This document shows positions 1 through 64,000 of a DNA stretch of 64,000 bases, in pieces. This DNA is from an uncultured virus (IMG/VR IMGVR_UViG_3300032226_000438). Taxonomy: Duplodnaviria; Heunggongvirae; Uroviricota; Caudoviricetes; Crassvirales. Below the pieces are notes generated by a model that made no database searches, had not been told where the DNA came from, and saw only the letters and a list, made by a program, of their open reading frames with translations. Each line of letters starts with the position of its first letter. Positions within the stretch are counted from its first letter, which is position 1. A program made the translations under genes and the position numbers. The stretch lies in the IMG/VR virus record IMGVR_UViG_3300032226_000438. One strand, given 5' to 3'.

Positions 1-864
1 TCTATCCATCTCAGTACGCTCTAACAATCTTTCTTCAGCTTTAGTAATAAACATACCTTTCTGAATAATCTCATTAGTATTTTTATTCTTCAAACTAGCT
101 TGATAGATGTGTCCACGAGAGAATGCATCTCTATATTTCTTACCATCATGGTCATCATAAGTTCCAGTATTAGATTTACCAGACTTACTAGCAGCTAATT
201 CCATACGAATAAACCTATCTGTAAAAGATACTTCATTAGCATATTGACCTACAACACCACGAAGTTTCATTTGACTTGAGTATTGGTCAGTACCATATTT
301 AGTATTCTCTTCATTAGTTACACGAGTAGATACACGAGTAACAACTTGTCCAGGTTTTAAGTATTCTACAGGAATCCAACTATTAGGATTACCATCTTGA
401 ATCTTAACTTCATATCTAAATGAATGAGTTCCAAGTGGTTCAGGACCAGATATAATTTCTAGTAATGGTGCATTATCAGATGCAGTCTTTAGTACTACTG
501 GTGCTTTTAACCAATTACGGTCTAAAGCAATAGCAAAAGTAGTGTTAGCTTTGCCAGGATTAGCTGATTCTGAAACTAACAATTCCGTAACACGGAAGTC
601 AACATCAGCATCACCAATTACAGACCAAGCATACTCATTACGACCACCAGGAATTACACAGTAATTACCTTGAGCCATAGTTAAATAATTCCAACGCTTG
701 TTAGTTAAACCTAAATTGGTTGAACTAGAAAACAAACGTGCAGTCATAACACCAAAGTCATAAGGCTGGTCATCTCTAAACAATGCGCTATGAGACACAC
801 TATCGAAGAAGTTTCCACCAAATCCTTTGTATTCTGTTACTTTAAGGGCGGTTTTTCTTTCCAT
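1..864 (-). CDS. Major capsid protein, crAss-like (N-terminal part; runs off window start)
   Basis: Not in ORF track. Manual translation from ATG at 864: MERKTALKVTEYKGFGGNFFDSVSHSALF...EYAWSVIG...RYEVKIQDGNP...YLKPG...AEERLLERTEMDR, open to position 1. Position after terminase-portal-scaffold is typical of crAss-like phages. Confidence 0.8.
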   Translation of the reverse strand, partial: MERKTALKVTEYKGFGGNFFDSVSHSALFRDDQPYDFGVMTARLFSSSTNLGLTNKRWNYLTMAQGNYCVIPGGRNEYAWSVIGDADVDFRVTELLVSESANPGKANTTFAIALDRNWLKAPVVLKTASDNAPLLEIISGPEPLGTHSFRYEVKIQDGNPNSWIPVEYLKPGQVVTRVSTRVTNEENTKYGTDQYSSQMKLRGVVGQYANEVSFTDRFIRMELAASKSGKSNTGTYDDHDGKKYRDAFSRGHIYQASLKNKNTNEIIQKGMFITKAEERLLERTEMDR

Positions 865-876
865 TTTATTATTATT

Positions 877-1881
877 TTATATAAGTTCTAATTCCGATAA
901 ATCTACTTTAGGATTTCCACCTCTTGCTGATTTATTATTAGCTAGTGATGAGCTAGACCAATATTTTTCTACTGTATCTTTTACTCCTTTTACTGAAGGA
1001 CTAAATGCTGATTTCTTGTATTTATCTAAGTTTATATCTTCACCATCATAATTAGCTAAGAAATCTACTAACTTAACTAATGCTTTAGGATTCTCAAATA
1101 CATGTTCCATTCTAGTCTTAAAATTTCCACTTGTAAACTCATGAGCAATTACTTGCTTATGGTCAGTTCTCCAATTAGTATCATTTAATACTTGACCAAA
1201 GTTCTGTACAAATACTTCTTGTTGTTGTTGTTCTACTTGTTCTTGTTGTCTAACTTGTTCCAGTTGACTATTCATTTCTTGTTGTCTAACTTGCTCATCT
1301 TTTCTAAACTGTCTTATTGATTCTTTAGCTAATTGATTTCTATCTTTTAAGTAATCAATTCTATCTTCAATTTCATCATCTTCAAGACCTTCAGCTTTTA
1401 ATGAGTTAGTAAGATAGTTCTCAGCTAAATCATTATCATTCTGTAAATCCTGTTCAGTAAATGAAGGTGGTTGATATTGCATCAAAAAGTTAGCTACTTC
1501 TTCAGGAGTTATATCATCCTTGAGAGTAGCATATTCAATAATGGGTTGTAAGAAAGATGGAAAGTTTTGTATAGCACCTATTAGTGATACTTGAGCTTGT
1601 TTATCTAAAGCTTCTTTCAATGAATCAAATGTACCATCAAACTCGTGGTCGATAGTAAGAAAATTATTATCCTTGTAATAATTAAAAGCTGCAACAGCAT
1701 TGTCATCCGTATCAACATTATCTGACAATTCATCTTCAGAATCATCATCAGGATTAGCATCCTCTTCTTCTTCAGGAATCTCATCATTGACTACTTTATC
1801 ATCAACAACTTCATCCTCTTCTTGTTCTATAAAGTCGAAATCCAACTCTGGTAGAAAATCATCTCCTATTTCCATAAGCAA
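877..1881 (-). CDS. Acidic coiled-coil protein, probable capsid scaffold/assembly protein
   Basis: D/E-rich N-terminus and Q-rich coiled coil; lies between portal and capsid genes. Confidence 0.6.
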   Translation of the reverse strand: MLMEIGDDFLPELDFDFIEQEEDEVVDDKVVNDEIPEEEEDANPDDDSEDELSDNVDTDDNAVAAFNYYKDNNFLTIDHEFDGTFDSLKEALDKQAQVSLIGAIQNFPSFLQPIIEYATLKDDITPEEVANFLMQYQPPSFTEQDLQNDNDLAENYLTNSLKAEGLEDDEIEDRIDYLKDRNQLAKESIRQFRKDEQVRQQEMNSQLEQVRQQEQVEQQQQEVFVQNFGQVLNDTNWRTDHKQVIAHEFTSGNFKTRMEHVFENPKALVKLVDFLANYDGEDINLDKYKKSAFSPSVKGVKDTVEKYWSSSSLANNKSARGGNPKVDLSELELI

Positions 1882-1907
1882 ATATATTTTATGTTATTCA
1901 ATTAATT

Positions 1908-4442
1908 TTATTTAGATGACTTAGTATTCTCTTTTTTAGAAATTTTAGCTATTCTTTCTTTACTAGCTATATCTTTTTCTTTAATATCTAACTCTCTATC
2001 TTTTTGATTCATTCCTCTCATAGCTCTATATGCTTCAATATGGTCTGGAACTCCATCTTTATCTTGGTTCAAATCATCAGTAAACTTATAGACATCCATA
2101 GCTTTTATTTCAGCATCTAATTGTTTAGTTAATGTGATTTGTTCTAATTTATTATTATGCTCTTGTTGTTTCATTTGTGCTTGAGCTTGTAATTGTTGCT
2201 GTTGCATTTGTTGTTGCTGTTGTCCTTGTTGCTGCATTCTTTGTTCTTGTTCTCTAGCAGCAGCAGCAATCATCTTATGTACTTTTTCAGGACTATCACC
2301 TCTAGTCATAGCCATTACTAATTCTGATATTCTTTCAGCTCCTTCTCCAGCATTTTGTGCTAATGGTTGTATCATTTGTGTCATCATTTGACGATATCTT
2401 TCATTATAGTCACCATCATGAATAAAGATTCCTAAATCTTCATGATTTAGTAATTCTGGTTTTATTCTTATAGTCTTTTTCATTCCATCACTAGTAACAT
2501 AGTTTAAGAATGTTTCTGTCTTTTCAGGATTAGTTTCAAAGAATCTACGATAGTAATTAGTAAACTGTGTAACGTATTCATTTACTGTTTCTTTTATTAC
2601 TAATTGATGTAGTCTAAAGTATTCTTCAGCCATAGTGTATGACTGTGCTATAGCTTGTTGATTATCTGATACATTAGAACTTGGAGAATAAATACCTTCA
2701 GCTTGTGGTGGTACTAACATTTGCATTCCCATTTCTCTATCTATCAAGTCTAACAACTGTTGCATATTAACTATCTCTCCAATAGAACCAGCTTGTTCAG
2801 CTGTTACTGCTGTAGTTCTTTGATTGTTTGGTAATCCTGATGTGGTAGCTGTTGGGTCATAGTAACTATCTCCTAGTGTACGTCTTAAATACCTCCATAC
2901 TTTTAGTTTATCAGCACCTTCATATAATGGATTACCATTTTCATCCATAGCTAGATAATCAGGAATCTGACTAGCATCAATATTCTTTATATATCCTTCG
3001 TATTTAGCTAACTCTCTATTCTGTAAGTCTTTAACAAATGTATATTGTAATAGTGATGGTAATGCTCTTTCTACTAATGATATAGATTCAGCATTTAATC
3101 CTGAAAAGATTCTACCTTTACAAGATAACTCAAAATCATAAGGATTATCAATAGATAATGGTTGATTAGGAACTTCTCTCATATCAGTAAAGATATCATA
3201 ACCATATCTAGTTATTTCATATCTTCTAGGTATATACATCTTTTCAGCATACATTACATTACCAAACTCATCTATCCATTCATATCTTTTAGCTTTCTGA
3301 TTATATCTATTAACAATAAATGTAGTAGCTGCATCTTCAGGAATAGGATATTTACTATCTACTATTTCAGTAACTACTTCATTGTATTCATTAAACATAG
3401 TAAGAAAGATGACTTCTCTATAAGCTTTAAACTCTAAGTATGTTTTCCATATTAATTGATTAGCTCTATATCTTCTATCTCCAGATGTTCCTGTTGATTG
3501 TCCTATGTATCTATTATCATGAAATCTAGATTCCATTCCTTCTTCTACACTAAGATAATTATATTGTGATTTAGCTTGTCCACTAGTTACATCCCATGCT
3601 GTATTAGGTGTTAAATAGTTAGATGATGTATAACCTCGTAGTCTTTCTAATACTTCATCTTCTACTTTACCTTCTAATTCATCAATAGCTTCTGTAACAG
3701 TAATTGGTGTTCTATACCACCAATAATCTCCTTTCTCTATTCTTTCTTCATTACTATTCTTATGAAAACCACAATGAAGTGTATTTAATACCATTGGATG
3801 TGGTTGTCCATTCTTTTCTACAACTACCATAAAACATCTATCTACTGCGAGTACATGTTTAAATGATAATGACTTTAATGATTTAATATCAAACTTAACT
3901 TTAAAGTATTCTACAACATCATTATAGAATATTTCCATCTCACTCTTAAAATTCTTTATATCTATATCTTCAGGTTTAGGCATAGTACGCATAGATTCTT
4001 CAATCTGTTCTGCATTAGCACCTCCAGCTTCCATTTGTGCTTGGAATATCATTAACTCTTGATTAATTGCTGCTTCTAATACTTTCTTTATTTCTTCATC
4101 TTTTGCAGCATTATCTCTATCAGATAATAATAATACATCAAAGTTATCACCTCGTTTTAACATCTGTCCAACGAGATACATAAACTTAGGATATAATCTA
4201 TTGTAGATAACTATTTCTCTATCTTGTTCAAATGGTAACTTAAACATCTCTCCTTCAGGATTACATAACTCATATAATTGTCTGAATAATACACTACCAT
4301 CATTATTAAGAATAGCATAGATAAGCCTATACTTCTCATAAGATTCCATGTTGGTATTATTAAAAGGTACAATGGTGTTCATTATACTTTTATACCAATC
4401 ATCTGATTTATTTCTTTCTCTTAAGTTGAATACCGCTTCCAT
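1908..4442 (-). CDS. Portal protein (crAss-like)
   Basis: 844 aa directly after terminase; Q-rich C-terminal coil and DLNQDKDGVPD motif. Confidence 0.8.
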   Translation of the reverse strand: MEAVFNLRERNKSDDWYKSIMNTIVPFNNTNMESYEKYRLIYAILNNDGSVLFRQLYELCNPEGEMFKLPFEQDREIVIYNRLYPKFMYLVGQMLKRGDNFDVLLLSDRDNAAKDEEIKKVLEAAINQELMIFQAQMEAGGANAEQIEESMRTMPKPEDIDIKNFKSEMEIFYNDVVEYFKVKFDIKSLKSLSFKHVLAVDRCFMVVVEKNGQPHPMVLNTLHCGFHKNSNEERIEKGDYWWYRTPITVTEAIDELEGKVEDEVLERLRGYTSSNYLTPNTAWDVTSGQAKSQYNYLSVEEGMESRFHDNRYIGQSTGTSGDRRYRANQLIWKTYLEFKAYREVIFLTMFNEYNEVVTEIVDSKYPIPEDAATTFIVNRYNQKAKRYEWIDEFGNVMYAEKMYIPRRYEITRYGYDIFTDMREVPNQPLSIDNPYDFELSCKGRIFSGLNAESISLVERALPSLLQYTFVKDLQNRELAKYEGYIKNIDASQIPDYLAMDENGNPLYEGADKLKVWRYLRRTLGDSYYDPTATTSGLPNNQRTTAVTAEQAGSIGEIVNMQQLLDLIDREMGMQMLVPPQAEGIYSPSSNVSDNQQAIAQSYTMAEEYFRLHQLVIKETVNEYVTQFTNYYRRFFETNPEKTETFLNYVTSDGMKKTIRIKPELLNHEDLGIFIHDGDYNERYRQMMTQMIQPLAQNAGEGAERISELVMAMTRGDSPEKVHKMIAAAAREQEQRMQQQGQQQQQMQQQQLQAQAQMKQQEHNNKLEQITLTKQLDAEIKAMDVYKFTDDLNQDKDGVPDHIEAYRAMRGMNQKDRELDIKEKDIASKERIAKISKKENTKSSK

Positions 4443-6739
4443 CTATTATTTATATGATTACGTATTGTCTGCAATGCTACAGTTTTTGATTTATTCATCA
4501 TTCTATGATTCTGTTCACCAATAGCTAGAGTTACTCCTAATAACGCTGAAACGCCATCAAAGTTTCCTTTCATGTTATAACTCTTTATTTGCCTAATGGT
4601 AAATATACAAGGAATCCTTTCTATGTTATAAATTTCTATTCCATTAATTTCTTTTTTTTCTAAAAGCCAATCTCTAAAAGCATCTACTAATGATATCTTA
4701 GCTAGACTATTTCCTACTATATATCCAGTTTGACTTACTGTTTTAGAATAGATAAATTGTCCTTGTTCAAATTGTGGTCTAAGACATAGTAAATCAGCTT
4801 TCTTTTTCTTTAGGAAATAAGCTCTAAGTCTATCTCCTCTATTAGCTTCATACCATAAGTTTCTAACAGGATTACCATATAGTGCAATTCCCATTTCTAA
4901 TACTTCATTATATCTATCTATACCATCTAAGTTTTTACCAATATATGTAGCTGCTATTTCATTTCCTGGAAGTCCATATACTTCATACTTAGGATTAACA
5001 ATAAAATATGCAGCACCTAATGAACCTCCTTTATCCATTTCATCTGATATATATGGGTCGTGTAGTACAATAATAGCATCATTAGGAATAATACCATTTA
5101 GTTTTAGTTTATCAGGACTTATATACATCATAAACTCACCTGTTAAATCATCTCCAGCTTTTATTGGAAAGTTATAAATAGGTTTAGGATTTGTTTTAAT
5201 CTGATAATTAACACCATATTGTGCAGCACTATCCCAATACATATCAATAGCAGTACCTAGTGTTTCATATAAGTTATCTCTAACTAATTCTCTCTCTCTT
5301 TCTTCAGCTTCTTTTACTGGTAATAATGAACCACCTTCTGATAACCACATATCAGTTATGCGTAGTGGGAAGTTCATCTTTTGTCTTACTAATACTTTAG
5401 GGTCTGAAGATTTAGATGCTTTCTGTACTTCAGCTTGATAGAATGATAATGCTTTAGGAATATCTGTATTACCATTTTTATCTTTAAATCTTTTATCTGT
5501 TATATATGCTGGTAGAAATAAACATTGGTCTTGTTCTCCATACTTAAACTTTAAACAATTATAATCATCAGGATGCGTAAATATTTTCATAGCATCATGA
5601 ATAGTTTCTATATTACCTGATGTACCAATTCCCCATTGTACACCAAACTGTTCACCATCTGTTTTAACTACAGCATCATTTGATAACCATGCTTCTATGA
5701 ACAACTCCATTAATCCTATTTCTTCATAGACTATAAGATTTCTTCTACCACCAGCTCCTGATTGTCCACCATCTCTTTTATTAGTAGAATAAACATTATG
5801 ATATAGTGTAGAACCAGTTCCTATTTCTTTCCATTCATTTTTAATCTTTACTGGAGTAGTATTACGCCATGGATTGTCTTTGTTATTAGCACTAATATGT
5901 CCTGTCATTCTTTTCCAAAATGGACATGGTTCATAATCATCATCTCCAGGTTTTCCCCATACTCCAAACTCTTGATTAAGTGCTAATTCATTGAGTGATG
6001 CTTCTATCTTTTCAGCTAACTCACTAGATTTATCTTTTCTTCCTGAACCTAAATCTATTTCAGCTTTTAATTCCCTTCGAGTATCTCCAGGTTTATAATA
6101 CTTCTCTCCATCAAAGATTAATTCAAATAGCATACACATTAGTGCAGCAGTATATGATTTACCACCACCTCGAGAACCTAGTATAACAAAATTCTTAGCA
6201 TCATTATAATATAATGGTCTGCCTAATGGTATATCATGGAGTTGAAACAAATAATCTCTAGGATGTATAAATTCTTTTAAGAATCCTTTCTTATTAAATA
6301 TAGTAATCTTTTCTTCTAGTGTCATATAGAAAGCATCAGGATTTAATACTTTCCAATTACAAGTATATTCATCATCATCTTCAAATCCTGAAAATCCTTG
6401 TGCTTCAAGATAATAATAAGCTAGATGCCATTCTATATCTCTGATATTAGGTTTTAGTTTTAATCTAGCTTTTGTTTTCTTATCAGTTTCTACAATAGTA
6501 CAGTAGTTCCCATAGAATCCTATTCTACCAGGAACATATCTATACTGTCCAAATTGAGGATACCAAATACCTTCAATACATTTAGAACGAGTTAGTTGCC
6601 AAAAAGAATTATATCTAGGGTCATCAGGATGATATAGTTGTGGTTTAAACTCATTGAGTATTCCTTCTAAATCTTCAATTTGAATCCATTTAAAATCCCA
6701 TTCATCAATACATGTAGTTACATTAGCTACTTCTGACAT
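4421..6739 (-). CDS. terL: Terminase large subunit
   Basis: Walker A LGSRGGGKS, Walker B IVYEE, GTSG, nuclease-domain HDPY, YEANRG and C-terminal FDGVSAL. Confidence 0.9.
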   Translation of the reverse strand: MSEVANVTTCIDEWDFKWIQIEDLEGILNEFKPQLYHPDDPRYNSFWQLTRSKCIEGIWYPQFGQYRYVPGRIGFYGNYCTIVETDKKTKARLKLKPNIRDIEWHLAYYYLEAQGFSGFEDDDEYTCNWKVLNPDAFYMTLEEKITIFNKKGFLKEFIHPRDYLFQLHDIPLGRPLYYNDAKNFVILGSRGGGKSYTAALMCMLFELIFDGEKYYKPGDTRRELKAEIDLGSGRKDKSSELAEKIEASLNELALNQEFGVWGKPGDDDYEPCPFWKRMTGHISANNKDNPWRNTTPVKIKNEWKEIGTGSTLYHNVYSTNKRDGGQSGAGGRRNLIVYEEIGLMELFIEAWLSNDAVVKTDGEQFGVQWGIGTSGNIETIHDAMKIFTHPDDYNCLKFKYGEQDQCLFLPAYITDKRFKDKNGNTDIPKALSFYQAEVQKASKSSDPKVLVRQKMNFPLRITDMWLSEGGSLLPVKEAEERERELVRDNLYETLGTAIDMYWDSAAQYGVNYQIKTNPKPIYNFPIKAGDDLTGEFMMYISPDKLKLNGIIPNDAIIVLHDPYISDEMDKGGSLGAAYFIVNPKYEVYGLPGNEIAATYIGKNLDGIDRYNEVLEMGIALYGNPVRNLWYEANRGDRLRAYFLKKKKADLLCLRPQFEQGQFIYSKTVSQTGYIVGNSLAKISLVDAFRDWLLEKKEINGIEIYNIERIPCIFTIRQIKSYNMKGNFDGVSALLGVTLAIGEQNHRMMNKSKTVALQTIRNHINNRWKRYST

Positions 6740-7262
6740 ATTCTTTAAATGTTATCCATGACCAATCAAAGTATTGCATTTCAACGTAATTAGGTTGATA
6801 CATAATTGGACAATCTTTAGCTGTTATATCATAGTGTCTATAAACATTATCTATAGTTAACTTATGTCTTGCTAATAGTACATTAATCAGATACTTAACA
6901 TTTCTTAAAGTATCTTCATACTTACTATTAGTATTAACACATACTTCTATACCAATAAAATAATTATTAGCACTATCTCCAGCTGGAACTAATGTTCTTC
7001 TAACAGGTAGATTAGCTCGTCTAGGTTTATCACCTACATGCCATGCTACTTCATTATCAGGAATCATTTGTATAATATTTTTATCATCTACTACATAATG
7101 ACAACTAGCTTGTACTGTAGTACTACCAAAGTATTTATGATGTGCTTCAGCTCCAGCTGTAGGTTTTACATTAGCAGTCCAATGTACAATAATACCTTTT
7201 AGTTCTTTAAGTTTTCTTCCAGGTCTATTGTTAGTTACTAGTTTTACTTGTATATCTACCAT
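6723..7262 (-). CDS. N-acetylmuramoyl-L-alanine amidase (Amidase_2-type endolysin)
   Basis: IIVHWTA, SCHYVVD, AWHVG, IGIEVC and RHYD..KDCP zinc-amidase motifs. Confidence 0.9.
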   Translation of the reverse strand: MVDIQVKLVTNNRPGRKLKELKGIIVHWTANVKPTAGAEAHHKYFGSTTVQASCHYVVDDKNIIQMIPDNEVAWHVGDKPRRANLPVRRTLVPAGDSANNYFIGIEVCVNTNSKYEDTLRNVKYLINVLLARHKLTIDNVYRHYDITAKDCPIMYQPNYVEMQYFDWSWITFKEYVRSS

Positions 7263-7843
7263 AAATCTCCTTTTTCTGATTTAGTTAATTTAGAACCACC
7301 TTTAGCTCTAACAGATTGTTTATCTTTAATAAATTCTTCTTCTATCTTTTGATACTTTTGGTATATAGATAAAGAATCTTTTTGTAGCATATTAATTTGT
7401 GTAGCAGTACCTTTTATTACTATAACTTTATCTCCAAGAAACTCTGTAGTATCTAGTGTTAACTCTGTATCAGAAATTAACTTAGCTCTCTTTTGTAACT
7501 GATTCTTTTCTTCTGCATAAGCTCGTTGTACAGCAGTCATACATTCTAGTGGATATGCTTCTAAACATTTAACAAAATTAACATCATCCCAATCTAAATC
7601 TTTAACAAAAGTTTCTGATAATGTTTTCTTTCTTTCACCATAAGCTATTCTATAGAATATATTATCATTTTCATCAGGGTCACACATAAAGAATATAGTC
7701 CACATTTGTCTTGATGAGAAATCTTTATTTTTAGATTTATCTTTCTCATACAATAAATGAAATGGTGGATATATCTTAAACTGTGGATTAACTTCCCAGA
7801 AGTTAACAGCTTGGTCTAATGTTCTATAGTTTATTTTAATCAT
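7256..7843 (-). CDS. Packaging-module protein (possible terminase small subunit)
   Basis: 195-aa helical protein ending in VRAKGG, two genes upstream of terL; function inferred from position only. Confidence 0.35.
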   Translation of the reverse strand: MIKINYRTLDQAVNFWEVNPQFKIYPPFHLLYEKDKSKNKDFSSRQMWTIFFMCDPDENDNIFYRIAYGERKKTLSETFVKDLDWDDVNFVKCLEAYPLECMTAVQRAYAEEKNQLQKRAKLISDTELTLDTTEFLGDKVIVIKGTATQINMLQKDSLSIYQKYQKIEEEFIKDKQSVRAKGGSKLTKSEKGDLW

Positions 7844-8088
7844 CTTGTTACTCTTGCTTTAACAATATATTCCTTAGTATTAATCTTTAATAGTACAAAT
7901 CTATCAAAGACATTATCATCAGGATTCTTTACTTTACCAACACTCATATTTAGTGTTACAGTATTATCCTTAAAACTAGTTGATAAACATCCACAAGATA
8001 CTTCTGTATGTTCAATAGGTTCATCAATTGTTATAGTTGTTGTAGCTACACTATTCTCTTTGTGTTCACCTAAGTTAATTTCCAACAT
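7840..8088 (-). CDS. Small Ig-like/DUF1573-like protein
   Basis: VSCGCLS motif in a beta-rich 82-aa ORF. Confidence 0.4.
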   Translation of the reverse strand: MLEINLGEHKENSVATTTITIDEPIEHTEVSCGCLSTSFKDNTVTLNMSVGKVKNPDDNVFDRFVLLKINTKEYIVKARVTR

Positions 8089-8446
8089 ATACTTCGTCTA
8101 ATTTTAATCTGAATAAACAACGTTTTATACTTGCTGATATTTCAGCCATTACATTCTTAATAGCTTCATCATTTTCTTTAACCATTGATGCTTTAATCAT
8201 ATTATGTAAACCTCTAAAATAAATTAATACATCATCTGATTCAGGAATATCAACTGACTTAGGTGCTACTATAGCTCCTGTATCTACCATATATATTTCT
8301 ACTAATGTATCTAATAAAGGTTCTACTTCATCATAATACGATGCTAAAGCTTCATGCGTTCCTAGTCTTCTAATAGTCCAATGTTTATACTTAGCATATA
8401 TTAAACTCTGAACTATTGTTGCTATTATTTTACTAAAATTTTCCAT
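8075..8446 (-). CDS. Ferritin/Dps-like four-helix protein
   Basis: KHW...HEALASYYDEVEPLLDTLVE pattern. Confidence 0.6.
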   Translation of the reverse strand: MENFSKIIATIVQSLIYAKYKHWTIRRLGTHEALASYYDEVEPLLDTLVEIYMVDTGAIVAPKSVDIPESDDVLIYFRGLHNMIKASMVKENDEAIKNVMAEISASIKRCLFRLKLDEVYVGN

Positions 8447-8666
8447 TAGGACACTTTTTATTAGTTAATACCATTTCATCAAAATCACAACCACATACAA
8501 TACAGTAACCACTTTCAAAGCATGGTTTACACCTTCTAGCTTTTTCTAGTGGATGTGTTTCAGTCATCAACCAAAGAGAGAGTTTGGCTTTCACTATGAA
8601 AACCAAACCCTTCACTAAATCTTTAGGATGGCTTATCAGATACTTTGTCACTAAACTTAATTTCAA
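8433..8666 (-). CDS. Small Cys-rich (zinc-binding) protein
   Basis: CKPC...CIVCGC...KCP. Confidence 0.5.
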   Translation of the reverse strand: MKLSLVTKYLISHPKDLVKGLVFIVKAKLSLWLMTETHPLEKARRCKPCFESGYCIVCGCDFDEMVLTNKKCPNGKF

Positions 8667-8919
8667 GACCGATAGTTTTTAATACCATTTTAAGAATCAT
8701 TCCAAACATTCCAGTAGGTAAACCAATTTGTAATTCTTTACCCTCACACTCAACAAAACTCTCATTCGTTTTGTCATAAACAAACTGAATAAGTTTTACT
8801 GCTGTTGCATAGTTAAGAACTACTTTACCATCGGTGTTAATGTACTTATCACCGAGTTCTGACATAAATTCTCCCACATTAACTGTGTGACAACCTGCCT
8901 TTTTTACAAATTGAGCCAT
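8623..8919 (-). CDS. Hypothetical protein
   Basis: ORF in tightly packed operon. Confidence 0.5.
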   Translation of the reverse strand: MAQFVKKAGCHTVNVGEFMSELGDKYINTDGKVVLNYATAVKLIQFVYDKTNESFVECEGKELQIGLPTGMFGMILKMVLKTIGLEIKFSDKVSDKPS

Positions 8920-8921
8920 AA

Positions 8922-9563
8922 TTATGATTTTTTAATAATTAACGTAACATCATTAATTGGGTCTACAGCCAAATAGCCAAAGTGTTTATTACTAATATCT
9001 GTTGGTGCTTCAAAATCATACCAATCAGATAGTGTAAATCCATGTGCTAAATGTGCTGGTGTATCTACTGAAGGTTTTTCAGCTAATACACATCTTCTAT
9101 TTATCTCTACTATATCTCCAGCTTTAATATGTGTAACATGTTCAGGAACTGCTACTACTACACACTTTCTTGAGAAAGCCCATGGTGAATCTATAGTCTG
9201 TCGAATACCAATACCATTCTGTGTCATTTCTTTCATTGGAATTTTTGGAGCAATAATTAATCCTGATTTAGTTCTAGTTGCTTCAATATGATAAGCTCTT
9301 ACTACAGCAATATGTACTGGAGTAATATTTTTGTAATCATCATCTAGCACATTAATATTACTATTATAATCCTTAATGAGTTGCTCTGTTTTATCCCAAT
9401 GGTCAGTAACTCTTGCTAAATCAAAACTTTCTTTACCAACTTCTGTTGATTCACCACCCATTCCAGTAAATAGAATCTTTCTATTAGGGTCTGGAAAGTT
9501 AGCTGCTGCAAATTCAGCAACATTTACACTCATTGCAGGTTTATCATACCTCTTCTTTGTCAT
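8922..9563 (-). CDS. GroES-like (co-chaperonin fold) protein
   Basis: TRTKSGLII mobile-loop motif, CVVVAVP, IKAGDIVEI. Confidence 0.6.
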   Translation of the reverse strand: MTKKRYDKPAMSVNVAEFAAANFPDPNRKILFTGMGGESTEVGKESFDLARVTDHWDKTEQLIKDYNSNINVLDDDYKNITPVHIAVVRAYHIEATRTKSGLIIAPKIPMKEMTQNGIGIRQTIDSPWAFSRKCVVVAVPEHVTHIKAGDIVEINRRCVLAEKPSVDTPAHLAHGFTLSDWYDFEAPTDISNKHFGYLAVDPINDVTLIIKKS

Positions 9564-9837
9564 AATACTTTTTTATAATGTTATTAATATATTCTAGTTC
9601 TTTACTTTCTGGTCTATGTATCTCTAGCTTTTTACGTTTAGCTATTAGTTTCCTATCTTTTAAGTTAAACTTACCTAACCATTCAAGTAGTACATATTTA
9701 GTATTCTCTAGTGGATTTCGTAGTATATGTTTTAGTTTTAGTTCAAAGTCTTGAATAACAAACTTTACTAAAGCTTTACTCTTTCCACAATCATTAGCCA
9801 CCATTGAATATATATCACTTTTACTACTTGGTAGCAT
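9544..9837 (-). CDS. HU/IHF-like DNA-binding protein
   Basis: KSDIYSMVA..GKSKALVKFVI helices followed by VLLEWLGKF strand. Confidence 0.6.
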   Translation of the reverse strand: MLPSSKSDIYSMVANDCGKSKALVKFVIQDFELKLKHILRNPLENTKYVLLEWLGKFNLKDRKLIAKRKKLEIHRPESKELEYINNIIKKYYDKEEV

Positions 9838-10219
9838 AATCTGTTATATGGAATGAAAATACAAATTGTACATCTTCTTGATTAACTACAAAGGTATGAA
9901 ACTTTATTAACTTATCACTTAAAAACCCGTAACTATCTACTAAGTTTAATGACATGAGTTCTTTCTTAACTTGAGTAAGTCTTGGTGCTTTCATTCTCAA
10001 GTCTTGCATTATATCTACAGAGTGAGGTTTAGCAAAGAAATTCTTATTAGGGTCTTTAGCCATTATATAAGATATTGTTTCTAATGCTCTATCTCCAAAT
10101 TTAAAATTCTTTCTAAGACTAAGTAATTTAAAATAAGTTTCCCAAAAATTCATTCTAGTTACTCCTTGTGTAGATAGTGCTTGTTGTCCAACTTTTCCAG
10201 TTAGCAAATTTACTTCCAT
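9824..10219 (-). CDS. Hypothetical protein, possible winged HTH
   Basis: 131 aa; IMQDLRMKAPRLTQVKKELMSLNLV resembles HTH plus wing. Confidence 0.4.
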   Translation of the reverse strand: MEVNLLTGKVGQQALSTQGVTRMNFWETYFKLLSLRKNFKFGDRALETISYIMAKDPNKNFFAKPHSVDIMQDLRMKAPRLTQVKKELMSLNLVDSYGFLSDKLIKFHTFVVNQEDVQFVFSFHITDYATK

Positions 10220-10836
10220 TTTATTATTTGTATTCCAGCTGTTAACGATATTGTTTTGCTTATCATATTATACTGCATACCTAATACATGATTCTGTTTA
10301 GTTTTATACATTAGTCCTAAAGCATAATCTCTATTAGTATAAATAGTTCCTGTAAATAACAAACTACTCTCTGGAGTAGCTATCTTTACGTATTCTATTG
10401 TTCTTTCAGGATTTACTACAACAGTATTAGTAAACATACTTTGTATTTCTAAGGTATCTAGTTTAACACCTCTTTTAGTTCCCATGTAATAACCTCTTAC
10501 ATTGAGTGTATCATAAATAGATACTGCACCATTTCTACTACTTAATAAATAAGTTCTTAATCTATCATCTACTACAATAGTAGTATCATTATCTTCTATT
10601 ACACTATCTACAGTTACTTCAGTACCTATTACTTTTCCAGGTTTATATCTACTTGTAAAAGATACTTTATTTTGTACTACAGCACAAGTATCTTTAAATA
10701 CTGTAATGTATTCTTTTTTTATTTTAGTATCAGTAACAAATTCAATACCTAATCCTTTGTTATCGAATACAGTAAAGTAAATTGTTCCTAATATTAATCC
10801 AATGACTATTCCTAGTCCGTATTTCATTATTTCCAT
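10210..10836 (-). CDS. Membrane-anchored beta-rich protein (possible lysis/spanin-like)
   Basis: N-terminal hydrophobic helix and amphipathic C-terminal strands. Confidence 0.4.
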   Translation of the reverse strand: MEIMKYGLGIVIGLILGTIYFTVFDNKGLGIEFVTDTKIKKEYITVFKDTCAVVQNKVSFTSRYKPGKVIGTEVTVDSVIEDNDTTIVVDDRLRTYLLSSRNGAVSIYDTLNVRGYYMGTKRGVKLDTLEIQSMFTNTVVVNPERTIEYVKIATPESSLLFTGTIYTNRDYALGLMYKTKQNHVLGMQYNMISKTISLTAGIQIIKWK

Positions 10837-10838
10837 AA

Positions 10839-12419
10839 TTAGAATTTATTTAACAAAGGTAATAACTTTCCACCATACTTAAATTTATTATTTTTACTAT
10901 TGATAGTACTAGCTGCTGCTCCTGCTGCTATAGCTGCTGGTGGAAGAACTGTTTTCATACTACCATATACAGTACCAGTATTATTATAATACCCAACAGC
11001 TTTACCAGATTTAACAAAGCTTTCCCAAACATCTTTAGAACCTGTTCTAATTATTTTACCAGAATTATCTTTTATAGTTGTTGTTTGAGAATTAAATCCT
11101 GGTTTTACTCTACCTAAATCTAATGATTTAAGATAATCGTTTATTGATTCATAAGTTTTTGTTCCTCGTCTACCTGAACTATCACCAAAAACTCCACTCA
11201 ATGAATCGCCCATATTTAATCCTGGAATATTTTTATAATAATCTTCATCAGAAATATCTTCTACTTTACCTTTAAATTTACCAGGAATAATTCTTGTATT
11301 AAAATAACTTAAACCTTTAGGTGAATTAAAAGTAATTGTACCACCTATATCAATACCTTTAACAGTATAAGGAATACCTGATATATTTTTTTTAGCTATT
11401 ATTTCATTTAATTTTGGTAAATTATCATTAAAAGTTTTTACATAATCTTCTTTGGTCATTCTTTCAGCTCCTAATATATCTACATCTAAATCTAAATCTG
11501 ATGCTATAAAATCTACTTTACCATTAGGTTTCAATACTATTTTTTCAAAATCTTTATCTGGTAAATTTTTTATTAACTCTTTAGTTTCATTATCTACTCT
11601 ATTTAAAACACCTTCTCTAGTAAATCCTGACCTACTATATACATTTGTTACATTAGGTAAATTAGGTAATTGTACTCGTGAAGAATTTCTTCTTTCTTTC
11701 ATTTCTACAATTTCTCTTCTATAAGACTCAAGAAGATCTTCGTCTCTTTGATTTTTATTATCTATAATATTTTCTAATGAAGTTTCAGGTTGTGTTCTTA
11801 AATTATTTTGTTTAGTTCTTTTAACCATTTGTATAATATCAGCATCTTTACCTGAAATTCCAGGTTGTTGTAATAAACTTTTTAAATCATTTATACTAAA
11901 ACCTTCTAAACTTCTTGGCATTGAAAATTTTGGTAATGAAGCAATTTTAGTAATAGGTATTTTATTTGCTACTTTACGTAAACCAGATAACGCTTTAGCA
12001 CCAATTCCAGCACCAACTATATTAAAAGGGTCTGCTACTATATCAGCTGCAAGACCTAAAGTACTTTTTAATCTACCATTAGGTAATTTATTATTAGCTA
12101 CAACTTCACCTGGAGTATTATATTTATTATCAGTTAACGCTCTAGTCATCATTCTTTGTGGTTCAGCTGATAATATATCTAATGCTGGAAGTACAGCATC
12201 ACCAGGATTTATCATAGCCATAGATAATCTATCTTTTAATGATAAATTTCTACTACTACCAGCATAATCATAACTACCATCACTTTTTCTAACTACACCA
12301 TAATCTTTTCCATCACTAGCTTTAGCGATTAAAACATTCGGATTAGTTTTACTTTTTCTTACTTGATTACTATCGAATGTAAGTTTACCAAGTCTTTGAG
12401 TATTAGGAAGTATTTTCAT
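10839..12419 (-). CDS. Putative virion/internal protein
   Basis: Likely start MKILPNT at 12419, just after the upstream stop; LAADIVADPFNIVGAG segment; C-terminal KFKYGGK. Confidence 0.55.
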   Translation of the reverse strand: MKILPNTQRLGKLTFDSNQVRKSKTNPNVLIAKASDGKDYGVVRKSDGSYDYAGSSRNLSLKDRLSMAMINPGDAVLPALDILSAEPQRMMTRALTDNKYNTPGEVVANNKLPNGRLKSTLGLAADIVADPFNIVGAGIGAKALSGLRKVANKIPITKIASLPKFSMPRSLEGFSINDLKSLLQQPGISGKDADIIQMVKRTKQNNLRTQPETSLENIIDNKNQRDEDLLESYRREIVEMKERRNSSRVQLPNLPNVTNVYSRSGFTREGVLNRVDNETKELIKNLPDKDFEKIVLKPNGKVDFIASDLDLDVDILGAERMTKEDYVKTFNDNLPKLNEIIAKKNISGIPYTVKGIDIGGTITFNSPKGLSYFNTRIIPGKFKGKVEDISDEDYYKNIPGLNMGDSLSGVFGDSSGRRGTKTYESINDYLKSLDLGRVKPGFNSQTTTIKDNSGKIIRTGSKDVWESFVKSGKAVGYYNNTGTVYGSMKTVLPPAAIAAGAAASTINSKNNKFKYGGKLLPLLNKF

Positions 12420-12420
12420 A

Positions 12421-12705
12421 TTACCATGTTTTTCTAGCATATACTCTAAAAGCTTTTGACCTACTGTCATTACCTTTTAGATTCTTAGCATGTCTTGAAT
12501 AAAAAGCATCTTTTCTTTTCTCTGATTTATGTTGTCTATAGTCTTGCATAGAAGAATCACCAAAGTGATGCCATTTACCTCCCATATATACAGCCATCTT
12601 TTTACCTTTATTATCAGACCTTTTAGTAGCACCATCTCTAGGAGTTTTACCACCATCAGCCATTTTAGGTAGTATATTAGTATCAGGTAATAATTTGCTT
12701 TTCAT
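12421..12705 (-). CDS. Small basic protein (DUF5754-like)
   Basis: KK..V....WHHFGD..M.DY..H...RK..FY.RH pattern; MADGG motif. Confidence 0.5.
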   Translation of the reverse strand: MKSKLLPDTNILPKMADGGKTPRDGATKRSDNKGKKMAVYMGGKWHHFGDSSMQDYRQHKSEKRKDAFYSRHAKNLKGNDSRSKAFRVYARKTW

Positions 12706-12706
12706 A

Positions 12707-12901
12707 CTAACAGTTTTTCATTTTACCACCATACTTCATTTTACTAATATCAGGTAACATACCACCCATCATTTTACTATTAGCTTTAATCTTTTCTCCT
12801 TGTTCTTTTATTTTTCTTGTGGGTTCTTTAGGTGTAGCTCCAGTTCTTTTATTCTCTTTAGCTTTATTCCTTATGTTTTTCCAAAGTGAATTCTTTTCCA
12901 T
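12707..12901 (-). CDS. Small basic protein with xxGG motifs
   Basis: SLWKNIR...KEPT...KMMGG...KMKYGG. Confidence 0.55.
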   Translation of the reverse strand: MEKNSLWKNIRNKAKENKRTGATPKEPTRKIKEQGEKIKANSKMMGGMLPDISKMKYGGKMKNC

Positions 12902-12903
12902 GT

Positions 12904-13188
12904 TTATTGTATTTTAGATTTCATAAATTCATCAAATTTATCTTCAGGTACTGTATAAACAATTCCATCTATAGTAACCTCATAATATCTCTTAGGTCTT
13001 TTAGCATTAGCAATTAAATCATCCTTACCACCCACTCCATATTTCTCAAACTCTTTATGACTTAATAATATTACTTTATCTCCATAAGGTACTTCATATA
13101 AATCTACTTTCTTAATATTACTTATCTCCATATTTAAGTCTTTAATAGATATAACAATTGCAATACTAACTATAATACAAGTACTCAT
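12904..13188 (-). CDS. Hypothetical protein (true start may be MEISN)
   Basis: First ORF of the minus-strand operon. Confidence 0.45.
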   Translation of the reverse strand: MSTCIIVSIAIVISIKDLNMEISNIKKVDLYEVPYGDKVILLSHKEFEKYGVGGKDDLIANAKRPKRYYEVTIDGIVYTVPEDKFDEFMKSKIQ

Positions 13189-13575
13189 AGTAATTAGTTT
13201 AAAACCTCAACATCTATATACTAATCAAGCTCACATATTTATATGTGAGTGCCTGAAAGGCATACAAAGCCCATTACAACTTTTTTGTTGTTTTGAGGTT
13301 AGTTTTGATTTTTAAAAGTTATCTAAGTTTTTCACTGGCGGTCTGACTTTCGTTTTACCAAAGAGACTAATCTCTATTCCTCCGTTTTCCCTTACCATGA
13401 AAATTCTCACCAAGATGGCAGGAGGATACCCTTAAAACTATTAATAACTCTTTTAAATCTAATGAAGTCCTTCGTTCTATTTAAACTATCTACTCCAATC
13501 TGCTCTTTAGTCGTGTTAATGCTTTGTATCACTACAACTGAGGATTCTTGGTATCCTTAAAGAGGTTAGATAATG

Positions 13576-13605
13576 CAAATATAAACTAAAAAATCAACAA
13601 AGCAA
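13576..13605 (-). promoter_or_regulatory. Bacteroidota-type sigma promoter driving the structural operon
   Basis: Minus strand TTG-N19-TATATTTG, matching the -33/-7 consensus TTG-N~19-TAnnTTTG. Confidence 0.65.
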
Positions 13606-13614
13606 TAGATATAG

Positions 13615-13815
13615 TTAGTTTAATGAGAAATTATTTAAGTCTGGTATAGCACTAATTAACTTAACTGTATCAAAATCAATGTCATACTCTAAAAGAAACT
13701 CAAATAATTCATTGATATTATTTGCAAAAAACTTTAATGGTTGTTCTTCACCATCTATTAATATAGCATACGTCATAACTTTTTTGTGACAAATATATAT
13801 ATATATTTGCAACAT
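13615..13815 (-). CDS. Hypothetical small acidic protein (likely start MTYAIL)
   Basis: ORF downstream of the minus-strand TATATTTG. Confidence 0.4.
   Translation of the reverse strand: MLQIYIYICHKKVMTYAILIDGEEQPLKFFANNINELFEFLLEYDIDFDTVKLISAIPDLNNFSLN
13790..13809. promoter_or_regulatory. Perfect 20-bp palindrome with back-to-back TATATTTG elements
   Basis: CAAATATATATATATATTTG at the coding strand switch. Confidence 0.55.
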
Positions 13816-13873
13816 AGCCCCCCCTTGTTATTATTTTATTTTAGTACCCCCCCCCTATTTTTGAGATAAATGG

Positions 13874-14004
13874 CTAGTGGTAAAAATAGTGTGTTTGTTA
13901 ACTATGACTAGTTGTAAAAAATATAGTGTGTTTATAAGCATCTATATCAAACGCCCCACCAACATTTTCAAATTCTTCTACCCCGTCAAAGAATCTAGTG
14001 GTAA
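13874..14004 (+). repeat. Imperfect direct repeats CTAGT(G/T)GTAAAAA..TAGTGTGTTT
   Basis: Copies at 13874 and 13908, partial CTAGTGGTAA at 13995; poly-C tracts nearby. Confidence 0.55.
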
Positions 14005-14098
14005 TTGCTGATTGTGGTTGGCTGTTGCTACTACATAAACTGTAGAATAAAATAGACTTATGTACAGGATATTACATCTTGAACTAAACCTTAATATC

Positions 14099-14308
14099 AT
14101 GAGTGAACAAGCAAAAGTATTATTCTTTAATCTTGAACTATCGTTTCAAGAGTTAATAGAATTAGATTATGATGATGACAACGGAGATTTGTTATCATAT
14201 AAATCAGCATATCTTTCAGCAATGAAATACTATGCTAAGTCTTTAAACGAGTTAAAAGATTATGTTAAAAGCAAAGAACTCCAAGCGCAAGCTGGTGGAG
14301 TTATGTAA
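14099..14308 (+). CDS. Early hypothetical protein
   Basis: Start MSEQ chosen because the upstream ATG lies inside the promoter-like motif. Confidence 0.55.
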   Translation: MSEQAKVLFFNLELSFQELIELDYDDDNGDLLSYKSAYLSAMKYYAKSLNELKDYVKSKELQAQAGGVM

Positions 14309-14315
14309 ACAACAA

Positions 14316-14352
14316 GTAGCACATTACATTAGTAGTGTGTTACTTTCTTTTT
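14316..14352 (+). terminator. Intrinsic terminator
   Basis: GTAGCACATTAC/GTAGTGTGTTAC hairpin plus T-rich tail. Confidence 0.65.
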
Positions 14353-14437
14353 ATACTGTGTATAAAATATACAGTAACTAATGTAATGCAATAGACTTAT
14401 ATAATGGATATTTCATTTTGAACCAAAACATTTTATT

Positions 14438-14539
14438 ATGAAAGAATTTAAAAAGATTATTAGTCTTAAAAGACTACAGTCCAATCCTCTTATTGTTGCT
14501 CAAATCATGGATTTAGCACAACGCAAGGGTTGGAAGTAA
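14438..14539 (+). CDS. 33-aa early peptide MKEFKKIISLKRLQSNPLIVAQIMDLAQRKGWK
   Basis: Manual translation; flanked by a promoter-like motif and a terminator. Confidence 0.55.
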   Translation: MKEFKKIISLKRLQSNPLIVAQIMDLAQRKGWK

Positions 14540-14547
14540 AAGAAATT

Positions 14548-14582
14548 GAGTAGTAACTATTGTTACTACTCTTTCTTTTTTT
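14548..14582 (+). terminator. Intrinsic terminator
   Basis: GAGTAGTAAC-TATT-GTTACTACTC plus T run. Confidence 0.75.
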
Positions 14583-14660
14583 AAAGTAAGTATATATTCC
14601 ATAAACTAATGTAATGGGTATTTCTGTTTGATATTAATCTTAATCTTAAAAACAATTACA

Positions 14661-14840
14661 ATGAATGACTTAATTGAAACATTAGAATACTTATCACTCT
14701 TAATTAAAATAGAATTAAGTGATGATGTACAAGTAGATTTATCTTATTATGAATTACTAACTAAAGTTAGAAATCAAATAGATGAGTTGATATTAGTTGT
14801 TATTACACAAGAATTAAATAACATCAGAGAGTCTATTTAG
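14661..14840 (+). CDS. Early hypothetical acidic protein
   Basis: MNDLIETLE... downstream of motif copy 3. Confidence 0.5.
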   Translation: MNDLIETLEYLSLLIKIELSDDVQVDLSYYELLTKVRNQIDELILVVITQELNNIRESI

Positions 14841-14967
14841 ACTCTCTACTTTTATACTTCGTATAAAAACTATAACTAATGTTAATGTAATATAAAAATA
14901 GATGCACTTATATAAAGGATATTCCCTTTGGATATAGTTTTTTTTGTTTCTTTTAATACTTTTCAAG

Positions 14968-15441
14968 ATGGCTTTAGGCACTAAATCCACTACAAAGACT
15001 CCAGCTAACGCTGTTGAGTCTGTGAAAAACATCAATAATATCATCCATTTCATGGCTGAGATTACTGATATTAGAGAATGCGCTAATCCTGAACTACGAG
15101 TAGTTGAGGATGATATCGCATACTATAAATCCACTTCAGGTTCACTCTACCTATGGGCGGAGTGTACTCGCGAAGATGGTTTAAGTCAATCAGCCATGTT
15201 GTTCCAAAATGTCTTGTTTGACAAGAATGGAAAACAACGTTACGAAGTTGGAAGCGTAGTTCCAATCGATGCCGTTGTTACGAGCAATTCTGCCAAAGAA
15301 GATTCTCTTCTATGGAAGATTGCTCCTCCAGGCGTTGCACCCAAAGTATCATTAGACAAGTTGTCTGCTGATACTAAATGGGTTAACGCAGTTCGTAGTG
15401 GTAACATAAAGCCTTATGTACCTCCTACTAAACTGAAATAG
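14968..15441 (+). CDS. Early hypothetical protein
   Basis: MALGTK... downstream of motif copy 4; higher GC than surroundings. Confidence 0.6.
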   Translation: MALGTKSTTKTPANAVESVKNINNIIHFMAEITDIRECANPELRVVEDDIAYYKSTSGSLYLWAECTREDGLSQSAMLFQNVLFDKNGKQRYEVGSVVPIDAVVTSNSAKEDSLLWKIAPPGVAPKVSLDKLSADTKWVNAVRSGNIKPYVPPTKLK

Positions 15442-15449
15442 GAAAAATT

Positions 15450-15482
15450 AAGAGAGTTAGCAATAACTCTCTTTCTTTTTTT
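15450..15482 (+). terminator. Intrinsic terminator
   Basis: AAGAGAGTT/AACTCTCTT hairpin plus T run. Confidence 0.7.
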
Positions 15483-15789
15483 ATTCCTATTTAGTTTACT
15501 AAACAACTGGGAACTAATGCACGGAGCTAATGCCCGAGTTATGCGTTAAACTTTCTACTTTTACTTTTGTTGTTACACTTTTTACTTGTTTTGTTAATTA
15601 CTGGCGTCACAATGTGTCACTGTTAGTAGTTAAAATGTTGATAGTGAATGAGTTGAGTGTGTGAATGGGAGTGATTACTCCAACAACACCCATTATCGAC
15701 TCATTTCACTATTGATATCATTTGTTACTCTTTAATAATACTATTTAGTGTTAATGTAAAATAATAGTTAAAACCAAAATAATTATATT

Positions 15790-16155
15790 ATGAAAAACTT
15801 ATTATGGTGTGCAAATCACCAACCATTACAAGAGCAACTTGATTCATTAAATGAAATGGGTAATCTTATCTTTCTAAAAGATATAGCTCCATTTACAATG
15901 GAAATGATATCAAACACTCCATCTAACAGAGATGAGTGTAAAGATTTAGCTGATACTATTTCAATGTTAGCAGAAAACCATAACGCTAAGATTGTACAGT
16001 TAGGAGGTAGTCCATTATTCTTAGTAATGGCATCACCAATCATTGGTAGTGGTAGAATGATATTTGCTGACTCTGATAGAGTTAGTGAGGATATACTACA
16101 ACCAGATGGTTCAGTAAAAAAGATTTCAACTTTTAGACATAAAGGTTGGTCTTAG
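15790..16155 (+). CDS. Csx20-like putative ring nuclease, paralog 1
   Basis: NHQPLQEQ...ISNTP...IVQLGG...FADSDRVSEDILQPDGSVKKISTFRHKGW. Confidence 0.5.
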   Translation: MKNLLWCANHQPLQEQLDSLNEMGNLIFLKDIAPFTMEMISNTPSNRDECKDLADTISMLAENHNAKIVQLGGSPLFLVMASPIIGSGRMIFADSDRVSEDILQPDGSVKKISTFRHKGWS

Positions 16156-16227
16156 AATATGACAGTAGAGTGATAGTAATATCACTACTACGATTGTTAA
16201 TTAATAACATGATATGAAAACATTTAA

Positions 16228-16480
16228 GACAGAGCTGAAAACTCTATAAACTTATTCTAAGTGATTTAGAAATCACGTATGTCCTGACTTTAACTACAGA
16301 GTAATTAACTGTAGAAATGGACTCTAAATTTAATGTATCATTCTAGTTTCACAAGGACTAGCAGTTGTAATTATACAGTAGGCAGAAGTTATCTGTTATC
16401 TAATACTAGTTTATAGATAAATTAATTACAACTGAATACAGAGTGGATAAAAAACCTCATTTGAGGACACTACTTTCTTT
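16228..16480 (+). ncRNA. Cluster of predicted RNA structures (candidate ncRNA)
   Basis: Successive stems, including an 11-bp CAGTTGTAATT/AATTACAACTG closing a three-way junction (16362-16434). Confidence 0.45.
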
Positions 16481-16660
16481 TACTTATGTTTAATTAGAGT
16501 AATTAAAATCATTTAGTTCAAAGCCTAGAGTATTATGTCAACCATGGATAAGATATAATATGCTCAAGACGCAACTTACTTAAATAACTCTTGAATTAAA
16601 CCGAACGAATTGTAAAAGTTTTATAGTGTATCTTTATAACTAAACCAAAACTATTATATT

Positions 16661-16987
16661 ATGACAAAAGTATTTGCAGCAGAGAAATATACTTATGGTT
16701 CTGATTTTATGAGAGAGTTTGATACTCTTGATGAACTCAAACGAGGTATAGTAGAACACGAGTTGTTTTTCGAAATGTATGACGAGGTAACTCGTGAAAC
16801 AAATTATACTGATGATATGTACACAGAGGAGTTATTCAAAGAACACTCTAAAGGTTACAAACTATTCGAGATTGACTTACATGATGATGAAAAACTCTGT
16901 TGGAGTGAGTACGATGGACAATCTTATTTCTCTATTGAAAAGAAAAAACCACAAATTCTATCTACTATGAAACAAGTAGGTAAATAA
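16661..16987 (+). CDS. Early hypothetical acidic protein
   Basis: ORF with AACCAAAA leader. Confidence 0.6.
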   Translation: MTKVFAAEKYTYGSDFMREFDTLDELKRGIVEHELFFEMYDEVTRETNYTDDMYTEELFKEHSKGYKLFEIDLHDDEKLCWSEYDGQSYFSIEKKKPQILSTMKQVGK

Positions 16988-17132
16988 AATATTCTATAAC
17001 ACAATAATCTGAACAGTTAACATTTGGGTTATTGTTGTTATATTATGCAGTCCAAATTTAACTGATTATTAGACTATAAACATTAGAATCAGTCCTTAGA
17101 GTGGTGGTTCATAGAAATATGATAAACTCTAT

Positions 17133-17177
17133 AAAAAACTTAATAACATTCCAAGTTGTTGAGGACACCAGTTTCTT
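17133..17177 (+). repeat. Dispersed RNA-like motif, copy 2
   Basis: AAAAAACTTAATAAC-loop-GTTGTTGAGGACACCAGTTTCTT; other copies at 16449-16479 and 17642-17686. Confidence 0.65.
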
Positions 17178-17272
17178 TGATTAAAATATGTGTTAGATAA
17201 CTAATGACGTTTAGTCTCTACATAAAGGTTATCAATCAAAGTTTTAGGTGTAAAACACAAACCAAAATCAAT

Positions 17273-17638
17273 ATGAGAAATTTCTTATGGTGTTCTCCTC
17301 ACACCCCAACAGAGGAACAATTTAACTCCTTAAACAATCAACATCCTTTGTTGCTACTCAAGGATATAAATCCTGAGTTAGCAGAAAGATTGCTAAACAC
17401 TCCTAGAGATAGGAGGGATTGTCAACGATTAGCAGATGAAATTTCAGCTACTGCTGAACAGTTTGACGCTATGATTGTCCAACTAGGTGGTTCACCGTTA
17501 TTTCTAGTGTTGGCTGGACCAATCATAGGAAGTGGTAGAATGATATTTGCTGAATCAGAAAGAATCAGTGAGGATATACCTCAAGCTGATGGTTCAGTTA
17601 AAAAGATATCCACCTTTAGACATAAGGGTTGGATATAA
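17273..17638 (+). CDS. Csx20-like putative ring nuclease, paralog 2
   Basis: Start MRNFLWC at 17273 gives 121 aa, the same length as paralog 1; near-identical C-terminal half. Confidence 0.5.
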   Translation: MRNFLWCSPHTPTEEQFNSLNNQHPLLLLKDINPELAERLLNTPRDRRDCQRLADEISATAEQFDAMIVQLGGSPLFLVLAGPIIGSGRMIFAESERISEDIPQADGSVKKISTFRHKGWI

Positions 17639-17641
17639 ATC

Positions 17642-17686
17642 AAAAAACTCAATAACTAATAAAGTTGTTGAAGACATTAGTTTCTT
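17642..17686 (+). repeat. Dispersed RNA-like motif, copy 3
   Basis: AAAAAACTCAATAAC-loop-GTTGTTGAAGACATTAGTTTCTT. Confidence 0.65.
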
Positions 17687-17767
17687 ACATACAGTCCAGA
17701 TAACTTCATGACTACGCTGTAAGTTTTAGATGTCTTTTTCTATGATTATTAACCAAACCTATTATAT

Positions 17768-18001
17768 ATGACAAAAGAAAAGATTTACTGGAAAATGCGT
17801 AATGGTAATCTTATATCTGTAGATGATATGGATGAAGAACACGCAAAGAATGTACTAAAGATAGTTTTAAAGAATAGACAGACTGTTATTAAACAGATTG
17901 TTAAATCTAAAAGGCAATCTTTTATGTTAGGAGATATAGCTGCTGAATTTAACAGTAGTCAATATGATGACAATGAATATGATGAATCATTAATGCACTA
18001 A
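17768..18001 (+). CDS. Hypothetical protein
   Basis: YWKMRNGNLISVDDMDEEHAKN motif. Confidence 0.6.
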   Translation: MTKEKIYWKMRNGNLISVDDMDEEHAKNVLKIVLKNRQTVIKQIVKSKRQSFMLGDIAAEFNSSQYDDNEYDESLMH

Positions 18002-18003
18002 TT

Positions 18004-18168
18004 ATGGAAGAAGTTACAACTTATGTGTTAGTCTCATGGCCTGAAAGTCAAATACTAATGGAATACGATTGGTTCGATGAATGTATCTTAATGAATGATG
18101 AAAATCATTTAGATAATGTAGGTTCATCAGCTTATTTTGTTCCATTTGAAAGATGGAAAGAGCTATGA
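18004..18168 (+). CDS. 54-aa hypothetical protein (YVLVSWPESQILME...GSSAYFVP)
   Basis: Manual translation; ATGA overlap with next gene. Confidence 0.6.
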   Translation: MEEVTTYVLVSWPESQILMEYDWFDECILMNDENHLDNVGSSAYFVPFERWKEL

Positions 18169-18974
18169 AGATTAAGGTAATTGACTACGTACCACATAAT
18201 AAGAGTTTACCTCTTATTATTGGTATATTAACAGTTACTGCATTTATTCTTGGAGTTAAGTATTCTAATGCTGGAATGTACTATGAGCAATCAATAGTAC
18301 CAGAGACAAAGTTCTTCACTATATTTCAGACTAAAGTTGATACAGTTTATGTAGAAAAGAAAGTTACAGAAGCAGTTATCAATGAAGATGCGTATGGTGA
18401 TAGAAACTACGGTCACAGTATTAGAAGACTTAACTTGAAAGAATTAAGGCAGAAACTAACGAACATGGGATTCAGACACTTAAACAATATTGATTTGTTT
18501 AAGATGCGTCGTATATGGTTGTTATACAACTATGATGATATGTTAATGAATGTCCATGTACTTACTGATTTTCCTGTTAGTATGATTTACAGTTTCTTTA
18601 TTATAGAAGCTACTACTACAGGAATAGAAACAGACTTATGGAGATTACATGCTAATGCTGGAGGTGTTAAAGCACTCAAGGGTCATAGTACTGTAACTTA
18701 TAGTACAAGAGAAGTTATTGGTGGAAGAAACAAAAGAATAAGAGCTAAATTCTTTAGTAGTAAAAGTACTAAAGATGGTATTGCATTATGGTCTGGAGTA
18801 TTAAACTCTGATAGATACAAGAAATGCAAGACTTATGATATTAAACCACCACAACTATACAAGAAAATCTGTAAGTGTATCTACAAGAGTGGATATCACA
18901 CAGATACAGATTACGAATTTAGAGCTTCACTAATGTCAGAATATTGGGACTTAAAGAAACATTTACCTGAATGA
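18165..18974 (+). CDS. Membrane-anchored glucosaminidase/FlgJ-like (GH73-type) peptidoglycan hydrolase
   Basis: N-terminal TM helix; FIIEA, NAGGVK, TREV, RY and GYHTD motifs. Confidence 0.65.
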   Translation: MKIKVIDYVPHNKSLPLIIGILTVTAFILGVKYSNAGMYYEQSIVPETKFFTIFQTKVDTVYVEKKVTEAVINEDAYGDRNYGHSIRRLNLKELRQKLTNMGFRHLNNIDLFKMRRIWLLYNYDDMLMNVHVLTDFPVSMIYSFFIIEATTTGIETDLWRLHANAGGVKALKGHSTVTYSTREVIGGRNKRIRAKFFSSKSTKDGIALWSGVLNSDRYKKCKTYDIKPPQLYKKICKCIYKSGYHTDTDYEFRASLMSEYWDLKKHLPE

Positions 18975-19429
18975 AATCAGAAATGTTTAAAGTAAATGAA
19001 GTATCATTGCATTATAAGTTAAAGCATGATACTACAGATTATCCAATAATCAATAACAGTAAAACAGCAGCTGATATATTCTATGAATCATGGGATAAAT
19101 ATACTATAGGATTAGAAGAACAATCTAAAGTATTATATCTCAATAGAAGAAATCAAGTAATAGGATTATATCATTTTAGTACAGGTAATATAAATGGTAC
19201 AATAATGTGTAATAAAAAGATATTTGCATGTGGATTAAAGATTCTTGCATCAAGTATTATTATTGCACATAATCATCCATCTGGCAATAGGGGTATATCT
19301 AAATCTGATTTAGATGTTACTAAAGTGATTAAAGCTACTGGAGAAGCAATAGATATGAGATTAAACGACCATATAATTATATTACCTAATGGAAGTTATG
19401 TATCTTTAGCAGACGAAAACTTGTTATGA
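18971..19429 (+). CDS. radC: RadC-like JAB domain protein
   Basis: E..KVLYLNRRN, IIAHNHPSG...S.SD, DHIII. Confidence 0.85.
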   Translation: MKSEMFKVNEVSLHYKLKHDTTDYPIINNSKTAADIFYESWDKYTIGLEEQSKVLYLNRRNQVIGLYHFSTGNINGTIMCNKKIFACGLKILASSIIIAHNHPSGNRGISKSDLDVTKVIKATGEAIDMRLNDHIIILPNGSYVSLADENLL

Positions 19430-19444
19430 TTACAATAGTTATTA

Positions 19445-19473
19445 ATTAGGGTAAGTTAAGTGCTTACCCTAAT
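19445..19473 (+). terminator. Strong hairpin (terminator or processing site)
   Basis: ATTAGGGTAAG/CTTACCCTAAT. Confidence 0.5.
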
Positions 19474-19490
19474 GTTTAAACCACTAAATT

Positions 19491-19727
19491 ATGGCTAAAG
19501 CTATACTTAAATTTGATTTAGATGAAGAATCAAATGATTTTAAATTAGCTGTTAATGCTAAAGAAATCATGTCAGTTCTATGGGAAGTTGACCAAGAATT
19601 AAGAAACAAAACTAAATATGCTTCAGATTCAACTAATCAAGAAACTGTTGATGCTTTAATTAGTATTAGAGATTTTTTAAGAGAAAGTATGTCTGATAAA
19701 GGTATTAACTTTGATATGTATAGTTAA
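19491..19727 (+). CDS. Hypothetical phage protein
   Basis: KAILKFDL.E...F.LA...LWEVDQELR..KY. Confidence 0.6.
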   Translation: MAKAILKFDLDEESNDFKLAVNAKEIMSVLWEVDQELRNKTKYASDSTNQETVDALISIRDFLRESMSDKGINFDMYS

Positions 19728-19844
19728 GTTTTTAATGTATAAAACTTGACATTTTCACAGACGGAAATTGATTTCCCTCTGTCAAAAATAGTTAAGTATT
19801 AACTTTACTTTTATTATATGAAAGTCAAGTTATATCTTTATAAT

Positions 19845-20005
19845 AGCAAGGTGGCGGAATGTTTATAATGTGAGTTAAATCATTAAGGTGTTTAATTCCT
19901 GTTATAAATTGGTAGACGCTTAAGGGTTGGGTGGATGTTGCAACGTAAAACAGAGAAAATAACCTTATAAAATCCACCGTGTGGGTTCGAATCCCGCCCT
20001 TGTTA
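19845..20005 (+). ncRNA. tRNA-like element 1 (D-loop insertion, no canonical anticodon arm)
   Basis: Acceptor AGCAAGG/CCTTGTT, TGGCGGAA...TGGTAGACGC D-arm, GTGGG-TTCGAAT-CCCGC T-arm. Confidence 0.75.
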
Positions 20006-20083
20006 CCCTACAAAAGGCAGACGTTAAACTAGAGTGAAATAGATGGTGGTAATATTTCTAAAGTCTGTATTGTACCACTAAAA

Positions 20084-20200
20084 AGCAAGGTGGCGGAAAA
20101 AAGGTAGATTAGGAGAAATCTATTCCTGATGGTAGACGCTATACTTAAGCAGTTGAAGCTAGGTAATTCAACATTGCAGGTTCGAATCCTGCCCTTGCTA
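20084..20200 (+). ncRNA. tRNA-like element 2 (D-loop insertion, masked anticodon loop)
   Basis: Acceptor AGCAAGG/CCTTGCT, same D-arm, GCAGG-TTCGAAT-CCTGC T-arm. Confidence 0.75.
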
Positions 20201-20216
20201 CGCAAAAATTAAGGTT

Positions 20217-20474
20217 ATGAATATTAAACAATTAAAAGAATCAATCGCAAATCTTCCTGATGAAATGGAAGTGGTTTTACAAAAAGATAGTGAGGGTAAC
20301 GGGTATAGTCCACTTAAAGGTGTTGACTCAGATGCTGTTTACATTCCTTATAATACATGGTCAGGGGATGTTTATTCAATTGGATGGACTTCAGATGAAG
20401 CTGATATGTCAGATAAAGAATGGCAGGAAATAAAGTCAAAACCAAGAACTTTGATTTTATATCCTGTTAATTAA
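20217..20474 (+). CDS. Hypothetical phage protein
   Basis: L..LPDEMEVVLQKDSEGNGYSPL motif. Confidence 0.65.
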   Translation: MNIKQLKESIANLPDEMEVVLQKDSEGNGYSPLKGVDSDAVYIPYNTWSGDVYSIGWTSDEADMSDKEWQEIKSKPRTLILYPVN

Positions 20475-20483
20475 TATTAACCT

Positions 20484-20585
20484 AGTCAGGTGGCGGAATG
20501 GTAGACGCACATCCTAAATACATTCAGATGGTGGAACTGAATTAATTGGGTGTACCACTTGCAGGTTCAAATCCTGTTCTGACTA
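20484..20585 (+). ncRNA. tRNA-like element 3 (extended anticodon arm)
   Basis: Acceptor AGTCAGG/TCTGACT, TGGCGGAATGGTAGACGC, GCAGG-TTCAAAT-CCTGT. Confidence 0.75.
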
Positions 20586-20647
20586 CGCAAAAAACATAAA
20601 ATGGAGTTTCCTTACCTCGTAAGAGATGGGTTTTAGAAATCTTAATT

Positions 20648-20769
20648 GGTCAAGTAGCTCAGTGGGTTAGAGCAACTGGTGACAACGGTTCGAGTCCGTT
20701 CCATACGAAAGTATGAGGTGTGTAGGGTTGCAAGCGAGTGTGTCATAGGTTCAAATCCTATCTTGACCT
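20648..20769 (+). ncRNA. tRNA-like element 4 (two T-arms)
   Basis: Acceptor GGTCAAG/CTTGACC, GCTC/GAGC D-stem, internal AACGG-TTCGAGT-CCGTT, CATAC-GAAA-GTATG, terminal ATAGG-TTCAAAT-CCTAT. Confidence 0.75.
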
Positions 20770-20800
20770 CTATTATTATTAATCATTAAACAATATTAAG

Positions 20801-21091
20801 ATGTTACAAAAAGTTATTATCGGATTAGTTCTAACAATGAGTTTACTATTCAATGTACACATTACTGTACGAGATTATTTAATCCAAAAAGAAAAAGAAT
20901 TTTATTCTAATTATTTAAACTACACCGTTGTGTCTGACAGAAATGGACAGATAATGGGATTATTACAATTACAAACAGTTGCAGAACCAGTAGTAGGAGA
21001 CAGTATCATTATATTTACTGAAGATAAAGAATACTATCTTACAGTAAATGATATGAAAGTCTTTAACAACCTATTAGTAGACAACGAGTAG
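20801..21091 (+). CDS. Hypothetical protein with N-terminal TM helix
   Basis: VIIGLVLTMSLLFNV. Confidence 0.55.
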   Translation: MLQKVIIGLVLTMSLLFNVHITVRDYLIQKEKEFYSNYLNYTVVSDRNGQIMGLLQLQTVAEPVVGDSIIIFTEDKEYYLTVNDMKVFNNLLVDNE

Positions 21092-21098
21092 TATTTAT

Positions 21099-21139
21099 TA
21101 GAGAGAATGGTTAATTCAAGTTCGATTCTTGACTCTCTA
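21099..21139 (+). ncRNA. tRNA-like minihelix (element 5)
   Basis: TAGAGAG-AATGGTTAAT-TCAAG-TTCGATT-CTTGA-CTCTCTA. Confidence 0.6.
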
Positions 21140-21233
21140 CACTTCATAAGGTTTTGGTTTGGAAAGGGTAAATGTAATAGTTTACTCTTTCTTTTTTATA
21201 TACCAAAACAAAGAATAACCAAAATCAGTTATC

Positions 21234-21515
21234 ATGAAAAGTTGGACATTAGAACAGGAAGCTGTTATTATTCAAGCAGTAAAAGAGTATCCTAATTTAT
21301 GGGAGGCACTTGACAAGAGTGCTATACTATTAAACAGAACTCCTGCCGCAGTTAGGAATCGTTACTACAATTATCTTAGAAGAGCTAGAATTACTAGGAA
21401 ATCTAAAGAAAAGTGTATTGTAATAGACAAAGATACTGTGTCATCTTACACAAAACAATACAAACAGCAAGAAGATGTGACGATTATAATTCTACACATC
21501 AGGGGGAAAAGATAA
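21234..21515 (+). CDS. Myb/SANT-like HTH regulator (RsfA-like)
   Basis: WTLEQE...LNRTPAAVRNRYY. Confidence 0.6.
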   Translation: MKSWTLEQEAVIIQAVKEYPNLWEALDKSAILLNRTPAAVRNRYYNYLRRARITRKSKEKCIVIDKDTVSSYTKQYKQQEDVTIIILHIRGKR

Positions 21516-21542
21516 ATGTAGTGCGTTTTTAGTGGTGTACGA

Positions 21543-21570
21543 GGGAGCAACTGAAATATGTTGCTCCTTT
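21543..21570 (+). terminator. Intrinsic terminator
   Basis: GGAGCAAC/GTTGCTCC plus TTT. Confidence 0.55.
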
Positions 21571-21603
21571 CATTATTAATTACTATATTGCAATCAAAAA
21601 GTC

Positions 21604-21762
21604 ATGAAGAAGATTATTTGTACCGCTTGTGATGGTACTGGCAGTATTAAGACACATACGAAGGTGATAGTATGTCCACAATGTGAAGGTGTAGGACTTG
21701 ATAGACTACTACCTAAACCTAAATTCAAATCTAAACTATCTAAACCAAAGAAGGATGAGTAG
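21604..21762 (+). CDS. 52-aa DnaJ-type zinc-finger protein
   Basis: Manual translation: CTACDGTG...CPQCEGVG. Confidence 0.65.
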   Translation: MKKIICTACDGTGSIKTHTKVIVCPQCEGVGLDRLLPKPKFKSKLSKPKKDE

Positions 21763-23596
21763 AAAAGTCTATGTTTATGACTTGGAAACACTACCTGAAC
21801 TCTTTACTGCTACATTTCTCGATAGAGATTCTGATGATATAGTAGTTTTTCATTCTAATCAAGATGATTATATTAAGAATATGCTTTCATTCCTAAACAA
21901 AAGTGTTCAAGGATTGATAGGATATAATTGTATAGCATTTGATGGACAAATCATTCAAGATATATATCTCGGTATATGCAAAACTCCACAAGAGATATGG
22001 CGTAGAGCTGATTTTCATATTAAGAATGAAAGAAATCACTATTATACACTATTCATTAAACATTTAGATTTGTATCTTGTAAATCATTACAACAATAAGA
22101 ATAGAAGAACAAGTCTAAAGTGGTGTGAATTTGGTATGAGAATGATTAATATTGAAGATATGCCTGTAACAACAGATGTAAATGCAATATTAAGTTACAA
22201 TCTTAACGATTGTGTAGCAACAAAGAGATTGTATGAACTATGCAAACCTCAAATAGATTTGCGTAAAGAATTAACTAGTCAGTATGACATTAACTTTATG
22301 AATCTATCTGATTCCAGTATAGGTTCAGAGTTATTGTTAGAGTTATTCTGTAAGTTTACTGATAAGAATAAGCATTCCATCAACAAATTACGTACTCCAA
22401 GATACAGAATAGACATTAAAGATATTATATTTCCACATATTGCATTCCAATGCAATGAATTTAATGAAGCATTAAACATCTTCAAAGAAGGATATATAAT
22501 TCCAGGTGGTGATACACCATTATTTAGTGTTAATTTCAAAGGTATTAAGTACACATTTGCTGCTGGTGGATTACATGGTTCACTATTGAATACTACAATT
22601 AAATCTGATGATGATTATATCATTATGGATTGTGATGTAGCATCAATGTATCCTAGTATAATGATAGGTTATAATTTATATCCTGAACATCTTGATGAAT
22701 CTTTCATTAATATCTTGCGTGATAACATTGTGAATGTTAGATTGTTAGAGAAAAAGAAAGCTAAGAAAGAACAAAACAAAGTTATTGTTGATGGATATAA
22801 GTTAGCAGCTAATGCTACTTATGGTAAAACTATGGACCAGTATTCATGGATGTATGACCCACAAGTTACATTTACAGTTACTATTAATGGACAGTTAATG
22901 TTAGCTATGTTAGTTGAAAAGTTAAGTGCTATTAGTACAATCATTCAAGCTAATACAGATGGTGTTACTGTTAAATTGCATAGAAGTGCAATAGATGAGT
23001 ATTACAGAATATGTAAAGAATGGGAAGCATTAACTAAGTTAGAGTTAGAGTATGTAGAATACAAATCTTTCTTTATTAGAGATGTCAATAACTACATATC
23101 AGTAACTACTAAAGATGATGTTAAGTATAAAGGTACATTTGAATACAAGAATATACCATTACATAAAAACTCATCAGCATCTATTGTACCAATGGCTGTA
23201 AGTCAATACTTAATTCATGGAATACCAATAGAAAATACTATTACTAAACATACAGATATATATGATTTCTGTATTGGAGTAAGAGCTAAATCTAATTCAT
23301 GGTATGAATTGAAAGGTGTTAAATCAAGGTATATTCATGAGAGAAAGTTATCTAAAACTGTAAGATTCTTTATATCTACTAATGGTAGTGTAATGATGAA
23401 ACATTATAGTGATGGTAAAGTATCTCATGTTAATGCACCATTGAGAAGTGGAAACAAATTCAAGTACAGATTAGTTACTATCTTTAATCACTATTATGAT
23501 AGTGATGACTATAACATTGATTATAGTTATTACATCCATGAGTGTAAAAAGTTGATACAATCTGTATCAGTGAGTACAGAGTTAACATTATTCTAA
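21755..23596 (+). CDS. polB: Family B DNA polymerase with 3'-5' exonuclease
   Basis: YDLET, GYN..FD, YNLND; DVASMYPS, KLAANATYG, ANTDG; likely start MSRKVY. Confidence 0.92.
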   Translation: MSRKVYVYDLETLPELFTATFLDRDSDDIVVFHSNQDDYIKNMLSFLNKSVQGLIGYNCIAFDGQIIQDIYLGICKTPQEIWRRADFHIKNERNHYYTLFIKHLDLYLVNHYNNKNRRTSLKWCEFGMRMINIEDMPVTTDVNAILSYNLNDCVATKRLYELCKPQIDLRKELTSQYDINFMNLSDSSIGSELLLELFCKFTDKNKHSINKLRTPRYRIDIKDIIFPHIAFQCNEFNEALNIFKEGYIIPGGDTPLFSVNFKGIKYTFAAGGLHGSLLNTTIKSDDDYIIMDCDVASMYPSIMIGYNLYPEHLDESFINILRDNIVNVRLLEKKKAKKEQNKVIVDGYKLAANATYGKTMDQYSWMYDPQVTFTVTINGQLMLAMLVEKLSAISTIIQANTDGVTVKLHRSAIDEYYRICKEWEALTKLELEYVEYKSFFIRDVNNYISVTTKDDVKYKGTFEYKNIPLHKNSSASIVPMAVSQYLIHGIPIENTITKHTDIYDFCIGVRAKSNSWYELKGVKSRYIHERKLSKTVRFFISTNGSVMMKHYSDGKVSHVNAPLRSGNKFKYRLVTIFNHYYDSDDYNIDYSYYIHECKKLIQSVSVSTELTLF

Positions 23597-23609
23597 ACAA
23601 ACAAAACGA

Positions 23610-23768
23610 ATGACAGAGAAAACAAGGTATGAGATGAAAGACGCTCAAACAACAACTCGCATCATCATTACTACAGACACAGTAGATGATGCCGTATTGC
23701 GACTGAAGGAATTAGGTATTACTATTGACCCTCAGTTGTTAAAGATTAGTAAATTTGGTAAAAATTAA
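23610..23768 (+). CDS. 52-aa hypothetical protein
   Basis: Manual translation MTEKTRYEMK...; fills the operon gap. Confidence 0.5.
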   Translation: MTEKTRYEMKDAQTTTRIIITTDTVDDAVLRLKELGITIDPQLLKISKFGKN

Positions 23769-23773
23769 AAACA

Positions 23774-24229
23774 ATGAAGAAAGTAGAATTAAAAGATTAT
23801 TTCGTAACGCAAGAACAAGCTGAGAGTCTTAAAGAGTTAGGATTTACTGATGCTTGTTTAGCATACTACAGAGAAGGTGAGTTAATTCTCAAACCATCCT
23901 ATCAAGACAGTAACACTATTGCACCATTAATCATTCAAGCAATCGATTGGTTAGCAAATGAATTAGGTGTAGGTGTTAACAGTATTAATGATGGTATTGT
24001 AAAACTTAGATTACTAAGAAAGAAAGTTACTATTACAGTTACACTAACATTTGAAGTTTATCAAGCTAATAAAACTTATGAAGATGGTAATTATCTAATC
24101 ATTCTTGAAGATGAAGATTATCCTATATCAGTTTGTATCGCTTATGGTCAAATGGTAGATAATAATGGTACAAATTACAATGATGAAGATGTTGCTTATA
24201 TCTCACCATCATTTGAAGTAATCAGATGA
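23774..24229 (+). CDS. Hypothetical protein
   Basis: FVTQEQAESLKELGF...AP...QAIDWL motif. Confidence 0.6.
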   Translation: MKKVELKDYFVTQEQAESLKELGFTDACLAYYREGELILKPSYQDSNTIAPLIIQAIDWLANELGVGVNSINDGIVKLRLLRKKVTITVTLTFEVYQANKTYEDGNYLIILEDEDYPISVCIAYGQMVDNNGTNYNDEDVAYISPSFEVIR

Positions 24230-25623
24230 ATAGATTAGAGAAACTAAATTCTCTGCAGCAAGAGTTTTTAATGGTATGGAAGGAACATAACTACTGTGGT
24301 ACAATGCTTGTAGCTACAGGATTTGGTAAATCTTTTCTATCATTAAAAGCTATCTTGTTGTTAATAGAGGATGGTAAAATCAACAAAGGAGATACAGTAT
24401 GGATATTAGCAGAAACTACTGCTCGTAAACATACTTACTGGACTGATGAACTACCTAAGTTCAAAGAGATTACAGGAAGCGATATCTTATCATTGGTTGA
24501 TTTTCAGTTTCATTGCTATCAATCAAAGCCTAAAGGAACTCCTAAATTCATTATCTATGATGAAGTAGAAGAATGTATTAGTGATAAGTATCAAGAAGTA
24601 TTAAAGATAGATTGCTACAAGTTAGGTCTATCAGCTACAGTTCCTGAAGTACTATCTGTATATCGTAATAGGATTCCTGAAGGTTTAATGAATAAGATTA
24701 AACAAGCAGATAAGTTTACCAGAGATAAGATAATTACAGATTTTATCAACAAGGGACAACTACTAGAGATATACTGTCCTATTATTGTAGAATATGATAT
24801 TGACCAAGGAATAGCTGATAATATATTATCACCCTATGAAACATGGGTAATAGACCATAGACTAGATAATACGAATAAGTATTTACCTCTATTCAAGAAA
24901 ACACCACGATTAGTTACAGAGTATGAGTATTATAATGTACGTACAACTATGATTAAGAATCATAAGTATCCTGTTATACTCAAGAAAGCAATGAGTAAAC
25001 AGTTAGTAACATTATTATATGATTTGCGTAGTAAAAAAGCAGTATCAAGACAGTTATTAGATACAGTTAGAGAATCTACAACAAGAGCAATGGTGTGTAG
25101 TGTACAACTAGACCCTATTAGGTCATTAGTAGATGAAATAGCTGAAGATACTATTAAGTATTATGTAACTCCTAATGGTGGTGAAAAACAACTCATTACA
25201 GATATTGATGAAGTTAAAAGAATACTATGTAATAATAAGAGATTATTAAAGACAGGTGATTATTTGGGTGGTAACCTTGAAGTTGTTAAACGAAGTGTCG
25301 AAGATATCCTAATTGACCCCCCGCAAATCTTAGGAACATCTAAGAAACTTAAACGAGGGGTTACTATCCCAAATCTTCACCATTTACTAATGTTTTCTTA
25401 TTATACTAGCTATCATCATCTAATGCAATACATTGGTAGGATAGTTAGATATGAAGAAGGAAAAGTAGGTAAAGTATTTATCTTTAGAACTATGAATACT
25501 TATGAGGAAACATGGTTTGATAAGATGAATAAAATCTATGATAAGAATCTTAATCAGATAGATGAAATAGATTTAAGGATTAAAGGTTATATATCATCAT
25601 CAAATTTTAAGTCTAATGGTTAA
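24226..25623 (+). CDS. Superfamily 2 helicase
   Basis: ATGFGKS, YDEVE, GLSAT, QYIGRIVR. Confidence 0.85.
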   Translation: MNRLEKLNSLQQEFLMVWKEHNYCGTMLVATGFGKSFLSLKAILLLIEDGKINKGDTVWILAETTARKHTYWTDELPKFKEITGSDILSLVDFQFHCYQSKPKGTPKFIIYDEVEECISDKYQEVLKIDCYKLGLSATVPEVLSVYRNRIPEGLMNKIKQADKFTRDKIITDFINKGQLLEIYCPIIVEYDIDQGIADNILSPYETWVIDHRLDNTNKYLPLFKKTPRLVTEYEYYNVRTTMIKNHKYPVILKKAMSKQLVTLLYDLRSKKAVSRQLLDTVRESTTRAMVCSVQLDPIRSLVDEIAEDTIKYYVTPNGGEKQLITDIDEVKRILCNNKRLLKTGDYLGGNLEVVKRSVEDILIDPPQILGTSKKLKRGVTIPNLHHLLMFSYYTSYHHLMQYIGRIVRYEEGKVGKVFIFRTMNTYEETWFDKMNKIYDKNLNQIDEIDLRIKGYISSSNFKSNG

Positions 25624-26167
25624 TCAACAATTTAATGTTTCCGATGTTGATGATAAACTAGTGATGTTGTTACTTTATTGTATAGAGAATAATATTAATC
25701 TGTTCAAATACTGTGGAATAAGTTCAGAAAAAGAAATTATTGTTACTGATGAATTAGAAATATTGCGTATCTTTAAACTCTGGTCTGATAAAAAATTAAT
25801 ATATTTATCTCCAGATGGTACATGGCAACTCAATGTAACTACTATACAAGATAATGTTCCTGATAAAGACTTAATAACTAGTATCAGAGAATATTGGTCT
25901 GCAAAACATATTGGTATAGCTGGTAAATCTTCTAACAATAATGATGTAAGACGTGCATTGGAGTTATTTAACGATAGTACAATAGTATCATGGAGTGATA
26001 AAGAGATTATTACAGCTTGTAAGAAATATGTAGACATGTGTATGGCTACTAATAGATTCTTAAAAGATTGTGATAACTTTATCTATGATAATACTGGTAA
26101 ATCTATGCTAATGACCATGTTAGAAGATTCTACAACCTCTAAAGAAGAATACGATAATGTTATTTAG
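25616..26167 (+). CDS. Putative replication initiator/helicase loader
   Basis: Immediately upstream of the DnaB-like gene; inferred from position. Confidence 0.4.
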   Translation: MVNQQFNVSDVDDKLVMLLLYCIENNINLFKYCGISSEKEIIVTDELEILRIFKLWSDKKLIYLSPDGTWQLNVTTIQDNVPDKDLITSIREYWSAKHIGIAGKSSNNNDVRRALELFNDSTIVSWSDKEIITACKKYVDMCMATNRFLKDCDNFIYDNTGKSMLMTMLEDSTTSKEEYDNVI

Positions 26168-27254
26168 ACAATTAGCGGATAAGATAATCCGAAATCAAAA
26201 GTTTATTGGTGATGGTGGAGTAAACTTTCTACCACTATATCCCATATTTCCTAGATTAAAATCATTTCTTCCAGGATTTATTCGTGGAGACCAAGTCTTA
26301 ATTACAGGTGGTACTGGTGCTGGTAAATCAAGATTAGGATTCTTTATTGCATCTTATCTGTTATCGTTATCACAAACCATTCCTAATATTAAGATTAAAA
26401 TCTTCTACAATAGCTTAGAAGAACCTGTAGAAAAGTTTAAAGCTATGTTTGTTATCAATTACTTGAGAGAGAAACATAACATTAGATTATCGTACTACGA
26501 AATAATGGGTTACTGGGATAAACAGTTTCCTACAGAATATCACCCCTACATCATCGAAGCTGCAGATTATTTTACAAACACTATAGAACCATACTTTGAG
26601 GTAGTACAAATACCTCATCCTACTGGATTCTATAAGTTAGTAAGAGAGTTCTTAGTGAAGAATGGTACATATTACTTTAATGGAGTTCCAGCAAATCAAG
26701 GTGAGATGTGGGATGAGTATAGAGCTAGTGACCCTAATCAATGGGTTATTACTTTCTCAGACCATATTGGTAATTACTTGAATGAATCTGGTAAATCGTG
26801 GTATGAAACACTAGAACATTTTAGTGCGCAATACACTAGACAACGATTAGGTCTTAAATGTGGTGTAGTATCATTCTTTGTGCAGCAACAAGTACCTTCA
26901 AAAGAGGCTCTTGAAGTTAACATCAAAGGTAAAACAATTATTGACAAACTAAAACCAAGTATAGATGGATTAAACAAGATAAAAACAACCTCACAAGATG
27001 CTACGATTATCTTAGGATTATTCTATCCATTTAAATGGAGAGACCATATTCCAGCAGCAATGTATTTGGGATATGACTTAAAGTTATGGAAGAATAATTT
27101 ACGTACACTCATATTACTTAAAAGTCGAGAAGGAGTTCTTGATGATTTAGAAATGGCTGTACTATTCGATGGTAGTCGTAATTACTTTGCACATTTGGAT
27201 AAAGACGATATGGATAGTAATGAAAAACTTTTAAAACAAGTAACCAATGTTTGA
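26157..27254 (+). CDS. DnaB-like replicative helicase
   Basis: GGTGAGKS, YNSLEE, DHI, QQQ, DATIILGLF.P, LKSREG. Confidence 0.85.
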   Translation: MLFRQLADKIIRNQKFIGDGGVNFLPLYPIFPRLKSFLPGFIRGDQVLITGGTGAGKSRLGFFIASYLLSLSQTIPNIKIKIFYNSLEEPVEKFKAMFVINYLREKHNIRLSYYEIMGYWDKQFPTEYHPYIIEAADYFTNTIEPYFEVVQIPHPTGFYKLVREFLVKNGTYYFNGVPANQGEMWDEYRASDPNQWVITFSDHIGNYLNESGKSWYETLEHFSAQYTRQRLGLKCGVVSFFVQQQVPSKEALEVNIKGKTIIDKLKPSIDGLNKIKTTSQDATIILGLFYPFKWRDHIPAAMYLGYDLKLWKNNLRTLILLKSREGVLDDLEMAVLFDGSRNYFAHLDKDDMDSNEKLLKQVTNV

Positions 27255-28008
27255 CATTGTAGAACCAACAGATGAACAACTAACCAGTTTGTTACTGTAT
27301 GGATTACCAAAGACTGGTAAATCTACTATACTCGCTGACTTAACTGTCAAAGAAACTAACTCCTTAGTCATTAGTACTGACCCAAAGGGTTATCATTTCT
27401 TAAAAGCTAGAGTAAAACAAGTAGATGATTACAAAGAATTTAATAAGTTATTGGATGAACTGGCTGATTCTAAACTTAAATACCTTATTATCGATACTGT
27501 AACACAGTTAGATATATGGTCTGAGATTGTAGGCACTTATGTGTACATGAAAAGTGTACAAGGTAAATCATTTAATCGTGATGGTAAAGGTAATCCTATA
27601 CTATATGGTGAAGAAGGATTTACTAGTGTATATAACTTAGCTAATGGTGCTGGTTATCAATACTCGAGAGAAGTAATGATGGAATGGTTTAGAAAGTTTC
27701 AGAAAATAGCAGAAAGAATTATTCTTGTAGCTCATGTTAAAGACAAAAGAGTAGAATCTAAGTTGCAAGACATAGTTGATGTAGCTGATATTAATCTTAC
27801 AGGTAAAGTTAAGTCTATATGGTCATCTGTTGTAGATGGTATTGGATTTGTTTATCGTGATAAAGAAGAATGCTACATTAGTTTCGAAGCTAAACAAGAT
27901 GTTATTGCTGGTTGCAGACTAGCTAGACTATCTAATCAGAATGTTATGATTTCTGATAACAAGAGTTTTCATTGGGATAAAATTTATTCAGACATTAAAA
28001 TTAAGTAA
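27247..28008 (+). CDS. AAA ATPase (Sak4/AAA_24-like)
   Basis: YGLPKTGKS, IIDTVT, LVAH, DGIGFVYR. Confidence 0.8.
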   Translation: MFDIVEPTDEQLTSLLLYGLPKTGKSTILADLTVKETNSLVISTDPKGYHFLKARVKQVDDYKEFNKLLDELADSKLKYLIIDTVTQLDIWSEIVGTYVYMKSVQGKSFNRDGKGNPILYGEEGFTSVYNLANGAGYQYSREVMMEWFRKFQKIAERIILVAHVKDKRVESKLQDIVDVADINLTGKVKSIWSSVVDGIGFVYRDKEECYISFEAKQDVIAGCRLARLSNQNVMISDNKSFHWDKIYSDIKIK

Positions 28009-28010
28009 AC

Positions 28011-28553
28011 ATGATTACATTTTCTAATTTCACATTAGAAGGCAAAACAAGAGTAAAAACTGTAACTAAAGACAAGTATCCTAACAGTCCAGTTATTACT
28101 AAACTAGCTATTGAAGAAGGACAGCGTTCTGCTTCTATTCATTTTAATACTAAAGCACAAGAAATACTTGGTGTTGAAATACCTACGCAAGTAGTTATCA
28201 TTAACAATAGTGGTACATTTCTTATTGCTGCATTTGACAAAGTTAAGGAAGTAAATCCTGAACTAGCTCAAGCATTTGAAACTAGAAAGATGGTTTATCG
28301 TTTAGGAATGAATGGTAAAGTATCTTCTAAAGCTATTCATGCAGCATTAAAAGATAATGAGTATGAGTTAGTAATAGAGAATTATGCAGAAGGTATCTTT
28401 AGAATGGAAGTATTACAACAAGAGTATACTCCAGCAATAGAAAGAGTAGAAACAGAATTAGAAACTCTAACAAGTATTCCAAGTGATGATTTGATTACAG
28501 AAGAACCTATTTTTGAACCAGCTAATAATGTAGAAGCTTATGATGAATTTTGA
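28011..28553 (+). CDS. Hypothetical protein with acidic tail
   Basis: ORF in replication operon. Confidence 0.55.
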   Translation: MITFSNFTLEGKTRVKTVTKDKYPNSPVITKLAIEEGQRSASIHFNTKAQEILGVEIPTQVVIINNSGTFLIAAFDKVKEVNPELAQAFETRKMVYRLGMNGKVSSKAIHAALKDNEYELVIENYAEGIFRMEVLQQEYTPAIERVETELETLTSIPSDDLITEEPIFEPANNVEAYDEF

Positions 28554-29292
28554 AGGTAACACGGGAGTGGAAGAGAAGTCCCTATTTACAGGTTTAGCTT
28601 TATGCAAACCTACCTCTGTAAAACTCTCTGATAATGGAGAGTCTTTATGGATTCCATTTAAGTTTGAAGGTGGTGATTTTCTTGTTGGTGTAACAGTTAA
28701 AGATGAAGTAGTAGTATCAAGTACTGGTAGTCATCTTTATATGTCAACAAAAGGAGATTGGCGTTCATTCTATATCAAGGATGAATCCAGTATGTTTGAA
28801 ATCAAGAACTCTAATGGCAGAGATTGGTCATTCTTTACTAAAGAGAATGAACCAGTTAAAGCTAGAATTGGTGAGATTGATTGGTATGAATTCTTACGTC
28901 AGTTATTATCTTATCAGTCTAATCAAGAGACATTCTTGAAAGATATGAAAGCTAATAAGCTAGACTTTGATTCAGTATTAAAAGGTAAATCTGATTTCGC
29001 ATCATTGATTGACCATGTTAATGCTAGTAATTGTCACATTGTATTACCTCTAGTAGTTAGAGAGAAAGCTGATGGTACTCTAGCACAGAGTTCACTATTC
29101 AGATACATCTATCGCTCGGAAGTAAACAATGGTAATCTTATTGTTCCACAGAAAGCTATTACTTCATTCCAACGTCAAGTAGAGAATGCTGAGAAAGCTG
29201 GTAACAAGATTACTAACAGTTTCTTTAGTATTAAATACCAAGAATACACTCCGTTGCAATCAACAGAAACAACTGACACACCTGATTGGTAA
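28540..29292 (+). CDS. Putative ssDNA-binding protein
   Basis: LFTG...P N-terminus, acidic tail ending DTPDW, position before primase. Confidence 0.45.
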   Translation: MMNFEGNTGVEEKSLFTGLALCKPTSVKLSDNGESLWIPFKFEGGDFLVGVTVKDEVVVSSTGSHLYMSTKGDWRSFYIKDESSMFEIKNSNGRDWSFFTKENEPVKARIGEIDWYEFLRQLLSYQSNQETFLKDMKANKLDFDSVLKGKSDFASLIDHVNASNCHIVLPLVVREKADGTLAQSSLFRYIYRSEVNNGNLIVPQKAITSFQRQVENAEKAGNKITNSFFSIKYQEYTPLQSTETTDTPDW

Positions 29293-29303
29293 ACTTATTC
29301 ACT

Positions 29304-29335
29304 AGAAAGCGTTACATTGTGTGACGCTTTCTTTT
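29304..29335 (+). terminator. Intrinsic terminator
   Basis: AGAAAGCGTTACA/TGTGACGCTTTCT plus TTT. Confidence 0.7.
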
Positions 29336-29348
29336 ATAAATTCCAATT

Positions 29349-30314
29349 ATGAAACTCAATGGTATTGTAGCATCTGAAAGTTACGATGTTTACAGCAAAA
29401 TAGACCAAATGAAAGTATGGCAGTCACTACTAGGTACAACTGTTACACTTAATGCAAGAATGGTTAATACACTAAGACATGATACTAAACCTGGTTGTTG
29501 GTTATATGAACATGATAATGTTATATTACTAGCTGACTTTGCTGATGCTAGATTTCATGGTATAACATGTGTAACTGCTGTAATGATTAAATATCATTGC
29601 GATTATACTAGAGCATTAGAAATAATCAAACAAGATTTTAGTTATACAAACCAAAAGTTAGCATTATCAAATAAGTCAACTAAAGAATTTAATTTCCAAT
29701 TATCGTTTAACAAAGGTTCATGGAATCAACGTCACAAAGACTATTGGTCTGAGTATGGCATATCTAAATCACAATTAGAATTAGAAAATTGTTACGCTGT
29801 AAGTTCTTATTCGTTTAATACACATTCATGTCCTGATTTCTTACAGAAAGTAAAAGTTTATGATGAAACTACAGCTATTGTTGTAGATAGTAAGATTAAG
29901 ATATACAAACCAAATACTCATTTTAAGTTCCTAAGTAACTTTACCGAGAATACTATCGGTGGTACAAACAAGATTACAGATACTGTTATCATTACTAAAT
30001 CAGCTAAAGACTATATGGTACTCGATAACTTAGGTTATAGTAGTAGATTTATTCATTCAGAGACATCTAATCCTGATTTGACTCGATTTATGGAATACAA
30101 TAGAGTTTATGTGTTGATGGATAATGATACTACAGGACTTAATGCTTGTAAAAGATTATCTTCTAACAATCATTTTATAGGTATATCTATTCCTGAAGGA
30201 TTTCCAAAAGATATATCTGATTTCTACAAAACGTATGGTCACACAGAAACAAGACACCTCATACGTCAGCTCATACCCAAAAGTAGTTCACAATTCCTAC
30301 TATCCACTATTTGA
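29349..30314 (+). CDS. DnaG-like TOPRIM primase
   Basis: LRHDTKPGC, ITKSAKD, MDNDTTG, KDISDF. Confidence 0.8.
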   Translation: MKLNGIVASESYDVYSKIDQMKVWQSLLGTTVTLNARMVNTLRHDTKPGCWLYEHDNVILLADFADARFHGITCVTAVMIKYHCDYTRALEIIKQDFSYTNQKLALSNKSTKEFNFQLSFNKGSWNQRHKDYWSEYGISKSQLELENCYAVSSYSFNTHSCPDFLQKVKVYDETTAIVVDSKIKIYKPNTHFKFLSNFTENTIGGTNKITDTVIITKSAKDYMVLDNLGYSSRFIHSETSNPDLTRFMEYNRVYVLMDNDTTGLNACKRLSSNNHFIGISIPEGFPKDISDFYKTYGHTETRHLIRQLIPKSSSQFLLSTI

Positions 30315-30888
30315 CAGTATAGATTTAACATCTATAAAGAATAGTCTTAGTAGAGTATCATATTATCCTGAAACAAAGAATATATTTAGAGCATTAAACC
30401 ACTCCATCTATGATGTTAGAGTGGTTTTTGTATTTCTATCTCCTTATCAGAATAATTATGCTAATGGGTTAGCTACTTCAAGTATGATTATGACACCAAC
30501 TCTTTCAGTAATAGAACAGAGTTTACAAGAATACCTCGATGATTACTCATTTAATCTACAGAAAGATTTACTACATTGGGAATCACAAGGTATATTACTA
30601 CTGAATACAGCATTAACAGTTCCAAAGAATGGTTCTCCAACATCACATGTCAAGTTATGGACACCATTTACTAAAGCATTAGTAAAATACTTAGATGATA
30701 CAGTAAGACCACTATTTGTATTCTTTGGTAATGATGCACAAAGCTTTCATCCATTAGTACACAATGGTTTATGTACTATTCATCCAGTTGCTAAGAAGTA
30801 TAATCCTGATTTAGAAATCAATACTTCAATATGGAAAGCTGTTGATGCTCATTGTTTATATCAAAATAATGAGAAGATAAAATGGTAA
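30235..30888 (+). CDS. ung: Uracil-DNA glycosylase family protein with degenerate active site
   Basis: YP...IFRAL, W.SQGILLLNTALTV, SH..LW, HP; canonical GQDPY reads FLSPY. Confidence 0.75.
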   Translation: MVTQKQDTSYVSSYPKVVHNSYYPLFDSIDLTSIKNSLSRVSYYPETKNIFRALNHSIYDVRVVFVFLSPYQNNYANGLATSSMIMTPTLSVIEQSLQEYLDDYSFNLQKDLLHWESQGILLLNTALTVPKNGSPTSHVKLWTPFTKALVKYLDDTVRPLFVFFGNDAQSFHPLVHNGLCTIHPVAKKYNPDLEINTSIWKAVDAHCLYQNNEKIKW

Positions 30889-31078
30889 CTTTTAAAGAAT
30901 CGTTTACTACTGGTCATTTAAGATACAATAGTAAAATGATATTAGGCGCATACTCTAATCTAGTATGCAAACTTATGTATGATAATACTAAAGGTCAAGG
31001 TAATAAAGACTATTACTATATCTACATATTATCCACAACAACAAATCCTTTTTTATTTACTTTTAAAACAATTTAAAG

Positions 31079-31648
31079 ATGAAAATCTTAATCACTTCCA
31101 CATTGTCTAACAATGTAACCATTCACGAATTTAACGGAAAAAAGATTTCTGACTTGCGTGAGTATTTGATAGAAAATAACTTATTTGAAGAAGGTATGGC
31201 TATCAATGGTAATACTGATTTGAGCAACCCTAACAATGACATACCTGATAACTTGAAGGTTGTTACTGTTACTCCAGCTAAATCTAGTGCTGCTAAGATT
31301 GACTTTTCAAATATGTCATACAATGATTTGAAGAGTATAGCTAAAGAATACAGAGTTGAAGCTGTAGAGAATGATGATGAAACACTACTGGATATTGTTC
31401 ATAGCAAATACATGAGTATTCCTAAGAATGATTTGATTGTAATGCTTACTAATGCTTTTGAATACTTAAATCCTGCTACTGCTACATCGTTAGTATCTGA
31501 TGACCAAGTATCTAAATTGAGTGAAGTCATTGATAAGTTAGAAGAAAGAGTGTTTGAGATAGAATACAGTTTACAATTACTAACTGATGTGAATAAGTTG
31601 AGATTCTTAAACAGATTGAAGAAAGATTATCCACATTTGGTGAAGTAA
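31079..31648 (+). CDS. Ubiquitin-like (beta-grasp) N-terminal domain plus helical/coiled-coil C-terminus
   Basis: About 70-aa beta-beta-alpha-beta N-terminus ending VTVTPAKSSA; first gene of E2/JAB/E1 cluster. Confidence 0.45.
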   Translation: MKILITSTLSNNVTIHEFNGKKISDLREYLIENNLFEEGMAINGNTDLSNPNNDIPDNLKVVTVTPAKSSAAKIDFSNMSYNDLKSIAKEYRVEAVENDDETLLDIVHSKYMSIPKNDLIVMLTNAFEYLNPATATSLVSDDQVSKLSEVIDKLEERVFEIEYSLQLLTDVNKLRFLNRLKKDYPHLVK

Positions 31649-31661
31649 TTATTTAAGGATG

Positions 31662-31690
31662 GGGAGTAGTGTAAAAAGCTACTCCCTTTT
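31662..31690 (+). terminator. Intrinsic terminator/attenuator after Ubl gene
   Basis: GGGAGTAG/CTACTCCC plus TTTT. Confidence 0.7.
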
Positions 31691-31702
31691 AAACTATTAA
31701 TC

Positions 31703-32572
31703 ATGATTACTAAAGATGAAGTAATATTTCATAAAGATTTTGAGATGTTAGAGGAATACTTAGAATCTATGTATCCTAATAGATATGAATTTAAAGAAAA
31801 TGAATTACTTATCTATTATCCTGAAGTAACTATCAAGAATCTTGTTGGTCAGACGTATAATATGTACAATATTTTTATTCATTATGGGTATAATACTAAC
31901 ATTTTTGCTTTTACTAAGTTGCATTATACAGTATTAGATTATATGAATCAAACACATAATACTTTTACACATCCACATCAATCCAGAGGTACAATACCAT
32001 TTAAGTCACAAAGCTATTGTTATGGTAAACTTAACATACAATATGCTTTTAATGATATTAAAAGTGTTATTGCAGTTATCAATGTTGTTGACTTTTGGTT
32101 ACATAATGAAAACTCATCAGATTGTTATACACCTATTGCTTCACTATTTCATAATGAAGGTGAAGATTCATTAGCAAGTCTTTCATTCAATGAAAATCTA
32201 AGAAGTGAATTAGAAGAGTATATGGTTGTAGATAAAACTATTAAGAGTACTATATTCGGTGATTTGGTTAACATTGAATGGAATACTGATGAAGCTATTA
32301 TAGGTATGTTAAGAGATACTGTACTGGAAAAGAGATTAAACTGCGCACAAAACTTAAGAAACATTCTTGATACTTATCAAAACGCTACTGTAAATTTTAA
32401 AGACAAAGATTATTACATTACTGTAGAAGGTTTTAATGCTGAACGTATTAAAACTAATACTAAATCAAACATAAATGAAAACGTTGCACAACAACTCAAG
32501 CAAATGGCAACAGCCATCACAAACACAAGCACTTTCTTACCAAACCTTGAACGGTATTACTTTAATTGTTAA
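31703..32572 (+). CDS. Prokaryotic E2-like protein
   Basis: FTHPH followed by YCYG (HP..C arrangement of E2 folds); gene context. Confidence 0.5.
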   Translation: MITKDEVIFHKDFEMLEEYLESMYPNRYEFKENELLIYYPEVTIKNLVGQTYNMYNIFIHYGYNTNIFAFTKLHYTVLDYMNQTHNTFTHPHQSRGTIPFKSQSYCYGKLNIQYAFNDIKSVIAVINVVDFWLHNENSSDCYTPIASLFHNEGEDSLASLSFNENLRSELEEYMVVDKTIKSTIFGDLVNIEWNTDEAIIGMLRDTVLEKRLNCAQNLRNILDTYQNATVNFKDKDYYITVEGFNAERIKTNTKSNINENVAQQLKQMATAITNTSTFLPNLERYYFNC

Positions 32573-33473
32573 TGATGATACTATTAAGAAAATAATAGCA
32601 GCTAATGAAGCTACTGGTAAGAAAGCAGAATGGATTGGTATATTATTCTACAAGAAGATTGATAACAAAACACTAGAAACTGTAGATATATGTTACATGG
32701 GTAAAGGTCCAGAAAATAGTATGGTTGCTAATATTGACTATACTGAATTTCCTGAATTATCTAGTGTATTATCCAACTATGTTATGAATAATGCTGAAAA
32801 ACTTATAGATTGTTATCAAGGATTAATTCATAGTCATATTGATATGGCTACTAGTCCATCAGGAACAGATTTATCAGAACTAATGGCTAATAACTCTAAC
32901 TACAATGGTACTTATCTAAGTGTTATCTGTAATCATAGATTAGAATTTACATCATTATTAAGTGTAGAAGAAGAACAACCAAAGAAAGTTAACAACTACA
33001 AATGGTTTGGTGAAATAGTTACTAGAGAAATAGAAGCTGAAAAGAATATTAATATCTATGCTATTAAGACTCAATTCACTAATATTGAATATCCTGATAT
33101 TACTGAAGCATTAGAAGTAGTAAATAAAGCTAGAGCATTTAAGTTAAAAGCTAATTCTCAAACTTCACTATGGAATAATAAATCATGGAATACTAAGAGT
33201 TGGAATAATAGGTCATGGGATGATGGTAATGTTAGTTATTTAGATGAGTTAAATAACTATTTTGGATTTGATAAAACTACTTATGCTGAAAGAATTAAAA
33301 TTCTTAATGAATACAGTAAGAAAGGATTTAGTGTAGATGCTTTTATTGAATCTATTGACCCATTTAATGCTAATGAAGTACTTAGAGAGTTGAATAGATT
33401 CTCACATACACAGTTTTATAAAGACCTGAAATCTTATATTGACATTTTTAAATTAAGTTACAATGAGCTTTGA
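32475..33473 (+). CDS. JAB/MPN metalloprotease
   Basis: EWIGILFY...GLIHSHIDMATSPSGTD (E, HxH, S..D). Confidence 0.8.
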   Translation: MKTLHNNSSKWQQPSQTQALSYQTLNGITLIVNDDTIKKIIAANEATGKKAEWIGILFYKKIDNKTLETVDICYMGKGPENSMVANIDYTEFPELSSVLSNYVMNNAEKLIDCYQGLIHSHIDMATSPSGTDLSELMANNSNYNGTYLSVICNHRLEFTSLLSVEEEQPKKVNNYKWFGEIVTREIEAEKNINIYAIKTQFTNIEYPDITEALEVVNKARAFKLKANSQTSLWNNKSWNTKSWNNRSWDDGNVSYLDELNNYFGFDKTTYAERIKILNEYSKKGFSVDAFIESIDPFNANEVLRELNRFSHTQFYKDLKSYIDIFKLSYNEL

Positions 33474-34116
33474 TAAAAGATATAAATCAGCTATATGGGC
33501 TGATTATAAATTACCTATTACTATAGTAGGTCTCGGTGGTGTAGGTAAAGGTGTTGCTGTAAATCTTGCATTAAATGGACATAGTTTAGAAGTCTATGAT
33601 GGAGATACAGTAGAATTACACAACTGCATACCACAAGGTTACTATCCTACACAAATAGGAATGAAGAAAACTTTAGCTTTAAAGCAAGAGTTAGATTTCT
33701 ATCCTAGTAATGTAATTTATAATGGTATATATTGGGAAGACCATTGTGATTTAAATAGTAATGTAATTGCTTGTCCTGATAAAATGAATGTTAGAGTTGA
33801 TATGTTTAATGAATGGTTTCATAGAGAGCAGATTAATGATAATTTCTTCATAGACATTAGAATGTTAGCAGAATACTTTGAGATTTATTTCATTACTAGC
33901 GACAAACGTCATGAACTAGAGAAAGAGTATAGAGCTAAAGGTTTATCTGATGAAGAACCAGCACCAGTAAATTGTACATTTACACAAACCAGATATGTAG
34001 CTAATATGTGTCATGGTAAAGTAGTAGAATTAATCAACAAACATATTGTTAACGTAAAAACTAATATTACAGTATATGACATTCCACTATATACAAGGTA
34101 TGATGCCAACATCTAA
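33463..34116 (+). CDS. ThiF/E1-like adenylyltransferase
   Basis: IVGLGGVG, YDGDTVELHN, K, CPD, DIRM, PVNC. Confidence 0.85.
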   Translation: MSFDKRYKSAIWADYKLPITIVGLGGVGKGVAVNLALNGHSLEVYDGDTVELHNCIPQGYYPTQIGMKKTLALKQELDFYPSNVIYNGIYWEDHCDLNSNVIACPDKMNVRVDMFNEWFHREQINDNFFIDIRMLAEYFEIYFITSDKRHELEKEYRAKGLSDEEPAPVNCTFTQTRYVANMCHGKVVELINKHIVNVKTNITVYDIPLYTRYDANI

Positions 34117-34576
34117 TACGATGTTTAATTCAAAGAGACAAGATGTTCTTTCTAATACTTATGAAGGTGTTGGTCATTGTCGTATTTCAGATAATTTTAT
34201 CAAACAAGCTGTTCAAGGTACTTTAGAATCTAAAAAACATATAACATTAAGTGAGGATTATGAGTTAATAACTACTCAAACTAGAAGATATACTTATAGT
34301 TATGATATTCTTGTTATTAATAAACACACTAATGATATTGTTATACTATTACAGTATGGTAAGATATTCTTATTCGATTGTCCTGATGATATATGGTTAC
34401 TATTTCAAGCTATATTAGAAGCTACAGTAGAAATTAGTAGTTTTACATATACAGTATTATCTAAAGAATATGTAGAAGAACAAAGATTTTCTTTATCAAA
34501 ATTACATAATTCAGATATAGCTGGTTATATTGTGCAAACATTGGTAAACGATGGTGTACTAAAACTAGCAGTATGA
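34076..34576 (+). CDS. Hypothetical protein
   Basis: ORF in operon. Confidence 0.5.
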   Translation: MTFHYIQGMMPTSNTMFNSKRQDVLSNTYEGVGHCRISDNFIKQAVQGTLESKKHITLSEDYELITTQTRRYTYSYDILVINKHTNDIVILLQYGKIFLFDCPDDIWLLFQAILEATVEISSFTYTVLSKEYVEEQRFSLSKLHNSDIAGYIVQTLVNDGVLKLAV

Positions 34577-34998
34577 TAAAGAATAAGAGACAAGGAGATA
34601 AATGGAATTATGATGTTATTAGATTTCTAGCTGATATATTTAAGTTAGAAGCCTTTAACAATAAGAATCATAAGACTTATGAAATCTCTACTACAAAGAA
34701 CACTCCGTTAGATGGGGAAGGGATTGATATATTCTATAGAGATACTGTTCAAAACTATATTCAACGTCTTAAAGTACAATGTAAAAAGACAATGATTAAA
34801 GGGAAGAATAGTATCTCTATAGATATTTCTTCATTACTAACTATGCGTATTAAACCTGGAGAAATACCATTATTATTTACTAGAATGACTAAGAAAGTTA
34901 CTGTAAAAGAACAAGTATTAGATGAATTAGTAATTATGCGCATGGAAGATTTTAAATTATTTCTAAATGAATATGTTAAATCTCATCAAAGACTATAG
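34573..34998 (+). CDS. PD-(D/E)XK nuclease, Holliday junction resolvase-like
   Basis: NKRQG, DGEGIDI, VQCKKT. Confidence 0.55.
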   Translation: MIKNKRQGDKWNYDVIRFLADIFKLEAFNNKNHKTYEISTTKNTPLDGEGIDIFYRDTVQNYIQRLKVQCKKTMIKGKNSISIDISSLLTMRIKPGEIPLLFTRMTKKVTVKEQVLDELVIMRMEDFKLFLNEYVKSHQRL

Positions 34999-35947
34999 AC
35001 AACATGATGCGTTGCACTATAGCAAATTATCAGCATTATCTAAAGGTTATGGTACTTATGTAAACAAAAAGTATTGGGTTGACCAGTTTGCTATGAATCA
35101 TGGTAATGCTTTCGAGTGTTTACTAACTTATCCTGAACACTTTGATACTATGTTCTACATTAGTAATGAAGATAACTACACTAGAGGTTCAGCTAAATCT
35201 GTTGTTAAGTTAGTATTTGATACACTAGAATCCTATCTACCATTAGAATCACTAAAAGAACCATTACTAGCAGCTGCAAGTCAAGAAGGTTATGGTGGTA
35301 GTTGGAAAGAAGATACAGTATGGAACAACTTATTAAAATTAGAAGTATTTTATGAAGATTTATGGAAAGCTAGAGGAAAAACTATTATTAGTAGAGTTGA
35401 TTATGAAAGAATACTACACCAAGTTAGTATGGTTTCTTCACATCCATTTACATCTCATATTGTTAAGTCATGGACTGGTTTCCAAGTGCCTAACTATTTT
35501 AGTTACAATGGTATAGAAGCTAAAAGATTATATGATGCTGTATCAGAAACTGGATTGTATGATATTAAGTACACTAATGGTAGTGTTAAAGATTTTAATT
35601 TTAGTTTAAGAAAGTTTAGATACGATATACAAGCTGCATGGTATAGTTATCATCAGGATTTTCCTCTACAATTCTTAGTAGTTAGTCATGTTACTAATGA
35701 ACCACCTCTACTATATACTTTATCTCTTAAAGACTTAACAGTTGCGTATGAAGGTATTCCTAAAAATTCAATTACTAATGAGTATATTGAAGACATGAAA
35801 GTTCCTGGTATTAAACAGATTATTAACAATTATAATTGGCATTTATCTAATCCTGATGTTGATGTTGATAGGGGTATCTTTATTAATAACGGAAGATTAA
35901 CTACCAATGCGTATGACACCATTTACTATCCCAACCTTGTCGATTGA
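34967..35947 (+). CDS. PD-(D/E)XK exonuclease (RecE/ExoVIII-like)
   Basis: LHYSKL, HGNAFE, YDIKYT, RYDIQAAWY. Confidence 0.7.
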   Translation: MNMLNLIKDYRQHDALHYSKLSALSKGYGTYVNKKYWVDQFAMNHGNAFECLLTYPEHFDTMFYISNEDNYTRGSAKSVVKLVFDTLESYLPLESLKEPLLAAASQEGYGGSWKEDTVWNNLLKLEVFYEDLWKARGKTIISRVDYERILHQVSMVSSHPFTSHIVKSWTGFQVPNYFSYNGIEAKRLYDAVSETGLYDIKYTNGSVKDFNFSLRKFRYDIQAAWYSYHQDFPLQFLVVSHVTNEPPLLYTLSLKDLTVAYEGIPKNSITNEYIEDMKVPGIKQIINNYNWHLSNPDVDVDRGIFINNGRLTTNAYDTIYYPNLVD

Positions 35948-36485
35948 TTTATTTAATAATCCAAAAGAACCTGTGTTGGTGTTTAACAGAACTAGACTAT
36001 ATCTAGCACATTCACTAAAAGCTTACGACCCAAAGCTGGGTTTCATGTTAAAAGGATTGAACATGAATTTTTGTTTAGGTATAGATGAAGTATGCCCATA
36101 CAAAATATTTATGCTAATCGACAAAAGATTCAGCGATGTATCAATGCTAGAGCAAACTACTAAAATGTTGTATGAACGTAATATCTTAAAGAGTTATTAT
36201 CCATTCATTAACAATGACTTAGTAGTACTGGAGTTTGATATTCATGATAATCATAAACATGCTTATGATATGTTTATGCAAAGTAGATACTCTGAAATGT
36301 ATCAACCAGATGAATTATTTAACTTCTTTCTCTATGCACCAAATAATGACTATCAACATTATGGTGCTAAAGTATTGAGTAAGGCACAAGCATTGAAAGA
36401 AGAGTTATCTAATTTCTATGACTGTGAAATTGATGGTGAATTAGATTCAATGATTAACTTAAAAAATGAAATTTTATCGCTATGA
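35907..36485 (+). CDS. Hypothetical protein
   Basis: YDMFMQSRYSEMY motif; follows the exonuclease. Confidence 0.55.
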   Translation: MRMTPFTIPTLSIDLFNNPKEPVLVFNRTRLYLAHSLKAYDPKLGFMLKGLNMNFCLGIDEVCPYKIFMLIDKRFSDVSMLEQTTKMLYERNILKSYYPFINNDLVVLEFDIHDNHKHAYDMFMQSRYSEMYQPDELFNFFLYAPNNDYQHYGAKVLSKAQALKEELSNFYDCEIDGELDSMINLKNEILSL

Positions 36486-36919
36486 TGGAAAAACTAGTTA
36501 GAGAATGGTCCAATAGATTTGGACTAAAAGTTAGAGAGAATTATGATGCTAACGTATCATGGGAAGAAAAACTGTATGCTGCAAGATTGATTGACGAAGA
36601 ATACAAAGAACTTACTGTTGCTATTGCTGAAGATAACAATCCTGATATTGTTGAAGAAGCTGTAGATTTAATATGGGTTACTTTAAGATTACTACAAACA
36701 ATGGGAGTAGATGCTGATGAAGCATTGAAACTAAAGTTTGAAGCGAACATGACTAAAGGTTTTACAAGTCTTGATGCAGTAACTAAAGAAGCTGTTGAAA
36801 AGAAATGTATAGTTGATAGTCCTTCTAATGGATTCTTTGTGCTAAAACATCGTGAAACTGGTAAAATACAAAAGCCTAATCATTATGTTAAACCTAATTT
36901 CAAAACTAAATATCCGTAA
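36482..36919 (+). CDS. MazG/PRA-PH-like NTP pyrophosphohydrolase
   Basis: LIDEEYKEL, EEAVDLIWV, ANMTK, GKIQKP. Confidence 0.8.
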   Translation: MMEKLVREWSNRFGLKVRENYDANVSWEEKLYAARLIDEEYKELTVAIAEDNNPDIVEEAVDLIWVTLRLLQTMGVDADEALKLKFEANMTKGFTSLDAVTKEAVEKKCIVDSPSNGFFVLKHRETGKIQKPNHYVKPNFKTKYP

Positions 36920-37004
36920 GCGTTATGAAAAGACGAACATTGAGATTCCGTGTTAATACATGGAAGATGTATGATGTGTGGGTTAGTTTACAATAGTTAA
37001 TATG

Positions 37005-37031
37005 GAGAGAGGTGTCTAGTACATCTCTCTC
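37005..37031 (+). other. Strong hairpin
   Basis: GAGAGAGGTGT-CTAGT-ACATCTCTCTC. Confidence 0.5.
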
Positions 37032-37046
37032 TATTAAAATAATACT

Positions 37047-38229
37047 ATGAATAAACCAGTAATTTTTAGATTTACTACACAAAAAGAAAAACATAATACG
37101 TATCTTTATTTCATTAATGATAAACAATTTCCATATTCAGTATATGCTACAGCGTATGAGATTATTATCGATATTCCTGAAGAACGTGTTACTAATTTTG
37201 TTAAAGAGATTAGAACAGTATTAAAAAACAATAAGATAAAGATTTACTATGACAATAGAGAAATCAGCAGAAATATGTATAAGATGTAATGGTGATGGAC
37301 ATACTATTAAGAATACTATTATCATTGATTGTAGATATTGTAATGGTGAAGGATTAATTAATACTATTAAATGTGTTAATTATGACTGCAACTTAGCTAA
37401 TACTTGTTACAGAATGATTTCTTACATAGATAAACATTGGCAAGCCTATTATCATTATGATAATAAAGATTGTAAACATTATATAAAAGCTACAGACGAT
37501 GATATTCAGAAAGCTATGCAAACTAATATTCTTAACTCAAGAGGAGAATTATCCAGACACAAGCTTGTGGTGCAATATGGAAAAAGTGAGAATAGAAGAG
37601 AACTATTTTACTGATGCTATTCCCTATGTACCATTTCTTATAGATGAATCTTCATTTATGGAAACAGAAGATGGAGTGAACTTTAAGATATTAGCTACAC
37701 ATGAAACAATAGGTTGGGTAAATCCAATAGATGAAGATTTTGATGCTACACTACTCACTCCATTTACTATAGAACATTATCAAGACATAATTCAGAACTC
37801 GCAATCAATTACAGAAATTGCTATGCGAATATTCACGAAAGACAACATTCATTTTTCACTAAAACCTTATTTACATGAGGGCAAAATGGTAATATTCCAA
37901 TGAGATTAATAGACTATTCAATATTCCACATGAAAGGGAAACCTTGTGTATTGTGGATTAACTACAAAGATGATAAAGACGAAGATATTCATATAGAAGT
38001 TAGTATGAATAAGATACTAGATTTACTAATAGATGCTAGAGAAGTTATTGATTATCAAGATGACCAATTAGTTATACTTCCAGATACTATGAATGTAAAA
38101 CTCAAAGTAGTTCATAAGTTACATAGTGGTAGAGTTATAACAGATATGACTACATTTTGGAATAGTTATATCTATAAAGACAAAGCTATTGAATTATATC
38201 TTAATACTTTAAATCATGAACGAGATTAA
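37047..38229 (+). CDS. Four small hypothetical ORFs (37047-37289; 37249-37614 Cys-rich CxxCxGxG; 37499-37903; 37900-38229)
   Basis: Tightly overlapping ORFs from the track. Confidence 0.5.
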
Positions 38230-38566
38230 ACAATATTATATGACTACAACAGCAAGAGCATTGCGTGATAATGCAACTAAATTGCGATATGATTTAATTC
38301 CAGCTAAAGCTAATGAAGAATATGCTAAAGTATGGACTGCAGGTGCTATTAAATATGAACCTAGAAACTGGGAAAAGGGTATGCCTTATACAGAAGTTAT
38401 AGCTTCAGCAATGAGACACTTAGAAGCTATTCGTCTTGGTGAAGATATAGACCCTGAAACTGGATTACTTCATGCTGCACATTTAATGTGTAATGCAGCT
38501 ATGTTAACTGAATTTCATTATACACATCCTGAATTTGATGACAGAGTTAAATATAAAACAAAATGA
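38216..38566 (+). CDS. dATP/dGTP diphosphohydrolase N-terminal domain (DUF5664-like)
   Basis: KLRYDLIP...GAIKY..RNWEKG...RHL...DPETGLLHAAH..CN. Confidence 0.8.
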   Translation: MNEIKQYYMTTTARALRDNATKLRYDLIPAKANEEYAKVWTAGAIKYEPRNWEKGMPYTEVIASAMRHLEAIRLGEDIDPETGLLHAAHLMCNAAMLTEFHYTHPEFDDRVKYKTK

Positions 38567-39891
38567 GCAAACAAACAGCAGTTGAATGGTTGCAAGAAAG
38601 ATTATTTCTTTCTTTATCAGATGAATTAAAATGTTTAAATGGATTTTTTGTTATTGCCAAAGAAATGGAAAAGCAGCAGATTATTGATGCTTTTGGTGTT
38701 GGTCGTCATGTTGAATCAACAAGACTAATTCATTATAATGATATGGCAGAACAATATTACAATGAAACTTATAAAAACGAAAACAATGTATAACACAGTT
38801 TTAGAAAGACAAGCTAATGATGTTAAAGATGAAGTTAAGTCTGTAATTGATGACTTAATTACAGAAATTAATGAACTAGAAGAAGCTAATGAAAAGTTGG
38901 AAGATACTATTGATGAGTTAGAAGATGTTATTATATTACTTAAAGCTCAAATTCATGAATTTGAAAATAAACTAGATAACTCATTATAATCATGAAAGAA
39001 CTTTATAGAAAGAAACAGAATGGTAGGTATGAAAAAGTCGTTGGATATACAGATACACTACCAGATGGTATTTGGTTAGTTCAAACTAAACCATCAAGTA
39101 CAAGAATTTCATCATTAATATGGAAAGTTGGTGAATTAAAGAGAGTTGCAGATGTAACTACTCATGCAGCACTACAATCTTATGATGATAACTTAACAAA
39201 TTACTTAATGAAACTTACAGATATTAATTCTGAAGAATACAAAGATGCTGTATTACAACTAGGTAGTTGGTTAAAAAACCCAATAGAGTTTAGTGGTATA
39301 TCACCAAATGATTTATCTATTTTAATTCTACGTCAGATAGCTATTAATATTGAACAAACTAATTCTTAAAAATTATGAAAACATTAAGAAGAGTATTAGT
39401 AATATTAGGTATAACACAAAAAATAAAAGATGAAAGAGGGTTTGAAAGATATCGTCTTAATCCTTATAATCCATTAAGTTACATAACTTTATTACTTGCA
39501 TTAGTAATTATGGGTATGTATGGTTTTATATCTGCTGTAGTTGAAATATTAGAAGATAATCCATTTAGATACCAATAGTATGATTGATGAAGATTTTGAT
39601 TACAAAACAATAAAAACATACCTAAACATGGGAAATGAAGAAAAGTATTTCTTACCTTTACATTGGAAGTTATTTAATCCTGAAACAACAGACTTAGATG
39701 AGTATTTTGTAGGGATTAAAAAGACTATTAATAATGTATTAGTAGTACATGAAGTTTTAGATAATCCTTACACTTGGATTCCTGATACTAAAGAATGGGT
39801 TTCAAATGATGGAGCAAGTTATAATCTTGGTGATGTTGTTTGTGTAGCTAAAAAATATCCTATTACATTTCCAAAAACATTTAGAGAATGA
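38563..39891 (+). CDS. Five small hypothetical ORFs (38563-38793 KQTAVEWL type; 38738-38989 coiled coil; 38992-39369; 39375-39578 TM; 39580-39891)
   Basis: ORF track, operon packing. Confidence 0.5.
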
Positions 39892-40355
39892 AAATAGCAT
39901 TGTCAATATTAATATTAGTACTCGGAAGATTACTACCACATCCATATAATTTCACTCCATTAATCGGATTGATATTGTATAATACTCAGCATGACTTTAT
40001 TAAGTCTTTGATGATTAGTATATTAGGAATGTTAATTAGTGATTATTTCATTAGTGGTACATTCACTTGGTATGTGTATCTAACAATAGTAATATTGACT
40101 ATTATAGCGAGATATACTGTTGTAGATAATACTGTACAGGTATTACTATTAAACAGTATATCTTTCTCTATAATATTCTTTCTTATTACTAACGCATTTT
40201 GTGCTTCATACTACAATAGTCTATTAGCATCATATATTGCAGGACTTCCATTTCTTAGAAATCAATTTCTAGGAGATATATTTTACACTATAATATTCTT
40301 TAAACTAAATGGAATCATTGATTACCTATTCCCAAAGAAAATCTATGTTGATTAG
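39888..40355 (+). CDS. Multi-pass membrane protein, DUF6580/ECF S-component-like
   Basis: RLLPHPYNFTP, LISD, FFLITN, Y.AGLPFLRN..LGD motifs; several TM helices. Confidence 0.7.
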   Translation: MKIALSILILVLGRLLPHPYNFTPLIGLILYNTQHDFIKSLMISILGMLISDYFISGTFTWYVYLTIVILTIIARYTVVDNTVQVLLLNSISFSIIFFLITNAFCASYYNSLLASYIAGLPFLRNQFLGDIFYTIIFFKLNGIIDYLFPKKIYVD

Positions 40356-41178
40356 AGATAATGGTAGGTCAGCAGATTTTATGGCTCCAGCATTTGGTTT
40401 CGGTTGTATGTACAACTGTAGTTACTGTACACTTAAAAGACATAAACCTACTGGATTAATGGTTGCTACTAATACATTTGATATACTTACAGCTATTAAT
40501 AATCATAGTATGTTTGCTACAGTTGATAAACCTAATCAAACACATGATAAGTATATATCTTACGACATAGCTTATAATGACGACTTACCACTCCATGCTA
40601 AATTCTATGACTGGAAATCTATATTTACATTCTTTAAGAATCATGATAAAGCTATGGGTACTTTTGCTACTAAGTATGTAAATAACAAACTGTTATCATT
40701 TAATCCTGAAAGAAAAGTTAGAATAAGATTTAGTCTTATGCCACAGAAGTACAGTTCTATACTAGAACCAAATACTTCAAGTATAAAAGATAGAATTACA
40801 GCTGTAAATAAGTTTATTGAAGCTGGTTATGATGTACATCTTAACTTTAGTCCTGTAATAGTTACTGATACATGGCTACATGATTATAAGATATTATTTA
40901 ATCAAGTTAACAAACTTATTAATGATGACTATAAGTCTAACATCTCTTGTGAAGTTATATTTCTTACACATAATAAACAGAAACATGAGTATAATGTAAA
41001 GAATAATATTGCAGGTGAAGATATGTTATGGAATCCTGAAGTACAAGAAGATAAGATTAGTCAGTCTGGAGACTTAAACATTAGATATAAAGTTAAGAAC
41101 AAAACTAAATGGATTAATCAATTTAAAGAACTACATAGTAGTATGATTGATTGGTGCGATATTCGTTACATATTTTAA
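40309..41178 (+). CDS. Spore photoproduct lyase-like radical SAM protein
   Basis: GCMYNCSYC (CxxxCxxC), FATKYVN, RIRFSLMP, NFSPVI. Confidence 0.8.
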   Translation: MESLITYSQRKSMLIRDNGRSADFMAPAFGFGCMYNCSYCTLKRHKPTGLMVATNTFDILTAINNHSMFATVDKPNQTHDKYISYDIAYNDDLPLHAKFYDWKSIFTFFKNHDKAMGTFATKYVNNKLLSFNPERKVRIRFSLMPQKYSSILEPNTSSIKDRITAVNKFIEAGYDVHLNFSPVIVTDTWLHDYKILFNQVNKLINDDYKSNISCEVIFLTHNKQKHEYNVKNNIAGEDMLWNPEVQEDKISQSGDLNIRYKVKNKTKWINQFKELHSSMIDWCDIRYIF

Positions 41179-41589
41179 AACAAATAAACATGCAAGGATT
41201 AAGTATTGACAAAGTTGCTGATTGTGTTAAACATGATTATCTAGGTACATGGAAACAAGGAAAAACTCAATATCAGTTTGTAATTCATGTAGTAACTAAT
41301 CGTGATGATAAACCTTATGTAGAATCATTAGAATGGTTAGAAGATGAACCAGATGATGTTGATGATGATGAAATTATTTACTATTTCGCTATAAATCATA
41401 AGTATGACATCTGAAGATAAAGCTAATAACATATTCTTAGAGTTTTATACACATCTTGTAGTCATGGATGAATTATTTGAAGTTGTAGTGATTAAAGAGT
41501 TAGCTATTAAAATGGCTATCGTTCATGTACATATTGTAAAAGATAGTGATTATCTTGATATTATAAAACACTTAAGAGCAATAGAATGA
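41151..41589 (+). CDS. Two small hypothetical ORFs (41151-41414, 41404-41589)
   Basis: ORF track. Confidence 0.45.
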
Positions 41590-42047
41590 AACATAAATTC
41601 TTTATTGATACAGCTGTAAGACTAGGTCAAGAATCTAAGTGTGTATCTAAGAAAGTAGGTGCTATCATTGTAAGAGATGGTAGAATAATATCTACTGGAT
41701 ATAATGGTACTATATCAGGTTATCATAATTGTAATGATGTATTTGATGGTGAAATCTTTGATAAAGATGAACATCATAGATGGTCATTATTACATGAAAT
41801 TCATGCTGAACAAAATGCACTAATGATGGCAGCTAAACATGGAATAGCAGTAAATAATTGTACTATGTACACATCATTACAACCATGTAATAACTGTTTA
41901 AAACTTATATTAGCATCTGGAATTAGACATGTTGTATTCTATGAGATGTATAATAAAAGTGATTACTCTAATGAAGTATTGGATATGATAAATCATTGTG
42001 ATTTAATCATTGAACAATATGAAGATATTTGCAGACCTCGGAGTTAA
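41586..42047 (+). CDS. dCMP deaminase
   Basis: VGAII..GYNG, HAEQNA, PCNNC. Confidence 0.9.
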   Translation: MKHKFFIDTAVRLGQESKCVSKKVGAIIVRDGRIISTGYNGTISGYHNCNDVFDGEIFDKDEHHRWSLLHEIHAEQNALMMAAKHGIAVNNCTMYTSLQPCNNCLKLILASGIRHVVFYEMYNKSDYSNEVLDMINHCDLIIEQYEDICRPRS

Positions 42048-42188
42048 GTGAAGTTCTTAATCAATTAAGCATTTCTTTCACACTTAACTGCGTCAGAGGA
42101 TGAATGGACAGCCTGGAAAGACAGGTACTTACCACCCGAAGGTTGAGCAATGCTGACACCGTGCGTTGATAAAGGGATGGAACGGTGT
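42036..42188 (+). ncRNA. GC-richer structured intergenic element
   Basis: GTTAAGTG/CACTTAAC, CCTG-GAAAGA-CAGG and ACACCGT/ACGGTGT stems. Confidence 0.45.
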
Positions 42189-42212
42189 AATTTTTAATCT
42201 TAAATAACTAAC

Positions 42213-42944
42213 ATGGAAAACACAGAAGAAAAACGAAATTCAATAGGATATTTATACAGAAATATAAAGAATTTATGTAAAATAGATGATTATAATGTAT
42301 TGAATATTATAATTGAAACAGCAACTGAAATGTATGAAGAAGAAATAAGTACTGCTTATTTAGAAGGTTTTAATGATGGTTCTCTTGGAGTTACAAAGAA
42401 TCAAGAAAAATATCTTAAATAATTATTAAAAACTAAAAAACATGAGTAGAAATTATGATGGAGACATCGAAGGTAGATTTTGGTTTGGATTACAAGGTTC
42501 TAATGCAGCCAATAGATTTGGTTATATAGGACATCCACCAGAATATCTTGAGTATTATTTTGATGAAGATAACTTAGAAGAATGTGAGAAAGAGATTAAA
42601 CTTATTGAAAGAAAGTTAGGGGATAAGTTAGAATTACTAGATGATTTCTATAATATTAATGTAGTAGATAAACCTGAACATAAAGCTATGGTGGAATTGA
42701 TAAGTGATGATTTAATGGCTGATTATGCTGACTTAGTATTAGGTAGAAAGATTAGAGATTGTATTAAACGTAAAGGTGACTGTTATTTTACAGCAGAATT
42801 TTAAAACAAAACAAAATGATGACTGAAAGAGAAAAAGAAAAACTAATTAAAGATGCTGCTAGTATCTTTGTAACTATTGGAGGATTAGTAACATTAATGT
42901 TTGCTATCTACTTTATTTATGACTTAATTAAAAAGTGGTATTAA
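42213..42944 (+). CDS. Three small ORFs (42213-42422; 42442-42804 RNYDGDIEGRFWFG type; 42816-42944 42-aa TM peptide)
   Basis: ORF track plus manual translation. Confidence 0.55.
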
Positions 42945-43585
42945 TGAAAGTAGAATTATTAGATACATTTGGCAATGATAACATGGTTTGCAATGTTGCA
43001 AGAGTAAGTTATAAAAAGATTGCTGCAATGTTTACACTTGAAGAAAATGATAAGTTAATTTACTATTTAGCTAAACACAAACATTGGTCTCCATTTGCAC
43101 ATCCTAAAGTACAGTTTAGATTAGAGATGCCGATTTACGTGGAGAGGCAAATAATTAAGACTGCCGTGGGAGTAGATTACAATTCAGTTTCTGGAAGATA
43201 TGTAGATTTTAGTGATACTTATACTACTATTGATACTTGGAGAAAACAAAGTACATCAAGTAAACAAGGTAGTGGTGAAGATTTAGATGAAAAAAGTAAC
43301 GCAGTAGCTAATTTTATCCAAAACGATGTAGTAGATTGTGCTAAAATAGCTTATCAAAAGTTAATTGAATTAGGAATAAGTAAAGAACAAGCAAGAACTA
43401 TTCTACCACTTAATCTTAATACTACTATGATATGGACTGGAAGTCTTTATGCACTAATAAGATTGTGTAATCAAAGACTAAAACCTAATGCACAGAAAGA
43501 AACTAGAGATGTAGTACAAGAGATGTTGCGACAAGTTAAAGAAACAAATTTATTTACAACCTCATTAACAGCTTATAACTTATGA
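42944..43585 (+). CDS. thyX: Flavin-dependent thymidylate synthase
   Basis: ARVSY, HWSPF, NSVSGRY, KEQARTILP, QRL...AQKE; RHR motif replaced by KTA. Confidence 0.85.
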   Translation: MKVELLDTFGNDNMVCNVARVSYKKIAAMFTLEENDKLIYYLAKHKHWSPFAHPKVQFRLEMPIYVERQIIKTAVGVDYNSVSGRYVDFSDTYTTIDTWRKQSTSSKQGSGEDLDEKSNAVANFIQNDVVDCAKIAYQKLIELGISKEQARTILPLNLNTTMIWTGSLYALIRLCNQRLKPNAQKETRDVVQEMLRQVKETNLFTTSLTAYNL

Positions 43586-44316
43586 GTATTTCACTAGACT
43601 CTTTAAGACAAAGAGTACCAGCTATTTTTACTAAAACTCCATCACCAAAAGTATCTAATAGATATTCATTTGCTGATTCAGAGTATTATTTACAGAAGTT
43701 TATTGATGCTGATTGGTTTATTCATTCAGCTAGACAAGTTAGTAAATCAGAGTATGCTCCACATCAAGTAATATTAAGAAATAAAGATATTGCTACTGTT
43801 GGAGATTTACTACCACAATTAATATTTACTAATTCACATAATGGTATTAAGAAAATGACTATGGATACTGGAATATACAGACTAGTATGTTCTAATGGAT
43901 TAGTTGTACCTACTAGCATTACTCAATCTTTATCTATTAAACATATAGATTTAGGTGATTCAACTACTGATACTATTGTTAATTCATTCTATGAGAAAAT
44001 TCCTATCATTATGAATAATATTGATAGAATGAGGAATAAAATACTAACTAATGATGAGATTGATAACTTTACTTACAATGCTCTACAAATTAGATTTATT
44101 AATGCTGTAGGTATTAATATAAATGATGTAGTTAAACCATTAAGACTTGAAGATAATTCTGATGATTTATGGACAGTATTTAATGTAGTACAAGAGAAAA
44201 TCATTAGAGGTGGTATTCAATTACCAAGTAAAAGACATAGCAGACCTATTAATAACTTTGTTAATGATAATGATATTAATACTAAGCTATGGCAATTAGC
44301 TGAACAATACATTTAA
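43582..44316 (+). CDS. DUF932 family protein
   Basis: SNRY, NSHNG, GIYRLVCSNGL, LWTVFNVVQE, LW.LA. Confidence 0.85.
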   Translation: MSISLDSLRQRVPAIFTKTPSPKVSNRYSFADSEYYLQKFIDADWFIHSARQVSKSEYAPHQVILRNKDIATVGDLLPQLIFTNSHNGIKKMTMDTGIYRLVCSNGLVVPTSITQSLSIKHIDLGDSTTDTIVNSFYEKIPIIMNNIDRMRNKILTNDEIDNFTYNALQIRFINAVGININDVVKPLRLEDNSDDLWTVFNVVQEKIIRGGIQLPSKRHSRPINNFVNDNDINTKLWQLAEQYI

Positions 44317-44318
44317 TC

Positions 44319-44842
44319 ATGAAGAAAAGAATAATGGTATATCTCAATGAGAATCAAGTAGAAGCTATTGAGAAAAACAATGATGAATTTCAACCTTATA
44401 GCAAGTTTATAATGGAATGTTATCTTACTAAAAGAAAATTTATAGTAAGTAGTAAAGTTAGAAAAAGAGCTAAAAAGAGGAAGATTTATGTTAGTATAGA
44501 TGAAGGTTTAGTTAATGTAATAACTACTGGAAGTCATATTGTTAACACTATATTCGATGAACAATGATAGGTGAAAAACTAAGTGGTGTATTGTATGAAA
44601 TAGAATCAGCTCTTTTAGAGTTTGAAGCTAATGTAGCTAGACCTCCAGAATATACTGATAAAGGATTTAGAGCAGCTATTAAGATATTTATGTCAGCTAT
44701 GCTAGATAAGATGTGGAAATTACAAGAAGATGAGAATATAGATATTGATGCTAGAGCTGATATGGCTGAAAAGCTAGGGAATGAACTACGTAACATTGTT
44801 AGAGTTTATACTAATATTGATACACATAACTTGTATAAGTAA
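44319..44842 (+). CDS. Two hypothetical ORFs (44319-44567 basic, possible RHH; 44564-44842)
   Basis: ORF track. Confidence 0.5.
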
Positions 44843-44861
44843 AAACTAAATCGTATATTTG
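44831..44861 (+). promoter_or_regulatory. Bacteroidota-type promoter
   Basis: TTG-N20-TATATTTG. Confidence 0.6.
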
Positions 44862-45211
44862 ATGAAAGATATTAACAAGTATTATAATATACTACGATGG
44901 TTGTATATAGCTAACTTTATCAGTTGGAATATATTGATTGCTGTAATTATTTATTTAAATAAATTTCACCAATGATTATAACAGGAAAAGTTAGATTAAA
45001 AACATTAGAGGAATCTAATAAAATACATACACTATTGTTTAGTTTAGGATATAAGTATCAAACAGAAACTCAAGAATATCCTAAGACTAAACCCTATGGT
45101 ATAGCATGGTTTACTGTTGGAGATGTACTTCTAATTAGAAAAACTAATATCAAGGATATATTCATACAATATTCATGCAATGAATCTAAATTTAATAAGC
45201 TATTTGAGTAA
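44862..45211 (+). CDS. 37-aa TM peptide (44862-44975) and 79-aa hypothetical protein (44972-45211)
   Basis: Manual translation MKDINKYYNILRWLYIANFISWNILIAVIIYLNKFHQ; ATGA coupling. Confidence 0.45.
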
Positions 45212-45237
45212 GTAATAAACAAGGGAGACTATTATCT

Positions 45238-45270
45238 GAGGGCTAACATTTTGTTAGTCCTCTTTTTTTT
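45238..45270 (+). terminator. Intrinsic terminator at the convergent junction
   Basis: GAGGGCTAACA-TTT-TGTTAGTCCTC plus T8. Confidence 0.8.
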
Positions 45271-48200
45271 AATATAGCCAACTCAGTTGCTTATTCTTTA
45301 AGAATTGATTACTTGATTCAGTATCTTGCGTTTGCATATAACCTTTAACTCCAGGAATTAAACTATACCAATACTTTTCTGCTCTAGTATAACCTTCCCA
45401 TTTACCTCTTTCTATTTCTTCAAAATTAATAGCATTACCTAAGTGCATTAATGTTTCCATCTGTCTAGCTGATACAATAGGGTCTGTTACAGCATATAGA
45501 ATTTCAAATGGATTGTAGAATGATGATACTTCAAGTAATACACGATTAGATAAATAAGCTAAGAATTGAGAACTTTCATCATCGTCATCATCTCCACCAT
45601 TAAATATAAATCCAGCTACAGCTATCATTGTACCAATAGATGCTAAGTCTAATAGTGTTCTATTTAATCCTAATTGTTGGTCTCTTGATAGTTTTTTATA
45701 ATTAGCACGAAGATTAGCTAATACTTTGAGTTTTTCTTTACTATATAAAAACTTACTCATTAAATCTAAAGTAGTTACCCAATAACCTTCATCGATTTCT
45801 CCAGTTTTAAAGTTTAATCCTCTAGCTTTCATTCTTCTAAATGCTCCATCAATCATCCAATTACGGTGCATTAATGCTGACATACCTACAATATTAGTAT
45901 GAGCCATAGCATAATCTTCTTTAGTTAATTTACCATCTAATTTCTTAGATAAATCTCTAACTTTATTAATTAGTAAATTTAGTTCAGAAGCTTTTAATCC
46001 TAATAATTCTAACTTACCATTTTTTACTACTATAGAATCATAAGCTGATGGTAAACTATCAAATGATATATTATTCTGTAAGTCTTTAAATGCTTGTTCA
46101 GTATATAACTTACCATCATAAAATCTATTATTATTAAGTATAGATATTAATGCTATACCATTTATATAATATGAACCAGCTTCATATCCAGCATAAGCTA
46201 CATTACTTACTGGTTTACGCATTAATATATGTTTATCTAAATCATTAAATGTAGCATCAGCACTTTCTGATAAACCAAAATAACGCATCATTAAATCTAA
46301 CTTATTAGTTTTAATAGTCTTACCAAACTCTTTTATTGTTTCAGTACTATATAATTTAGTAAATTCTTTTAATGCAAACTGAACAGATTTACCAGTTATA
46401 TGTTGACCTAATATAGTTTCTAATAATCCATTAATATTAGATGTAATTATATTAGCTAATTGAGTTATACCACCAAAAGCTAAATTAGTATGTGATATAA
46501 ATTTATTAAATTTAGCTACAACTTTATTTACATTTATTTTAAGATTTGTTCCAGGAATATCAATCTCTCTAACTTTTTCTTCTTTACCCATCATGTGTAC
46601 TTCAAGATGATTGGTAAGTCTTTCAAGACTATTTGATGATAACTTATTAGAAGTATTAGCATATTTAGTTTTCTTCATCTTCTGTGCTATCAATTCAAAT
46701 TGGTCTATTCTTTGCATCTTTTCTTTAAACTCATAAGCCATTTGTGCATAACCAATCATTGAGCCTAGAATATCAGTACTAATATGTTCAGGATTATTTA
46801 ATCTCTTAGTATATCTACTACCAATATAACTTACAATTCTATTATCTTCTTGAAAGTGACGCATTTCTTGGTCTGGTTCAAATTGAGTATCATCTGAAGT
46901 TCTAGTAAATGCTCGTTTAAGTTGTCCTCCTAAATTAGTTCCTATATTAGATAACTTACCATCATATAGACTATTTAGCATACTTTGATACATTTGAGGC
47001 ATTAACGTATTACTAGGTAAACCTACCATATCATCAAACTCTTTCTTGTATGTTTTTAATTCTGCTACAATTCTTTTTTGTTCAGCATTTAATCTACTAA
47101 AATCTTTATTCTTCCAAGCATTTGATGGTTGTATAAGTTCTCCTTTGTAATACATTACAATATTCTTAGAGTTTACTATAACATTTCTTTCATACCATAT
47201 ATTAAAATCATCTTTACTTAGTATTGTTTTATAATGGTCAATGATTTCATTAACATTATGTCTAGGTTGAGTATTATCATTATACCATTTACCTATTTCT
47301 TCAAGATAACTATCTATTATTTCAGACTTAGCATCATAGTGTTTAATTAAATCTTCAATCTTTTTAACATTCTCTTGTAATGCTTTTGATTTCTTAGTTA
47401 ATTTACCAGCATCTTCTAGTTCATCTTGTAATTCTTTAAGTTTTACTTTTAACTCTTTTTTATAATCATTATATACTTTAACACTATCAAATTCTTCACC
47501 TCTATCAAAAGCATCTTTAGGAAAATTATACTTATCATCTTTAGCTAATTCTTCTAATTTAGTTTTTCTAGCTATATTCCATTGACCCCAATGGTATTCA
47601 TCTATAAAATCTCCAGTAGTTTTACCATCATACTTTTCTGCTATAAATGACATATCTTTACCTATGTAAGACTTAAATTTATTCAAGAAAGTATTAGAAA
47701 AATCAATAGTTTTAATTCTTGCATTATTATAAATAAGATTAAATACTCCATCAACTAATCTACTCAATGTAGAATTAACCATTCCCATTGGACCAAACCA
47801 TACTTCAGCTGCATTAATATCTTTTTCTTGCTCATAGTCTTGTAATGTATTTTTAATACTTTGTGGAAGGTCTTTATAATCATAAGCTACTCCTGTTTCT
47901 TTTACAAGACTTTCAATAAGTTCTTGAGATTTTAATTTATCTAAATTTTCAACTTCATTATTAATAAATGTTAATCTACTATTTATGTTTGTTATATAAG
48001 TTGATATTGATAGTTTCTCTCCTTCAGTTAATCTTACATTATTACTTACAATATTATCTAATACAGTAGTAATATATGTATAGTTATGAACATAATCTCT
48101 AGCATCAGATAAAGCTCTTATAGATACTTGAGATATATCAAAACCATCTTTATAATAAGGATTACTAACAAACTGTTTTAATTCTTTTTCTTCTCCAGTA

Positions 48201-50773
48201 ACATTAACTTTGTAATCTAATATTGATATGACTTTGTAATCTGATAACCATGTTACAATTTCATTTGTATCATTTAATACTTCATTTAAATAATCTATAA
48301 CATTTCTATCAGTATTATTATTCATTATTTCTTGTGTAAGAAATGTTATTTGCTTATCAAGAACAACTTTTCTTTTATCACTTTCAAATAATCCATCAGT
48401 CTTATCAAACTTACTTTTAAGTTGTAATACTTTACTTCGTTGTCTTTTAAGATTTACTATAACGTCTGAAAGTTCATTTCTTTTTTTATCTAATGAGTAA
48501 TAGTGAGTTTCTCTTTTAAATGGTTTATTAGGAGTTTTAATAAAGTAATCTACAGATTGTGCTACATAAGTATGTAGTTCAAATTTATTCTTAAATACAC
48601 CTAATACACTTTTTATAAATCTTTTTATCATACTAACTAATCCTGAATCAGTATTTTCTTCTAATTTATCAGCTAATTGATTTCCTATAAGTTGTCCTAG
48701 TACTTCTGTTGCAGCTTTATTTATAGCATCTTCTCCAGTATATTTTTCTTCAGATTGGTATATAGAAATATACTTCTGCATTTCATTAGTATACTTTGGG
48801 TCATTTTTAATTATCTCTAATGCTTTTTCAAATTCTACACCATCTAGTTGTGCAGATATAATATGACCTATTTCTTCTAGTAAATCAGATACAGTACCAC
48901 CTTCACTAAGATGAATCATTTTAGCAGTTATATCTACTATAGCATTTTCTTTTTTAAGATATGGTCTTTTAGACTTAGCTACTATTTCTTCAAAGCTACC
49001 CATATTAAAACCTATATCACGCATCATTTGTGTTATAGTATTAATAGTTTTCTCTGAATATACTTTATCTCTTTTAAGTTTATTTATAGCATTTAGTAAT
49101 ATATCTAATTCTTTTCTTTTATCTTCATCAGATAACTTATCTACTTTAGGTATATCTATTGTAGTATTAACACCAAATTCACTAACATTTTCTACTTCAG
49201 GAATTACATTACTACCAACAAACTCTTTAAATCCTTGTATATCTTGTTTACTACCAAGTATATGAGTATCTACTACATTGTTTTTAACAGCTATAGTATT
49301 ACCTTCAATTTGTCCTGCATCTTTTCCTATTACTGAATCATATATATCTTCTGTATATATAGGTGAAGTATAAGTTGTATCTTCAGATGGAGCATCTGCT
49401 ATAGGTTTATTTGTATATAATGGATTATTAATATTAACTATAGCAGCACTAATATATTTATTTTTTAAATTAAATGATTTAATATATTCAAGATTATCAG
49501 TATAATATGTAACATAAAAATTCTTATCTACTTCTTCTAATTTTTTAAAAATACTACCATGATAAACAATATCTTTTACTTTACTATCAGGAAATATAGT
49601 ATCTAAATATTGAGAGTATAATTGTAAAGCTTGTTGTTTTTTTTCATTACTTTCTTGAATAGCATTTTTTATAAATGCTTTTTCAGAATAATATAATATA
49701 TCTTCTATGACAGATTGATTACTAAAACCTAAAACATTCATTAAAGCTTTTATAAAATCTTCAAACAAAGATGATTTATTTCCTTCAGATGGAATTTGTT
49801 TAAGAACATCTATTAGTATTGGATTAGAAAAAACTTCTGATATAAATTCATGAATATCTTCTTTTTTATCAATATCTGAAAAAGCATAATTAAGAGAACC
49901 AAAATCTGCTTTTAATAATTTGTCATTAGATTTATATTTACCTTCTTTTATAAAATCAAAAACTTTTTGTTTTATTCTAACTAAATTATCAAAAGCTTCT
50001 ATTTGTTCTTTTGTAAGATTAGCTATTTCTATTTGTCTATTAGTACCTTTTCTTTTTTCGTTTTTATTTGTTCTTTCTATATAATTTTTAAATTCTGTAT
50101 CTTTTAAAGCTTCGTATGCTGTTATATACTTATGACTTAAAGAGTGCATTAACTCATGAGCAATAAGTTTTGCTTTTTCTGAAGGAGTTTGTATAACAGT
50201 ATAATTTAATGTAAGTCTATTATAAAGAGGATTCCATTCACCTCCCCTATGAGATACAGATGTTACATATTCTTGTATTTTAGGAACTAGTTGATTTTGT
50301 ATTAAAAAAGATAAAAAAACAGAAGATGGAATATTTTCTCTGTTTTTTATTAAATTTTTTATATCTTTTTCTAAATTATTATTTTCTAATGTTTTAAATC
50401 CTAAAATATCATATACTTCATTAGCTAATTCAGGATTAGCATTAAATAATTCTTCTACTCCTTCTTTAACACCTTGTTCTACATTTTCATTAAAACTATA
50501 TTCAGTACGAATATGATTTATAATATCATCAATAGAAACTTCTACATCTAATTTAGATGTTAAATTATACTTACTCCTAAATTCAGGAGTATTACTTAAC
50601 TCATAATATTGTAGTGCTAAATTATTTATATCATTTGTAGGAATTAATTCAGATGTAGTGTATGGATATTCACTTAATAATTGTAGTAAATTATCATACA
50701 AAATACTAGGATTTCCTTTAGAATCTATTATAGTATTAGTACCATCTTGATTTGTTAATATATTACAAGCCAT
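45269..50773 (-). CDS. Large virion cargo (polyvalent) protein with zincin-like and ART-like domains
   Basis: AHELMH...HEFISE, second EEIGH...ATEVLG, and DSKVKDIVYHGS..FYVTYYTD segment. Confidence 0.65.
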   Translation of the reverse strand: MACNILTNQDGTNTIIDSKGNPSILYDNLLQLLSEYPYTTSELIPTNDINNLALQYYELSNTPEFRSKYNLTSKLDVEVSIDDIINHIRTEYSFNENVEQGVKEGVEELFNANPELANEVYDILGFKTLENNNLEKDIKNLIKNRENIPSSVFLSFLIQNQLVPKIQEYVTSVSHRGGEWNPLYNRLTLNYTVIQTPSEKAKLIAHELMHSLSHKYITAYEALKDTEFKNYIERTNKNEKRKGTNRQIEIANLTKEQIEAFDNLVRIKQKVFDFIKEGKYKSNDKLLKADFGSLNYAFSDIDKKEDIHEFISEVFSNPILIDVLKQIPSEGNKSSLFEDFIKALMNVLGFSNQSVIEDILYYSEKAFIKNAIQESNEKKQQALQLYSQYLDTIFPDSKVKDIVYHGSIFKKLEEVDKNFYVTYYTDNLEYIKSFNLKNKYISAAIVNINNPLYTNKPIADAPSEDTTYTSPIYTEDIYDSVIGKDAGQIEGNTIAVKNNVVDTHILGSKQDIQGFKEFVGSNVIPEVENVSEFGVNTTIDIPKVDKLSDEDKRKELDILLNAINKLKRDKVYSEKTINTITQMMRDIGFNMGSFEEIVAKSKRPYLKKENAIVDITAKMIHLSEGGTVSDLLEEIGHIISAQLDGVEFEKALEIIKNDPKYTNEMQKYISIYQSEEKYTGEDAINKAATEVLGQLIGNQLADKLEENTDSGLVSMIKRFIKSVLGVFKNKFELHTYVAQSVDYFIKTPNKPFKRETHYYSLDKKRNELSDVIVNLKRQRSKVLQLKSKFDKTDGLFESDKRKVVLDKQITFLTQEIMNNNTDRNVIDYLNEVLNDTNEIVTWLSDYKVISILDYKVNVTGEEKELKQFVSNPYYKDGFDISQVSIRALSDARDYVHNYTYITTVLDNIVSNNVRLTEGEKLSISTYITNINSRLTFINNEVENLDKLKSQELIESLVKETGVAYDYKDLPQSIKNTLQDYEQEKDINAAEVWFGPMGMVNSTLSRLVDGVFNLIYNNARIKTIDFSNTFLNKFKSYIGKDMSFIAEKYDGKTTGDFIDEYHWGQWNIARKTKLEELAKDDKYNFPKDAFDRGEEFDSVKVYNDYKKELKVKLKELQDELEDAGKLTKKSKALQENVKKIEDLIKHYDAKSEIIDSYLEEIGKWYNDNTQPRHNVNEIIDHYKTILSKDDFNIWYERNVIVNSKNIVMYYKGELIQPSNAWKNKDFSRLNAEQKRIVAELKTYKKEFDDMVGLPSNTLMPQMYQSMLNSLYDGKLSNIGTNLGGQLKRAFTRTSDDTQFEPDQEMRHFQEDNRIVSYIGSRYTKRLNNPEHISTDILGSMIGYAQMAYEFKEKMQRIDQFELIAQKMKKTKYANTSNKLSSNSLERLTNHLEVHMMGKEEKVREIDIPGTNLKINVNKVVAKFNKFISHTNLAFGGITQLANIITSNINGLLETILGQHITGKSVQFALKEFTKLYSTETIKEFGKTIKTNKLDLMMRYFGLSESADATFNDLDKHILMRKPVSNVAYAGYEAGSYYINGIALISILNNNRFYDGKLYTEQAFKDLQNNISFDSLPSAYDSIVVKNGKLELLGLKASELNLLINKVRDLSKKLDGKLTKEDYAMAHTNIVGMSALMHRNWMIDGAFRRMKARGLNFKTGEIDEGYWVTTLDLMSKFLYSKEKLKVLANLRANYKKLSRDQQLGLNRTLLDLASIGTMIAVAGFIFNGGDDDDDESSQFLAYLSNRVLLEVSSFYNPFEILYAVTDPIVSARQMETLMHLGNAINFEEIERGKWEGYTRAEKYWYSLIPGVKGYMQTQDTESSNQFLKNKQLSWLY

Positions 50774-50778
50774 ATTAT

Positions 50779-50997
50779 TTATTTAGCAAAGTTCTTAGCA
50801 AAGTTAGCTTTCTTTCTCATAGCTGGAGTATAAGTTCCTTCTTTAGCTGACAATATTTTACTAGCAGCTTGTTGTACACCCATACCCATTTTAGTAGCTT
50901 GAGCAGTAAATGTTCCTTTTTTAGATGGGTCTATTTTAATACTACCTCCAGTTTTCATAGTAGGTAATGTTTTTACATTTGGCATTAATTTCTTCAT
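50779..50997 (-). CDS. Small basic protein (KKANFAKN type)
   Basis: MKTGGSIKIDPSKKGTFT...RKKANFAKNF. Confidence 0.6.
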   Translation of the reverse strand: MKKLMPNVKTLPTMKTGGSIKIDPSKKGTFTAQATKMGMGVQQAASKILSAKEGTYTPAMRKKANFAKNFAK

Positions 50998-52595
50998 TTC
51001 ATATATTTTAACATTGCTAAATTACCACCATAACTTTTCTTCTTGAGTTTCTTTGAATTAGTTTCAATATTAGTATAAGAAACAGGTTCAACTCTACTAT
51101 TTGTCTTAGGGTTTAAAGGTGCAGTTTTAAATACAAGACTACTTAATGGTTTAGTACGAAAAGGTAATACTTCAGTAGGTTCAAACTCCATCATTTCTTT
51201 CTTAGCTCTTGCTAGTAACTGTTTATCATCATCTTGTTGTCTTAATGTTGCTAAACTTGGGTCAGATTCAAATGTAGGATATTCTTCTTTTTTACCAACT
51301 TCTACTCTATTTTTAGGTACAGTTTCACCTTTTAATGCAGTACCATATTTCTTACCATTCCATTCAAATATACCAGCAGCACCACCAGCTTGTTTTCTAG
51401 CTTCAGCAAATGCTTTATCAAAAGCTTGTCCAGTTTTACTTCTAGGTATAGTAGTTCCACCACTAGTAATAGGTGGTTTACTACCTCCACCACCATCTCC
51501 ACCATCTATTGCAAGTCCACTTTTTTCTTGTTCTTTAACTTCATTATCTTTTTTAGTTTCATCTATTGGAGTATAACCACCTCCTGTAACTTTTCTTTCT
51601 TGTGATTTAAGTTTTTGTGGTAATAATTCTCCATCTTTATCTTCATTAAAGTATCTCCATTTACCAGTTTTATTGTCTTTTATTATACCTTTATCTTTAC
51701 CATTTACTTTAATTATTTTAACACCTTTATATTTTGTACTATCTTTTAATTTAGTTTCATCAAGTTTAACATCAGATTTATTTTTCATAGAAAAATAAAC
51801 AGTTCCTGCACCAACACCTGATGCACCTGCAATACTTAATCCTTTTAAAAATGAATTGTTAATTACATCATCATTTAACTTAAATTTATCAAAATCTGAA
51901 TAAATTTTTTTAAACTCTTCTTTACCATATCTATTTTTAAATAAATTATCAGAATCTTTTATTTTTTCAGTAGCTTTAGGTATATTACTTGGTATAGTTT
52001 TTGGTATTACTTTACTAGTTTGAGAAGTTCCTACTGCAGATTCACCAATTTTAAAACTACCTATACTATTAGGTTTTACAGGACTATAACTTTCCTTTCT
52101 ATTTATTTTAGGTATTACTTCATCAGATTTAGTTGGTTTAGTTTTAACAGCTGGTTTATCTTTTGGAATTTCATCTAAAGCATTTTTAGCTTTTGCAGTA
52201 GTAAAACTTTTAGATTTATTTAATTTAGGTATTGGTTTTAATAACCTAGATAAAGTTTCTTTTACTATTTCAACTGGTTTTTCTACAACTTCTTTAACTG
52301 TAGGTGTAGCTTTTTTACCTCTAGTCATTGGTTTTTTTCCAAATAACTCAAGAATCTGCGTAGCTTTATTTTGTGTAAACTTTGATTTAGACATTTTAGC
52401 AAGAGCAGCTTTACTAATTCCTCTAGCCATAGCACCTATTCCACCACCACCTCTAGGGTCAACAATAGAAAATAACTCTTTTGCCATTTCTATTTGTTTA
52501 TTTATTTCTTCTTGCCTTCTTACATCTTCTGGATTACTAGGGTCAAATATTAATTTACCTTTTCTATCATACATTTTTTTATCTGGTATAGCCAT
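50994..52595 (-). CDS. Lys-rich putative virion protein
   Basis: FDKAFAEARK..G..IFEWNGKKYGT motif; C-terminal KSYGG. Confidence 0.55.
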   Translation of the reverse strand: MAIPDKKMYDRKGKLIFDPSNPEDVRRQEEINKQIEMAKELFSIVDPRGGGGIGAMARGISKAALAKMSKSKFTQNKATQILELFGKKPMTRGKKATPTVKEVVEKPVEIVKETLSRLLKPIPKLNKSKSFTTAKAKNALDEIPKDKPAVKTKPTKSDEVIPKINRKESYSPVKPNSIGSFKIGESAVGTSQTSKVIPKTIPSNIPKATEKIKDSDNLFKNRYGKEEFKKIYSDFDKFKLNDDVINNSFLKGLSIAGASGVGAGTVYFSMKNKSDVKLDETKLKDSTKYKGVKIIKVNGKDKGIIKDNKTGKWRYFNEDKDGELLPQKLKSQERKVTGGGYTPIDETKKDNEVKEQEKSGLAIDGGDGGGGSKPPITSGGTTIPRSKTGQAFDKAFAEARKQAGGAAGIFEWNGKKYGTALKGETVPKNRVEVGKKEEYPTFESDPSLATLRQQDDDKQLLARAKKEMMEFEPTEVLPFRTKPLSSLVFKTAPLNPKTNSRVEPVSYTNIETNSKKLKKKSYGGNLAMLKYMK

Positions 52596-52629
52596 AATTT
52601 TTTAGTTTTATTAGTTACAAAAATACAAT

Positions 52630-55600
52630 TTATTGTTTACATTTGTTAAAATAAGTATCGTTTAAAGTTCTATAAGTTTTTCCAGTATTTAAAGTATTGA
52701 TATATACTTCAATTTTTCCTTCATCATCTATAACATATATAACATTATTTGATTTAATACGGATGTAACCAAATTTATCTTGTTCATTAGCTTCTATAGA
52801 TATATCAGTTTTTTTCGGTTTATAATCAGATTTTCTTATAGATACATTTGAGTTATCACTAGTATTAATAGCATATATTAAATCTACACCTTCAGAATAA
52901 GGTATAAATTTCTCACCATACATTTCAAACTGTTTAGTCATATCTATTACAACTTCTTTAGGTTTTTCACTCTTTGGCGGTTTAGTTGTAGTTGGTGGTG
53001 TAGTTGTAGTACTTTCTTTTGGAGGAGTATATTTCTTTAATGAATATACAAATACATTTCCTTCAAATATAGCTTTTAATAATTGTTGAGGAATTCTACC
53101 TTTATAACCTAATGATTTAGTTAATTCAGGTAGTGTATATGATTTATTACCTACAGTAAACTTTTTGTTATCATATTTAATACCTGTATAAATATGAGTT
53201 AAGTCAACAATAGTATTTTTAGAATCCATTAATTTATATTTACCATTTGTTTTTTTATTAGTTGTTTTTTTAGTAATATATAAACTATTAAATCCTTTTT
53301 TAGGTAAAGTTCCTTTAACATCTACTTTAGAATCTTTTGTTGATGGAGTAGAAGGTTTTTTATCAGATACAGTAAGTTCTACTTTCTCTTGAGTTTCAGA
53401 TTTAATCTTATCAACAATATCAACAAAACTACCTTGTTCATTTATATTAGAACCTTTACCTTCAACTATTAACATAAGATGTTTAGCTCTACTTGATGCT
53501 GTGTAATGTGTTTTATCTCTTAGTAATAAACTATCTTTCTTATCTTTAACTGAAGTTTTATTTTTATTTATAATATCTAATATATTATCAGTTTTTTCTT
53601 TATTGTAAATAGCAACATCAGTAGTCATACCTTGAGATTTATGCACAGTAATAGCATAACCATGTTTTAAATTAGCAACCTGTGATGCTTTACTAACAAG
53701 TTCAAAGAATTTAGCTATTTCTACTTTATCACTACTATGTTGATTTCCAAAATCAAACTTTAAATTATCTTTATATTTATTACGATCTAAAACAGTAATA
53801 GGTTTTGTTACATCTTGTTTCCTAATTATTGCTTCTTTAAAGTTTTCAAATCTTTTTCTTTCTGATAAATTTAATATATTAACATCAGATTCCATAGTGA
53901 TATTATTATATTTATATCTTACAGTATAAGTCTTTCCTTTAAAACTTATTGATTTATTATTTAAATCTGTAAGATTTAAAGTATAATCTTCTTTAACTTT
54001 TACTATAACACCTCTAGTTCCATTATCTATTACTAAGGGTTCACCAGTTTCTTCATTAATATCTGTAACTTCATAACCATTATAGAATGTAACAAAATCA
54101 TTCTCAACAAAATCTTCTACATTTTCACCAAATATTTTTTCACGAATTTTTGCATTAAAATCATCAACATCTTTATTTGCATAAGTTATATATTGAACAT
54201 AATTTACATTCTTTTCAGCAACAGCTTTTTTATATAACTCTGCAATATTATCAATAGAATCATTAAGATTTATAGTAGCTATACCACCACTAGAAGTTAA
54301 TATATTTGGTATATCTATGTAATTTGCAGGTTTAGATTGTTCAGTAGCATGTTCCCAAATAGGGTCAAGATAATCTAGTATAGGAGAACCTTTCTTTTGT
54401 CTTTGAGGTGTAGTTAAATGTAATATATTTTCTGGTTTAATTTTACTTTTAAGGTCAAAAGGAATACTTATTGGAGGAAGTTGTCCATGGTCTCCAGCAT
54501 ATATTACTAACACTTTACCATCAGCATCGTTTTCAATTCTATTAAAATCTTTTTCAGAAAGCATAGACATTTCATCTATAATAAGTACTGTTCTATCTTT
54601 TCTATATTTCATTATTTTAGAAGACTTACCTGTTTGTTGTGTACCAAATTCTGTTTTTACTGAATTAAGTAAAGATGCTACTGAATGATAATTTATTTCA
54701 ATATTTTCTACTTTAAGTTTCTTTGCACTTAATGATTCTGCTAATTGATTCTTTGCAGCATTAGCTAAAGCTGAACCAACTATATTTAATTTTTCTCCTG
54801 GTTTTAAATTATTTACAATATGTTCAAGTGCTGAAGCTAACATATATGTTTTACCAGTTCCAGCTCTACCTAATAGTAATAATGATTCACTATTTTTACT
54901 ATCAAATTGACTTATTATTTTTTTAGCAGCATCTAATTGTGCTCCTTTTAAATCTGCTAATGAGTCTTTTGTTTTAGTTGTATCTTCTTTAATAGTATTT
55001 CTTAGTATGTCAAATACTTCAACTAAAGCAGTTGGGTGCATACCTTGACCTCTAGCTTCTGATTTACCAGCATATAATAATGTAGCTCCATCAAGTTTTC
55101 CTTGATTGATTTGATTAATTATCCATTCTCTTTGTTCAGGATTTACATTATTATGTTTAGTACCAAGTAACCAATCTTTGTAAGCTATAACAGCATCTGC
55201 TATAGTGTCAACTTTTATAGTATTACCATAACCAGCTTCACTAAATGGATTACCAAAATGTTCATTAGGAAGAGCTGCTGATGTTCTCATAGTATTTATA
55301 CCTTCATTAGTATAAACAGGTCTTGATTCTAAATCACCTTTCCATTCTCTACTTGTATCAATTTTAGGTGATACAACAGGTTTTTTATCTTGTTTTTCAG
55401 TTTGTTTAATTTTTATTCTAGGTGTATCTCCAGTATGATATATAGTAAATTTAGCACCTATTTCTTGTAAGTAATCTATAAATTGACTATCTACTCCAGG
55501 CATATCTCCTACTATAAATTCTCCTCCTGATTTATTAATTATATCTATATTAAGTTTAGTACTTTCATTTAATGGTTTGTTAGCTAATTCTTTATTACGA

Positions 55601-58600
55601 GCTAACATAATTATATCTTTTTGATTTTTTTGGTAAGTAGCTATTGAATAATAATCTGAAGAATCATTTTTACTATTACCTATACCATAAGATGAACCAT
55701 ATTTTTTAAGAGATTTTTTTCTTAATATATCATAAGATGTATTAGTAGATGTTAATCCATTAATATCAATAATTTCTCCAATAAAACCATCAGCAATGTT
55801 TCTCATCGCTTTATCTTTACCATCACCTTCTGGAGTTCCTTTACCAGTATTATCAAATCCTCCTTTATAACCTTGAAAACCTGATACTATAATAGGATTT
55901 AATTCACTACCTAATTCATTTACATCTTCTTCTTCAAATGCTTTATTATCATCTACTATAATTACATTGTTATAATCATCCATAACATCATTATATATAT
56001 TATAATATAATGGAGATACTTCAATGTCACCACTTCTTTTACCAAGTAATGTTATTTCTTTAGTATTTTCTTCTCTATCAACACTAACATTATTATTATT
56101 AAAAGTATTTTTAGGAAAGTTATACTTATCTAATATCATGTTTAATACGTTAACACCTGTTGCAGGATTGTTAACTAATTCAACTATTTTATTATTTAAT
56201 AACTTTGAATAGTTTTTTAATACATCAGTATAAAATTCAACTGGTATTAAGTGATTAAAACTATCTCTAGTAGTATCAAATCCTGTAGTGCGTAATGAAT
56301 ATACAGCTAGTAATTCACCAACAAATTTAGCATCATCATTATTACTCTTTAATAAGTTTCTCCAATCTTGAGTAATTCTATCTTGTTGGTCTTTGTCTTT
56401 AAAATCAACACTAAGAACTTGTAATTTTAAACCTTCACCTACATAACTTTTATCTATTTGTAAAGCATTAATAAATAAATTGTCTGCGTATTTTGATTTT
56501 ATTTTTAAGAATGCTTCTTCATTTAAAGATTTTAATTGACTATCCATTTTATTAAAATAATCACTTTGACTTTCTACAGTAGCTTTATAATATAAAGCAT
56601 TGTATAACTTACCAAGAATCTTATCATCAATCTTTTTAATAAAGTTTCTCGATTCAATAAGTGTTCTAAATGAAGTTAGTTCTTTTAAGTCTGAGTTAAA
56701 AAACTCTGGAAGGCTTAATAATTTATTTACTATATCATTCTGTTCATTAATAAACATGTTAAATCTTGTAGTAAACATTTTCTCATCTCCAAAATGATTT
56801 TTAATTGATTCTACATCAAAGTATTTTACTTCTGGATTTTTAACATAATTATTATAGTTTACAATATCTATATAATTCTCAAAGTAAGTAGGTTTACCAC
56901 CACGATTACCTCTTTGTATATATGTTACAATATCATTAAATTCTTTACCTAATTGTTCGAGAATATAATAATTACGATATATTATTTTTTCTATTTCAAG
57001 AAGTTCTGCACCAGCTTTTACATCATTTATTTCAATGTTTTTACGATTTTTAATATACTTTATAATACTATTCATATCAATATCAATAGTAACATTGTTA
57101 CCTTTGTCAACATCAGCAGCTATAAGTTTCTTTTGTTCTGGAGTTAACATTGATTTACTAAGCATATTAGTAAATGCTTTATTAAAATATATTACATCTT
57201 CTAATGGATAACCTAAATGTAATGCTGCCATTGCTATATTAGCATTACTAGGATTTAATCCAAAATAACTAATCAATGGATTCTTACCATTATCTACAAC
57301 TGCTGATAGTATTGTACTAAAAGCTCTTACTATAGTATTTTCATTATTAAAATCATATATACTTGATAAATCAACTTTAATATTTTCTAACTTTCCTGCA
57401 TGCTTAATTGTTAATGTATCTAATAATTTAATTCCTGATTGTTGTATAATAGCTCTAGCAGCATTATGATTAGCAGCAATACCAGTCATATCTTTACCAA
57501 CATTCATAGCCATTACAGTATCAATCCATAATGAAGGGTCTATAAATGTTCTAGCATTTCCATTTAATATAGACTTTTTATCATTATCAGTTTTTTTATC
57601 GAATATATCTACAGTAACATTCTTATCAATAAATTCTTGATTCTCATCAAGCATATCATAGAATCTCATGTTTAATACAGCATCTTCTATAACTTTAAAA
57701 CCTCCAGGAATAAGTTGTGATTTTAATGTTGTAGGATGTGATAACACAGCTCTCATTATATCTAACTTAGTATTATCAGATTTTAATGAATTATTATACA
57801 TATTATAAGCTATCATAGCATTATTGTATGCTGTACTACCTTCTCTTAATACATTAGTATATTCATTATTATATTTATCTACTATACTATTATATTCTTT
57901 TAATATTTCTTCAGGATAATTATTTCTATCATTACCATATTGTGATGTAATATTATTTATTAACTGATTTTTTGCTTTACTTTTAGATTTAAAATATACT
58001 TCATTAATATAATCTTCGTACTTTAATTCTGTTGATTTAAAGAATCCAAACATTTTATCTATGTCAAAATCTAATCCTGATAATGCAGTAACCATTGGTG
58101 GCATAATAATAGCACTATCATCATTAGGTAAGAATCCTACAATCTTAACTTTAAACATAGAATATTTATCTTCAGTAGGAATACGATATAGTAACCCTTC
58201 TAGTAATTCAGGATATGTGCTTCTTAAAGCATCCATATCTACAGTCTTTGATACTTTATCTACAAATTCATATATCTTTTTATCATGAATAGGTGCGATA
58301 ATTTCAAAATGGTCTATACCTAATGCTGGAGTTTCAATACCATTTTTATCAACATTCCATACTATTCTAGGTTTATTTTTAAAACCATAAGATGATGCGT
58401 TAGCAGCTTTAAAACCTTTAACAAACTTTCTTACTGTAACATTATTTTTAAATATAGCATTGGTTTTAGGTTGTACTCTATTAGTTACAAATGGATGTGC
58501 TAATGGTAAACTTGTAATTAAATTACCATCTTCATCATAAGTAAATTCTAATGCTTTTTGCATATTAATAGTATCTTCAGACATTTCTTCTTGAAGTACT

Positions 58601-61600
58601 TTAACAAACTTTTCTACATTAAAATCTTTACCATCACCATATTTTTCTTTTAATTCTTTAAGAGATATATTAACATCTTCAACTAGTATCTTATTATACA
58701 TAGTTATGATTGCATCTTTAGTAGTTACTTTACCAGCTATATTAAATGTAGCATCATCAGGAATATCAGCCATTATCAGTTTCATTAGCTGAGTACCATA
58801 AATACTTTCTTTACTAAAGTGTCCTTTAGGTGTTTCATTTTGTTTCTTCCAGAATCTAAATGGTACTGTAATAGTATGACCTTTCATATTACTATCAACT
58901 GGAGCATACATATTATTTCTATCATCTGTGATATCAGTACTTGGGTCTTCTGTTTTATCTGAAATAGGTAATCCTACTTTTACAGCAGTATTAAATACTA
59001 CTAAATCTGAAATCCTTTTATTTTCAACATATTTTACAGTATGTGTAGTATCATTAAATTCGTAACCAAATTTATTTTGTAATATGTTTCTATAAAAAGC
59101 ATTGTAATTAGGATTATCTATAAATTCACCTTTTTCATTTTTAAGTTTTTGTAAACCATAATAAGGAGTTATCAGCATTTCTGAATCCTTTATTTGAAAT
59201 GGTTCATTATAAAAGCTCTTATTATCCTCTCTTTTAATACCACTACCATTATAAAAATAAAATGGTTTTATAGTTGTAAATCTTGAATCTGTACTTACTT
59301 TATTATTAGCTACATTATAACCCACAATTGAATTTCCAATCATAAGTTCATCCATTATAAGTTGGTCTGCATCAGTCCAATCTCTTAAACCTACCATTCT
59401 TTGTCTATAAGCAATAGGGTCTATATATGCTTGAGCATCAGTTTCTGAAGTATTATCAAATTGTGTTAATACATCTTGTTTTCTAATACTTAATAATGCT
59501 TGTTCAATTTCTCTATACTGTGGGTCTTGTGTAAAGAAATCATCTACATCATTAAGTATAGTAATTCTCATTTCTGTATCATCCTTTAATATAACTTTAT
59601 CAGCTGTATTCTTAGGATTAGTATATGATGCAGTCATATCCATATCTATACCTGGAGATATGTTTTGTTTAGCTCTTTTAAATACTTCTTCAATACGAGG
59701 ATAGTATGATGGGTCATTAATAGTTAATAGTGTAATGTTTACATAAGATGCAGTAAATCTTTTAAGAAAATTATTTATTTCTTTTTTAGTATGAAGTATA
59801 TTATCTGCTTTAATTTTATTTAAAAAATCTGTTCTTTCTTTAGGAGTTAACTTAAGACCTGGTTTTATAAACGGTTTAGCATATCCTTGTATTTTTGATT
59901 TTAATAAACCTTCATTATCTATTATATCTAAACTCGTAAGATATTTAATAAACTCATTAGAACTTTCTTCAAAGTATTTATCAAATGCTTTCTTTACATT
60001 AAACTCATTAAATTCAAGTTTATCTTCTTTAAGAATTTTATCTATAGCTTTAAAGATTACATATTCTGAACCATTTTTTCTATAACTTTTAACGTCTCTA
60101 TCTCTATTTCCTATAGATTCAATTCTATCTTTTTCAAATAACATTAAGTTATATAACTCTTTATCTATATCAATATTTCTACCAATAGGTACAACATTAT
60201 TTACAAACACCATATTACCTGAATCTCCTGGTACTGGTACTGGATAACTATTTTCTTTGTGCATTGATAACAACATTTCAGCTGCTAACTTTTTATCTAA
60301 CTTTCCAATAGTTGTTCCTTTATCATTATATTGGTCATCATAACCAATAACTTGTATTACTTCAAATCTATCATCTCTATTAAGTACAGGAAGTTTTTTA
60401 AATAAAGGGTCTTTTCTTAGTTTATCAAAATGTTCTTCTGTATTATTTTGTACATAACCAATAAAGTTACCAGTAGTATCTTGATACTGCATAGTCTTTT
60501 CTACAGTCATGTGTACAGCATTGCTTGACTTTGGTATATACTTTACTAATTCACGAATAAGTTCTTTAGTTGTAAATCTATATTTTTCATTATCAAGACC
60601 TTTTTCTCTTGTATCAAAAGTATAAGTATTTTTACCATAATTATATCTTTTATAAAAATCATCATCACTTAAAGAATTATATATTTCTAAATTCTTATCA
60701 TATCTAAGTAGTATTTGAGTAAGTATAGTTTCAAATTCTTTTATTTTACTTAAATCAATCTTTTCTTTATTACTTAACATTAAAGCATTTACTATATCTT
60801 TATACTTATATTCAGTCTTAGTTTTAATACCAGCATTAAGCATTGTAGATATAATATTCTCTGCTGATTGTCTATTTGATAATACAGGATATATACTTTG
60901 TTTTTTATCTTTTATAACAGTTTTATAAGTAACTCTAATTTTATTACCAATAGCTACATATAGTTGTCCATATAATTCATCAGCATTTTCACTATTATCA
61001 ATATATGATTTAAGTCTTTTTATATACTCTATAGACTTAGAATATAATCCCATATTATATTTTAAATCATCAACATTTTTAGAGTTAACTAACTTATCTA
61101 CAGTCATAGCATAAGCTGTATTAAGTTTATAATTAAGATTAATATTTAAACCTAAATTATCTTTTTCATCACTAATAATAGACTGTAATAATATTTTAGT
61201 ATTCTTATTTAATGTAGTAGTAGGAAACTGGAATGTCTTAACTATTGACCATGCTTCTTTAGAATCTTTTTCTTCTTCTACTATTGAAATATCTTCTGAA
61301 TCTTCATGAGAATATGATTCATTTTCTATATCAACATTGTATCCATAGACTTTTAGTCCTTTAAGAATAGTAGAATAAAGTTTTCCAGAATCAGGTTTTA
61401 CTTTGGTGTTTTTTACTAACACAAACTCGTTCTCTTCAGTAAGTTCTATAGCTTGTATATCAGGTCTTAATGATTTTACAAGTTTTACTACAGTAGTAAG
61501 ATTAGCAGCATTAGTTTTTTCTAATAACAATAATACTAATTCATTTAAAAAGAAATTCTTTTCTGTTGAACCTTTAATAATAGATATTAATTTATTAGGG

Positions 61601-63999
61601 TCATCGAAATCCAACTTCTTTTCTTGTATTGCTAATGCTAATAATGCTCTACTTGCATCAGCTAATGTAACTTGGTCTAATTCAGGTTCATTATCTAAGA
61701 AGTAAGCATCATCTACTTTACTATAAAACTCTCTTATTAATTTATTATTAGTATTTAATTCTATTTTTAAATCTTCTATATAATTATATAATACACTAAA
61801 GTCTTTAATCCTTTCGCTATTATACATAGCATCTCTAATAAATTCAGCATCACTTAAATACTTTTTTCTTAAATCCTTTATTGTACTATTATTAGTATTT
61901 TTAAGAATATGTGCTATTACATTATATTTATCTAAATCATTAATACTACTTAAAGACCTTACAAATTCATTAAATGATTCAGTATAACTTACATCACTTT
62001 TATCTTGAAATTTGTTAGTTATCTCTGCAACAAACTGTGGTACTTCAGTAGATTGACTTCTATAATATGTTTCATAATTTAATGGTTTTCTAATACTCTT
62101 TTTAACATCATCATCTAATATTAAAAATCTACTAGTATATACTCTATCTGTTTCTTCATAAAATAATCCTTCTGCTATTAATGGTTCTTCTTTTATTGCT
62201 TCATCAAAATCTCCAGTAATAGGTTTAGAAGGTGTTGTTCCAAATACATATTGTACATTAACATAAGGGTCTCTATCTACATTAGTTATGAGATATTCAG
62301 ACATTAATTTCTCACGATAATCTCTTTTAGATACTAAATCTTCAAAGTTAATTACCATGTTTTTATCATTAATATTATATTTATTAATGAAATCATCATA
62401 ACCTTTAATACTATTAACAAAATCAGTAGGAGTACTATATGTAAAATTAGTATAGTTATTTAATATTTCATCTATTACTCCTTTTAATTTAGATTCATTT
62501 AAATAAACACCTTCAACAATACTACTACTTTCTGCTAATTCAATAAGTTCAGTTATTTTATTTTTTAATCCTTTTTTATATTCTTTTGGTGCGTCATTAT
62601 ACTTTTTTAATGTTGCTGGAAGAATTACTGTTTTACCTAATTTATCAGATGTTTTATAGAATACTCTAAACTTATCTTCATAAGCATCTGTATTATATTC
62701 ATTTAATATATCATTTTCTTCATTTGTTAAATTCTTTTGTGCAATAATTTCTTTTTTATTAATAACATATACTGTAGGTCTTTGTGTCTTACTATTTATT
62801 CTTTCACTTACAGCTTCATAATCTTTTGTTACATTTAATCCTGTAGTTCTTGCTCCTGTAAACTTTACTCTATCATAATCTATTTCAACTAATTTACCAC
62901 TTGATAAATCTACATTACTAGCTAATGACTCTATTTCATTTCTTATGAAATTAGACATCATAATATTTCTTCTAGCTCTAGGTTTATTATCATCATTTTC
63001 TGTAGTATAAGCATATATAGATTGCTTTAATGTATTCATTAAACCGACTGGAATATATTGAGGTATATCTTGTGAAGTATCTTTATAAGCTAATACAATA
63101 TTTAAATTTCCTTTCTCTGATTTGTGAAGTAATATAGTAGCACTCTTTTTAAATAAATCTTTTTTAGCTTTATTTGTATATAATTCTTCAAATTGTGAAC
63201 GAGTATAATTAGTACCAAGTGTTTCACCATCTAATGTTACAACACCTCTAGCCATTAAATTACCAATAATATTATTTAATCCATCATCATCAGTTGCAAT
63301 TCTAGGATAAAAACTTCCATATATAGCTTCATCTACTGATTCAGCACCAAAGTAATCACCTCTTACAACTAATGTAGAATCTTTGTACGGATTATAAGTT
63401 ATATCACTATCTATAAGTCCACTATATTGAAATGAATATTTTGATTCAGCAGTACTAATTTCATCATCAGATAATGGTGTTATACCTTCAGTCATAAAGT
63501 TTGTTAAATCATCACCATAATTTATAAACTCTACTTTTCTTACAAACTCCTCATCATTTAATAAACTCTCATATATAGTTTTATTCTCTAGTATATGAGA
63601 ATTAGCATTCTTAGGATTTTCATCACTTGTTGGGTCTGATAATATAATAAAATTATCAACTATAGAATATAATTTTGGATTAGAAACTATTAGAATTTTA
63701 TTAGGGTCTTTAGTTTTTAATATTTGTTCTACTTCAGGAATAGAATACTTATCATAATCTAAATAAATAATATCTTCACTTCCAATATCATTTATAAATT
63801 TATCTACATTAACTCCTGGTGAAACATATACAATACTGCCAATATATTTATTCTTTAATTTTCTAAAAGAACCTTTTGTTTTAAGATTTGTAATATCACG
63901 TTTTACTCCTTTCTTTACAACTCCTAAGTCTTTTAATTCCTGAATATCTGTATCAGTTATTTCAGGTTGTTCAGCTGCATTTGTAAGTAATGGTATTAA
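52630..63999 (-). CDS. Giant virion RNA polymerase polyprotein (5' end outside window) with C-terminal RecD-like helicase
   Basis: ETDAQAY, YRIPTEDKYSM, GLDFDIDKMF (DxDxD, about 58054-58071); frame read by hand stays open from 63495 to the window end; helicase motifs GRAGTGKT, DEMSM, GDHGQLPP, YAITVHKSQG, YTASSRA. Confidence 0.85.
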   Translation of the reverse strand, partial: LIPLLTNAAEQPEITDTDIQELKDLGVVKKGVKRDITNLKTKGSFRKLKNKYIGSIVYVSPGVNVDKFINDIGSEDIIYLDYDKYSIPEVEQILKTKDPNKILIVSNPKLYSIVDNFIILSDPTSDENPKNANSHILENKTIYESLLNDEEFVRKVEFINYGDDLTNFMTEGITPLSDDEISTAESKYSFQYSGLIDSDITYNPYKDSTLVVRGDYFGAESVDEAIYGSFYPRIATDDDGLNNIIGNLMARGVVTLDGETLGTNYTRSQFEELYTNKAKKDLFKKSATILLHKSEKGNLNIVLAYKDTSQDIPQYIPVGLMNTLKQSIYAYTTENDDNKPRARRNIMMSNFIRNEIESLASNVDLSSGKLVEIDYDRVKFTGARTTGLNVTKDYEAVSERINSKTQRPTVYVINKKEIIAQKNLTNEENDILNEYNTDAYEDKFRVFYKTSDKLGKTVILPATLKKYNDAPKEYKKGLKNKITELIELAESSSIVEGVYLNESKLKGVIDEILNNYTNFTYSTPTDFVNSIKGYDDFINKYNINDKNMVINFEDLVSKRDYREKLMSEYLITNVDRDPYVNVQYVFGTTPSKPITGDFDEAIKEEPLIAEGLFYEETDRVYTSRFLILDDDVKKSIRKPLNYETYYRSQSTEVPQFVAEITNKFQDKSDVSYTESFNEFVRSLSSINDLDKYNVIAHILKNTNNSTIKDLRKKYLSDAEFIRDAMYNSERIKDFSVLYNYIEDLKIELNTNNKLIREFYSKVDDAYFLDNEPELDQVTLADASRALLALAIQEKKLDFDDPNKLISIIKGSTEKNFFLNELVLLLLEKTNAANLTTVVKLVKSLRPDIQAIELTEENEFVLVKNTKVKPDSGKLYSTILKGLKVYGYNVDIENESYSHEDSEDISIVEEEKDSKEAWSIVKTFQFPTTTLNKNTKILLQSIISDEKDNLGLNINLNYKLNTAYAMTVDKLVNSKNVDDLKYNMGLYSKSIEYIKRLKSYIDNSENADELYGQLYVAIGNKIRVTYKTVIKDKKQSIYPVLSNRQSAENIISTMLNAGIKTKTEYKYKDIVNALMLSNKEKIDLSKIKEFETILTQILLRYDKNLEIYNSLSDDDFYKRYNYGKNTYTFDTREKGLDNEKYRFTTKELIRELVKYIPKSSNAVHMTVEKTMQYQDTTGNFIGYVQNNTEEHFDKLRKDPLFKKLPVLNRDDRFEVIQVIGYDDQYNDKGTTIGKLDKKLAAEMLLSMHKENSYPVPVPGDSGNMVFVNNVVPIGRNIDIDKELYNLMLFEKDRIESIGNRDRDVKSYRKNGSEYVIFKAIDKILKEDKLEFNEFNVKKAFDKYFEESSNEFIKYLTSLDIIDNEGLLKSKIQGYAKPFIKPGLKLTPKERTDFLNKIKADNILHTKKEINNFLKRFTASYVNITLLTINDPSYYPRIEEVFKRAKQNISPGIDMDMTASYTNPKNTADKVILKDDTEMRITILNDVDDFFTQDPQYREIEQALLSIRKQDVLTQFDNTSETDAQAYIDPIAYRQRMVGLRDWTDADQLIMDELMIGNSIVGYNVANNKVSTDSRFTTIKPFYFYNGSGIKREDNKSFYNEPFQIKDSEMLITPYYGLQKLKNEKGEFIDNPNYNAFYRNILQNKFGYEFNDTTHTVKYVENKRISDLVVFNTAVKVGLPISDKTEDPSTDITDDRNNMYAPVDSNMKGHTITVPFRFWKKQNETPKGHFSKESIYGTQLMKLIMADIPDDATFNIAGKVTTKDAIITMYNKILVEDVNISLKELKEKYGDGKDFNVEKFVKVLQEEMSEDTINMQKALEFTYDEDGNLITSLPLAHPFVTNRVQPKTNAIFKNNVTVRKFVKGFKAANASSYGFKNKPRIVWNVDKNGIETPALGIDHFEIIAPIHDKKIYEFVDKVSKTVDMDALRSTYPELLEGLLYRIPTEDKYSMFKVKIVGFLPNDDSAIIMPPMVTALSGLDFDIDKMFGFFKSTELKYEDYINEVYFKSKSKAKNQLINNITSQYGNDRNNYPEEILKEYNSIVDKYNNEYTNVLREGSTAYNNAMIAYNMYNNSLKSDNTKLDIMRAVLSHPTTLKSQLIPGGFKVIEDAVLNMRFYDMLDENQEFIDKNVTVDIFDKKTDNDKKSILNGNARTFIDPSLWIDTVMAMNVGKDMTGIAANHNAARAIIQQSGIKLLDTLTIKHAGKLENIKVDLSSIYDFNNENTIVRAFSTILSAVVDNGKNPLISYFGLNPSNANIAMAALHLGYPLEDVIYFNKAFTNMLSKSMLTPEQKKLIAADVDKGNNVTIDIDMNSIIKYIKNRKNIEINDVKAGAELLEIEKIIYRNYYILEQLGKEFNDIVTYIQRGNRGGKPTYFENYIDIVNYNNYVKNPEVKYFDVESIKNHFGDEKMFTTRFNMFINEQNDIVNKLLSLPEFFNSDLKELTSFRTLIESRNFIKKIDDKILGKLYNALYYKATVESQSDYFNKMDSQLKSLNEEAFLKIKSKYADNLFINALQIDKSYVGEGLKLQVLSVDFKDKDQQDRITQDWRNLLKSNNDDAKFVGELLAVYSLRTTGFDTTRDSFNHLIPVEFYTDVLKNYSKLLNNKIVELVNNPATGVNVLNMILDKYNFPKNTFNNNNVSVDREENTKEITLLGKRSGDIEVSPLYYNIYNDVMDDYNNVIIVDDNKAFEEEDVNELGSELNPIIVSGFQGYKGGFDNTGKGTPEGDGKDKAMRNIADGFIGEIIDINGLTSTNTSYDILRKKSLKKYGSSYGIGNSKNDSSDYYSIATYQKNQKDIIMLARNKELANKPLNESTKLNIDIINKSGGEFIVGDMPGVDSQFIDYLQEIGAKFTIYHTGDTPRIKIKQTEKQDKKPVVSPKIDTSREWKGDLESRPVYTNEGINTMRTSAALPNEHFGNPFSEAGYGNTIKVDTIADAVIAYKDWLLGTKHNNVNPEQREWIINQINQGKLDGATLLYAGKSEARGQGMHPTALVEVFDILRNTIKEDTTKTKDSLADLKGAQLDAAKKIISQFDSKNSESLLLLGRAGTGKTYMLASALEHIVNNLKPGEKLNIVGSALANAAKNQLAESLSAKKLKVENIEINYHSVASLLNSVKTEFGTQQTGKSSKIMKYRKDRTVLIIDEMSMLSEKDFNRIENDADGKVLVIYAGDHGQLPPISIPFDLKSKIKPENILHLTTPQRQKKGSPILDYLDPIWEHATEQSKPANYIDIPNILTSSGGIATINLNDSIDNIAELYKKAVAEKNVNYVQYITYANKDVDDFNAKIREKIFGENVEDFVENDFVTFYNGYEVTDINEETGEPLVIDNGTRGVIVKVKEDYTLNLTDLNNKSISFKGKTYTVRYKYNNITMESDVNILNLSERKRFENFKEAIIRKQDVTKPITVLDRNKYKDNLKFDFGNQHSSDKVEIAKFFELVSKASQVANLKHGYAITVHKSQGMTTDVAIYNKEKTDNILDIINKNKTSVKDKKDSLLLRDKTHYTASSRAKHLMLIVEGKGSNINEQGSFVDIVDKIKSETQEKVELTVSDKKPSTPSTKDSKVDVKGTLPKKGFNSLYITKKTTNKKTNGKYKLMDSKNTIVDLTHIYTGIKYDNKKFTVGNKSYTLPELTKSLGYKGRIPQQLLKAIFEGNVFVYSLKKYTPPKESTTTTPPTTTKPPKSEKPKEVVIDMTKQFEMYGEKFIPYSEGVDLIYAINTSDNSNVSIRKSDYKPKKTDISIEANEQDKFGYIRIKSNNVIYVIDDEGKIEVYINTLNTGKTYRTLNDTYFNKCKQ

Positions 64000-64000
64000 C

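Follow-up and report, generated by a model that had tools for sequence, protein, structure and literature searches.

Csx20 was reportedly defined by Makarova et al. in 2020. In the bioRxiv version of Hoikkala et al. (PMC12409355), one CRISPR-associated Csx20 degrades cyclic tetra-adenylate (cA4) in vitro, as well as cA3 at ten-fold more enzyme, and the protein is modelled as a homodimer with a binding site across both subunits. The 2025 survey, as far as its available text goes, counts Csx20 in four of 28,114 isolated phage genomes (five in the preprint version) and treats AcrIII-1 as the main viral ring nuclease (PMC12409355). Homologues of csx20 in Aca14-regulated operons have been proposed to be phage-co-opted counter-defence (PMC13551039). 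AcrIII-2 is a SAVED protein of 230 aa whose subunits stack, with a composite site between them; in the accessible part of its report, anti-CRISPR activity is not shown in vivo, and such assays are said to be no faithful guide to the native setting in some cases (PMC12751052). In Csx15, a histidine in the loop between strand 1 and helix 1 (Motif-I) is required for cleavage and occupies the position of the AcrIII-2 catalytic His and of a catalytic Ser in Crn1. Csx15 stacks head-to-tail, acts slowly and more as a sponge, and is described in the available sections as unseen in the phages of the published survey (PMC13148439). A literature search with most subscription journals outside its scope returned no experimental test of a phage Csx20, and in the portions of the Csx20 literature available to it no catalytic residue was found stated. 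Phage-borne Csx20 as counter-defence is already in print, and the published phage sequences may include members of the clade described below; the present locus carries two alleles in one genome.

The DNA analysed here (the window) is a 64,000-nt stretch of an uncultured virus. It encodes a portal protein, a large terminase, a DNA polymerase, helicases and a primase, and from gene content and order we read it as part of a crAss-like phage with a Bacteroidota host. Two plus-strand genes, A (15790–16155) and B (17273–17638), each encode a Csx20-like protein of 121 aa, with B belonging to another allele lineage than A. In the list of open reading frames gene B is extended to 144 aa by an upstream ATG (17204); in the alignment, A and the relatives agree with a start at 17273. 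Both genes lie approximately 2 kb past a strand switch, among short plus-strand genes. crAss-like phages keep their early genes in this position after the strand switch. The pair is located outside any CRISPR locus, in a phage genome, and the neighbouring genes gave no match to a cas family in Pfam or PHROGs.

The two homologous 121-aa genes noticed in a sequence-only reading of this DNA proved to be real: 78 of 120 residues are identical (65%) in a gapless alignment (BLASTP, E 2e-58). That reading also called the C-halves near-identical. The C-halves are indeed more alike than the N-halves (84–85% against 48%), but the wording was too strong. The genes are not adjacent. Their starts are 1,483 nt apart, and between them are a 108-aa plus-strand gene (16661–16987) and about 790 nt of non-coding DNA. 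The 108-aa gene, of unassigned function and without a Pfam or PHROG family, behaves as a movable cassette: its homologue is found upstream of the csx20-like gene in four related loci (L018, L020, L026, L027) and downstream of it in four others (L019, L021, L022, L054). Positions 14800–18400 are covered evenly, at a depth of 24.7 and with zero differences, by a single 36,002-nt contig of a public run, which may be the source of the window itself and hence does not count as an independent check. Because this one contig spans both genes without differences, an assembly join is unlikely to account for the pair. In an RNA run, short contigs covered the non-coding stretches and none covered genes A and B; since the strains in that run may differ in these genes, the missing contigs are uninformative about expression. 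In all eight pairs tested, dN was well under dS. These data confirm that A and B are intact, conserved genes in a variable early region.

Upstream of gene A, at 15717–15768 on the plus strand, is an AT-rich conserved element with 19 matches in the window and the 23 related loci searched, on the coding strand in every case, and it is possibly an early promoter. A scan of the region for sigma-70 promoters remained at chance level (36 hits vs 30.7). At the start of the plus-strand block, a 27-nt sequence occurs four times between 14046 and 14932, at distances of 210–339 nt and near strong terminator hairpins; these repeats, too, are possibly early promoters. Further along the early region, a gene at 18971–19429 encodes a RadC-like JAB domain (Pfam PF04002, E 5.5e-29) and is kept in relatives. 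A tRNA-like cluster at 19840–20770 contains two Rfam tRNA matches (102 and 122 nt) missed by ARAGORN as well as further T-loop repeats. Elsewhere in the window, 31079–34116 is a run of four genes, of which only the last has a PHROG match, to an unnamed family; judged by eye, we take the four to resemble a cassette of ubiquitin-like, E2, JAB and ThiF/E1 genes. A minus-strand gene at 52630–63495 encodes a protein of 3,621 aa with a Dda-like helicase region.

The relationship of A and B to Csx20 was examined with family profiles. For both proteins the NCBIfam Csx20 model NF040559 was the best match, with 21.7 bits for A (E 2.1e-4, residues 8–118) and 22.4 bits for B (E 1.2e-4, nearly full length). 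The curated cut-off of this model is 70 bits, so that by this test both are non-canonical Csx20 proteins. A word-index search yielded 70 homologues of the pair, and 68 of these, including one 97% identical to A, carry a precomputed assignment to PF27247 (MJ1673). PHROGs, and a Pfam copy without the PF27247 model, gave no family for either gene. With a profile built from 55 close sequences, 1,042 clusters at 50% identity were collected at E up to 0.001. NF040559 was scanned over 147 of the 150 listed representatives of these clusters: 127 matched at E up to 1e-3, 19 had no match of any kind and one had, among the matches listed, other families only. None of the 147 reached the 70-bit cut-off, the best scoring 58.3. 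Profile–profile comparison with hhalign joined the wide family profile to the csx20 gene, annotated as such in RefSeq, of a Persicobacter type III locus (98.1%, E 1.2e-13), and the close profile to a profile of 19 mostly CRISPR-locus homologues (98.3%, E 1.4e-14). Searching PDB sequences with gene B or the wide alignment gave nothing below E 0.19. The proposed homology to Csx20 is therefore upheld by NF040559, by both hhalign comparisons and by the conserved residues described below, and A and B are, judging from their sequences, clear if distant homologues within a broad Csx20/MJ1673 family. From this homology, the suggested cyclic oligoadenylate (cOA) ring nuclease activity is probable.

Other proposed connections fared differently. 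The view that the genes are unrelated to AcrIII-1 agrees with the lack of a DUF1874 Pfam match at E up to 0.5 for either one. The link to Csx15 found no backing: no Csx15 row appeared for A or B at E up to 1, in a library that may lack a Csx15 model. Like AcrIII-1 (DUF1874/Crn2) and AcrIII-2 (viral SAVED), the two proteins would destroy cA4 on behalf of a virus and silence type III effectors; they belong to a different family, with no Pfam match above noise for A or B.

Several related arrangements were noted in passing. In one homologue (P0202) a Csx20-like domain follows an RNA polymerase alpha C-terminal-like domain within a fusion protein, and in another (P0199) two Csx20-like domains stand in tandem in one chain, a layout that fits a dimer. 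A second CRISPR-associated Csx20-like group from Bacteroidota (L075–L093), under the NCBIfam cut-off, starts with N-x-x-N-H, and at L085 a Csx20-like match lies inside a TM1812/Csx1 protein of 571 aa. Cultured phages carry other Csx20-like genes, hypothetical or unannotated: L010, L097, the GenBank Fusobacterium phages JD-Fnp1, 4, 6 and 7, and Rhodothermus phage RM378, the last being a possible native phage–host pair for a Csx20-like gene.

To place the family in cellular genomes, 401 genomes from the phylum of a Cytophagales (Bacteroidota) genome were scanned, one genome with a strong Csx20 being the chosen centre. NF040559 matched in 21 of them, exceeding its cut-off in two, and the wide family profile matched only these same two, one of which is the chosen centre. 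Around such loci, 19 of 30 scanned neighbouring proteins belonged to CRISPR families (TM1812/Csx1, Csm6, Cas1, Cmr6, Csm5 and others). The Cas10 palm model matched in 19 of the 21 genomes with a Csx20-like gene and in 71 of the 401 overall; as it also fires in an E. coli control, some of these matches may be proteins other than Cas10. SMODS matches were present in two of the 21 and in 41 of the 401. A narrower alignment led to five loci in bacterial genomes, two being canonical Csx20 with CRISPR-type surroundings and three lying in prophage-like or mobile-element-like DNA; none of the five belongs to the exact clade of A and B.

These counts bear on the idea that the viral clade was retuned to cA3, cA6 or a CBASS cyclic nucleotide, so that its target would not, or not only, be the cA4 of type III CRISPR. 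The 41 genomes with SMODS in the likely host phylum would offer such a target, and the reported activity of canonical Csx20 on cA3 at ten-fold more enzyme (PMC12409355) points in the same direction. However, the cellular homologues track Cas10 rather than SMODS. We consider this alternative unlikely, and the residues and the fold of the proteins, on which it also draws, are described next.

In a tree of 60 rows (midpoint root for drawing only), A and B fall within a clade of 37 rows with support 98/90, most of them without genomic context, and none of the 20 CRISPR-locus proteins is placed in it. Atlas clusters nearest to gene A are 64–100% viral among members with a record, with scores under 0.9. 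A and B thus appear to fall in a large clade, sister to Csx20, whose members are mostly viral, the viral share being a lead only. Residues were compared among five canonical Csx20 proteins, 15 further homologues with CRISPR neighbours, 12 proteins of viruses or mobile elements and 26 representatives. His10, Gln16 and Gly73 are invariant across these four groups and Arg97 and Phe115 nearly so; all five residues are present in A, in B and in all 20 CRISPR-locus proteins. His117 is common to A, B and the five canonical Csx20 proteins, while the 15 broader CRISPR-neighbour homologues have Phe. The loop at Gly73 reads GGSP in the window proteins and QGD or MGE in the CRISPR-locus proteins, and the C-terminus differs as well. 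Separation of the viral clade and its altered Gly73 loop speak for retuning to another cyclic nucleotide; against this, the invariant residues are the same as those of the CRISPR-locus proteins.

Between A and B themselves, 19 of 21 examined positions that are conserved or adjacent to the site are the same. Residues 8–9, just ahead of the candidate catalytic His10, are Ala-Asn in A and Ser-Pro in B, and both states occur in single-copy relatives.

The predicted model of gene A has a pLDDT of 97 and places His10 between strand 1 and helix 1. In a model of a canonical Csx20, used as control, strands and helices follow one another in almost the same order, and the two models have a common top viral structure match (TM 0.71 for A and 0.66 for the control). 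In the PDB fold search, neither of them reached a Z of 8. For gene A, racemase domains came first (up to 7.1), and CARF/SAVED rows among the 50 best matches listed had Z values of 4.4–5.4. Many CARF proteins were returned for the control, including Cdn1 (Z 7.2) and the Crn1 protein Sso2081 (Z 6.4), which is within the best 50 listed for the control and outside those listed for A. Foldseek against the PDB gave no match at E up to 0.001. The structural check of the earlier proposal thus came out divided, in that the order of elements is like that of canonical Csx20, but the scores against known CARF and SAVED structures stayed low. A CARF-like (derived Rossmann) fold is compatible with the model of A, not decisively and more weakly than for the control. 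The best CARF/SAVED-type structures for A are SAVED domains of CBASS proteins (Cap4, Z 5.4; Cap5, Z 5.2), which might be taken in favour of a CBASS nucleotide as target; yet these scores are tied with those of unrelated folds.

With canonical Csx20 (NF040559; PF27247), A and B share a length of about 120–130 aa, a full-length profile match, the His/Gln/Gly/Arg/Phe set and, in the models, a nearly identical order of elements. They differ from it in being encoded by a phage outside a CRISPR locus, in reaching 22 instead of 70 bits, in forming part of a separate clade and in carrying the motifs W-x-x-x-H, Q-L-G-G-S-P and H-K-G-W. Published phage-borne csx20 genes (PMC12409355, PMC13551039), as far as the available text describes them, are likewise Csx20 homologues on a virus or mobile element with a proposed role in counter-defence; A and B are distinct from these in residing in a crAss-like phage with two alleles per genome. 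Csx15, which is CARF-like, resembles A in being a small protein with a His in the loop between strand 1 and helix 1, in the case of A in the predicted model, but no Csx15 row was returned for A or B.

Concerning the origin of the two copies, the phylogeny argues against the duplication in place that had been assumed. L026 and L027 each carry a single gene, to which B is 93% identical and with which it lies in a nine-row clade (support 100/100), while A is 83–84% identical to the genes of L001, L013, L014 and L015. Forcing A and B to be sisters cost 75.6 log-likelihood units (p-AU 0.0002); the pair had been named by the earlier observation, although the tree had been seen before the test. Two ways of explaining the similar C-halves by copying were rejected: a recent duplication, as dS is about 1.1–1.2 in both halves, and gene conversion of the C-half, as dS is 1.09 there and 1.24 in the N-half. 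At nonsynonymous sites the halves diverge, with a dN of 0.095 in the C-half vs 0.557 in the N-half, and the similarity of the C-halves is thus due to purifying selection rather than recent copying. A variable N-half is a feature of the whole family. Among 20 relatives, mean identity is 63% in the N-half and 85% in the C-half, and N-half identity ranges from 44 to 100%, so that the 48% between A and B is near the low end.

The surroundings of the genes in relatives agree with two separate sources. Colinearity of L026 and L027 with the window starts at about 16410–16450 and runs through gene B; A is missing from both, a different ORF occupying its slot in L026. In L001 colinearity covers A and the flank downstream of it, and B is missing. 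One copy is present in nine of nine relatives that span the region with both anchor genes, drawn from 23 close loci with some near-duplicates. No second full-length copy was found in 60 loci; three of them have a broken one, fused to another ORF. Among 80 loci picked via a conserved neighbouring gene, many with short flanks, two had a csx20-like gene, which is in line with a clade-restricted distribution. Sequence comparison thus places A and B in two old allele lineages that are not sisters, and the two-copy state is most likely a recombinant of these lineages, a by-product of the mosaic early region.

The same data weigh on two explanations in which the presence of both copies matters. If A and B were a specialised pair, as heterodimer or with two cOA specificities, one would point to two intact copies, N-halves that are only 48% identical, the exchange at residues 8–9 beside His10 and the well-supported separate branch of B. 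But A-type and B-type genes each occur as the sole copy in relatives, the N-half varies family-wide, the site-adjacent positions are almost all shared and no second full-length copy exists in the 60 loci, three of which have a broken one. The earlier suggestion of a heterodimer, or of a specificity split driven by the N-halves, is accordingly not borne out, and we regard it as the least probable of the alternatives. The second explanation is that the proteins bind cOA tightly and cleave it slowly, acting as a sponge, in which case gene dose would matter and a second copy would be of use. For Csx15, good sponging of cA4 goes with very slow cleavage (PMC13148439), and the window has kept two intact copies. 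Conservation of His10 and Arg97 and the single copy in all nine spanning relatives speak against this, and the Csx15 paper, in the part available, deems sponging unlikely in view of the large cOA output of type III systems (PMC13148439). Sponging is improbable in our view, and recombination of two lineages of ring nucleases is the reading we continue with.

The non-coding DNA around the two genes contains putative RNA elements. Twister and hammerhead ribozymes occur near phage genes and may process polycistronic messages (review, PMC6765202). Between A and B, at 16329–16446 on the plus strand, is a twister-like element with a long variable extra helix (E2), and directly upstream of gene B, at 17133–17259 on the same strand, is a circularly permuted twister-like element (E1). 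For E2, 30 of 60 distinct copies were aligned, with 99.9% of cells paired, and both partners change in eight of 24 pairs, including one pseudoknot pair. For E1, 33 of 77 copies (32 distinct) were aligned with 98.4% paired; three of 20 pairs have changed at both positions, with covariation in the helix beside UAA and an invariant pseudoknot. The copies of both elements were gathered by patterns that fix part of the sequence, and those aligned are mostly the shorter ones. An invariant A-rich leader of E1 could pair with a U-rich internal loop. If the twister rule applies, as we assume, E2 would be cut at 16331/16332. In E1 the corresponding site would be 17251/17252, which is 21 nt upstream of the gene B ATG.

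Set against the Rfam twister consensus (RF03160, RF03154, RF02684), the conserved letters of both elements align, with UAA and GAGGG-like strands, a UCCCAAG-like loop pairing with the latter and a covarying helix by UAA. In contrast to twister, E2 has the extra helix and E1 is permuted without a clear P4 stem, and Rfam has no match at either one. Neither at gathering score nor at E up to 10 did the Rfam twister models match the window, and none matched above cut-off in sets of two and five related virus records; sub-threshold canonical twisters and RAGATH-12 were detected near E1 in related phages. From their sequences and covariation, E1 and E2 may be regarded as putative twister-like ribozymes uncatalogued in Rfam.

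Degenerate copies of E1 are present at 16449–16631 (plus strand), upstream of the 108-aa gene, where the loop and the UAA core are missing (repeat family D9), and at 17642–17734 (plus strand), upstream of a 77-aa gene at 17768, where the copy is 80% identical to 17133–17177. Stretches adjoining the elements, 16156–16328 and 16988–17132, are further hairpin-rich non-coding DNA. Both intergenic stretches between A and B fold better than shuffled sequences (z about −2.1), and two other runs match all 160 nt of 16981–17140 without a difference, whereas gene B is about 95% identical in them. The repeated E1 copies may supply homology for shuffling of the early region.

E2 recurs in at least 121 stretches of viral contigs and E1 in 96. 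In 13 of 28 related loci the 3′ core of E1 stops 17–24 nt short of the csx20-like start, and among the loci L219–L314 E1 lies 11–40 nt before a start codon in 36 of 51 copies with an ORF within 150 nt. Since many other genes also follow it, E1 is a general element of the early region. This matters for a further alternative, in which the viral clade no longer takes part in immune signalling and its substrate is a different nucleotide or an RNA, such as the ends left by the neighbouring self-cleaving RNAs. The twister-like RNA directly upstream in 13 of 28 loci would suit such a role, and 1,042 clusters at 50% identity make a family that is very large for an anti-CRISPR. However, the RNA elements also precede many unrelated early genes, a csx20-like gene being present in one of 96 and one of 121 of the RNA-pattern loci (with short flanks), and operons linked to anti-CRISPR regulators are reported to contain csx20 homologues (PMC13551039). 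A substrate outside immune signalling therefore seems very unlikely.

Taken as a whole, the explanation we favour, with moderate confidence, is that A and B are interchangeable viral ring nucleases of the Csx20 clade directed against type III CRISPR and brought together by recombination; a role against cA4 is likely on the strength of the homology. As a member of the predominantly viral clade that is sister to Csx20 (Pfam MJ1673), each protein would be made early, form a homodimer of small Rossmann-like subunits and bind cyclic tetra-adenylate. The ring would be opened by His10 in the loop after the first strand, aided by Arg97 and the C-terminal hairpin, and the lowered cA4 signal would reduce activation of Csx1- or Can2-type effectors of the type III CRISPR system of the host. 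Recombination in the early region would have joined a left part with allele A to a right part with allele B, and the two copies would give redundancy or dose and no new function. A wider reading, which makes the clade a major viral ring nuclease class with a range beyond cA4 that includes CBASS-type signals, and in which the 5′ end of the message is freed by the permuted twister-like ribozyme, strikes us as doubtful.

The two-copy arrangement in itself adds little, although two small natural alleles are easy test material. Of more consequence is the size of the clade, whose 1,042 clusters at 50% identity contrast with the four of 28,114 phage genomes given in the available text of the 2025 survey (PMC12409355). 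Should viral Csx20 be active, it would count as a widespread way for uncultured phages to counter type III systems.
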